Positions 1 to 64,000 of a stretch of 64,000 nucleotides of DNA are shown here, in pieces. Position 1 is the stretch's first letter; each line of letters begins with the position of its first letter. The translations under genes and the position numbers were made by a program. The DNA comes from Eledone cirrhosa (Eukaryota). Under the pieces are notes generated by a model. The model did not search any database. It had not been told where the DNA came from and saw nothing but the letters and a program-made list of their open reading frames with translations. The stretch is taken from contig OZ024743.1 in NCBI GenBank assembly GCA_964016885.1, forward strand, positions 213,404,001 through 213,468,000, written 5' to 3'.

Positions 1-321
1 CATGCAACCCCGTTCTTCCCCCAACCCTTGCTTTCACATACACACACAAACACACACACACACACACACACGTACACCTACACACACACACCACCTTCAG
101 CCCTCCCCGCTCGGACACCCCGTCTCCATCTCCCTACTCCACGCGCCACCACCCCTACACGCCCCACACCCTTCCACCACCTGTTTTATCCCATTTTAAT
201 TTTATTTTGATCATGCTTTTATTTTTAATTTCATTCGCACCGTTTCCTCCCACCCCTTTTTCGCTATATGTCTCTCCACCACTCCCCTACACTCCCTTTG
301 AACTCTCTTCCCACACACTTT

Positions 322-354
322 ACACCTGATGAAGGGCTTTGGCCGAAACGTCGT
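322..354 (+). ncRNA. Minimal type I hammerhead ribozyme motif (Penelope-type)
   Basis: CTGATGA (326-332), ag, stem II ggc-tttg-gcc, GAAAC-GTC with palindromic ACGT stem III; stem I only about 2 bp; AATAAA at 391, then (TA)n. Confidence 0.55.
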
Positions 355-1443
355 TCCCCACCACCACCCTACTCTCAAGAGCGTGAAATTAATAAACATT
401 CGTTGTACTGCCTCTCTGTTTTGTTCCTGTTCAAATTTTCCATTATATATATATATATACACATATAGCAGTGGCGGTGGAAGCATTTCTGAATGGCGGA
501 GGGCCAAATTTGGACAATTTAGTTGTATTGATTAGTTTAGCTCTTTGTCCTCTAAAATGGTCAGAAAGTTTCGATATGCGATAAACATAACATGTACATA
601 AATTATAGCGCATATGCAAATAAATGTGTGTTTTAGTAGTTTAAGGAGAAAATATAATTATTGCAGGGGGCATGCCCCTCCCCTCCAGGACCAGTACCTC
701 TGTATAACTATAATCAAAAAGAAAAATATGCTCATTGCCCTATCCGAAGGTGTTAATACATCGAACTTCGCATTTGGTAAGAAACTGGTATTACACCTAA
801 TATATTCATCTCAAATATATATATATATAGTAATAATAATAAATTTGAAGACTAAATCCAAAGAGGGCTCGAAAAGGATAAATATATATCAAATATATAA
901 GAACCCTCGACAAATATTTATTAAATAACAGCGATTCTTTGGTTAGAGTTTAATCTGTTATTTTAATAAATATATATATACATATACATACATAGATATA
1001 TACATTGATTTATTATGGGTATTGGTGAGCTTTATTACTCTACTTCGGTATTGCGTTTTCATTCTTACGTCCGTCAATAATTTACATATTCTCAGGTCAT
1101 GAAAAATAATCCCCATCCCCCGCTTATCAATTTCTCTGATTCCTCACCCCGGTTTTTATTCCATGTCTGTATATCTACAACCACCAAATTCCTACACCTC
1201 TCTGAAACGACTACACGGTATTCTGTTCTATATCAATTACCACTTGATATAGACGTGAATTACTTCGCTCCGGATTTTTACGGATTATTGTCAAAAAAAC
1301 TGTGAGTTCTTTGCTCAATTTAATAGCATTGTTTAGTTTAACGCCTTGCCTGGGCTGTCAGACGTTGAGTCAACTAATTTTCGCCCCTTTCTGGGGCGAA
1401 ATTTTCATTTTCATCTCAAAACTGTGTAGACTTGGTATCAGCA

Positions 1444-3239
1444 ATGGATGCCATTTCCACCTCGCACACTGTCGTGAGTGCCACGCCCACTAAGAAAAGT
1501 GGTGGATGGAAGGTAGGAGTACAAAGCTTGCAGCCTTCCCCCCTCGCATTATCGAAAAACGTTGAAAATATTGAAACCACGAAACCAAACCCGGTAAATA
1601 ATACCAGCACCAACAACAAGAACAATGACAATAACACCACAACCAACAACTGCAACAATAGCAACACCAAGGAAAACATGAACAATATTACCAACAGTGA
1701 CAGCAACAAAAAAGACAACAACACCAAAACAACATTCGCACAGACTGTAAAAAAAAACGAACTATTTACGCCAATCGACATAACAAATGCTAAACAACTA
1801 TTACAAGACGCAAAACAATTCGTGACTCTTGGCGAAAACGGTGCTTTTAGCATCAATTCTCCACAGGAATTACGTAGAGAGGCTGTCCTGAAAACCACAG
1901 TTTTCAGGACAATATCGAACGAAACAAGAAAACCAGCTCAATTATCACAAAATGAAATTATGCTGGTTCTAAAAGATGCAATGAAGGACTTAACCTTCAT
2001 ACAAAAAGGTAAACTGTTTGGTAGTATTTCGGTGCTAATGAACAACCAGTCAACAGCACAAAAGTACTCGGTATCACCCATTGTGTCCCCCCGCTTCATC
2101 TTTTTCCCCACATATAGGGGCAAAAGAACTCAAAGAATAAAAATAATGAGTATCACACCAAATGTAAATATTTGGTGGATACTATGTGGAATCATTGACT
2201 TTGACGAAGACAAGATAATTTCAATAGGAAAGTCCTCTGGAGGTGTATTTGGTGGGACCACCGTAGAAGTTCTGGTGCAAATGAGCTCAGAACGAATAGC
2301 GAATATCCCACAACGCGTGCCTCTGGACGGGCTAAATTATATAAACATTTCAGTGGAGGGAAGGCCGCCGTCATGTTACCACTGCTTAAACAGGGGTCAC
2401 CTGAGGGCTGCCTGTCCTCAATTAACGAGTAAAAAAAGGCTCTTCTGCCAACCTCGAACACAACAACACAACCACCACCACCACCACCACCACCACAACA
2501 ACAACAACAACCACAACAACACGGAAAAATAACAACACAAAACACTGTTCCACCCAACCCCCCCGCACCTAAAACAAATACAAAAGCAACCACAACAAAA
2601 CCCCAAAATATACCCCTCCCCAACAACACGGAAGAGGACTCCGTATCAACGTCACCCAGTGACGACGAGGGAGAACCCTTTCAACAGGTGAAAAAAAGGC
2701 ACCGCATTAACAAAAATGCCACAAACACACAGCCACCAGCACAAACAGAACAAACATCACAAATAAAAAAACGCACCCCTCCCCAAAACATAACACATAC
2801 TACAAAACGCAAACACGCACAAGAACAACAAACAAAAACAAACACAACACAACAAAAACTCTATACATACATTAACAAGAACAATAAAACGTTGATGAAA
2901 GCGATAGAAAATAACCCTTCGGTGGAAACCGAAGGGATCACTTTCACCTACGCAGCGAACAAACCGCACCTAATGATGATTAGGGTCCCAACGGAAACCT
3001 ATGTAACTTTGAAAAAGAACCATCCAATGCATGTGGGGACCAACTGCACCAAACCACTTAACAGCGTCCTATTGAGATGTTTCCCCACCCCCACACCAGA
3101 CACCCACACCCCACCAAACACCCTAATCCCACCACACTCTGATGTCCTCACCCCACCACAAACCACCACCCCACCAAACAACCCTTCCAACACCCCCATG
3201 GAAATTGTGCAGCCTGGTCCCCAGGAGACGAAGATGTAA
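1444..3239 (+). pseudogene. Tx1-like ORF1 (gag-like, zinc knuckle), frameshifted
   Basis: CYHCLNRGHLRAAC (CX2CX4HX4C) preceded by VEGRPP; probable frameshift near the A-run at about 2431, continuing in ORF 2688-3239. Confidence 0.8.
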
Positions 3240-3281
3240 ATAATTTCCTTTCCTCTTCCTTTTTAACTCTTCAGCATCAAC

Positions 3282-6200
3282 ATGGCCAATATAAGAGTTG
3301 GATGTGTGAATGCACGCGGCCTGAGGATGTCCTGGAAACAGGGCAAACTCTTAAATGACCTCATGTCGCACAGAGTGGATGTAATGGTTATTTGCGAGTC
3401 CAGGATCAGCAGCGAGCGCCAACTGGCCCCCATCTTCGACGACTTTGAGATCTACGCATCTCTCTGTCAGCCGAGGGGTGGGGGTGGGGTTGTCGTTCTG
3501 CTGCGAAAATACCTGGGTCTTGCCACACAGAAGGTACACCTGGACCCGGAGGGTCGACTGGTGGTTTTAGACGTCGGCAGTGGTGAAGGTGGAACTTTCA
3601 GGCTGGTGGCAGCGTATGCCCCATCTGGGACACCGCGACCGGACTTCTTCCGACGCCTGGAGAATTTCCTGGGAACGTCTCACTCCTTGCTTTTAGTGGG
3701 GGACTGGAATGGTATCCTGGATGCACGTTGGGACTATGTAGGGGCGTGTCCCGATAGAGGGGTGTAACAGCCTCAAACGATTAATCGGCCGATTTGATCT
3801 GGCCGATAGATATCGACTAGATTTTCCGACTGTGCCACGGTGGACGTGGAGTAATCGCAGCGGAACATCTAGGTCGTACCTAGATAGGTTCCTAGTTAGA
3901 AATAAGGATAGGGACATATTAAGCTGTCCACGAATGTTCATGGTTGACTATTCGGATCACAAGTTGGTGACCGGAGTGGTCAACCTTGATAGAACTCATA
4001 GACAGGGACCCGGTTACTGGAAGCTAAACTTGTCTTTACCGACAAACAAAGCTTACAGTAAGCGGATTAGCACACCAGTTAAGCAGCGTTTGACGGGGGC
4101 AATTGTCAACAGCAGGTGGTGGGGCTCTCTCAAGAGAGAAATTAGAATAGAATCGATAGGTTTTAGTCGGGAATTAGCATCAGATAGGAATAGAACTGAA
4201 AGGGAATTAACAGATAGAGTAGAAGAGGCGATAAGGAGTGGCAACGTGGCCGGCGTGCTGGCGTCAAGAACGGCCCTAGACCAGTTCTTTGATGCGAAGC
4301 ACGAGGGCTGCGTTGTCAGGAGTAAAATACTTGCTCTGGGTAACGAGGGAGCCAAAGCTGTTAGCTGGGCCCGAGTGACAGAGGCAAAAAGTGGAAACAA
4401 GTCCACGATTCGGTCTTTGAAGGACCAGGATGGACGCGTGATCCTTGAACCTGAGCGGATGAGCGCGGCCTTTCAACGGCGCTTTGCACGACTGTTCGGG
4501 AGGAGCGGCGGGCCGGGTGGGGCCATGGATTTCGGTCCATAACTCGACGGTCTAGCGCGGCTCTCAGACGGGGAGGTGAAGTCCTGCGAGAGGCCGATTT
4601 CAGCCGCTGAAATAGGGGAAACGCTGAGCCAATGCGGCAAACGCAAATCTCCGGGTCTCGATGCTCTACCATACGAACTTTATGTAGCGATGCCGGGCTT
4701 ATTCTCCGGTCTCCTCGAGGCGGTCTACTGCAACTGGCAACAGAACGGGAGAATTACCAGTTCTGTGACCAAGGGCGTTGTCACGCTGGTGAGGAAGGAC
4801 GAGAACAAGGGTGATGACATAGATACCTTCAGGCCCATAACTCTGCTAAACACAGAGTTAAAGATTTTGGCCAAGGTGTTAGCGAAGAGGTTGGCGCTTG
4901 TCGTCGGGAACCTGGTGGGAGAAGCGCAGACATGCGCAATCCCGTCCAGGTCCATACACGACAACTTCCACCTCATGCGATACATCGTAGAGAGGGTAGG
5001 GAACGAACCCGGCTTTGGTGGGGCCCTGATCAACTTGGATCATTCTAAGGCGTTCGATAGGGTTGACCATCGGTACCTGGATGCGGTGCTCGCGGCGGCA
5101 GGCTTCGGCCCATTTTCAGGGGCTGGATTGCTGCAATGCACAGCAGCAACACCTGCTCGAGGGCCAAGGAGCCGTTCCAAATCACGCGATCCATCCGACA
5201 GGGATGCCCTCTCTCCTCCCTCCTGTATGTGCTGGCTCTCGAGCCACTACTGCGGAAGCCGGAGCTGTTGCAGGGCATCCCCTTGGAACCGGGATTGCAG
5301 AATGCGGTGTCGGCCTACGCCGATGACGTGACAGTAATGGTGTCGTGCGCCTCGGAAATCGGGCAGATCGGCACCTTACTGGAGGAATATGAAAGGTTCA
5401 CAGGAGCCAAGCTGAACCGGAACAAGTCCGTCGGTTTCCAACTCGGGACGTGGAGGGGCAAAATGATGCCCTCCGATTGCATCGTCGGACGCTTGACGGA
5501 GGAACCGGTGAAGCTGCTCGGAGTCTGGTTCGGACCGGATCTCCAGGTGGAGAAAAACTGGGACGAGCTAACGGGAAAGGTGTTTGCACTCGCCCAGAAG
5601 TTGGCCGAGTGCAAACTATCCCTGAAAGGTCGAGCGGAGGTGGCGAACGCTTATATAGTGTCCGTCATCTACTACCGCTTGACGGTCGTGCCTTGCCCAG
5701 AGAAAACACTCGCCAAAATGGAGCGCACGCTCTTCCGATTTCTTTGGAAGAAGCAGGCTCCTTTGGTGAGAAGATCCATCTGCTGTCAACACCCTTCTAA
5801 CGGAGGGCTGGGGTGCCGTGGCTGACGATGCGTAGACACGCATTAAGGCTACGGCACCTCCAGGTATTCCTCACCGGTCAGCCGGTGTAGGCCCTGTTTG
5901 TGAGCCGAGCCATTCCGAGACTCGTCTCACTCACCGAGCTGCAATCCTGGGTCAAGCAAAGACCTAGAAAAGTGGGCGACTGGCACATTGAATGTGCCCG
6001 GGCGCTCACAGCCCTCTGGCAAGCGGATCCGGCAATCAGTGGAGACTCAACATCAACATTCTATAGAGGGTTGGTGCGCAGTAAGTGCGACGACGCTCTC
6101 GTAGAGGCTCTGGGCATGGAGGAAGACGAGCTGGCCAGTCTGTTCGGTAGGACGTTTGGCCCGGGGCCGATGGACAACTTCCCAAAGTCCCTGGTTTGGC

Positions 6201-6662
6201 AATGTTACCGAGGAGCTCTACCCGTTCGGGACAAGCTCTACAGACACGGGCGCCCGGGTAGGGACCCCTCGAAGAAGATCTGTCCGAGATGCGTGCGTGA
6301 CGAGGAAACCGTCGCACACGCATTCGTACACTGTCCGGGCGTTGCGGGTGGGACCAATCCGGTTGACCACCGAGAACATTGTCACGATCAAACCGCCTCC
6401 CCCTTTCAAAAACGAAGGAGAGGCGGTTTTCCTCTGTGTGATAGCCATGGCGAAAGAAGTTGTATGGTGGACAAGGTTGAAAGGGTTGAGGTCAGACACC
6501 TTTCTCTCCGGCTAACAACTGGTCTTTTTTTTCAAGTACCACTTTAGAAGAAGGATCAGAATGGAGAGAGAGGTGCTCTATCCCAGCAAGTTTTATGAAA
6601 GATGGGTGAAAGTAGCGAGAATGGCCCGAGTGAATGGGCCTTCTCTCTATATCAGCCTGTAG
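3282..6662 (+). pseudogene. Tx1-like ORF2: AP endonuclease plus reverse transcriptase, several frameshifts and stops
   Basis: Motifs NARGL, LVGDWN, YLDRFL, SDHKLV, GPGYWKLN, KSPGLD, FRPITLLN, KAFDRVDH, RQGCPLS, YADDV and CPRC..ETVAHAFVHC spread over ORFs 3282-6547. Confidence 0.92.
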
Positions 6663-6909
6663 GTGAGAGAGGAGAAGAATGAGAAGAGGAAGGAAGCACC
6701 CGCTCTTTGTGATCCTGAAGTGGAGGGTTGCACATTTTTTCGGGGGTGTGTGCGACCCATGTCAACGCCCCTCCCTACTGAGGACATTGATTGTTAAATT
6801 TAATTTGTTATATGTTTTTTACACGTCTTTTTAAATGTATGTAAACTCCCCCCTTAGTATTTGTCCCAATCTTTGATGCCCTGGTAGCAAATAAATAGAA
6901 ATTTATATC

Positions 6910-7140
6910 AATCAACACCAAACTCCCCCTCTCTCTATATCTACTTCAGAGAACTTTTTTCAACCCCCCTCTCTATACCAATTAGCACCAAACTTCCCCG
7001 TCTGTATAGAAACTACACGGAACTCTCTTCCAATATCTCTCTCTATATCAATTAACCACAAACTCTCCCCTTCTCTATATCTACTATACGGAACTATCTT
7101 TCAGCCCCTGTCTCTATATCTAGATCTATCTCTCCTATCT
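6910..7140. repeat. Degenerate tandem repeat of about 40-45 bp units (ctctctatatc...aaactc)
   Basis: Repeated ctctatat/caaactc units; similar units at 1160-1237 on the other side of the LINE. Confidence 0.55.
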
Positions 7141-7225
7141 GTCTTTATATAACATGTACACAAATTGTAGCGCATATACAAATAGATTTGTGTTTTGGGG
7201 GTTTGGGAAGAAAACTATAATTAAT

Positions 7226-7275
<50 letters not shown>

Positions 7276-7518
7276 GTTTGAATGTAGGACTCATACAATA
7301 TAAGTCATGTTCCAGACGCACTTAAAATGTAAATTTTTTGCCATATAGATTTCAACATTTTTCTAACCAGAAAAGGAATGGTCGACTGTGTGTTGTGAAT
7401 AAGCAGCAATAAAATGGGTATAGAGGCAAGTATTATATCGACCACATAGAAAGGGTTTCCCGAGCATCAGCTGAAACCATTTGGCGCGACGGTCGGGATT
7501 AAACCTATCTCCCCCATC

Positions 7519-7540
7519 TCTCTCTCCCCCTCTCTCTCTC

Positions 7541-7619
<79 letters not shown>

Positions 7620-7638
7620 ATGTACACACGCACGCACG

Positions 7639-7682
<44 letters not shown>

Positions 7683-7702
7683 CACACACACACACACACA
7701 GG

Positions 7703-7775
<73 letters not shown>
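7519..7775. repeat. Compound microsatellite (CT)n(AT)n(CA)n
   Basis: Directly visible. Confidence 0.95.
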
Positions 7776-7776
<1 letters not shown>

Positions 7777-8504
7777 CAAACATATATATACATACATAAA
7801 TACGTACATGCATTTATATTGGAGGAGTGTGTAGCATATCAACTTTTCAACAATCAATAAATCAAATTATGTGCGAAAGCTCAAGGGTTTCACGTAATCA
7901 AATGGTGGTGAAATCATCAACGACTGAACAAATGACAATAGCATGCAAAGCTGGAAATGATTCCCCACTCAGCGCTGTTAAAGACAACATTATCTGTAAT
8001 ACACTGGAAAAGATTAATAGCTCTGTTACATTTGTCTCCGGTTAGATATAATTCCATAGCAGGTCAGCCTATTAATTTGCTTTCTTTATGACACCTCCAT
8101 CGTGAAAGAAATCCAATCCATTAGCTGACGATAGATTGAACACGATTTATTTAATCATCTATGTTTGTGGAGAATTTCAGGACCTATGTTAGGATTGCAA
8201 ATGCGTTCTGTGCTTCTCTCAAGGGTATTGTTGTACTCCGGCTCATGCGAGATGACATTAGTAACACGATATATTACTCGATTGCTCTATGATTAAAACA
8301 TAATTGGACATGGTTTACATGGTACACCTACTCACGTATAGTTCACCTCTCTTTTTCATTTCCTACTTTTTCTCTCTCTCACATGCACACATACGTATCA
8401 TATGCACACATTCACTTTCCTTTTCCCCTTCTTTCATACTCCGGCCCTCAACAAATACAGAAGCTCGCCAGAAAAGCGCACACCTTACATGCATACTTAC
8501 ATTC

Positions 8505-8552
<48 letters not shown>

Positions 8553-8944
8553 GTATTTATTTACATACTGATATATATATATAATATATGTATGTAATAT
8601 ATAAATATAGTTTGTGAAGTTTGTGTGTACAGCCGTGATTTGTTTACATGTTAAATATTTACACACATTCACAAACACATTTGTGGAGGGTTGTGCATGA
8701 AAGTGTGTTTTTGTGTGTTTATGTATGTGCAAATATGTATCATCGATTTGTTCGCATGGTTTCCATCGTTAGAAATACAATATAAATTACAAATATACTT
8801 CATACGTGTAAACTTACTACATCAGTATTATAGACATGTCACCAATTTCAAGCATGGTTTGTTACTTCATGCTAATATGATATAGTATTATAATAATATT
8901 ATTACTACTATGATATTTCTATTATTATTAGAAATTATCATTAT

Positions 8945-9011
<67 letters not shown>

Positions 9012-9213
9012 TTGTGTGTGTGTTAGTGTTTCGAGCTTGTGCGCTCTAATTGATCATATATATTGCTCAGATGACGTGGAATGCTACTGTATAGCTTTAT
9101 ATGCGCCAATGAAGTATTAGTTCCTGTCACAGATTTAAACGTCGTAAACTGTTATATTCTGTTAATAGTCTGAGGGTATTTCTACTAGCTTTGTATTATT
9201 TCTCGGCACTATA

Positions 9214-9400
9214 GGGCGGTGGATTGGCAGTATCGGTAGAGGGTCGGACGCCATGCTTTGACGCATAGAGTTATGGCCCTTGCCATTCTGAGTTCAAATC
9301 CCGCCGAGGTTAACTTTACCTTTCATCCTTATGGGGTCGATCAAATAAAGTACCAGTAATATACTGGGTAATTGCTGGCCTTGTGCCAAAAGTAGAAACA
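9214..9400 (+). mobile_element. tRNA-derived Nin-domain SINE (octopus-type)
   Basis: Head gggcggtggattggcag, B box gagttcaaatccc, core ctttcatccttatggggtcgat..aagtaccagt; 19 bp TSD attatttctcggcactata (9195-9213, 9401-9419). Confidence 0.9.
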
Positions 9401-11573
9401 ATTATTTCTCGGCACTATATGTGACGGTTTCGTCTTGTTTCCTATTTCATGTCAATACGTATATAAACTCTTCGTGGTGAAATCGACTACCATATATTGT
9501 GTGGATAAAAAGAGTAATTTTCATTCATTCAACATCAGCTGACGAAGTGAATAATCACCAAAACATCAATGTTCCAGAGTTTCGGTGGGAGATATTTTAT
9601 TCAAATAGCAATCTCCAAAATTCAAAGAACTCTCAAAGATTACACACACACACACACACACACAAACCTATGTATATATGTGTGAGTGTGTGTGCGAGTG
9701 GTGTGTGAGGGTGTGGGTGAGTGTGTATGTGTGTATGTGTGCATTTTGTGTGTTTGTGCAGTTGTGTATATATATATATATATATAAATATAACATACCT
9801 ACCTCTATATATATGTGTGTGAGTGAGAGAGAAAAAATGAGCTCTTGTATTTGAATACTAAAGAGAAAACAACGAAATAGGCGCAGTAGCAAGAATACTA
9901 TTTGAAGTATTAACTCATTTGGGTGCCAGTCATAACACACTGGTATGTAGCACTTCAGGCTTCAGTCCTATCCGTGACACGTAACATATCTACATTCCAT
10001 AGAACATAATACAATAAATCTTGAAAAATGCACTACATAAATTGGCTGAACAGTGCTTAGGATGACTATGAAGGGGGTAATGCTAGAGCTGTGAAATCTT
10101 GCAGGCATTAATTTCAAATCTGCATTAGAAATAATGACTGCGTTAGATTAAACGCCATTTGGTCATTCCATGAAAGTATCTTGGTCATGAACTTTTCAGT
10201 CGACCCTCATATATCTCTATTCCATCAAACAATTTCATAAAATTATTGCGCAACAAGCATCAGTTTCAGAAGGCAGTTATTAACGTTGTCTAATATATTT
10301 GCAATTCACAAGAAAATATGTTATATAAATTCGTTGATTATGATTGTAAATAATGTAGTAGATCGATTATCAATTCAGCAACACAATTCTCATATCTTTC
10401 GTCTAACTATAGTCTAAACTCAAAGTGACAGCAACGTGACTGTACTGGTGGCAGATAAGTGAACCAGAGATGAAAACTAGACAGAAAAATTGCATGACGA
10501 ATGATTATCCAAAGTAACAACAATCACTATTTAGCCTTAACATAATGACTATTTAAACTCTACTTCCGTATTGAGTGCTCTTTTCTCTCGGGTGTCAACA
10601 ATATGCGGATACCATAAATATGGAAAGTGAAAACTGAGACTGATCACAGGTAGTTGTGAGGGGATAGGAGATATTAAAAAAAGGCTAAAACACACTCACA
10701 CACAAAACCATTTGAGACTAGCGAAATTGATGTTGTACAATACCCGAGAAAGAAGAGAATCTCAGAGTGCTGATATTCTGAAGAGCAAAGACGGAAGTGT
10801 AGTGGTTAGTGTGAAGAATAATTGTGTGTCGGTAGAGTAAAAAACTTTTAACTTATAACCATTATAGATTCATTCTTAATTCACCCTATTAAGATAAACG
10901 TTATTGGCAAATCGGCGATTTCCTCTCACTTTAATATTTCCTTTAAATCATTAAATGGCTTCCGTTAGTACGCATCATAGAAATACAATGGAAAGATTTG
11001 GTGAATGTTAAACCAGTTATTTGGCAAATTTACAACCATGCCCTCTCGTTGTGCATGTACATATAATGACATTATAACATTTACAAATAGCAGGCGGATG
11101 TTGTTTTCGAGAGTAATGTTCCAAGCAACGGACAAACAAAAGCTTTTTTAAAAGAAAAGTTGTAGCAAAAATCTTACTTTTTTTCTGTTCGAATATTTAC
11201 GTCACAAATCTGGCCAAAATTGTTTCTCTATACTTGCAGGACTGCATCCAGAATATAATTTTTTATCCCGTTTGTAAAATAAGATGGATTACTTTGAATA
11301 AATAATGAATGAATATTACATAGTTTATCTACTAAATTTCGTAACACATGATTAAACATATATTAAACATATTATTGCATAGTCCAATATTCACTTCTTT
11401 TAAAGATTCAAATTTCAATACTTCCGGTATATCTATACTATATATATATATATTTAGAGAGAGAGAGGGAGAGTGAAAGAGAAAGATGAAGCGATTTGGA
11501 TTTTTTTCGACACGCTGATGTGTATGTGTGTGCGTGTGCGTATGTTGTTGTTCTTTGATTTCATAAAATTGGT

Positions 11574-11624
<51 letters not shown>

Positions 11625-11966
11625 GAGAGAGAGAGAGAGAAAGAGAGACATATAGAGTGACTGTGACAGATATATATATATATATGTTGTTTTCATACGC
11701 GTTTTGCTGCTACCACTGTTGTTATGACTACCTCATACTACTCTCTCTCTATATTTCTGGTATATGAAATACCAGACGACCATACATCGTTCTTTCATAA
11801 CGTTTATAATATTCCGTCTTTCATATATTTCAAAGATTTATTTTCTCCGTGTCAGCTATATATATATATATATATATTTATATTTTTTTTGTTTTAACAT
11901 ATATTTATTTCTAAGATTTCACCGTAGAGATAACATATATTTATACATACATTACAGAAAGTGAAC

Positions 11967-14900
11967 ATGGGACGCAGAAAACATTTCTCATCTAAATCCC
12001 GACGCATGGCAGCAGACGCACAACGACAAAGAGAGATGAGAGCAAATCAATCAAACAATAATCGCTCTACAGCATCCCAGCAAATTTCTACAAATGTAAT
12101 TCAGTTAACACACCAACAACAACTTGCAACAAATACACCAAACGTTCAGAGAGGAAGGAACAGGTCAATTGAAGGTCTGGCAAAGAATCCTACAGATGAA
12201 CCTTCCAAAGAGCAAACTGTTCTTTCCATAATGCCACAACATAATGCAGGGAGTCTCTTTGCCTCTGTTTGTCCGCACTGCAAAGCTTATCGCTGGCCAC
12301 ATGAAACCAAATCTCTGTGCTGCTTCCAGGAAAAAGTGAAACTCCCCCAACTTCCTCCTCATCCACCTAATATACTGAAATATTTCAATATCACTCAAGC
12401 AGGAAATTCTTTTTTCCATAAGATACGTGCATATAACAATGTGCTTGCATTAGCTTCAATTGGTTGCAAAGAGATTTAGTCCCACATTTAAGATCCAAGG
12501 TAAGATTTGTCATATTATTGGATCACTACTTCCAAGTGATGCTTCACCCAAGTTTGCGCAGCTTTACTTCTATGATACAGATCATGAGCTTCAGAATCGC
12601 TTGCATCATGCTAATTTAGACGCTGCTGTCCAGCAGGACCTACAAGAAGACTTGCACTACTGCAACACCTATATAAAAAGCTTCAAGGCAGACATTGAAA
12701 TGACAGTCTCTGAAAATGTGAATATTGTCCTACATGCTGACAAAGTAAAACCCACTGATTTTCGTTGTCGCACATATAATCTTCCCATGGCTGTTATTCA
12801 ACCTGATACAGCATTAGGTCTTTTGGATGTCATCACTCATAAAAGAGATGGTGGTCTTCAGAGGTTTCATCAGTTGCACCGTTCTTATGATCCTCTGCAT
12901 TATGTGCTACTGTTTCCTTGGGGAAATGATGGGTTTCAGGTTGGTTTGAAAATGATTGACAACAACCACACACACCCATTGATTTATACTGTTATCGGTT
13001 TCAGGTTAGGGAAGGTGACTGTAACATTATCATGAAGAGTAGGCGGCTGATGCAGCAATATGCTGTAGATGAACATTGTCGCCGCAAATGGGCTCGCAAC
13101 AATCAAACCATGATACGAGCTGAAAAGTATGAGGGTTTGTATGATGCTGTGGCTGAAGGAGATTCAGTAAAGGCAGGCTAGAGAATTGTTCTTCCTCGCT
13201 TCTACAGTGAGTGCTTTCAGAGTTGTGGTTTCAAAGTTGTGGCTCATTCTGCTACAATAGAGTGGCAGAAACGAGGCCTCACTCATGCTCATATTCTTCT
13301 GATAATGGCTGAAGATAGCAAGCCCAAAGCTGCTGATGCCATTGATCAAGTAGTGTACTGTGAGATTCCTGAAAAAGAGACCAATCCAAATTCTGCATAA
13401 GATCAGCATATCCTGCAACATTCATGGCCCATGTGGACAAGCTAATATGATGTGCTCATGTATGGAAGGGCTAGGACAACAATGACATTGCTCAAAAGGT
13501 TATCCCAAGGCATTCAGACAAACCACATTTGTTGCCGAAAATTCCTTTCCGGAGTATAGAAGAAGGGATAGACAGCATGGTGGTCACATCCATACAATCC
13601 AACTTAAAGGTCAAGAATTTACTGTTGATAATCGTTGGATTGTTCCATACAACCCTTTCCTCTTAATGAGATACCAGTACCACATCAATTGTGAAGTTGT
13701 CCACAGTATCAAGGCTGTTAAGTACTTATATAATTACATCACAAAAGGATCAGACAAGATCACTTTCACTATTAAGGATGATCAAGGAAATTGTCTCCAT
13801 GCCCAAAATGAGATTGAGACCTATATCAATGCACAGTACATCTCAGCCAGTGAAGCATTCTGGAGAATCTATACATTTCCAATTGAAAAGTTTACCCGGG
13901 AAACAAATGGTCATGTATGAGCAAGGGCAGGAAGAAAGTGTTGTTTCTAGGGGACAGCCAATAACTAAGTTGACGGAATATTTTCAACTGAATATTAGCG
14001 ACCCACTGGCACAAAACATTATATATTGATATTGCTAAATATTTCATCAATACTTGGACAAACAAAAAGTGGCAAAGAAGAAAAAAGGAACATCTGGATG
14101 GTGATCAACAATTTATGAGACACATTCCAACAGTATCTCTCAGTAAACATCAATCTGAATCATATTATCTCAGGATGATTCTACATCACAAGGCTGGGTC
14201 AATTTCATGCAAAGATTTGTGGACAATTGAAGGAGTTGAATCTCCAACATTCCAAGAAGCATGCAGGAAACTTGGTCGGTTGGATGAAGATGGAGAAAAA
14301 GACAAAGCTATGGAAGAGGCCTCATCCACGCTTGGTCCTCAGCTGCTAAAGATCTTCTGCACCATTTTATTGTACTGCATGTCAAATGACCCTCTGCAGT
14401 TCTGGGAGAAATGGAAGAATTGTCTTGCAGAGGATATCATGCATGAACGTCATGAACAAGTCATATCCATGCAAACCGTGCAGATTGTTCTACAGAAGAT
14501 CCAACAAAGACTTCAACATGATGGCTTGGACATTCATGCCAACTATTGACTTCCTCGGTCAGACCCAACTATTGTTGCCATACCAGAAATCAACAGGGTT
14601 CTTATGGCAGAAACTGATTTCAATACACACCAACTGCAAGCAAACATAAATGAACTTCTGCCAACATTGAATCCTGAGCAACTGGTTATTTTTCACAAAG
14701 TAATCACCTCTGTAAATGAAAATGAAGGCAGAATTTTCTGCTTGAATGCAAGTGCAGGTACAGGAAAGACCTATGTCATAAACATCTTACTGGATTACCT
14801 CCGATCTAAAAAAGGAATTGCACTTGCCACTGCTATATCTGGAATAGCAGCCACTTAGCTTCACAAAGGTAGAACTCTACATTCCAAGTGCAAGATACCT

Positions 14901-16055
14901 CTCAATGTGACTGCTGAATCAACTTGCTTCTTCACAAAGAAGGATGCCACAGGTAAACTTATGCAGCAAGCTGACCTGTTAATCATTGATGAGATAGGTA
15001 TGGGACATAAGCATATCTTTGAATGCCTTGACAGGAGCTTCAAGGAGGTTCGAGATTGCAAAAAGGATTTGGTGGTCTAACAGTATTACTATCTGGTGAC
15101 TGGGAGCAAATTCTTGTGCTAGACCACAAATAGTTGAGGCAACAATCAAGAGATTCTATCTCTGAGACTATGTAGATGACAACCAATCAACGGTTAATTA
15201 ATGCAGAGGATTCTGATGAAAGTACATTTGACATGCAGTACAATAAAATGGTGCAGAGGATTCTGATGAAAGATAGTTTACAAACTACCTTTTTGATGTG
15301 GGAAATGGTAACATTCCAACTGTTCCAATTGTAGGTGCATTCACAATTCTTCTGCCAAATGAACTTTGTCTGGAATATGGTAATGTATGTGGACTGTGTG
15401 ATTTTGTGTATACAAATCTTCCAGGAAAATACACAAACCCACTATGGCTTGCAAATAGAGCCATTATCACTCAAAAAAATGATGCAGCAAGATTGGTCAA
15501 CAAGTTCCCTGGTCAAGAAATAATCTACAGAAGCTCTGATACAGTAGATAATTGTTTCTACTTTTGGCACAAGGCCAGCAATTATCCAGTACATTACTGG
15601 TACTTTATTTTATCGACCCCGTAAGGATGAAAGGCAAAGTTAACTTCGGCGGGATTTGAACTCAGATCGTAAAGGGGCGTAACTCTTTGCGTCAAAGCAT
15701 GGCGTCCGACCCTCTACTGATACTGCCAATCCACCGCCCTAATACAGTAGATAATGATCTGCAATATCCAATTGAGTTCATCAATAAACTTACCCCATCA
15801 GGCTTCGCAACACACATACTTAAACTGAAGAAAGGCAGTTGTATCATGCTTCTGAGAAATCTGTCAAACCAGCCTTTGTCCTTACATGCAACAAGGCTCA
15901 AGGGCAGACATTTGAAAAGATAGGTGTTTATCTACCAACACAATTCTTTTCACATGGTCAGATGTATGTTACAAAAACCCCCAGAAAATATAAAAATATT
16001 AAATGAAAGAGGTCTGTTTGCTGACAACTGTGTCTTTAAAGAAATTCTACTGTGA
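11967..16055 (+). pseudogene. Helitron RepHel (HUH Rep plus Pif1-type helicase), fragmented
   Basis: CPHCKA..W..E...LCC, FKIQG, AQLYFYD, YDPLHYVLLFP, EWQKRGLTHAH (about 13260), VPYNP..HINCEV..VKYLYNYITKG, Walker A AGTGKT, IIDEI, KAQGQT, FSHGQMYV. Confidence 0.92.
15553..15741 (-). mobile_element. Nin-domain SINE inserted in the Helitron helicase
   Basis: Same family as 9214-9400; 14 bp TSD atacagtagataat (15539-15552, 15742-15755). Confidence 0.9.
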
Positions 16056-16549
16056 TGTGAAACAGCTATCACTCTCGTTTAGTTGAAATGCATTTCAGTT
16101 TCTTTTTAATTTCTAGAAAAGTGACACTACAAAAACCTAAAAAGTCTATATGTGAATACAGTAAAACAACAATATAGCGAAGGTCAACTCTTCATATTGG
16201 TAAATGTAATTCATTCATTCATACCAGCAGCATCTATTTTCAAATGCACTGCTTGAAGCTCCCCATCGACATTCTAAGTGAAGATTCATGAACATTTTCC
16301 GTCAACAGTCCCATCGCTTTTCCATCTCCATTATCGCCTTTTTTAAAAATGTATCATGGATTACTTTACTGATAACAGAAGTAAGTGTAACACAGTCTTT
16401 GTTCAGTTTATGTGCATATTGTCAATTTACGTATCATATCTATGTGCATATATATTTGCGTATATCAATATGCACACTACATACACTAGCAGAAAACCGC
16501 CGGGGGTGCGGTTCTTCTGTTAGTTGACTATAATCTTTATTGTAGCTTC

Positions 16550-16870
16550 ATTCTAGATAAAGATTAAAAACAGTAGAGGTGCTAATAAGCGCCCTTGACA
16601 GAGTCTAACTCCAATATTGATTGGTTTCGAGTTTATCCGAATACAAATACTAAAGCATTCGTATAGGGACTTCAAGGCAAGAAGAAGTTGTTCGTCGATC
16701 CCATATTCCTGTAGAACCTTCCAAAACAAGTTCTGTGGCACGTGGTCGTATAGGTTTTCGAAGTCAACGAATCAAGCAGACACCTATTGACAATACTCTC
16801 ATGATTTCTCGAAGGCATGCCGCAGAATGAATATTTTGTCGGCTGTGCTATATTCGGGGCAAAAAAACAC
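16550..16870 (-). mobile_element. RTE-clade LINE RT fragment
   Basis: VPQNLFWKVLQEYGID..LKSLYE and QGRLLAPLLF. Confidence 0.7.
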
Positions 16871-18699
16871 ACAGTTCGAGAGCAAACTTTAACTCGATAA
16901 TATCACTACATTTTGTGCCAGACACTTAGCATAGAGTTTAGTGGGGAGGTATAACAAGAAGATTCCCCTATAATTAGAACAATGATTCTTGTCTCTCTTT
17001 TTGAAAATTGGGATTATCAATTCCGATTACAATTGCTTTGGCGCCTTTTCAGAGATCAAGATCACCCAAACAACTTCTAAAAATATTTCTTATTCATGCA
17101 AGGTTTTTGTTACATAGAGACTTGTGTAGGTTGATGATATTATATTCAAAGACTCCTTTACTTTATGAACCTTTTCGTCGGTTAATCATAAAAATGAGAA
17201 CTGTCCTACTATCTGTTTTCTGTTTTTCTGTTACGTTCGGCTCTTTAATTATTTCAAGATCCTATGTTATTAATTTATGTCGGTTCTGTTTGACAGAATT
17301 TAGCATACTTTTTATTGTTAAAATTAAAGGTTTGGAAAGACAGAAAACTTTTTTCCATTTATACGCGATTGATAACTTTTGCGATGAGAATAACCTCAGT
17401 ATCATTATTATATCTCTCTCCACTGCATAGTGTACTATTGCTGATATATTGACGTTACTATAATTGGCATGTGTTCTTTTACAACTATCAATTATTCAAC
17501 CCTCCTGTTATTAGTTTTTTCCGTTCATATTTACCAATTGTTCTTTTCCAAGTATCATGAAAGAATCTGATCCAATATTTGTATTTTAATCACCTTGAAT
17601 TGTACATATTAATTGTTTGTTTGTCAATTGCTTGTGTTTGTAGATCCTGGTAGTATTTCGCCATTTCTCCATCATTGTAAAAGCATATATTTCGATGATT
17701 AAGATGTTGCATAGCTTAGCTGTCAGTCTTACTGTATATATTCTGCGAGAAGTCGAAGTTTAATGTGCTATTGACTTTAAGGCGTTTATTTTTATTCTCA
17801 GGAAGCTTACAGCATTTTAATGTTTTCTTTCTTTCCAGCTAAACCATACCTTATGGCCATTATCTGTTATAAATGTTTCACATATTGCCCATCAATATCT
17901 ATACTATTCCATCTCATAAGGTTGTTGCTATATTTTCCAGATAGTTCAAGCTGCCTTTGTTTATATATTCCAATTATCAAGGTGTATTTATGTATTTAAA
18001 ACATTTTGATTTGGTTCTTTAGAATATTTATTCTGCTCTGGGTAAACAAGAACAAACAGCAGATGACGGATTTTTTTATCCTGGGGTTCTGATACATCTG
18101 CTAAGTTGCGAGAATTTCGTTGGGTTTCAATAAGTAGATAACCTGGTTGTCCCTGTTTCCTTTGGTTTCTCTGTGAGGAGACGTTCCACCATTAGACAAG
18201 CTTTATGAGAAATTATGCAAGATATAACCCGTTTAACAACCCACATTCAAAGCTCCTAGATCCATACTCTGAGGAGTGGCTGTTCACGAGGAAGGTAATA
18301 ACATCTTATTAGTGGAAGAGAAAGGCTTTTCAAAAGAAATGTTTGCAAAGAGCAGCTGAAGTGCAATAGTTCAATTATTAATGACACCAACATGACAGGA
18401 AAAATTTAAGCATTTCAAAGGTAATTACAGAGAAGCAGTTGAGAACATATCTAGCTAATGGATATTGGAGCAGCAGTTGTAAGGCGAAAATATGTCAAAC
18501 AAATGATATCAATGATTTAACTTTTCGTTTGGGGTGGAACATAAGTGTATATAACTATTTTCCTCAGGGCATCGTTGACTGTCGGAGTAAAAGAGAGAAG
18601 AAAGCAACACTCGTGTGTTATCCTCAGAGTGGAAAAATTAATTGTGATAGGCGAGAAAACTCTATAATATCCATAAGAACCCCATCCGTCTTGTCATAG

Positions 18700-19000
18700 T
18701 AGTAGAGGCAACACATGTGAACTATGTGTTAAAGTGAACATGGCATCGGATTAAGATAGCTATTGAACGTGTCATTCTTTGGTCTGTAAGAATCATTCTA
18801 ATAGTCCTTTCGATTAAAAAAATGTTGTCACTAAATCTCATGTCTATATGACACTTTCGACATAATCAACTTATCGACCTTTTGGTCATCTGATATTGGA
18901 AGCATTTTATCATTAGTCAGATTCCAAAGACTGTTTTCCGTCAAGAAGAGCCAGGATTAACACCGCATCAACCACTACTGCTATAATCTGCGGATTCATT
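18700..19000 (+). mobile_element. Highly degraded RT fragment (possibly L2/CR1)
   Basis: Remnant resembling LD...FD.I.H; heavily frameshifted. Confidence 0.25.
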
Positions 19001-19239
19001 TATTGACCCAGAAATCGTAATAAGCAACGATCTTTGTAGGATTTGAAGTCAGATCAGAATGAGTCTGAACCAATACGACAAAATATTTTATTCGCCGATG
19101 TACCGCATCTGTCAACTCACCATCTTTGTTATGATATGTAATGTAAACACCAATGACGCAACATGTTATGGATAATTTATAACACATCGTCTTCTCCTGG
19201 TTTCTTTTAAACTATTTAGACGACACCATGCTCAGATGA

Positions 19240-20050
19240 ACAATCTAATAAAACTCTACATTAACTCAGACGGGATATAATGATAATTATGGAGGTGAGA
19301 TAAATATGCCAAAGCTACGCTAACACTAGGAAAGTTAACTAGAAGCATTAAATTATGTTCCTATAATTTAAGTAATAAACTTAGATTATTACTACTCACA
19401 CACAAAGTTAGTAATATATAAAAACGATCGGAAAACTCACCGAAATAAAGGAGAAAAGTTACAAATAAGCATTTCAGAAGAATGAGATCAATATTAAAAC
19501 TATAGCTTCAAAATGAAAAAAAACTACAAGTTAAGCCAATTGAAATACTCCGATAAGGAAACTTCAAAACTACTCACCATGTTCTGACATAAATCAGAAA
19601 TAGAAAGAAAACATCAACCCCGAACACAGTGACGAAAGAACTGTGTACAGCAGTAGCAGCATGGATCTAGAAAAATAGTCATGCAAAAGAAAACTGATTA
19701 GGTTAATAATGGAACATGAAAAACACATAAAAAATGTTTCTCTTTATATAAAGAAACAATAAACTACAAACTAGAATCGCATTGCAGTGAAAAAATTACA
19801 GAATGGAACACCAACATATATTAAAGAAAAAAGTAAAAGTAAAACCTTTCCATGGTCAATAACCTGCAAGAGTCGACAGAGCGGAAGGAAGCCAGCTTAA
19901 AAGCCAACAATGGCTCAAAATCTCTGAGCAGCAACCAGAAACAGAGTCTGATTTTATCTGCACAGGATCAATGCATTATCACAAGAAAAATATATATAAT
20001 AAAATAATAAACTAAGCGACTAACGTCGGCTACAGATTCTGAAATCAACA
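19240..20050 (+). mobile_element. Degraded R4/Dong-like LINE fragment
   Basis: KPFHGQ..., QQWLK...PETE, SAQDQCIITR readable at about 19842-19990. Confidence 0.6.
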
Positions 20051-20924
20051 CAAAGAAAAATATTTTTTCTTTTAAATTTTATATTGCATTTGGTGAAAAA
20101 TAACGTGGTTGTTTACAGGATTACAGCGGATCAATCTCTGGTTCACTGCATTTTTGATGGCGAGCGAGTTGACTGTCCAACAGGGGAGGTACAAATAACA
20201 TGCAGGGTATTTATTTTAATTTTAACAAAATGCTTGTTTTCGGAATTCACGAAGATGTTTACACCTTTTGCTTATATACATCAATGAAAAACACATACAA
20301 GCAGCCATACACAGACAAACATAGAGAGACATACGCCTGCACACACACACAGGGAAATAAAGACTGGCGTATACACACTGTGACACGCGTGTACACGAAC
20401 ACACACACACATATATATATACAATGGGCGTTTATACAGTTTCTGTGTAGCAAGTCAATCCGAACATATAGTAAAATACATTTGGTCAATATGTCGTGTA
20501 GTAGGGTCGAACTTGAAACCACATAGTTGTGATGTGAATTTTCTACTCGCACAGCTATGGCTACGTATATTGACCACATCATTTTTGGCTGGATGGAAGC
20601 TGAGTTCACTTGCTGAGTTCAGGATGCGGATATTTTGACTTTAAACAGAATAAAATTGTATAATAATGCGCAAAGTCTCCATAATAGCAATCAGGGATAT
20701 CCATAGCCAGACGAAAAAAAATAGATTTAGAAGTAATGACCAAAGGTAATTATCAAAAATGCGCAAACATCTCTGTACCAGTATCTATCTCGATCGATTC
20801 TTCCAAATATTACACAATGAAGGAGGTAAAGAAACTGTCAAGTTACAAGAAAATACACATATACAGGCTATGATGTATGAAAATTAAAAGCAGTGCTAAT
20901 CATAATTAGAACACTAATAATAAT

Positions 20925-21790
20925 TGTTTCTACTTTTGGCACAAGGCCATCAATTACCCAGTACATTACTGGTACTTTAGAACACTAATAATAATGGTTT
21001 CTGATTCAACACACGTCCAAAAATTTGGGAGAGCGGAATGTCATTTAAATCGACCCCAGTTCGTTACTGGTACTTTATTTTTTCGATCTCGCAAGTATAA
21101 AAGGCAAAGCTAACCTAATCGGAATTTGAATTCAGAATGTAAAGGAATGTAGCTCTATGCTGCAAAGGATGGTGTGCGACACTCTACCGATACTGCTAAT
21201 CCAACGCCCACAAGGTTTCTGATTTAGGCACAATACCAATAATCTAAGGGAGGGTAGAGTTGATTAAATCGACCCCAATGCATGACTGGTACATTATTTT
21301 ATCGATCCCGTAAGGATGAAATGCAAAGCTAACCTCAGTAGGATTTGGTCCCAGAACGTAAAGGGACGTAACTATATACAATAAAGCATGTTGTCCAACG
21401 CTATATCGACACTGCCTATCCACCGTCCTCCAATAGAACACCAATAATAATAAAAGCAAATACGAGGGCGCTCAAATTTACACACATCCTAACAAGTAGT
21501 CCTGCTAACCACACCTCATATCCTACGCTCAACGGTCTCACTTTAATAACACATCACGCTTCACATCGCCATTCTGGACAATACACATATCACATATTCT
21601 ACACAATCATAACCTAGTAAAATAGTAGTTGATTAAATCGTCGATTAAATGGAACCCAGTACATTACTGGCACTTTATTTTATCGACCCCGTAAGGATAA
21701 AATACAAAGTTAACATCGGTGGGATTTGAACTCAGACCGTAAATGGTCGTAACTCTATGTTGCAAAGCATGGCATCCGACATTCTACCGA
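20925..21790 (-). mobile_element. Cluster of four Nin-domain SINEs (20925-20976, 20996-21210, 21215-21430, 21625-21789)
   Basis: Repeated reverse-complement SINE core; TSDs ttagaacactaataataat (20906, 20977) and ataacctagtaaaata (21609, 21790). Confidence 0.85.
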
Positions 21791-22179
21791 TAACCTAGTA
21801 AAATAATTCAACTAATTCACAACCACTGTGTACAGCATCTCATTTTATTTTTTAAAATCGCTCAAATTGCTAGAAACAGCACTCAAAGATTGTTGTAGAC
21901 ATATATATAGACATACACATAAACATAGAAACATATATGTCGCGAAATATTTTAGTGTTAATAATTGTACTTTCTAGTGTCCTTGGCGTATATATCCTTG
22001 TATGTATATACATAGAAACAAGTACACATGCACATATACACGCATACTATCTCTCTCTCTCACCCACACATAGACACATACAGACACATACAGACACATA
22101 CAGACAGACACACACATAGACACAGACTATATATACGCACACACACACGCGCACGTGCGCTCACACACGCGCACGTGCG

Positions 22180-22230
<51 letters not shown>

Positions 22231-22231
22231 T

Positions 22232-22600
22232 GAAAAAAGGCAGAGATACAAATAAATTATTGTTATTAACTTCACGCTCAGGTGAAAGAGAGAAAAAAGG
22301 AGTTCAACGTATCGGATTTTAGCCCTTCGTCAGAAAAAATAGAAAAGTAAGTATGTTTTGAAGCAGCGAACGAGTTTGAAATTAGAAATAGAAGCTTACG
22401 TCGTATTTTTGACTAAAGAAATTTAAGCCCAATAGTGGGGTTTCGAACCATCTGAGAAATGGTAGCACAGTGGTCTGGATAACCAAAGATGTGGGTTCGA
22501 CTCCCATGTACGTCAATACTCATCTTTTTCCATTTCTCAGAGGGTTCTAAACCCCACTATCGGGCTAAAATTTCTTTAGTAAAAAATACGGCGAAGGCTT
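22232..22600 (-). mobile_element. (TA)n-embedded pLTR-like element with degenerate hammerhead and tRNA-like fold-back
   Basis: Minus strand CTGACGAagggctaaaatccGATACGTT and gagcgtgaagttaataa match 326-396; inverted repeat of about 70 bp at 22393-22462 / 22530-22600. Confidence 0.6.
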
Positions 22601-22610
22601 ATATATATAT

Positions 22611-22647
<37 letters not shown>

Positions 22648-23980
22648 TGTGTGTGTATCATTATAAAAACAATAAATAAAATATTATAAGCAGGTATGTC
22701 CATGATATTTCTAAGTGTAAACATATCTCAATAATCAAAGTATAACATACGAGATTTCATTGTGGACATTTTATATAGAACTCATTTTTATCTTTAGGTT
22801 TTGAGTAGTTGTTTCAGCAGTACATATACTAAAACTTTATGTTTTGAATGAAACATTTGTTTCGTATTTGTTTCTGGGTTTAATGTAACTTCTTGAATAA
22901 AGCATAACCTTTGTACATGTATAGAAATATTCGCTTTCATATTTCTTTTATATTGCGAATATCTGTGCGTGTGTCTTTTGTATATTTAAAAGCACATGAA
23001 CACACATATTCCTTAAATATGCAATGTACATTAATAGATTGCCATAAGCCTGTAGTTCTATAGACGGCCTAATATTCAATGAAATGGAATAGAATAAACA
23101 ATATACAATGTTTTTTAATGGAAATGTTATATAAAATTACGCTATTAATGTTTACCTATATACTAAAAGGAACGTGTCAAATGCGTTTGTTTTTAGATAA
23201 ATATAATACAACTATGGCTGTTATTGGTTTGAAACAATGTTCCTAATATTTGGTATAAAGGGTCATATTACACTGCTTTACAAAAATTGTCTAATTTTTT
23301 CTCTTCCAAGCTAAAATTTGTTTCTATTTCTGAAGCGAGGGATGTTGAAATCTAATATGACAATTTGCTTCGCCAGTGCTAATATTATTTATTCTGTCAC
23401 CCAAAATAGCTGAAGAATTGACCATATTCTGTATTATATTTGTCCAGCTATTAATGGGGGAAATGCATCACGAAAAAAATGATACACATCGTGTTCTCAT
23501 AAGTAGAGTTTTCATTATAACTGTGCATGCGTTAGACAAAGAACATTTTCCTGTTTCATTGCGAAAACATCTGATTATTATGACGATATCGGACATGCAA
23601 TCTGATACAATCCTACTGTTGTTGATTAAGCTTCTCGTAAATTTGTAAATTTGCAACCGTGGTATTTCAAGGCTGTTTTATCCCCAACATCAAGCGAATC
23701 TCTGCATGATTCCTTTTCTGGTGCCACGAGGGTGTGGGAAAAAGATTTATATTAGGTGACTAAACAGAGTATCACATATTTCGTGTACTACTAAAAACAA
23801 ACGAAAGAAAAGCGTTATGTAAGTCTAAACAAAGCTAAGACTTATGTTTCATATGGTTCGACATGCCTTCTTCATTTGGATTGCATAAGAAATTAGAAAT
23901 GTACGCCGATTTATTGGTAGTTTGCTATATATTTCTAGACGAATGGATTAACGCTCCGAGTTTATTAAGTGTCCTACTTA

Positions 23981-24137
23981 CGAGGGTCGGCTTCAAAGTT
24001 CATAGGCTGACCAAATAAGGTTTATTTTCAACATAGAAACAATGTAGTTATTAATAAGAAGAGTTAAAACTAATGCATTTCACAGCACTAATGTCTTTCC
24101 ATCATAGTGAGCTTATGAACTTTTCAGCCTAGCCACG
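23981..24137. mobile_element. Mariner-derived MITE
   Basis: TA|CGAGGGtcggcttcaaagttcataggc with imperfect inverted copy gcttatgaacttttcagcctagccacg. Confidence 0.6.
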
Positions 24138-25053
24138 CTTGTATATGTTGCACAAAAGTTTGATGATTAAACATCTTAAGTATCTGAATATATTTAGGAA
24201 ATTGCACATTAGGCAATTTCAAATTCTGAAAAAGATTACTTGGCTCAATCTGTGTGAAGTTTCTGATTCAATAAACCTGAAGTTTTAAATAATATCAAGA
24301 ACGTGCGATTTTGGTAATCTCTACCGTTCTCTGAAAATAGGGAGGATCAGAAATTAGCAGTTGAACATTTTAACGTATATTTTAAAGAGTGTTTGTGAAT
24401 ACTAATTTATCTGCGTTTAAACGTATCATTTTCTGACAGGTCTCACACGACATAAATTTTAATTGCTCAAGTGATATGTATATAATTTTCAGAACTTTCA
24501 TATTATAAAAAACATATATGTTCCTGTTCAATCAAAATTGTGTAACATTTTGTGGTTAAGATCATGCAATATATGTCTTCTCTCTAACTTTAATATAACA
24601 AATTAATAAGAATAGCCTTTCCTTATAACTTTTGAACGAACACTAGCATACGTAATATAAGGAACAAAAAACTTACTGTTGAAGCAAGAAGGGGTAACCA
24701 TAAGGCTAATGGTTAATGCTAATCAAATCTGATCACGGAGATACACCGAAATATTAAGGTGTATGAAGAATGCAGTACTTTTAAGTAATTGAACTCTTTG
24801 GCTTAGTAAATTATCACCCCTAGTGTCATCATTGGCAAATATTTTTACCATAGCTTCGTGTGAATTTAATTAGGTAGACGAAAACTGTGTCAGATTGGTT
24901 GTCCCTGTAATTCAAATGTTTATGGAATACTCAGCCAATTGAATGTTCATCATGAAAACCAATGAAAGGTCGATTATCATCCATGGTTACTAGAAACCTT
25001 ACGTCAATGAATTCACAGAAGTCTGTTAATCATTTAAAGTTTTACTACCTTGA

Positions 25054-25270
25054 GGGCAGTGGATTGACAGAATCGGTAGAGCGTCGAACAACATTCTTTA
25101 CGACATAGAGTTACGGCCCTTTCGTTCTGAGTTCAAATCCCGCCGTGGTTAGATTTGCCTTTCATCCTTATAGAGTCGATGAAATAAGCTCCAGTAACGC
25201 ACTGTAGTCGATTTAATTGATGCCAGCACCGACTCGGATTTGTTGCGCTTATACCTAAACCACTAACCAA
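25054..25270 (+). mobile_element. Nin-domain SINE
   Basis: Head, B box gagttcaaatccc and core as at 9214. Confidence 0.85.
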
Positions 25271-25934
25271 TTTGTTTTACAACACATATATTTCATAAAG
25301 TTAAAAATAATTTAAACTTCATATACATTTACTAATAACACTCAGGAAACAATGGAGATTTGTAGTAAGCATTTATTTCCCTATCGCTCTCATAGAGTAA
25401 ATGAAGAACTTTCCAATTCAACATATAACAATGATAACAAACACTCAAATATTTGTGTCTGAGAGGAATGTACAATTTACGCGAATGTCGTCTACATTCG
25501 GTGCCTCATGTCTTATTCGAAAGCATTCTTAGTTTTGTTAGCAGATTTTAATTGCAACTACACAATTCAACCAAATACTTTCCGCCAGACACACCAATAA
25601 ACCAATGTCTGGAATGATGGTTGCCATAGAAACATTTCGTATTAAAAGAGCCGAGAATCAGGATTAGAAAAGAAGAGAAGAAAAGCGTAGAGAAGAATAA
25701 AGAACTACCGGGACATATACAGAAATGATTTTATCTTAACGATAATATAAATGATTAGAATTTATAAGTTTGACGTCAACCATATTTTAATAAAACCAAC
25801 AACCTTTACCGCTAAGACAGAAACGCACACAGACAGACACAGATGTAGATACACAGACATACATATATATTACATAGAAACACAGATATACATACGTATA
25901 TATTTTCAGAGGTATGTATGTGTGAACCCACACA

Positions 25935-25995
<61 letters not shown>

Positions 25996-26497
25996 CAGTG
26001 GCGATTCAAGTCCAACCATAAAGTCTATCTGTTTCAATTATCTGTGAACACTATATTCATTCTTCATTTGTAATATATGCTCCAACCCAAAGGCATGATC
26101 CTCACTGGCAAATTAGCGCGCATAATGGATTTAATTCAATATTTTTCAAGGCAATGTGCCCTTCTTTTATCTTTATAATGTTCTTCGAACAAAATGTAAT
26201 GAAGTTAGACAGGGGTCATATAATCCTGCCCAGTGATACGAACAGAAAGCTTTTATCCACATTTGTGTCTTAATAAATTTTCGCCTGAACTATCAAGAAT
26301 GTATATATAAATTTATCATTATTAGAAGAATATGGTTTTGTTAAAATTTCATAATTTAAAATGTGCGCTTAACTATATTTCATGATCAAAAGAAGCTTCG
26401 ATAGAAAAGTTTCCAAGCTGAACTATGTTAAATGTTTGGGACAGTTTCTATGTTTTTGATCAGTCTAATGATGCATTAGATGCGACACTTATATCTG

Positions 26498-26554
<57 letters not shown>

Positions 26555-26556
26555 CT

Positions 26557-26805
26557 ATCAGCCTGTAGATTGAGGAAAAGGAGGAGGAGAGGAAAGGAGT
26601 ACAAGCTCTTCGTACTCCTGGAGATGAGGGTTGCACATTTTTTCGGGGGTATGTGTTACCCATATAAACTGTCTCCCTCTATTGGGGAAAATCGACTAAC
26701 TTTTAAATTCCATCTGTGATAACATTTTACACGTTTTTATTGTATGTAAACTTCCCCCTTTGTATTTGTCCCCTTCTTTTGTGCCCCTGTGGCTAATAAA
26801 GAAAT
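26557..26805 (+). mobile_element. 3' end fragment of a Tx1-like LINE within (TATC)n
   Basis: Similar to 6651-6903 (atcagcctgtag, gagggttgcacattttttcggggg, tgtatgtaaact, aataaa); (TATC)n on both sides. Confidence 0.8.
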
Positions 26806-27020
26806 ATATCTATCTATCTATCTATCTCTCTCTCTATATATATATCTCTGTGTGTGTGTGCGTGTGTGTGTGCGTGTGTGTGTGTGTGTGCGTGTGTGTG
26901 TTTATATGTGTAAAATCCCGACCGCGGAACCAAGCGGCTTCGGCTTGCATTGAGTACTCTCATGATTAGTGGTCTTCTCGGTCTCAGCTCCAAAGACTCT
27001 CTCTCTCTCTCTTTATATAT

Positions 27021-27185
27021 ATTATAAAATAACAGGAGGCTGGACTGGTGTAAATCCTTGAAAGGTTTATTATACTATGATCATTTCAATGACCGGATTC
27101 ATACTGAACCCGGTCATTGAAATGATCATAGTATAAGAAACCTTTTAAGGATTTACACCAGTCCAGCCTCCTGTTATTTTATAAT
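27021..27185. repeat. Long hairpin, 76 bp arms with 2 mismatches
   Basis: 27021-27096 is the reverse complement of 27110-27185. Confidence 0.95.
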
Positions 27186-27331
27186 AATTAACTCCGTACT
27201 CGCACCACCAACTACACAAACGAAGACGGGTGAGTTGCATTACGTTTATATTACATCGAGATTGACCATACGGAATGACCAGTTCTATCCAGTGGTGAAC
27301 CAACAAACCTAAATAAATAAATATATATATG

Positions 27332-27380
<49 letters not shown>

Positions 27381-27381
<1 letters not shown>

Positions 27382-27644
27382 GGAAAACGAAGAATCAGTG
27401 ATGCAGAGGAACAATTTATTAGCGTATTACAATTGTTTCCCCGGCGAGCAGCTCAAGGTGCACTGTATTTGTAGATCGAACCTGACTCTGGATTCGCAAG
27501 TTCCCCAGATATGTCTAGTGACTTCGAAGCAAATCCTCTCTGTTTTCCATATTCGTTTCCATATTATTATACTCTGCTACGCAGGAGGATTGAATGCTTA
27601 TCTGGCATACCACCTCTAGACGCATCTAAGCAACCTTACTACAA

Positions 27645-27645
<1 letters not shown>
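27381..27645 (-). mobile_element. (TA)n-embedded short element, diverged relative of 43915-44134
   Basis: Shared agaatcagtg, ggcga.cagctc and gatcgaacctgactctg..tcgcaag blocks; decayed hammerhead at 27421-27516. Confidence 0.7.
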
Positions 27646-27675
<30 letters not shown>

Positions 27676-27712
27676 CATATATATGTATGTATATATATAT
27701 ATATATATATAA

Positions 27713-27787
<75 letters not shown>

Positions 27788-27873
27788 CATATATATGATA
27801 ATTGTATTTGTATGGGCTTGTAATGGTATATATATATATACACATATATATGATAATTGAATGGGCTTGTAAT

Positions 27874-27910
<37 letters not shown>

Positions 27911-28386
27911 AATACATTATCAGAGAAAGCTTTTAGCGATACTCCGGCCAAATTCCAACTCACTCAACAAATATTAGGAAATAAGTGAGTATATTCCTAA
28001 TTAAACGTTCGGGGTCCTAACTAAATGTATTGTGTGGAAAATTGGCTGTATTATTACATATGAGACATATCGAATATATCTCTTCCCAGACGGACGTCTC
28101 GTTTCATTATAAGATTCCTACAATTTGGGTGAAATTATACCATTTTATGTAGGAGCTTGTATAGGATCAACAGATAATATTCAAGTGGGCTCTTATAATT
28201 CATCAGTGGGTGCCCAATAATACTAACATTGATAATCTAACCAATATCAGTATTTTGCGATAATCACCATCAGTGCCTGAGGTATCTGTTAGGGAACCAA
28301 ATGTTAAACAAGGTTCATTGATTATTCAATGAATATAGTTTTACAATAGATAAAAGCACTCAACAGTGAAGTTTTCTGCAGTTATT

Positions 28387-28671
28387 ATTATTCAAAATAT
28401 TAATAAATGGAGACACTCACGTAATCAAAATATATGTTTTATTATATATATTTCGGAGATACTGTGCTGCTTTTTCAGTATGTCCTCATTAGATAAAATA
28501 CATAAATTGATGTATGACATACCTCAACTGTACTGATGGTTCAATTCCAGTCTTGCCTAGATTGGAATTGAACCATCAACACAGTTGAAAAAAACAGCAC
28601 AGTACCTCCGAAATATATATAATAAAACATACATTTTGATTACGTGAATGTCTCTAACTATTAATATTTTG

Positions 28672-28677
<6 letters not shown>
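28387..28677. mobile_element. Fold-back pLTR-like element with hammerhead (28437-28498, minus)
   Basis: Outer inverted repeat of about 90 bp, inner 30 bp hairpin 28524-28588; minus strand ttttat-CTAATGA-ggacatactg..cagtatctcc-GAAA-tatat-ATA-ataaaa. Confidence 0.7.
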
Positions 28678-28710
<33 letters not shown>

Positions 28711-28716
<6 letters not shown>

Positions 28717-29990
28717 AATAATGGAGCTGCGGCGTTGCAAATGGGATACATATGAAAAAGTGAGTCCTTCGTCAGTGACCCTCCAACCGTCCTCGGCATT
28801 TCATCGCTTTAAGGGCCATATGCCTCAGGTTGGTGCGAACAACGGCTAAAAAAAGTCGTTGGGACACGTAAATAAAGGGGGACGCTAGAGTAACAACAAA
28901 AAGGTTTAAGCAACGGAAAGTGAGTAGAAATAGACAAGTCCCAGATCTCTATGAATATAAACTCTGTGAAATCGTGAACAAGAGACGAAAGACCATCAGA
29001 CCTGGTAGAAATGTGAGCAAGGAAAGAATTTCGCCCAAGTTTTACGGGGGGGAAAAAAGAGAGAGAGAGAGAAAGAAAAAGGAGAGAAGAGGAAGAAGAA
29101 GAAGAAGATAAGGGGGTCAGGTCTGTTTGTTGTTACTCTAGCGTCCCCCTTTATTTACGTGTCCCAACGACTTTTTTTAGCCGTTGTTCGCACCAACCTG
29201 AGGCATATGGCCCTTAAAGCGATGAAATGCCGAGGACAGTTGGAGGGTCACTGATGAAGGACTCACTTTTTCATATGTATCCCATTTGCAACGCCGCAGC
29301 TCCATTATTATCATCATATTTACACATAATTTTTCCATGCTGCCTTCGTCTGTTTCGTTCCTTGTATCTTTACCACTTCTAGCAGTCTCCCTCTCTGTTA
29401 CCCTCTCCTCAACTTTCACTCACTCATTCTCTGTCACTACCTCTCCTCCTCCTCTTTCCTCCTCCTCCTTCAAGTTTGACCTGTGTGTAATTCTTTTCTC
29501 GTGCAGTCTTGACCGAGCTGGTATGAAATTTTTTTCTCTCTCTCTTTCGTCTGCGACTTCACAAAACTTGCGTTTACCGAATTCGTAGACCAGACCCCCT
29601 TATCTTCTTCTTCTTCTTCTTCTTCTTCTTCTTCTTCTTCTTCTTCCTCTTCTCTCCTTTTTCTTTCTCTCTCTCTCTCTTCCCCCCCCCCCCCCGTCAA
29701 ACTTGGGCGAAATTCTTTCCTTGCTCACATTTCTACCAGGTCTGATGGTCTTTCGTCTCTTGTTCACGATTTCACAGAGTTTATATTCATAGAGATCTGG
29801 GACTTGTCTATTTCTACTCACTTTCCGTTGCTTAAACCTTTTTGTTGTTACTCTAGCGTCCCCTTTATTTACGTGTCCCAACGACTTTTTTTAGCCGTTG
29901 TTCGCACCAACCTGAGGCATATGGCCCTTAAAGCGATGAAATGCCGAGTACGGTTGGAGGGTCACTGATGAAGGACTCACTTTTTCATAT
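28711..29990. mobile_element. Non-coding retrozyme/pLTR-like element: inverted partial copy plus 714 bp unit with terminal direct repeats
   Basis: 29126-29276 repeated at 29841-29990; 28711-29124 is an inverted copy; (TA)n at both outer ends. Confidence 0.8.
29161..29262 (+). ncRNA. Candidate rearranged hammerhead ribozyme (other copies 29875-29976 plus, 28764-28865 minus)
   Basis: ggcAT-A|tggccct..GAAAtgcc..agggtca-CTGATGA; stem III ggcat/atgcc, stem I tggccct/agggtca. Confidence 0.6.
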
Positions 29991-30648
29991 ATATATATAC
30001 ACATAATCATTTTATGGGCTTCTAATGGTAAATATTAGTTGTAATTAATCGAATAGGATGAGCGTATTGTAACAGGAATGGATTGTTCCAGTTATTTTAA
30101 CGAAACGGTTGTAAATCAATTAGATGAAAGCGAATAATCAAACCCTATTCTTCTTACAGGCTTAAAATCTTCTAAAAAGATGTATTTTGTAACCACCGTA
30201 TTGGTGAATAGATTCGCCGGCCATCCTTAATTAGCACTTCATGCTTACAATGTCCAAAGTACTGCTGTCCAAATAAAAAAAACAAGGGTATTCTTTAGTG
30301 CTGCTCGGTCTGCTAAATATAACGGCTAATGTTTTCCTCAAATTAGTGAGTGTATACGTTAAATGCTTCTATGCAATCTACCTTCTAAAAAGAGATAATA
30401 AAACAAAATGGAATCAACATCTCTCTATAAACATGTCTCAAAGAAAAACACACTTAACGTTCCTATAAAATGATTAGTAACACATCTCCTGGCTATGCCA
30501 AATGTAACTTGGAATAATGTGATGTTAATATTCTTATCGACAGCTGGTTTAATCTCCACAATGACGGCGAATCCACTCCACTATTACCACGATATTTATG
30601 TATACTGCTTTAATGCCAAACGGTGAGACAAATTGAAAAGAGAGTGAA

Positions 30649-30686
<38 letters not shown>

Positions 30687-31125
30687 GTATATTTATATTT
30701 ATGCATATAAATATATGCATAAATATATATATATGTTGTAGCTCTGGTTTGTTAGAATTATTGAGCGCTTGCCACACATCTCGGAAGTTGTTTTTCGCTA
30801 ATTTCCAAAGCGGAAATACGATTCTCGCTAATTTATATTTGTATATATATATATATATATATCATCAGATTGTGTCATACAATGCTCAGACGAAGACAAT
30901 CGGAAGTTTAATAATAGTTATTTCTAATTTAGACACAACACCAGCGCGTGAGCTTCCATTTGCATATAATAGTGAGAGATGAGGAGAGCGAGAGAGACGG
31001 AGGCAGTGAGTGAAAGAGAGAGAACATCAACTTACACGAGCACTTGTTAAGACAAAGAAGATTGAGAAGAACTTTTATACTTATTCTTAACTCTTACACA
31101 CAGTAAGGTATTCCATTTTATTTTG

Positions 31126-31330
31126 GGATTGGCAGTATCAGTGGAGGGTTGGACGCCATGCTTTTAAGCATAGAGTAACGGCTCTTTACCGTCTGAGTTC
31201 AAATTCCGCCGATGTTAAATTTGCCTTTCATCCTGACGTAGTCGATAAAATAAAGCACCAGTTTGGCATTGGGGTCTATTTAATCGACTTTCCCCTCCCC
31301 CAAAATTGCTGGCCTTGTGCCTATATAAGA
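31126..31330 (+). mobile_element. Nin-domain SINE
   Basis: ggattggcagtatc, gagttcaaattcc, gcctttcatcc, ttgctggccttgtgcc. Confidence 0.85.
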
Positions 31331-31493
31331 AAAAAATTATTATTATTACTAAGGGCGGTGAATTGGCAGTATATCCCCTCAGATTGTTGGCCTTCTCTCA
31401 GAAATCATTAATATTACTACTAAAGCGAATAATTTAGGGGCGAGGAAAATAGATTGAACCGATCTAGTTGTGTGTTTCACTGATATTATGTTT

Positions 31494-32240
31494 CTTCTTC
31501 TTCTTCTTCGTCTTCGTCTTCTTCTTTTTCTTCTTCTTCTTCTATCCAACCATTTTGCTCCTGGTCTACCCCTGGGTCTCCTGCCGGTTGGTTTTGCACG
31601 TAAAATCTCTTTAGCGATTCTTTCCTGTGACACTCTAACCACGTGCCCATCATATCAGAGCTGTGATCTTTCAATTCGGAGCAGTGGAGACTCTACTTGA
31701 AGCGATTTCCTGATCTCCGAGCTACGCACTCTATCGAGTAACGTTACTCCAAAACTCTTCGAAGGAATCCCATTTTGACTTCTTGTATTCGCGATCGTAT
31801 TCTTTCTCTTATCCTCCAAAATTCATAGTCATAGGTATGGGTTGGCACGAATACCGAATCGAAGATACCGATTTTGGCTTTTACACCTACCTCCCTTTCT
31901 CTTGCAGACTACTTCCTCCCATCACTCGTGAACATTACCCTCAGATACTCAAGCATCTCCATCTTCTTCGGTGGATTTTCACTCACATGTAGAGTGCACT
32001 GCGGAGACTTCCCTGAGAGGATGCGTGTCCCAGTCTTCGCAGCACCATCATTCCTATCATGTAGCACTCGGCATCAAACCTATAAAATGTATGTTGGCGA
32101 TCAACTGACGTGATAGGTCGTACCATATCGTCCTCAAATCCCAGGCGATTGATCCTACATCCTCCAGTCTCTATACCACTTCCAACCCAGTAGGGCATGT
32201 CAATCATGTTCATGAAGATTATATACAAGAAAGGTGACAG
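31494..32240 (-). mobile_element. 5'-truncated RTE LINE with (GAA)n tail
   Basis: LSPFLYIIFM, GFEDDMV and C-terminal KPTGRRPRGRPGAKWLD followed by (GAA)n. Confidence 0.8.
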
Positions 32241-35200
32241 TACTTTAAGTGATTCATTGAAATGTAACAACCTCCGAGAAAAAAATCACATCCAGATACC
32301 TACCAAATTCCACTAAGTAAAATGAATTGGTATGGTAAAGGATCTAAATGAAATTAATAGCCTTGTTCAGCGAAATCCAACAATAAATTTATTGGTAGCA
32401 TAGTTAATTCAGTAAAATTTAGAAAGGTAACTAGAAGTAGGCAGTGAGTAATTAGACAATGAGGAACGTAATTATTCCGGTATGTTCAGGAGAGGACCCC
32501 GGATATATGAAACTTTTCAGTGAAGAACAAACGTCATGGTACCCAATGAATTAGTAATGAGAAAATTACTAGGTAATGTAAAAGAAAAGATGTAAAATAT
32601 TCAGAATGGTGTTTTCTGAATAATTTCTCTCAGAAGTCTATTATTTTAGACAGTACAATTTCTCAGCAACCACTTCTACTCTGACACATTTTATCTCGAT
32701 TATTGCAGGTACTTTTCTGGACTCAGCAATACCTGATGAAGCTCATGGAATTAGGATTTCTCTGTATTCCAATGCAAGAGTAGAGATGAAGGTTAGTGTA
32801 TAATGCTTGAATATTACTTCCGTTATCTCGATGTTCTCTCTAGGAAGGGAGATTAGATTTTTATCTTCTTAACACCATAAAACAGGGATTCGAGAGGAAT
32901 TTCCATTATTAGTTCATCTGAACATTGAAAACAATTATGCACAGATCTTTTGCATAAAAAAATGTTTTCCATGTGTTGGAAAGATTTGAAATCCCCACTA
33001 CAGCGAGTTACTATTCCCTGTTCAGTAAAATATTCCAAATTCCAAATGAAGTAACCTTAAATACAGATTTCTGAGAAATTGGGGATAGTTATCATCAGTA
33101 CCGATTATTCAAAAGGGGAGTTCAGAAGAGAGCGTGATAAATGCAGTTACTATGGGGAGTGGAGTATGTAACGTTTCGCGTTCCTGTCTCTCTTCTAAGA
33201 TAGGGGGACATTTAGAAAAGTATTGTTGCTTAAGCTGTATGATGAAAACGATGAAAGAACTCATGTTGAAGGAGTAGTATAAGTGTAGGTGGTTATATGG
33301 GATGTGATGCCATATGAGTGGTGGTGTTAGATGAGATGTCTGAGGTGCAATGTGAACAAAGGAACCACGGTTTTATTTCGAATGAGTTGTTTTATAGAAA
33401 ATACTGTGTGCTTCATAACTGGAGCTTTCTGAACTAACTGACAGATCAAAAGAAAGAAGAAGACACAATGATATTGCCAAAGGAAATGAATATAAACTAT
33501 CAAAATGGCAATAAGAACGGTAACAACAACAATTCTTTAAAGCGAAACGGATTTTAGGAAACATTCTATAAAGATTATTTTACTTATTCACATTATTTAT
33601 TCTTTTTTAGCAACAGATGTGCGTCGTCCCGTATTAGATCTTAGTAAAATAAAGTGTACGTACATAATCTTATCTTTGAAAACATAGACGACGGCGAACT
33701 TAAGTGTAAAGATTCAAAATATTGAGAGACATACAGTTACAATCTGAGAGTAAATAGATTGATAAGTAGATCGATATGAAAACAAAGAAATAAAGCATAA
33801 ACGTACCTAAACCATCTATAATATTAAATAATGTACACACAGCAGCAATAACCACAAAAAATAAGAAAAAAATGAATTACAAAAGAAAATTCCCAAAGAA
33901 CAGAAGAGTTGTTTTAGTATTAAAACAAAGGCTAAAACACAACAACGAGACAAATCCATATGCACTCAACCAACTATGGCACGGAAAAAACATAGTAAAA
34001 CAAAACTAAAACCTCCATATTAACGGTCGGGCGTACAAGAAGCATACCAACAAGCCAACTATATTAACAACATAGAAAAATGCCAGCCAAATATACTTCA
34101 AAAGACAATTTATTATCTTATATAGGAAGGGAGATCTTGGATGTTGTCCTTGGTTTGGTGCACAAAAGCTAAGATGAAAACGTTATCGTATTAGAAATGG
34201 GGTGGATGCGTTGATAAAGACAGACTTAAATATACTAAATCCTAGAATACGATGCGATCTCTATACCGTCGTTAGAACAAATATTTAGATAGACCATGCT
34301 TATATTAAACAACAACAAAGACGAAGGACAATATCAACGACAACAAAACAACAACAGGTGACTTGCAAATAGGCTAAAATACCAATATCATCAATTTACA
34401 AAGCTATTTTTGACTTACATACTCCCTGTATTAAGAATCGTTATTAAAATCTGGTGCGTTATTAAAATCTATTTTATATCAGTAGATTTTAATAACGCAC
34501 CAGTGATTCGTGGTTTTATGGGGTATAGTTTCAACGGAGATTATTATTAACCCATGCTTTGAAACATGTTCCAAGATAGGTAGACATTTGCTGCTACTAT
34601 ACAGGCTTATGTTACTACTACTACTACTACTACTACTACTGTTGCTGCTGCTGCTGTGCTCAGAAGAGATTTGAATGTAGTCACTCCACGCCAAATCATA
34701 TTTAAAGCACAAGTTACTGTCTTTTAAAACATATAGTAAGTATGGTTTAATGAAGCCTTAGATAATTTATGTGCCACTCGCGCCACAAGAAAAAATTAAA
34801 TCATTACTGCACTTGAATCAACAAGATTATATAATGTAATACCAGATTGCTGAGTTAGACACATCTAACATGCTACGCTAGACACTTTCCATTAACTAAA
34901 TCAGTTCTCATAGAACTATTTCTACACAACCCTTATATTTCATATACACGATTGTCACCCAATAGAATTACATAACTGACTTAGCGCATGCTCCGTACAT
35001 TAATTACCCATTAAAATAGCACACTACAGTATCCTATATAATCGATACTCCTTACTATAACACATTCCACACATCACTACATTTTAACACAGATCACATT
35101 CTACACAACTGACCCACAAAAATATAACTCAACACATACCACAAATACTGTATGCAATTACGATTTGATACAATAACACAAACCACAATTCATACAAGAC

Positions 35201-35639
35201 GTACGAAATATTATTACTATAACACAACATACAATAACGCAATTTCAAAACATATGTAACACGAACATAATTCTAGGCTCCACGATGTAGCACATACTTC
35301 ACTAACACGGTGATGCACCTGATGGTACAGTAGAAACTATCAAGAATTTGCCGAAACACATGATAATAATGATGATGATGATAATAATGGTGATGTTGCT
35401 GTTGCTGGTGGTGATGATACTGCTGCTTACGGGGAAAGGCGAAACCAAAGGAAAAGCGCCCATAATGATAGACAAACATAAACAAAGATGTAACTAAGTA
35501 TAAACCTACCACTTGTCTTCCAATAATATAGAAACTATTGACCAGCACAATCTCCGAAGAAATCTACTAACATGTAAATACTAATATTTCAATACCAATA
35601 AGAGAAAGAATGGTGAAATAAAAACAGAGGGGAAAACGT

Positions 35640-37012
35640 ATGAATATTCAGTGAGAACGAATGAATGGAATTTAGAAGTAAATGTTGGGTAAGTCTTGAT
35701 ACTGTGTAAGTTCCATAGACTGGAAGACTATAGGATTTTGAGAGTGAAGTTAAAATAATATTGATGACGTACAATAAGTGTCACAGAATAATGTTGCTAT
35801 TAGACTACATATGAAACGATCCGATAGTGGAAGAGGGCTAATTAGCGTAGAAGATTGTGCTGTAATGGCGGAACACTGAGTGTAAATGTCGAGCCGAAAA
35901 GTAAGAAAGAGCCGTGATAAAAGAAGGAAAATAAACGCCAGAAAGACAAAGAATATATGAAAAACAGGAAAGAAAAATAGAAGTTGAAGAAAATTCATGA
36001 ACACTTCTTCAAGAACACATATAAAAACCTCTGTATTTCAGACTGGATAAGGAGAAGGGATTTGAATAAAACCACAGAAGCTTGCACCAAAATAGTTCCA
36101 AAGGACTCGAGTGGTCAGAATATATATATATATAAACAAGTAGAGACAATAGGGATATGTCGCTTCTATATCGATTAAGTGGCGAAAGAAAAGAGACTAT
36201 TACCCACTCAATATAAGAGTGTAAGAATCTGATGTTGTACCCGTATAAATGCTGGGACATGGCAACATTGCATAATGTAAAAACTGTCAAATGTGTAAAA
36301 CACATTGTATAGAAAAGCCTGGAATGCGGTAAGGACGTAAACCGATGAAAAACGTCGAAAATGAACGAGTAAATATTACTAGAGACTGATAGAATAATTG
36401 TTTCTACTTTTGGCACAAGACCAGCAAATTACCCAGTGCATTACTGGTACTTTATTTTATCGACCCCGTAAGGATGAAAGGCAAAGTTAACCTCGGCGGG
36501 ATTTGTACTCATAGAATAATGTTTCTACTTTTGGCACAAAGCCAGCAATTACCCCAGTGCATTAGTGGTACTTTATTTCATCGACGCCGTACGGATGAAA
36601 GGCAAAGTTAACCTGGCGGGATTTGAACTCAGAACGTAAAGGACCATAACTCTAAGCTGCAAACCATAGTTTCTGACGCTCTACCGAATGATAGAATGAT
36701 AGAATAATAACAGAGCTTGTAAGCTAGTATAAACAGTATACCGATTCATCACTTTAGTGAAAGAAAAGAACAACGAAAAGATAGATAAATACCAACATCT
36801 AATGTGAGAACTAAAAATGCTGTGGAGCAAAATGCTGTGGAGCAAAATGCTGTGGAGCAACAGGGAGATAATAACTATTCCTGTTATAATACAAGATATA
36901 GTGTCTAAATATATCAGAAAATAGGTTTCTATGTTCAGTTTAAAAATAAACCTCGAGACACTACAGAAAACATACTTTTTCGATACAGCATAAGCTTTAA
37001 GATATGTGCTGG
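35640..37012 (+). mobile_element. Degraded R4/Dong-like LINE 3' portion, interrupted by SINEs
   Basis: RLHMKRSDSGRGLISVEDC, ETITH..EC remnant and a C-terminal TA..LR.VL-like end. Confidence 0.6.
36399..36686 (-). mobile_element. Tandem pair of Nin-domain SINEs
   Basis: Two reverse-complement cores separated and flanked by atagaataat. Confidence 0.85.
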
Positions 37013-37882
37013 ATGATGATCAACTCGGAGGGTGGATGTTACTATTATTGGTATTACGGCTACATAAATTTTTGATTATAGTTAACGGATTTTTATTGTT
37101 GTCGCTGTTGCTGTTGCTATTACTTTTAATGAAAGGGCTGGACGTTTTTGCAAGCAGGTTGTACAGAAATTGAAGCACTGTGTCTATATTCAACGCAAAG
37201 ATAAATGTATGTTTTTAAGCAGATCTTCACCTCGGTTGCAATTTTTGCCTCAGATAGTATATGTCAACGTAACATGTAATCAACATCCACACCTCATTAA
37301 ATAAGGGACCTAAATAAATGCCGCATATTTTATATATAAACTCATCCTTACTAGTGATACTCGTAATCCCTACTGATTATAGGTTTAAAAAGAGTTGAAA
37401 TTTATTAATCAGCACGGTCATTCTGAAAGCCTTGTACTTCAAACATATGCTGAACTTCCACATCTATTTCCACACGCAATCGGTTTCGACAATAAGCACT
37501 CCAGTTGATAAAACAATAGTTTACTTATTACATTAACTTATATGTGGATAAGTCTACCTTTAACGCCAATTCTCAGAGGAAGTTAGAATGACGCAGAAGT
37601 TAGAAGTTAGAAATTACAGTCTTAAAACTCAGATGGGGGTACGCTTCATCTGAACCCTGAAATGCACGATTGGGAAGTGAACTTCTTACCCGTTTGGTAA
37701 TATATATACATGTATAACTGTATGTGTGTGTGTATTTGTATGCGCATGTGTGTGTGTCTCTCTGTATAAGTGTTTGTGTATTTATACACATAGATTTAGA
37801 CAGACAAATGAGTAAATGATTGTATGTGTACGTTTATAGGCATGCAACTTTAGCAACGTAAAAATACACACACTCGTGCACG

Positions 37883-37992
<110 letters not shown>

Positions 37993-38807
37993 CGTATAAG
38001 AAATGCAATATAATATTAGTGATACCATGTCAGAATTTGACTGTTTTGCTTTCGAAGAAATGTGAATGTTGTAAGATTAATTGTTGCAAAGTGTTGACAA
38101 TTCGCTATCTATTCATCATTAACGCAATCTAAATTTATATGGTTTCTTATGAAACTTGATCGCAAAATACAGAACGGCTTTCAGAGACATGTTTACACTT
38201 GATAATGAAAAATGCTCATTGGTATGGCAATAGAACTAAATGATTGGATATTTCATTTAACGTAAAATACAGTGTCAGGCTGTTGACAAACTAATTGTTG
38301 CTGCGTTTCCTTTTAAAACTTTTGCGTTCAATCACTGTTTAATCTGTGAACGATCAACTCAGTTGATTTAGTTTACAGATATATATTAACTAATCAAAAT
38401 ATTGTCACATATTACAGTTGTTAGTGGAGATATATTTGTGAAATAATCAATAATTTCAGGAGCATTTTCCCCCTATATGACCCAGCATGAGAAGGAATGG
38501 TGCTATTCATGACCTTTCTGAGATTGATGGAAAAAGTGGAGGATTTGATATCATCAAACCGGAGGTTAAGTCTGAAAGTTTGTATTAGTATGGATACCAA
38601 TAAAGGAACACAGAAGTGTAGACGTGGTCGTGGTATGATGAGTTAGAGATCCGTTATGCATGCATACCCATAACTCCAGAGGGAATCGTATTGATATTTC
38701 TAGGGCATCTTTTAAGCCTAGTGGAGTTCATCTTCTTTCCATCTCTGAATAAAATAGATTTCTCCTAGAGAAGGATAGAGAGAGTGAGAGAAGGGAAGAG
38801 AGAAGAA

Positions 38808-38963
38808 TCAACCCCAGTACTTGAATAGTAATATTTTTATAGACCTAGAATCGCTGAAAGGCAAAGTTGATCTCGGCGGGATTTGAACTCGGAGAGCAGA
38901 TAGCCAAAACGAATACCAGAAGGCATTCGATCCGTCGTTCCAATGACTCCACCAGTTCACCGC
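38808..38963 (-). mobile_element. Older Nin-domain SINE
   Basis: ccccagtac, gaaaggcaaagttgatctcggcgggatttgaactc, ttcaccgc. Confidence 0.75.
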
Positions 38964-40287
38964 TTTTCGTTAGTTATAGTTTATATCAAATCAGCTCAAC
39001 TGACGTCAGCGGAATCAATGTAAAATTGACGAGTGTGTAATCAACAGGAAATACCTAGTTGGTATTCAATCGAAGTCAATGATGCTGGATGAGCTATATG
39101 GTGATGATGTTTTGAGAATTAAAGTTATCTTCAATTGAAAGTAATGCTAGTATGGCAGGAGGTCAGCTATGCCACCTCAGGTGTGAGCCATAGTCACCAT
39201 AACAACAACAATAGTCAAGGCAGTGCCATTATACCCAATGCAGTGAGAATAAAATGTCTAATTAGAAATACTTACGCGATATTGAAAAGATAATCTAATC
39301 TCGAAAAGACAATAAATGATTGATATAATATTATTTATGCAAGCTAATGCGGAACACCATGCATGTTTTGCTGTAATGGGACCTCCTTATTGACACATAA
39401 GAAGTATTCTAGTGGTGTAGGTGTTGGCAAATCAGTCTTTATTAGGCAGTCTTACATATTTTTATTATTGAAGGCAATTGTTATCATTTTATAGTCACAG
39501 GTCAGCTCTGATCGAACAGACTGATGATACAATTGTTCTGGCCATGACCATATTGTGTCATTGTCCCAAACCATCTAAGATGGTACAGTGTTGATTAATG
39601 AGTGTTTACGGGGAAATTGACTGTTACTTCCAGTAGAGATAAAATTCATGTAGAGGCCCAATCATAGGCTCTTTTTTTCAGGTATTTGCGTGTGTAGCAG
39701 CAATAACGTCTGCGAGATTCAACTTTCACTACTAGTGTTTAAGGGGAAATTGACTGCTACTTCTAGCAGGACGAGAGATGATATGGGGGGGCCCAATTGT
39801 GGCGTAGTAGTAACGAGGTCTAGGATTAATCCTTCACAGCAGATGCTTGGTGTTCTACGTACGGAAAAGAATACAAGAAACAACTATGTTCCGTTATCTA
39901 TGTTCTGCTGTTGAAAACATCGCTGATGTTAAAGTGCAAATGAAAAGTAAAACAAGAAAGAACGAAAAATAAAACAAAACATAAAAATCTTATATGAAAA
40001 TGTATGTACACAGGAAAATATACATATTTACAGAATGAAAATGGGTGTACTTATGTATAACAACAAAAAATATAACAGTGAAGAGAAGAGAATGTGACGG
40101 AGAAAGAGAGGGAAAAAGACAGAGAGGGAAGTGAGTGAAAGACAGAGGAGAGGAGAGCAAGAAATAGGGAGAACGTGAAAGCAAATATGAGAGATAGAGA
40201 GAGAGGATAGGAGAGTAAGAGGAAGAGAGAGAGAGAGAATGATATATATAAATTTATATATTTATATATATATATATACACACACAA

Positions 40288-40368
<81 letters not shown>

Positions 40369-40376
40369 ATGTGTGT

Positions 40377-40455
<79 letters not shown>

Positions 40456-40816
40456 CACACACACACACATATATATATATAGAGAGAGAGAGAGAAAGGG
40501 AGAGAGAAAGAGAGAGAGAGAGAAGTATAGAGGTACAAATAAAGTTGATAGTAGCTTTTTTTTCAATACTTATTAGAAGGGAGATTGTAAGGATGGAAGA
40601 AGGAATATCAGACGAACGTTGCATTTCAAATTTCTTCAGTTCACTGGACAACGTTAACACCACAACAACACAAATACATAATAGAACAAGAACAGAATCA
40701 TATTTCTCAGATAGTCACATACCATAAATGCATACACGTAAATATATTTACATACACTCGCATTCGCATACATCACTATGTATACATAGACACACAAGCA
40801 AACATACCCCCACCCC

Positions 40817-40880
<64 letters not shown>

Positions 40881-41106
40881 ATATATATGTGTATATATAT
40901 ATGTGTATATATATGTGTATATATATATATATATCTATATATGTATATATATGTACATTTATGTATGTATATTATATATATTTGTGCGTGTATTATATAT
41001 ATATATTACACTTTCAGCCGAGAATGAACAGAATTAATCTGGTTACATTTTAGCTTGGCTTATAGCTGTCAAATATATAAGCTATATTAATAAAACATCG
41101 TTTTTT

Positions 41107-41256
<150 letters not shown>

Positions 41257-43559
41257 ATATATATTAATGAATTCGATATGTTTCATCTTCTATCAGTTTC
41301 GCTTCGCTGCTTTTTATAGGTGCGCATACAACTCTGCTGGAATGAACTCCATCAGTTTCGACGATGAGTGTTCCAGTTGTTTGATCAACTGAAGGAGTTT
41401 CCTTATGAAATATACGTGTAAGTGGCTGAGAATTCCACAGATATGTGCATTATAAAAGTAATTCTCACGGAATTTCTGCGTAACACAGTGTGTAATAAGG
41501 TCGGTCCTCTGAATTACAGATATGGCCCATCACAGGAGCTTTAAATCAATTTCCTCTTACCCAATTTCAATAACGGAGCTTGAGACCACCCTAGACTACG
41601 GTAACTTTTATTTGCCCAATATCTCACACAGTGGGATTGAACTCAGGTCATTCCTAACCATTCTGCTAGTCAATGTTCATACAGCTCTGATATATACTAC
41701 TTTAATAGTATTTTACGTATATGCATCCATACATAGTAGATACAATATAAATTAGTAATACTATAGAATCAGAAGAGACCATGTTCATCGTCGGTAAAAT
41801 GGAATAAAAATAATTAAAATAAATTTCATGCTGAATAAATTTCCTGTTGTAAGGTTGAAAAGAATTCTAACACTTCGAGTGGTATCGCATGGAAATACAG
41901 TAAAGATAGGTGAGATACAGGGTATATTATACACACTTTAGAAAAGCAAAAATACCGAATTTCAATGGTCTTACAATATACGCATAACTTTCCATTATCA
42001 CCACAGTTTCTTATATCACTTCCCTGAATGCCACTGAAATCAGATACACAACCAACGCTCTTTATGATGTACCAGTAGATGATGTATCATGCAAGTAGAT
42101 ATTTCTGCCATGCATCATGCCAGTGAGACAAATCTGATACTACCGAGGTGCAAATATGTTCTCAAGTAACTCGAGAAAACGTTTGATTCTACATTTAGAT
42201 GACCTATACGCCTGAAATTGTTAGTGTCTCCAATGGTTATGTTTCCTCTGGCAGTACCACATTTCCCCGACCCAGAAATCTCGGAATGATGTTAGTTCAC
42301 CACCAGTTGTACCACAACCGATGAAAAGATGTATTGAAATCACCAAGGAGTGATATTTGTAAAGCTGCTAAAAGATATGTACATGAAAATGATATGGTCA
42401 TGAAAATGACTAAACTAGATATAGGACTTTGCATAACATACTGTTGCAACATGCATTGTGCTATTGAGTGATGTAAATAATGAATGTGAAGTGCCCAAAT
42501 TTAAAGTAAAGTGCAACCATAGACCCTAATTTTAGCGCATGTGTAGATACATGAATAAATAAAGTGGTATGTTGCATTTCCGAATCTAGAGTTAATAGAA
42601 CAAAATTGATGGTATATTTGAACTGACAGTTACAAAAATACCCAAGAATATGTTTTTAGATATAAGACACCAGAATTATTATTTCGCCCACACGTAGTTA
42701 TAATTGTTCCAATTTCTTTTTTATCATTATTGTCATTTTTATTAAATATCAAACTAATTGAAGGCGTCTAATAATTGATTTCTTTGACTCTTTAGAAACA
42801 AAAATATTGATGATTTCTATGTTAGGATTTCTAAATGTGGAGCCTTTCTTCTATTAAATGATATATTACTTTGGCAAGCCTAAAGTGTGGAATAACGTAA
42901 TTCGCAACGTACAAGACTATTGCTCCATAGGTAATATGAAAACCGTTTTATTAGTATATTAATTAGATGCTTTCAGATTAGTGACTGCAGAAGTAAAGGA
43001 AGGACGTGATATACGGCAAGAAAAATGCTTGTTCCTGCCGATTGAAAACATTATATGTTCATACGTTTTAGCCATTTCCGTTAAGAGTGTTTTATGCACG
43101 CTATTTCATAGAATATATTTGCCAGTATAATGTCCAAATTGCACTTGAAATTCATTGAATGCTTTGAGATCTGCCATACACATAAGCTGTTGTGTGCAAA
43201 TGTAAATGACGTGAGAGAGCTCCTGGCTTTATTCCAAATCCCACAACGAGAATTTCCGCAACAAACTATCCAAAACTATTGAAGCTTGTACCATGGAGAT
43301 ACCTCCCATTGATACATATTTCAACATTCAGACATAAAGTCTATTCTCTGCAGCCTCTTTATTTCTCTTTTATTCTATCAATTTCTTTCATTGTTAACCA
43401 CTGCATTCTACAGCTACTCCTCTCACCATTTATAGTGTGTTGCCATTTTTTAAAACCTAAATACTTGTGTGAAATTTCTTTTCTTTTCCTGTTCAAGTAA
43501 AGACCTGCACATATTCAAGTTGAACATTATCTGTGATGGCATATATATACATATATATA

Positions 43560-43903
43560 GGGTTTAGGATGGTGGTTAGGACGGAACAGGAGGGGAAAGG
43601 AAGAAAGGCGTTTCCATCGTCAGCTGTAAATGTTTCCCGAACCGATGTTTCGGCGCTGAATTACAGGACATCGGTGTAGTTCGGGTGCGCCCAAGGCCTT
43701 TTATTAATCAAAAGGCCAGGTGGAAAAGGAGAGAGAAAGAGAGAAAAAAAGGGAGAGAAAAAACGAGAGAGAAAAGCAAAGAGAGGGAAAGGAGGAAGAA
43801 CAGGTGGCAAAAAGATGAGGAGAGAGGAAGAAGGGGAAAAATAGGAAAGGAATGGGAGAAAAAAGTGTACAGGTCCACTCGTGAGCTCTCTTTCTCTCTC
43901 CTT
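43560..43903 (-). mobile_element. (TA)n-flanked non-coding element carrying a rearranged hammerhead
   Basis: Bounded by TA runs; pyrimidine tract then structured module on the minus strand, same layout as the 29 kb element. Confidence 0.6.
43611..43726 (-). ncRNA. Candidate rearranged hammerhead ribozyme, second family
   Basis: Minus strand accgatGTC|ctgtaa-ttca-gcgcc-GAAAcatcggt..ttacag-CTGACGA; 8 bp stem III, 6 bp stem I. Confidence 0.65.
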
Positions 43904-43959
43904 TATATATATATCACATAAGAAAGGGAGAATCAGTGTTGCGACGTCTAACATTTATT

Positions 43960-44056
43960 AGACATATTACAATAGTTTCTCTGGCGACCAGCTCGAGGCA
44001 CGATCGATGTAATGATCGAACCTGACTCTGAAATCGCAAGGTCGTCAGATACGTCT
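43960..44056 (-). ncRNA. Type I hammerhead motif with 62 nt extended stem II
   Basis: agacgtat-CTGACGA-[62 nt hairpin]-GAAAC-tatt-GTA-atatgtct, then AATAAA; 8 bp stem I. Confidence 0.6.
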
Positions 44057-44236
44057 CGATTCTAGGAAGCAGAATTTCCAAATGTCCAGTTACACCCGAG
44101 GCCCTCACTCGGTGGCTTAGATCCTGTTGTTGTCATTCTATGATATATATATATATAGACAACAACAGGATCTAAGCCGCCGAGTGAGGGCCTCGGGTGT
44201 AACTGGACATTTGGAAATTCTGCTTCCTAGAATCGA
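44056..44236. repeat. 79 bp inverted repeat with (TA)n in the loop
   Basis: 44056-44134 versus 44158-44236, one mismatch. Confidence 0.95.
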
Positions 44237-44239
44237 CAG

Positions 44240-44307
<68 letters not shown>

Positions 44308-44943
44308 CTGTCGATATATATATATTCGTCAAATCATACCGAGGAAACGATGTTTCCGTTGGTCTTTCCAATTGGTAATACTATCTATCTATCTGGCATC
44401 AATATGATAATAGTATAGTACATCTATAAGATATACCCATTGGTATCTTATTCAACAAATTGTTACAAAACATTCTTTCTACTGTGAGGCTGGCATTTCA
44501 TGATCACTCATTGATGTATTGTATAGGTTATCTTTATACAAGGACACTTTAGATTAAAAGCGTTCTATCCCGCGATTTGTTACACGTTATCATATTCCGT
44601 CTTTTGTAAGATGGTAGATTGTAATTCCTGAATAAGGCGGATATAATTTCTGGTAAGTTCCGCGTCTGAATAAAGGCTTTCGAAGCTATATCAACTGGCT
44701 TACTGATCAATGTAGGCCGTGCAAACCAGATGGGAAGCTCTCAAAATTGAGACACTTTCAGTCAGCAGTATTTATTTTAATATTCTCCGTTCGCACGGAT
44801 ATCAATCCGTGCAGCCATGATTCCCGGCAAAATTAATCGAATCCGTTAAACACGAATCACACGCTTATACTCGAAAACACACACACGCACACACGCACAC
44901 ACGCACACACACACACGCACACACACACACACATACACACACA

Positions 44944-45010
<67 letters not shown>

Positions 45011-45057
45011 GCACACACACGCACGCACACACACACACACACACACATACATACACA

Positions 45058-45116
<59 letters not shown>

Positions 45117-45632
45117 TTAAATATACACACGCAGCATACACACAGAGACACATATATGCACTATGCGCTGACACATGCCTGTATATGTAAATCTATAAAA
45201 TTTCCGAGGTTTACACATAATATCTCTCCACAATTTTATAACCTTAAACTTCTCTATCAACAGAAAGAAAAAATAATAAAACAAAGGAAACGAAAACGAA
45301 ATAAAACAAATGAAAATCTATAAGAATAGAATTTATGACGATTTTGCGCAGATTTCCCAGAAGTACACGGATGAAATCTAACAGATGTCGAAATGTGTTA
45401 TCTTAATTTCGAAATACTGAATTATAAACAGACATGGTTAAAGGGGAAACAGTAGCGAAATTGGATAGATTTTACAGTAACTTTTCCTATAACTGTAGAA
45501 TACACACAGATATCTATTCTGGATATCGGAATACAACATTGCAAAAGTCCATACAGTTGATATTAATGTTGCAAACGAAAAATTTATAGACAGCTTATCG
45601 GAGTCATATCGTATATGCATAACATACCGCCC

Positions 45633-45692
<60 letters not shown>

Positions 45693-45866
45693 TTATATAT
45701 ATTCATACATACATACATTCTTACATACATATATGTAAGTTATGTATATACGATATGAATAAAAGCAGTCTATAAACACACACACACGCACACATATATA
45801 TATGTGTAAACTAGTAAGAGCATTATTCAGAAGAGAATTCGATATTTGGGATAGTAGAGTGTGACG

Positions 45867-45984
45867 ATATTAGAAAGAGTCGGGGTACGACGGCTGAGTT
45901 CTTGTCGTTTCGATAGCAAAATCTCTGGAATTAACTGTCGAAACGGCATGTGCACAGCCATTAGGCCCCGATTCCTTCTAATGT
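45867..45984. mobile_element. Palindromic MITE-like element
   Basis: atattagaaagagtcgggg/ccccgattccttctaatgt and tgtcgtttcgatag/ctgtcgaaacggca pair; related sequence at about 48795-48845. Confidence 0.55.
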
Positions 45985-45990
45985 TATATA

Positions 45991-46920
45991 TCTACTATAT
46001 AAATTGGAAGTGGTCGGACTTTGTATAGTTAAGTAAGTAAGTAAGTGTAGTCGGATAAACATCGAAAAGGCTTGGTGGAATGCAGCGAAAATTTACACAG
46101 TTATGCAGAATGACCCGAGGAGGTGTTGGGTCGACTTTTAGGGTACAAGCTTCCATGGTTACGGAGAAAATCGATGAAACGGGAATTTCCTATTCAAATT
46201 GAACTGAGAGTAATCTGTGAACGCAGAAGTAAATATTTCGAGAAACATTCCAGCCGAACGAAAACAGGAAGACGATATTTTGGTTCGTGAAGACGTTTCC
46301 TGGCAATGAACGGGAAAAAAGCGAGGATAATACGTCGTTATGTGAAGCGAGAAGAACAATTTCATGCAAAGACAAGACCAAGTTTATGGTGTAAATGGAG
46401 TCGTTAGACTAATGTTCTATTTAAAATAACAGAATGATTTCCAGCCCCGGAGTTTAAGAATGGTGTAAATAAAATTGAAAACGAAAATGACAGAGGTTAT
46501 TAAAATAGTAAAAGTAAATAGTGAAGATTTAGGCCAGTACATACGTATGCCCCGACGGACATACACATACATACGCACACACAAATACATACCCCCCCCC
46601 CCACACACACGCGCGCCCGCGTGTATAAACCTTATGCATTTCTACAGTATTTTCACCAAACTTAAGACATAGGTTACTTATGTACTCCGGATGGTCATGG
46701 GCACTTTCATTTTTCCAGATATTGATTATAGGGCCTCCCGGCAGATAACCTCCTTTAACCACTTCCTTGGAGTCGACTGAAGAACAGCAATGCAATGCAA
46801 CAAAACGTCATAACTTCTGGAGTTCGCAACCGATTTTCACAAAACTTGACACATGGGCTACGATTGTCCTACATATGAATGTTAACTCTCAGAATTGGCA
46901 CATATTGGGAAAAGCCGATG
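45991..46920 (+). mobile_element. Probable non-autonomous Helitron-type element (3' end not seen)
   Basis: A|TCTACTATATAAA start, short (TAAG)n, repeated ccgattttcac.aaactt motifs typical of such elements. Confidence 0.45.
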
Positions 46921-47088
46921 ATTTTGAAACCGATGTTGTTATGCTTTGGGAGGGTCATGTTGCCAATAAGAAACACACGCACCAGTTGCTTTCACTTCAA
47001 TTTATTATAAATTAAATTCATAAATTTAAGAGTTTATAAATTTCCGGTTGGTTGGTTGGTTCCACAACCGGACGGTTGTTCATATATT

Positions 47089-47131
47089 GTCAAAGTTCTT
47101 TCGTCACACATTCTGTGACCTCTTCAGTGAC
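47089..47131 (-). ncRNA. Minimal hammerhead in the PLE pLTR
   Basis: gtca-CTGAAGA-g-gtcaca-gaatg-tgtgac-GAAA-gaac-tt-tgac; the copy in the other arm (about 48448-48490) has GAAA changed to AAAA. Confidence 0.65.
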
Positions 47132-47378
47132 TGGGTATTCTTCTCTTTGTTTTGTGCCTCTCCTACGCCATCTAGTTTTTGTGTGTGTTGTGTGCTTAGT
47201 TTGCGCATGTGTTACATCCGGGTGTCTGTGTGTGTTTTTATTTGTTTATTTATTTGTTTATTTACATGTTACTGGTTGGTTGTTTGTTCTATGTGTGTGT
47301 GTGTTTTTATTTTGTAAGTTGTGATGTTACTATTCCATTCATGTTTTCTATTTAATTTTGGTTCGAGTTGATTTATGT

Positions 47379-48201
47379 TTATTGCTTCTGTGATTTGTCT
47401 AAACATTGCGCTTTTCTGTGTGTAGATTTTATTTTTATTTCTATGTTCTCTAATTTGCCCTTATGTTCTAATTTAGCATGTTGGTGGAGTACGGATGAAT
47501 CTGTTCTATCTTGAAGCTCTCGCCAGTGTTCATTTAATCGTTCTCCTATACTACGAGCTGTCTCACCTATGTACACTATATTCTTATCTTTACATTGTCC
47601 TCCAGTACATCTTATGCTCTATACTATGTTTCTAGTTTTACAGTTAATATGGGGGCTTAGTTTACAGATTATACATTTCTTATCTATACAGGGAGGTCTT
47701 TGAAAGGGTATGTATTACTAATAAGTGTTTTTTCTGGAGGTACCTGGTCTTTCTACTATCTTAATATTTAGTTTAAGTTTATCTAGGGCCCTTCTAAATA
47801 TGTAAGCTAATTCACCTCTAGGTGTTGTATTGATGAATATTACACTCTGGTATTTATTGCTATCATACCATGAGTTTATTCTATTAACCTTATTCCTAGT
47901 TTTTTCTATTCTATTCCAAAATGTTCTCCTATACAAGGGGCAGGTCCCATTTGTATCATTATTTACCATTTTTTTCCATTTGGTTCTGGCTCCTCTATAT
48001 ACTCTGATTTTATCTCTCTGATTGTAACCAGAGAACTGCATACGGGGGATGAAGTGTTGTATGTGTCTCTCTAGTTCTTTGGGGTTGCACATGCGTTTCT
48101 CATCACCCGTACTAAATCCGCAATCAGTATGTTGATTTTGGTGTGATCCGAAACAGCTGAGTTTCGGTGGATCAGATATTTGGAAGTCATGGGTTTGGCA
48201 T
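47379..48201 (-). pseudogene. PLE RT C-terminus, Cys-rich linker and GIY-YIG endonuclease
   Basis: YAKPM..LIHRNSA..KINILIADLVRVMRN, FSGY, CIDKKCIIC..CKTRNIV*SIRC..C..VYIGETARSIGERLNEH; Cys linker suggests the Neptune group. Confidence 0.85.
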
Positions 48202-48694
48202 AATTAAATAGAAAACATGAATGGAATAGCAACATCACAACTTACAATTAAGGACAAAATGAAAACACACACACATAGAACAAACAACCAACCAGTAACA
48301 TGTAAATAAACATATAAATAAACAAATAAAAACACACACAGACACCCGGATGTAACACATGCGCAAATTAAGCACACATCACACACAAAAACAAGATGGC
48401 GTAGGACAGAACAAAGGAGAGGCACAAACCAAAGACAAGAATCCCCAGTCACTGAAGAGGTCACAGAATGTGTGACAAAAGAACTTTGAAAATACATGAA
48501 CAACCGCCCGGTTGCGGAACCAACCAACCGGAAATTTATAAATTCTTAAATTTATGAATTTAATTTATAATAAATTGGAGTGAAAGCATGTGGTGCGTGT
48601 GTTTCTTATTGGCAACATGACCCTCCCAAAGTATAACAGTATCGGTTTCAACACACGTTTTCAGATAAAGAATCTTGCTAAACAAGTTCAGAAA

Positions 48695-48775
<81 letters not shown>

Positions 48776-48931
48776 GTATATATGTATATATATAGGAAAA
48801 GAGTCAAGAACCCGACGGCTGAGCTCCGGCTGTTTCGACAGCTAGATCCGAACTAAGCCACCAGTATTAGAACGGCAGGAATCTAGCTGAACTTATCATG
48901 GGGCACAGTCCATGACATGCATTTGTATGTG

Positions 48932-48996
<65 letters not shown>

Positions 48997-50452
48997 TATG
49001 TCTGTGCGTGTATGTGTGTATATGTGTGTATGTGTTTAGTGTATTTTTATAACATTGATACTTGAATTAGGAAAAAAGACAATCTACAGAACGACTTTAA
49101 TAAAAAATATTAAAATTATAGTAAATCAGGAATCACTTAACTTCACATCTGCGACAGTTGTTTTCTACAAAAGAATTCCGAAATTCTTTTGTTGTTTATG
49201 TTTGTGTGTTTGTGTGTCCGTGTTTTTCCATTTTTATTTTTCTTGTCTCCATTTTAATTAGAGTTGGTATTGTTTTTGTTGTTTTTTCTTGTCTTCTTTT
49301 AATTTCGTTTTTTTTTCTTTTCTTTTCTTTTATTCTCATCTTAGCGATTCAAACAACCGCCATGATAATTTTATCATATTGTATTTTGCTCTATGATAAC
49401 TACATTCTATTGTGATACATCTTACGTCGTTTTCCACGATAAACATTTAGTTGTTCGATAAACTGAATGACCAGCTCATGATATTAACTTGCAAGTATTC
49501 CACAGACACGTGTACTCTTAACAACATATTAAGCTGAATTATAGTGCCACAATTTGCGACATGGCTGAATATCGGACACAATTCATGAACAATCTATGGG
49601 AGGAACTTCCACACAGTTTCAGTATACCCAGTATCAGTCTCGGGATTTTAAGGGGTGTGGTGTGGGGTGTGTGTGTGTAACCGATATTGTTATAAAGACA
49701 ATATGTCCCACAGATCGAACCGGCGACTTCATGACAAAGAAACGAACTCCTTAACCAAACAGCCAAGACAACGTCAACATAGCATAAAATCAATTTGGTA
49801 TGTCTTGATAGAAAACCTATTGACAATATTGTAGTAAGAGTAAATCTATACAGAGTGTCATATCTGTGCGAAAGATTTCATTGTACGCTATTTGTAATTT
49901 AAGCGCGAAATAAGTTTTAGAGATGGAAGTATTTTATTCGGATGTTATGTAGTTCTGAAGGAGACACGACACTTATACATGCAAATGCATATTGTAATTA
50001 ATTTTAATTGTTTATTAATTTTAAATTTGACACTTTGAATTTTATAATTTGTAGCCCCATTAAAGTGCAAGTATTATATTTGAGATTAAGGATGATAGTT
50101 TATCTTATAGGCGCATTTTTGGAATAAGGATTATATTGATATTTTTCGAAAGCCAGGAATGTGTTGATAGAGACACGTCCAATCTATTTTGCATTGTTTA
50201 AATGAATTATTATGTTGATAGAATATGTCCTTAAATATTTATAATCAATTTTATTTATAATCAATTTATTTGGCTAATATTAGATGGGATGGAGACTGCA
50301 TAAATGTAGCTGATATTTCTATGGGGTGACCGGTTGCAGGATATGCGATTTGAGAGTCGCAATCTTATATCTTATATGCTTTCATATTCAACCCAACATT
50401 AATACCACAAACCATTCTACCTGACATTCTAACGATTCTGCGAATTTGCTGC

Positions 50453-50495
<43 letters not shown>

Positions 50496-50626
50496 GTATG
50501 TATGTATTATGTATATATGTATGTATGACAAAGGGCGGAAGAACTCATAAGAGTCAACGGACATCCAAAAATGTGTGAATATGTATATACATATATGCAT
50601 GTATACATGTGTATGTATGTATATGT

Positions 50627-50963
50627 GCGGGGAAATAGAAATAATCGGGCTGGATACCCGATCGTGCCGTTAAACCACTGGGAGTGAAGGAACCCTACCC
50701 TTCGTCAGGGCATTCTTCTCGGAGAAGGCAACTCAGGAAACTGGGATAACTCCGACATAAAACCTGCGGCTCAGTAGTTACCGATGATGTTGATCTTTTC
50801 TTCTCTTCGGGTCGCTTAGAGAGAAGGATTGACTCAGGGCACAGTCTTTCCTCACTTAAAAAAAAAAAATCTTCACGTATAGGCATTGCATGATAGAATT
50901 AATTGATAATTATCAATAATGTTATATCGTGCCATACTCGATAACGAGGGGGCCTCCATCATG
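50627..50963 (+). mobile_element. Short RTE-5'-like element ending in (TATG)n
   Basis: Aligns by eye with 56804-56900 (ggagaagg.aact, acctgc, atgatgttga); resembles the conserved RTE 5' motif. Confidence 0.5.
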
Positions 50964-50979
50964 ATGTATGTATGTATGT

Positions 50980-52439
50980 TCTTCTGGTTTTATAATTTCG
51001 CAAATGTTTTCCCAATAAAGAGAGAGTCGGATTCTAACATAGACACAAGACTCTCTCATTGGAATTTACACATCAACTAGGTAGATTATGTATGCATGCA
51101 TGTGTAGATAGGGATGTTATTGTATGTGTGGATGTGTATATGCTTTGCATCTGTACATGTGTATATGCAGTTATTAGATGCAAAATGTTTGGAATATTTT
51201 ACATATTTTTACTGGATTGTACTTGTAATTTCCTAACTAGTTGTGTTCTTTCTGCTGTGAAGCCCAGCTTCTCAAGATTTGTATTGAGGCAGTTACTAAC
51301 ATATCCCAGTGCCCCAATAATCACAGGCATAAATCTGAATGTATAATCAGGGTGGAGTATCTGCAGATTTTTCATCAGTTCTGCATAAATATTCTCATTT
51401 TCGCTAATCTTTGATATTATATTGGCATCCGCTAGGCAGCTAATTTCCACTACTGTGCATGTTTTCTTCACCCTGTCCCATATCATAATATCTGGTCTGT
51501 TTTGCCTGCATTTTATTGGCGGTTTTACTGGAACATTCCACCAATACTCTTTCATATTATGTACATGGATGTGTTCTACATTGCTGTAGCTTTTAATGTG
51601 TTTATTATGCAGTTGTTCATCCATGGATTCACCTGCGATACTGCTGAGCGACTTCCCTGGGTGTGAGTTTTTGATTATCACACAGGGAATATCTCTCGAG
51701 GAGTTCCTTCCCAACTCTCATGATCTTATCTGTTTCCTGCAGATAGACTTGCTTGAGAAACGGGCTCCTACGTTTCGAGGTTCGTAGATGTTGTCGGAGA
51801 GATATGATGCGACATTCAAATGCTGTCTGGACTGATGTTAGGCCTCTGCCTCCCTGCTTACGTTTCAAGTAAAGGCGGTATATGTCACTGTTGATGTGGA
51901 AGTTTCCGGTGTTGTTTAGTATTTTTCGAGTTCCAACATCAACTGCTCGGATTTCGTCCAATTGAGTATTCCAAACGTTGGTGTTAGGACAGGCACAGCA
52001 AACACGTTGTGAGCCACTGTTTTGTTTTGCGCAGAGAGTTCCGATGACCAGATCTTTCTTAATCAGGTGTAGTATTCCCTGGTTACGCGTTCTTTATTAC
52101 AGATACCATTATAGGATATGTACTCATCTATCCCCAGGTATCTGTAGCAGTCCTCATCAGATATCGGTGAAACAGTTAGGCCATTGATGACAATGTTGCT
52201 AGATTAGGTTGTTGTTTTTCCCCGCTTTACAGTCATGTATGAGCATTTATCTTGGCCAAACTCCATTCCTATATCCTTTGAGAACGTTGTAACCAGGTCA
52301 AGATTTTTCTTCATCCTATCCATGTTCTTGGCAGAGTTTCAGATCGTCCACAAAGAAATTATGGGTTAGGTTCGTATTTCTGTCCTCCTGTGAGCCAATG
52401 ATGTATCCCTCACATTTCTTGAGCAGAAAGGACAAGGGG
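50980..52439 (-). mobile_element. R4/Dong-clade LINE, family B, truncated and internally deleted
   Basis: HNFFVDDLKL, RLYLKRKQGGRGL, NRPDIMIWD..VVEISC, PVIIGALG; (CATA)n at both ends. Confidence 0.85.
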
Positions 52440-52503
52440 TATGTATGTATGTATGTATGTATGTATGTATGTATGTATGTATGTATGTATGTATGTATGT
52501 ATG

Positions 52504-55500
52504 TTATCTCTTTCTCTTAATTTCGAGTATACTTTTTTTGACCGGCCACCTTCCTGGTGGCAAGGTTGTAAATGAAAAGAAATTGTCATCACTTGAATCG
52601 TAAGAATGTATTGCAAATTTTGAAGGTGCCGGCTATCGCAGCCATTTCTAGACTATGAATTAGGGAGCTGCGCTCTTTGTCCGCAAATCCAAGTTCAGTC
52701 ATACTTTGGTCCAAGCGGGTTGGTATATAACCCGTAGCTCCAATAATGATGGGTATGAAGCTAAAGGTCTATCTTGGATACTGGATTTGTAAACTCCTAA
52801 TCAATGGTCCGTAGATGTCCTCCTTCTCCTGTATTTTTCTGACAACGTTTACATCAAGTGGGCAGCTGATCTCCACAACAGAACACGTTTTCAATGTGTG
52901 GTCCCAAACAACAATATCAGGCCTGTTGTGCTTTAATTTGGTGGCAGTTTTTATTTTCAGGTTCCACCAGTATTCCTTAGTGCCATCTGTCGCAATATAT
53001 TCTTCCTCATTTGTTGTTAATTTTGTTTACCGAAGTGCGTTCCAGATGGTTCTAGCTATCCCATCGTGTCTCATGGGGAGTTGTAGCGAGATGACATTCT
53101 TTCGAAGCTGGCAACAATGTGGCTTACATCCTCTATCTTTGTTTTACATAGCCTACATTTATTGTCAGCTGATGGCCCTCCGCTTTTGTGCAGCAGATAT
53201 TTGGTAGGGAGTTCTTGTTCCTGTATTGCATAGAGATATCCCTCAAGGTGTGATGTCATAAACTTGTCGGAACTCCATGCCAGGCTTTTTGAGTGGTTTA
53301 TCCCCTCTATGGTCTGTGTTTTACGTCTCAAGTATCCATGCACAACTTTTTCTGTAAATTGGTCAATTTTTTCATCTTGTTTGGACATTGAATAGGATCT
53401 TCCGATTTCTCTGGGTGAGAGATTTATATCAGGCTTTATTCCATATCTCTCCTCCAGATCAGTCACTATTCTAATGATATATTTTTTTTCATGCTCATAA
53501 ACCTGTGCAAGATGGTTGCCAACCTTTTTCCTCTGTTGCAGGTGTTGCTTCAGTGTTACTATCCGGGTTCATATGATGTTAATATGGATTTTAGACCCCG
53601 GCCACCTTACTTGCGTGAGAAGTATAGCCTATCCACATCATCATTGATGTTAAAGTTCCCAGCAACACTGAGAAGTTTGCGAGTTCTAATATCCATCTCA
53701 CTTAGTTCTTGCAATGACCAGTTCAGCAGGCCAAATGTTGGCGTTAGAATTGGCACAGCATAAGTATTGTGGGCAATGTATTTGTTGTACGCTGACAGTT
53801 CTGATGACCATATTTTCTTTACTCTTCTGAGGTATTCAGTTCTGGTTCTCTCCTTATTTATGGGTCCATCATATCTGACATTCTCATCCTGTCCAAGATA
53901 TCTGTAGTTGTCACCTGACTGTATAGGTTGTATTGTCAGGCCGTTCATCTCTAGATTTCTAGAGGAGGGCACAGCTCTTCCACGTTTTACTGCCAAATAT
54001 GCACAGTTGGACTCACCAAATTTAATTTTGATGTCTGTTGAAAATTGTGTAATGAGGTCCAATTGTTTCTTGATGTCATTGATATTTGGCCCATACAACT
54101 TCAGGTCATCAACAAAGAAATGATGGGAGATACTTCTGGACCCACCTCTTTGTCCACCTTGTTTCCTGAGTAGGTAAGATAGTGGATTTAGTGAGAGAAC
54201 GAAGAGTAGCACTGACAAGCTATCACCCTGAAAGATGCCCTTCTGGTAATGTATCTTATCAGTATTAACTTGCTCCTTCTCACCTCTAAGGATCAAATTG
54301 GTGTACCAGTTCTTGGTCAGACGTTCAACAGCAGCTACCAGTGGTTGTGAGACTTTGGCTAACTGTAAAGCCTTAACAATCCACCCATGAGGTACACTAT
54401 CAAATGCTTTTTGATAGTCCAGCCACACCACAGTCATGTTTCTGCGATTCTTTGTTGTTTTTTTCTTGAATCATTTTATTAGTTAGTAGGTGATCTATGC
54501 AACCCCACACCTCCCTCTTTCCACCAGCTTGCTCAGGTGTTATGATGTTGTTGGTAGCACAGTGATCCTGTAAGAACAGGTTAAGGCACCCAGTATATAA
54601 TTTATACATGATGTTTTGGCAGGCTATTGGGCGGTCATTTTTAGCAAGGGTGGTTTGGCTATTTGGGGGAATGAGGAGAGTAGTGGCAGTTGATAACCAT
54701 CTGGGCAGTACTTGTGTGCTTTTAATGGTTTCTGTAAATAGCCGTATGAGATCTTGCCCATAGAAAGTGAAATTCTTCAACCAGTATCCTGTAATGAGGT
54801 CTGGGCCTGGTGATTTCCTATTCGACATTTTCTGTAGAGCTGTTTCCAGTATTGACCCATCTATGTCATATTGTTTTGTCTGGACATGTTGGCAGTAGTC
54901 CTGTTCCAGTTGTTTTAGCCAACTAGTTTGTCTGTTGAATCCGTCATCCGTTTCCCATACAGATCTCCAGTAGCTCTCAACCTGTTCTTTTGAAGGGGTG
55001 TCATTTACAGGGATTGAGCTTTTGCCACCGAAGCTCCGATAAACTGATTTAGGATCTCTGGCAAACAATCTATTTAGTACGTGTCGTTTATGTGCTGTTG
55101 ACTTATATTTTAGTATTTCTGTTGTAGCTGTGAGTTGTTGTTTCAACTGGTGTAATTTGGAGTGCAAAGTTTTAAATTTTGTATCTCCAAATCGTCTCTC
55201 TAACTTTTTTTAGGTCTTCCTGGTGTCATATGAAGTTGCTCTCTATGTTGCATTTCATAACGACTGCGATGTGTGAGATACTTCGTCTCAGGGACAAAAT
55301 TTTGCCTTTTAAATTTCGCATCCACGCTGGTTCAGGCTTTTTGTTTGTATCTTGATTGCGTGGTTTTAGATGTGTGTTATATGATAGCAATGTGACAGCT
55401 GAAACATATAACAAAATATTAAGTGTTTTAAATGTCGTTTCTACACCTTTAGATCGTATAGCCTTCAGATAATTGCCAGCTATTTCGTTCACCGCTTCCA

Positions 55501-56762
55501 ATTCCAATTTAGTGGGTTCTTTACTGATTCTGGTGTTGTATAGTCTGTCACTCACATAAAGGCTGTGTATCTCTTGAAACATATCGTCCCATATCACTTG
55601 TAAGGTGACCACAAGTTTTTGGTTTTCTGTTTGTACAGTAGAGTCATGAATTTCAGCCTCGTTGTTGATGTGGTGACAATTGCTGCTAGAGTTAGCTGAC
55701 CATTCTCGCTGTTCTTCAGTGGAAGTGGGATGGATTTCAGCAAAATTGTTGGTGAGCTGGTCACTGTTAGATTTAGCTGGCCATTCTCTTTGTCTGTCAG
55801 TGGAGGTGCGGTGGTTGTCTACAAGGGCTGTATTTGTAGTATCACTCAATTCCGTTAGATGTATCAATTTACATCTAATGATACGTTTTGCCTGTTCATT
55901 TAAATGCTTTGAAGAAAAGTCTAATTCTGGGTGTTTGGAGTTCCATAAAGTTTTTAGCCTTTGCATAAAACTGAACTTTTGGGGTTCAGATTGTTTGTAT
56001 GCTTCATATAATTCTTTGTTAAGCTCGTAGTTCCACTGAATACAACGGTTGTAGTTGCGATTTGGTCGAAGGAGACTTGTACGTTTTGCTATGATGAGTT
56101 CGTCTATTCACTAATATTTTGTATTTTTTTTCAAAATAGTCGATGATCTTCTTTAAAAGTTTCGACAAAGTTCTGTCAGAATCAAATTTAAAGTTATTCA
56201 CAGCTTGGGTAATATTTCTTTTCAGTTAGTTTTTAATTCTACAACTGTGTTTTAAATTGTTCTTGAATCGTTTGAATCGAGAACCCCCCCCCCAAAAAAA
56301 AACCCCCGTTACTTAGTACATTTCTTTATGAATGTAATATAATATAACAACGCTGTATTTATATGTTAAAGTTTATGTATCATTCATATAAATAGGTGTT
56401 CTACAACTTATTCACAACATATTCACAGTTCAAACACTTACGTTTTTGTTTCTGAATCGAAAACGTTACTTGCATATTTCTTTATAAATGTAATATAACA
56501 ACGTTGCATTTATATGTTAAAGTGTATGTATCGTTCATATATCATAAGTGTATGTATCATTCATATATCATAAGTGTATGTATTGTTCATATAAATAGGT
56601 GTTTTACAACACACTTACAGTTCAAATACTTATGTAGAATTATTGTATGTAATCTTACCGCGTAATGTAGCTCAACTTTTTCCAATATATAGTATGTTGC
56701 CTTCATGTAAGCCGTAATTACACACGTCCGTTTATCGGACACTGACCACAACGGTCGCCATT
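52504..56762 (-). mobile_element. R4/Dong-clade LINE, family A, apparently full length with 5' UTR, frameshifted
   Basis: N-terminal Myb-like W..ELN..LY..Y..MQRLKTLW, KSPGPD, WLDYQKAFDSVPH, FQGDSLS, FFVDDL, CRLC..H and REL domain; (CATA)n on both sides. Confidence 0.92.
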
Positions 56763-56803
56763 GTATGTATGTATGTATGTATGTATGTATGTATGTATGT
56801 ATG

Positions 56804-57203
56804 ACCCCTTAGCCTTTGTCAAGGCAGAATTCTAGGAGAAGGAAAACTGATATAACACCTGCAACCCTGATGGTATCCAATGATGTTGACTTGTTCTTCT
56901 TTTTGGTAAATATCATCTTGGTTAAGAGAGTGGGACTGGCTTTGTGCAGTGCCTTTGCTCACTATAAAAGCTTCACAGCACAGGCATTGCTTTATATCTG
57001 GAGATCTCTCTGCACTTGGTACAATCACAGGGTACAATGGGCCCAGCACTATGTGTCAGTAATTGTCACAAGTGTAGTGTTTGTACCAGAGTTTTCAAGT
57101 CGCTGGCTGGACTAAAAAGTCACACTCGTTCAGCTCATCGGTAAGGGTTCTCCTACATGGATATAAAGTAGTGGCCGTACTCGAAAACGAGTTGGCAGCC
57201 ACC
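56804..57203 (+). mobile_element. Short non-coding element with 3' hairpin and (TATG)n tail (longest copy)
   Basis: 56938-57203 matches 60646-60911 and 60978-61243; 5' extension has RTE-like ctaggagaaggaaaactga. Confidence 0.75.
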
Positions 57204-57226
57204 ATGTATGTATGTATGTATGTATG

Positions 57227-60200
57227 TTTTCTCTTTCTCTTAATTTCGAGTATATTTTTTTGACCGGCCACCTTCCTGGTGGCAAGGTTGTAAAAGAAAA
57301 GAAATTGTCATCCCTTGAATCGCAAGAATGTTTTGCATATTTTGAAGGTGCCAGCTATCGCAGCCATTTGTAGACTATGAATTAGGGAGCTGCGCTTTTT
57401 GTCCGCAAATCCAAGTTCGGTCATACTTTGGTCCAAGCGGGTTGGTATATAACCCGTAGCACCAATAATGATGGGTATGAAGCTAAAGGTGTATCTTGGA
57501 TACTGGATTTGTAAGCTCCTCATCAATGGTCCGTAGATGTCCTCCTTCTCCTGTATTTTTCTGACAACGTTTACATCAAGTGGGCAGCTGATCTCCACAA
57601 CAGAACACGTTTTCAATGTGTGGTCCCAAACTACAATATCAGGCCGGTTGTGCTTTAATTTGGTGGCAGTTTTTATTTTCAGGTTCCACCAGTATTCCTT
57701 AGTGCCATCTGTCTCAATATATTCTTCCTCGTTTGTTGTTAATTTTGTTTTCCGAAGTGCGTTCCAGATAGTTCTAGCTATCCCATCGTGTCTCATGGGG
57801 AGGTAGTAGCGAGATGACATTCTTTCGCAGCTGGCAACAATGTGGCTTACATCCTCGATCTTTGTTTTACATAGCCTACATTTATTGTCAGCTGCTGGCC
57901 CTCCTCTTTTGTGCAGCAGATATTTGGTAGGGAGTTCTTGTTCCTGTATTGCATAGAGATATCCCTCAAGGTGTGATGTCATAAACTTGTCGGAACTCCA
58001 TGCCAGGCTTTTTGAGTGGTTTATCCCCTCTATGGTCTGTGTTTTACGCCTCAAGTATCCATGCACAACTTTCTCTGTAAATTGGTCAATTTTTTTTTCT
58101 TGTTTGAACATTGAATAGGATCTTCCGATTTCTCTGGGTGAGAGATTTATATCAGGCTTTATTCCATATCTCTCCTCCAGATCAGTCGCTATTCTAATGA
58201 TATTTCTTTTTTCATGCTCATAAACCTGAGCAAGATGGTCGCCAACCTTTTTCCTCTGTTGAAGGTGTTGCTTCAGTGTTACTATCCGGGTCTCATATGT
58301 TGTTAATATTGATTTTAGACCCCGGCCACCTTCCTTGCGTGAGAAGTATAGCCTATCCACATCACCATTGATGTTAAAGTTCCCAGTAACACTGAGAAGT
58401 TTACGAGTTCTAACATCCATCTCACTTAGTTCTTGCAATGACCAGTTCAGTAGGCCAAATGTTGGCGTTATAATTGGCACAGCATAGGTATTGTGGGCAA
58501 TGTATTTGTTGTATGCTGCAGTTCTGATGACCATATTTTTTTTACTCTTCTGAGGTATTCAGTTCTGGTTCTCTCCTTATTTATGGGTCCATCATATCTG
58601 ACATTCTCATCCTGTCCAAGATATCTGTAGTTGTCACCTGACTGCAGAGGTTGTATTGTCAGGCCGTTCATATCTAGATTTCTAGAGGAGGGCACAGCTC
58701 TTCCACGTTTTACTGCCAAATATGCACACTTGGACTCACCAAATTTCATTTTGATGTCGGTTGAAAATTGTGTAATGAGGTCCAATTGTTTCTTGATGTC
58801 ATTGATATTTGGCCCATACAACTTCAGGTCATCAACAAAGAAAAGATGGGAGATACTTCTGGGCCCACTTCTTTGTCCACCTTGTTTCCTGAGTAGGTAA
58901 GATAGTGGATTCAGTGAGAGAACGAAGAGTAGTACTGACAAGCTATCACCCTGAAAGATGCCCTTCTGGTAATGTATCCTATCAGTCTTAACCTGCTCCT
59001 TCTCACCTCTAAGGATCAAATTGGTGTACCAGTTCTTGGTCAGGCGTTCAACAGCAGCTACTAATGGTTGTGGGACTTTAGCTAACTGTAAAGCCTTAAT
59101 AATCCACCCATGAGGTACACTATCAAATGCTTTTTGATAGTCCAGCCACACGACAGTCATGTTTCTGCGATTCTTTGTTGTTTTTTCCTGAATCATTTTG
59201 TTAGTTAGTAGGTGACTATGCAACCCCACACCTCCCTCTTTCCACCAGCTTGCTCAGGTGTTATTATGTTGTTGGTAGCACAGTGATCCTGTAAGAACAG
59301 GTTAAGGCACCCAGTATATAATTTATACATGATGTTTTGGCAGGCAATTGGGCGGTAAATTTTAGCAAGGGTGGTTTGGCTATTTTTGGGAATGAGGAGA
59401 GTAGTGGCAGTTGATAACCATCTGGGCAGTTCTTGTGTGCCCTTAATGGTTTCTGTAAACAGCCGTATGAGATCTTGCCGATAGAAAGTGAAATTCTTCA
59501 ACCAGTATCCTGTAATGAGGTCTGGGCCTGGCGATTTCCTATTCGACATTTTCTGTAGAGCTGTTTCCAGTATTGACCCATCTATGTCATATTGTTTTGT
59601 CTGGACATGTTGGCAGTAGTCCTGTTCCAGTTGTTTTAGCCAATTAGCTTGTCTGTTGAATCCGTCATCCGTTTCCCATACAGATCTCCAGTAGTTCTCA
59701 ACCTGTTCTTTTGAAGGGGTGTCGTTTACAGGGATTGAGCTTTTGCCACCGAAGCTGCGATAAACTGATTTAGGATCTCTGGCAAACAATCTATTTAGCA
59801 CTTGTCGTTTATGGGCTGTTGACTTATATTTTAGTCTTTCTGTTGTAGCTGTGAGTTGTTGTTTCAACTGGTGTAATTTGGAGTTCAAAGTTTTAAATTT
59901 GGTATCTCCAAATCGTCTCTCTAACTTTTTCTTTAGGTCTTCCTGGTGTCGTGTGAAGTTTCTCTCTATGTTGCATTTCATAACGACTGCGATGTGTGAG
60001 ATACTTCGTCTCAGGGACAAAATTTTGGTTTTTAAATTTCGCATCCACGCTGGTTCAGGCTTTCTGTTTGTATCTTGATTGCGTGGTTTTAGATGTGTGT
60101 TATATGATAGCAATGTGACAGCTGAAACATATAACAAAACATTGAGCGTTTCAAATGTCGTTTCTACACCTTTAGATCGTATAGCCTTCAGATAATTGCC

Positions 60201-60600
60201 AGCTATTTCGTTCACCGCTTCCAATTCCAATTTAGTGGGTTCTTTACTGACTCTAGTGTTGTATGGTCTGTCACTCACATTAAGGCTGTGTATCTCTTGA
60301 AACATATCGTTCCATATCACTTGTAGGGTGCCCACAAGTTTTTGGTGCTCTGTTTGTTCAGTAGAGTCATGAATTGCAGCCTCGTTGTTGATGTGGTGGC
60401 AATTACTACTAGAGTCAGCTGACCTTTCTCGCTGTTCTTCAGTGGAAGTGGGATGGATTTCAGCAAAATTGTTGGTGAGCTGTTCACTGTTAGATTTAGC
60501 CGGCCATTCTCTTTGTCTGTCAGTGGAGGTGGGGTGGTTGTCTACAAGGGCTGTATTTGTAGTATCACTCGATTCCGTTAGATGTATCAATTTACATCTA
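57227..60600 (-). mobile_element. R4/Dong-clade LINE, family A, 5'-truncated, nearly intact ORF
   Basis: Three overlapping ORFs (59205-60590, 58468-59229, 57308-58534), i.e. two frameshifts; RT motifs, CRLCKTKIEDVSHIVASC, NRPDIVVWD..VEISCP. Confidence 0.95.
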
Positions 60601-60645
60601 TGTATGTATGTATGTATGTATGTATGTATGTATGTATGTATGTAT

Positions 60646-61243
60646 GGCTTTGTGCAGTGCCTTTGCTCACTATAAAAGCTTCACGGCACAGGCATTGCTT
60701 TATATCTGGAGATCTCTCTGCAGTTGTCGTCACATGGTACCATGGGCCCAGCACTATGTGTCAGCACTAATTGTCACAAGTGTAGTGTTTGTAACAGAGT
60801 TTTCAAGCCGCTGGCTGGACTAAAATATCACACTCGTTCAGCGCATCGGTAGGGGTTCTCCTACATGGATATAAAGTAGTGGCCGTACTCGAAAACGAGT
60901 TGGCAGCCACCATGTATGTATGTATGTATGTATGTATGTATGTATGTATGTATGTATGTATGTATGTATGTATGTATGGCTTTGTGCAGTGCCTTTGCTC
61001 ACTATAAAAGCTTCACGGCGCAGGCATTGCTTTATATCTGGAGATCTCTCTGCAGTTGTCGTCACATGGTACCATGGGCCCAGCACTATGTGTCAGCACT
61101 AATTGTCACAAGTGTAGTGTTTGTAGCAGAGTTTTCAAGTCGCTGGCTGGACTAAAATATCACACTCGTTCAGCGCATCGGTAGGGGTTCTCCTACATGG
61201 ATATAAAGTAGTGGCCGTACTCGAAAACGAGTTGGCAGCCACC
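60646..61243 (+). mobile_element. Two tandem 266 bp copies of the short element separated by (TATG)n
   Basis: Near-identical units with period 332 bp. Confidence 0.9.
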
Positions 61244-61399
61244 ATGTATGTATGTATGTATGTATGTATGTATGTATGTATGTATGTATGTATGTATGTA
61301 TGTATGTATGTACGTATGTATGTAAACGCGCTTGAGTGCGTGTGAGAGGAGACACAATTATAGAAAGACATATATATGTACAGGCGCAAGCATTATTAG

Positions 61400-61545
61400 G
61401 GTTAAGGAGGTCGCTTTGCAACCGAGTGGTTAAGTCTCGATGCCTGACAAATCTGCCTAATGTCTTTTACTATGGCTTCGAGTTGACCAATGCCATATGA
61501 GTGTAATTTGCTAGAGGAAAACTGCAGATGTCGATCGTATAGAAT
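61400..61545 (+). mobile_element. Degraded second tRNA-SINE family (octopus OR-like)
   Basis: gttaaggaggtcgct..tgtcttttactatggcttcgagttgaccaatgcc..gaaaactg; similar relics near 20450-20560, 24830-24890, 41540-41660 and 49700-49770. Confidence 0.5.
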
Positions 61546-61613
61546 ATGTGTGTGTGTGTATGCGCATACATATATATATACACACACACACACGCACGCA
61601 CGCATATATATGT

Positions 61614-61718
<105 letters not shown>

Positions 61719-63092
61719 TATCTATAGTTGAAAATGTGGTTAAAGTTCAATAAAATCGAAGATTATAGGTAAAATGTAAAAGTGAAAATGCACAGTGGTG
61801 TATATAAATATAATAGACAATATTCCCCAAGTACTATGTGTACAAACACAAACATATGTTCAGTTTAGAGATCGACACGTTTCCTGTTGAAGCATTGAGA
61901 CTCCTCTTGAATATTGTAAAGTGCGTTTAACTTGTATTCATCTTGAAAGTGATCCACCTCAAGAAAGACGACCTAACACGAATTCTTGCTGTTTAGATAT
62001 TTTCCATTTCCTCACAATATACTGGTGTTGTATAGTTTCTTAGAAGTTTTCATTATATTTCTGCTGTCTCAAGGAAAATATTTGGTAACCTTTGTATTTC
62101 GGAACGTTTAATTCATTTCTATTGTAATAACAGACAAAGCAATTGTTATTCAGCATTTATCGTTATATATATATATATATGTTTGTATAGTGAGTGATTT
62201 GATGACATATCTTGATGATGTTATGTACAGATATCGTACAAGTGTTTCTGAAAAGACATTTATTGAAATAGGTAATCCAAATAGACAATGAAACCTTTGA
62301 ACATTTTCAGAAGATTTCGAATGCATTCTCAACATGTTTATCAACTATTAATTGCCCTAAGACGCTACAAAATTATTTTAGTTGGATCTGAATATAAAAT
62401 TGTTTCCTTCCACTTCATCGTATTCTCTCCGAGGGAGAATTCATTCCTACCTCTATTCTTTCATTTAACTCTTATCCTTCTTTGCTATTTCTTTGTGTTT
62501 GGACCTGGTGTATTTATGTGTGTATAAGAGAGAATGAGTGTAAAAGCGGTTTCTTGTACTGACAAACACCCCTACATATTTCCTTATTTTCGTGACCCCC
62601 TTCACCATTACTTTTTGCATTATTGATAATCCTCCGTATTGCTCTCGTTGTCTCTTTCTCTTTCCTGCTTTCTCTTTCTCATTATCTCTCCCTCGCTCAC
62701 TCCTACTATCCCCCTGTCTCTCTCACTTTCTCTGTCGCTATCACTACTCGATGAAAGTCTATTTTTAACAAACTCGAAACGTATATCTAAAGCGGAACTG
62801 CTAATGATTACATTGCAATTGTTTTGCTAGCTACGGAATACATACTACACTATTAAATGGAATATAAATGGAAATACTCAGTTGCTCGGACGATCCACCA
62901 TGTTTGTAAAATCATCATCCCTTCAGGCGAAAGATAGAGAAGAAAATGTGAAGCAGTACAAGATTTGTGAAAGGGGGAATCATTGCGACAGAAGAGAAGG
63001 CGAAATCCTTGTGGGTTGAACAAGGACGTGGGTAATAACTGCTAAGGTATTGATAAGATTTGAGAATAGATAATTAGGGTCAATTCGGAAAC

Positions 63093-63244
<152 letters not shown>

Positions 63245-63749
63245 TGATTGAACCATTCCATAGCCACGATTGCCATTGAAATATGTATCCCATCTGCGGT
63301 AATAAAGCATTTTTAAACATCCACACCCACCTCTGCACTTTCCTTAATCTATAAATACTTAGTCACTGACCAACAAATCATATTTGAAAGAAAAATACAT
63401 GACGTTGAGTGTTTATTTCAAATAGCATCATTTTTCACTGATTAGTGTATCGCATATGCAACCTCGATTATGCAGCATATTTACTGTAAGTTTATATATA
63501 TATATATATTTGTTTTGCGAGGTTTTTGATATGAAATCGTGTGTCGAAACAAATATTGTTATACTTGGGGAGGATCATATTGTTGTAATAATATTGCCAG
63601 AATTAATAACAGAATACACTCACTGTTTGGTTGGTTTTCGCTTCTGTATCTTTTATATCAGTTAATTTATTCGGTCCTCACTGTTTACCATTAACTGACA
63701 ACGGTCAAAAATACAGATATAATATAGACACAAACACATATATATATAG

Positions 63750-64000
63750 TCTAACAAAGTTCTTTCGTTGCACATCTGAAACATCGTCAGTGGTGCTATT
63801 ATGTTCCTCCTGTTGTATTGTATATCTACGCCATCTTTATTTAATGTTTATTTATTTATTTATTTATTTATTTATTTTGTCTTCTTCTCTGCGCATGCGT
63901 TTGCGCGTGTGTATAGTGTTTGGTGTGTGTTCGCGTTTGGGTGACTGTGTTTTGGTATTGTATTCTATCTTAGTTTACTAGTGTGTGTTTATATGTGTTT
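63750..64000 (-). mobile_element. PLE pLTR-like fragment with decayed hammerhead (63753-63795)
   Basis: Minus strand CTGACGA-t-gtttca-gatg-tgcaac-GAAA-gaactttg, same 3' context as 47089; TG-rich flank like the 47 kb pLTR. Confidence 0.5.

Follow-up and report, generated by a model that had tools for sequence, protein, structure and literature searches.

The window, i.e. the whole stretch of 64,000 nt from Eledone cirrhosa contig OZ024743.1 that was analysed and whose first letter is position 1 below, carries on its minus strand, at 43611-43726, all segments of a hammerhead ribozyme core in the block order S-G-C. Its host is a non-coding repeat, called family A here, that is about 0.8 kb long and inserted at TA; the motif sits close to the 3′ end of this repeat. 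The copy in the window (43561-43904, minus strand) is 5′-truncated and set between (TA)n runs, shows 89% homology to a longer copy over 43883 to 43561, and has at its 5′ end a 19-nt inverted segment (43886-43904, minus strand) that is the reverse complement of 43725-43743. Full family-A units are spaced by 821 and 787 bp in the tandems of two loci, their longest ATG-initiated open reading frame (ORF) having 75 aa. A 37-base core of the family, with up to two mismatches allowed, occurs 442 times in the 3.0-Gb assembly, versus 0 for the control, and the 30 best copies share a common 3′ end with variable 5′ starts, mostly abutting TA runs.

Read 5′ to 3′ on the minus strand, the motif opens with the Q strand (43721-43726), followed by a hairpin (43692-43720; pair probability about 1.0) made of a C-G pair, a 2x2 loop, an 8-bp stem and a 7-nt loop. 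Next comes D (43687-43691), the displaced 5′ strand of stem II, which supplies the equivalent of G10.1 and is a 5-bp complement of 43652-43656 (duplex energy -8.4 kcal/mol). A single A (43686) links D to the P strand (43681-43685), which pairs with 43636-43640 in a helix tethering stems I and II, and a 5-nt spacer leads from P to stem III. Block S (43661-43675) comprises the stem III 5′ strand (43668-43675), the GUC cleavage triplet with C17 at 43667, and the stem I 3′ strand (43661-43666), from which a 4-nt linker runs to the stem II 3′ strand (43652-43656); the latter belongs to block G (43641-43656), together with GAAA (43648-43651) and the stem III 3′ strand (43641-43647). Beyond P′ (43636-43640) lies block C deprived of its stem II strand (43617-43629), with the stem I 5′ strand (43624-43629) and CUGACGA (43617-43623), and directly after A9 comes Q′ (43611-43616), which forms 6 bp with Q. 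The hallmarks of hammerheads (CUGANGA, GAAA and an NUH site with U16.1-A15.1) are all present, the core is flanked by stems I and III of 6 and 8 bp, and the predicted cut falls between 43667 and 43666, i.e. after GUC.

A sequence-only reading of the same DNA had listed these segments in this order on the minus strand, with the same cut position, the single A ahead of P and the 4-nt linker between stems I and II, all of which are found again here. Its list omitted the 7-nt hairpin loop and the 5-nt spacer between P and stem III. It also gave the hairpin as ggcctttt/aaaaggcc, with cct and ttg beside it; the hairpin runs on through the 2x2 internal loop to the C-G pair, so that Q, hairpin and D abut without linker. 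For this family it was correct in putting Q and the hairpin between A9 and stem II, Q coming directly after A9.

Several other features surround the motif. Directly upstream of the copy, at 43940-44240, lies another repeat folded back around a TA run and related to a type I hammerhead-bearing repeat elsewhere in the genome (locus L006). The region 46920-48655 is an inverted-repeat Penelope-like fragment with an ORF piece at 47718-48203 (minus strand), and its repeats hold, by eye, an ordinary type I hammerhead-like motif. A near-perfect inverted repeat of about 180 bp occupies 27013-27192. Translations inspected by eye reveal broken non-LTR retrotransposon ORFs and a Helitron-like fragment at 1378-6547, 11934-14549 and 51199-60680.

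A second family, B, is represented near 29 kb by a tandem module with motif copies at 29161-29262 and, 714 bp on, at 29875-29976 (both plus strand), and by an inverted 5′ copy at 28764-28865 (minus strand). Family B arrays have units of about 730 bp, and one of them (G000:C2:54547230-54566378) extends over about 19 kb at 99% identity. Within the class as a whole, repeat units measure about 0.5-0.85 kb with one motif per unit, and a loose superfamily pattern yields 15,812 matches, some loci being counted twice, versus 4 for the reversed pattern. The sequence-only reading had presented the two families as dissimilar in sequence with one architecture. BLAST indeed finds no match between them, but the letters of D-A-P and of stem II are shared and a dozen related subfamilies exist, so that the two families are likely homologous rather than independent. 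The junction is one step off in the 29-kb family.

Predicted fold and its conservation among copies

The ViennaRNA centroid fold recovers Q, the hairpin, P and stem III unguided, and D/II and stem I cross its helices, hence are pseudoknots. In a 320-nt context the Q helix is absent from the prediction, and the folding energy z-score of the motif is modest (-1.9). Of the 143 Rfam matches in the window at E up to 5, none belongs to a hammerhead family. A descriptor requiring CUGANGA, GAAA and a UH site flanked by stems I and III matched, in the window, the motif at 43611-43726, all three 29-kb motif copies and a single AT-rich sequence of different block order. In 80 evenly spaced 10-kb stretches of the genome, an S-G-C descriptor gave 6 matches versus 0, 1 and 0 in three shuffles. 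Ordinary type I hammerheads are dense in this genome, with 54 matches in 800 kb (loci L051-L130) versus 0-1 in shuffles.

A pattern search supplied 194 motif instances. Stems I and III are present in 141, of which 110 pass the full six-helix parse, it being understood that the parsed instances are related to one another and that their core letters are fixed by the search pattern. The same parse is obtained in 69 of 2820 controls with shuffled upstream sequence and in 0/65 phage matches (75 pattern loci in the phage collection, 65 with enough flank, none with stems I and III). Among the 30 closest family-A copies, chosen by similarity, 17 keep the core and all six helices.

In an alignment of 16 copies from B/C-type subfamilies, 94.9% of cells are paired, as compared with 27-47% when the structure is slid along the alignment. 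Two-sided changes affect 19 of the 33 pairs, a number reached by 0/500 shuffles. The changes include five of the six pairs of P, and stems I and III covary among subfamilies. The A clade is as well paired (94% of cells in 12 aligned copies), but two-sided change is seen in only 2/27 scored pairs, both in Q, whose first pair switches between A-U and U-A from one A subfamily to another; D/II shows no two-sided change there and P falls outside the scored pairs. Three rows of the A2 alignment are one column out of register at Q, which lowers the Q score. D/II is paired in 98% of cells in both the A and the B/C alignments. The earlier argument from whole-helix covariation is supported across subfamilies, but, drawn from two families, it overstated the independence of that covariation.

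The junction itself differs by one step between clades. In A types, the base that follows A9 is already the first of Q, and the partner of 11.1 comes from D. In B types, 11.1 tends instead to be paired with the base that follows A9 (14/16 in the covariation alignment), but when all B copies with A at 11.1 are considered, the matching U after A9 is present in only 13/27. Family C has G at 11.1, with no standard partner.

These features point to a double-pseudoknotted fold. P and stem III would form one long stem, the loop of which would hold the stem I 3′ strand, the 4-nt linker and the stem II 3′ strand. Into this loop upstream D would pair as stem II, and the strand before CUGACGA would pair there as stem I. 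A9 would run straight into Q, itself stacked on the hairpin, and the core, Q, hairpin and D/II would constitute a four-way junction bridging the missing A9-G10.1 link. D/II would then stack under the A9-G12 pair, as stem II does, and P would keep stems I and II side by side.

Relation to published hammerheads and to Naiad retroelements

Non-circularly permuted hammerheads of types SGC, CSG and GCS, with demonstrated cleavage, were described by Eckert et al. 2023 (PMC10085705). In vitro, cleavage is shown by SGC and CSG ribozymes whose I, II, III and P helices are equivalent, and for one SGC ribozyme stems I-III and the I-II helix were required. The present motif resembles type SGC in its block order, its short linker between the stem I 3′ and stem II 3′ strands (4 nt here), its full core, and a P helix that connects stems I and II on the sides away from the linker. 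It differs in that block C is split, with the stem II strand located upstream and with Q and the hairpin forming a four-way junction at A9; compared with the SGC order, the stem II strand, together with P, stands at the front instead. No stem II 5′ strand follows A9 directly, and pairing of stem II directly after CUGACGA is not possible in the 43611-43726 motif. According to Eckert et al., block C was assumed to be uninterruptible because known insertions there amount to at most 1-2 nt. Since block C is split, the motif is not to be filed as type SGC; topologically it is predicted to be of type CSG/SGC, opened inside block C between A9 and G10.1 and clamped by Q and the hairpin. The description ‘rearranged hammerhead’ given by the sequence-only reading is correct as to rearrangement and core insertion, but the S-G-C order itself was already published as a non-circular permutation (PMC10085705).

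As to origin, the supplement of PMC10085705 lists HRIMA-1/SGC from soil, spruce and sludge RNA and five CSG sequences from soil DNA; the supplement rows considered mention neither an animal genome nor a transposon. Perreault et al. 2011 (PMC3088659) described hammerheads with 1-bp and U-U-closed stems II and small insertions. These share with the present motif a base-paired I-II contact and tolerance of a weak or mismatched 10.1-11.1 pair, but their core insertions are of 1-2 nt, without helices, and their permutations are circular only. No hammerhead with a break or with helices between A9 and stem II was found in the literature searched, including the portions of reviews covered, and no permuted or split hammerhead in animal genomes or Naiads in that literature, which consisted mostly of open-access papers.

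The host repeats recall the non-LTR retrozymes of animals (Cervera and de la Pena 2020, PMC7229834; Li et al., bioRxiv 10.64898/2026.07.22.740005). In the parts of PMC7229834 considered, these are non-coding tandem units with one ribozyme motif each, ranging from monomers to long arrays, for which mobilisation by Penelope-like elements is proposed, as here. Their motifs, however, are type I hammerheads, and the order here is S-G-C, not C-G-S. As it is not type I, the present motif cannot be filed as a classic non-LTR retrozyme, and retrozyme surveys using type I descriptors therefore miss it.

Naiads, a group of Penelope-like retroelements, were described by Craig et al. 2021 (PMC8557442), who, in the sections considered here, report no canonical hammerhead in them and label some as ‘HHR_core’ or ‘HHR_half_core’ without structure. 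To these elements the repeats are linked by the (TA)n target, partial tandems and 5′ inversions, all three of which are seen here, 5′ inversions being a described feature of Penelope-like insertions in the same paper. Further likenesses, seen by eye, are the same RNA layout, shared short letters at the 3′ end, and the hairpin loop of the octopus Naiad, which matches B subfamilies. Unlike Naiads, the present repeats lack an ORF.

For 43 Naiad consensus sequences from the supplement of PMC8557442, the final 300-400 nt were parsed by eye. The split layout (Q, hairpin, D, P, III, I) appears in seven of the 43 ends, namely three Acropora elements, Naiad_Plae, the element listed before Naiad_Ppla, Naiad_Obim and Naiad_Ovul, and most of it appears in three others (Bfor, 3_Chem and 2_Movir). 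Five nematode Naiads (Naiad-1/-2/-3_Nbra, Naiad_Hcon and Naiad_Hpol) carry instead the unsplit type CSG, in complete motifs with a long P helix and the layout of the soil-DNA CSG ribozymes of PMC10085705. Neither the split layout nor CSG was seen in 28/43 ends over this length.

A short motif of the Acropora type retrieved at least 120 metagenome loci. Of these coral-type copies, 94 have enough flank; the full scripted parse succeeds in 11, with a zero-linker four-way junction and compensatory changes of their own, and many of the remainder are 5′-truncated. The zero-linker junction of Q, hairpin and D is made of unrelated letters in these 11 copies. ORFs of at least 150 aa lie upstream in five of 31 coral-type loci, none being retroelement-like by eye. 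The earlier proposal of a selected RNA structure common to a class of small mobile elements is thus supported by the high-copy tandem repeats, by covariation among subfamilies and by the recurrence of the layout with unrelated letters in coral-type copies and, by eye, in Naiad ends. The split-core motif is a real, selected variant of a known ribozyme class. Judged from these sequence likenesses, the host repeat likely derives from Naiad-type Penelope-like retroelements, and the split motif likely cuts the RNA of those Naiads that end in the same layout.

A first alternative is an ordinary type-SGC hammerhead with a stem II of 1-2 bp formed by the letters after CUGANGA, with D, Q and the hairpin serving as a scaffold or off-switch outside the active fold. 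The A types do allow such a stem, with an extra nucleotide and 2 bp (GG/CC). The B types, in which the letter after A9 covaries with 11.1, have four pair types among the 14/16 paired copies. The oligonucleotide table of PMC10085705, examined by eye, includes tested SGC ribozymes with an extra U after A9, and one natural hammerhead with a 1-bp stem II is active according to PMC3088659. However, direct stem II pairing between the letters after CUGANGA and the strand before GAAA amounts to at most 2 bp in 141/141 copies, and in coral-type copies with D found no such pair is possible in 35/36 (0 bp). By eye, none is seen in the Naiad ends of Acropora, of Pomphorhynchus and of one further element. 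In addition, the letter after A9 covaries with Q in A types, and D/II is almost completely paired in both alignments. This alternative is accordingly considered unlikely, and the split core with D as stem II strand is preferred.

Indirect signs of cutting

If copies are made from cut RNA, their 5′ ends should coincide with the cut or lie just past it. Of the 99 coral-type matches, 38 extend across the upstream half; the start lies between -3 and +10 of the predicted cut in 49 and between -40 and -4 in 9, and 3 have no upstream likeness. In other words, 49/58 truncated copies start near the predicted cut (p about 2e-19 versus uniform truncation). In the present genome, the longer arm of B-family fold-back junctions starts at -1 or 0, which are inseparable, in 14/31 cases, with four junctions at -3 and four at +1. 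This peak differs from uniform nulls (p 4e-7 to 4e-10); it coincides with an AT dinucleotide, and the next AT upstream has four junctions. The A-type 5′ ends abutting TA, inspected by eye at 34 loci among 100 listed of 232 matches, have no peak at the cut (6 at 0/+1, 15 at +3 to +6, 13 upstream), a distribution fitting microhomology. Smaller sets of 5′ ends give, for the cut window versus upstream, 4 vs 2 in A2 (p 0.03), 3 vs 2 in C and 1 vs 4 in random B. As far as 5′ ends can tell, the class thus shows signs of cutting at the predicted site, with no clear peak yet for the family of the 43611-43726 motif itself.

Such data bear on a second alternative, in which the fold is selected but cleaves inefficiently in cis and acts as a binding or priming signal for a retroelement protein, the core letters being kept by descent. 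The absence of a clear step at the cut in A-type and random B ends speaks for it, as does the extension of integrated copies about 50-150 nt past the predicted cut, from which it follows that many templates were uncut or religated. Against it stand the sharp 5′-end step of the coral-type copies, the fold-back peak, and position 17, which, read at fixed offset, is never G in 176/176 B/C copies. The same core also recurs across phyla, its conservation in the collected sets being due in part to the construction of the search patterns. On balance, this second alternative appears improbable.

Finally, chance complementarity within a repeat family, with apparent covariation due to shared descent, could appeal to the low z-score and to the relatedness of the copies, owing to which shuffle controls overstate significance, but it is largely refuted by the shuffle, reversed-pattern, upstream-shuffled and slid-structure controls and by the recurrence of the layout with unrelated letters in distant animals, and is very improbable.

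Proposed role and significance

Taken as a whole, the 43611-43726 motif is, with good confidence, an S-G-C hammerhead core near the 3′ end of a tandem-forming repeat that is likely Naiad-derived. It is predicted to form a double-pseudoknotted fold with a stem II strand supplied by upstream sequence, and to cleave the RNA that contains it after GUC at 43667. With equal assurance it can be proposed to work like both an SGC hammerhead and a retrozyme. Read-through transcripts of tandem copies would be cut once per unit, as for retrozymes (parts of PMC7229834 and of bioRxiv 10.64898/2026.07.22.740005). The unit RNAs, linear or religated into circles, would be reverse-transcribed in trans by a Penelope-like RT/endonuclease, and insertion at (TA)n would yield 5′-truncated, inverted and multi-unit copies. 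The templates would include religated circles or uncut multimers, since integrated copies continue beyond the cut and the arrays run to many units.

Candidates for the partner were sought in the genome. No intact Naiad was found with narrow motif patterns; these searches gave five decayed matches and one DKA-type match without ORF. Four decayed remnants resembling octopus Naiads lack the split motif within 8.5 kb; loci L312-L315 are decayed, frameshifted Naiad-type remnants recognised by short motifs. At the loci examined, motif copies were not seen linked to any ORF with an N-terminal GIY-YIG and RT. At locus L201, a GIY-YIG ORF lying upstream of a motif was considered as a partner and rejected, as it belongs to a nested element with a minimal type I hammerhead of its own at the end; five long-ORF copies of this family have the type I motif and no split motif downstream on their own strand. 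A high-copy Penelope-like family (loci L303-L307; 30,238 first-look candidates) combines ORFs of 746-987 aa with C-terminal GIY-YIG similarity and a minimal type I hammerhead, and an element of this type could act in trans on the repeats. One of its loci, L307, holds a 311-bp tandem retrozyme-like repeat.

At a broader scale, the motif probably represents a seventh natural arrangement of the hammerhead, in which the catalytic core would work although its backbone is broken between A9 and stem II, a four-way junction closing the gap. On this proposal, the split form and the unsplit CSG would be the missing ribozymes of many Naiads in cnidarians, an acanthocephalan, nematodes and cephalopods, parasitic copies would number tens of thousands per genome, and the soil-DNA CSG ribozymes may themselves be Naiad ends. 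If this is true, the stated rule that the CUGANGA block of hammerheads cannot be interrupted would fall, and an arrangement would be added beyond the six thought possible. The helix-tolerant site at A9 would offer a new attachment place for aptamers. Retrozyme surveys based on type I descriptors would be missing a large class. Non-circularly permuted ribozymes, reported from environmental sequences, would gain a place in the genomes of animals, in many copies, and it would be explained why Naiads seemed to be without the hammerhead carried by other Penelope-like elements.
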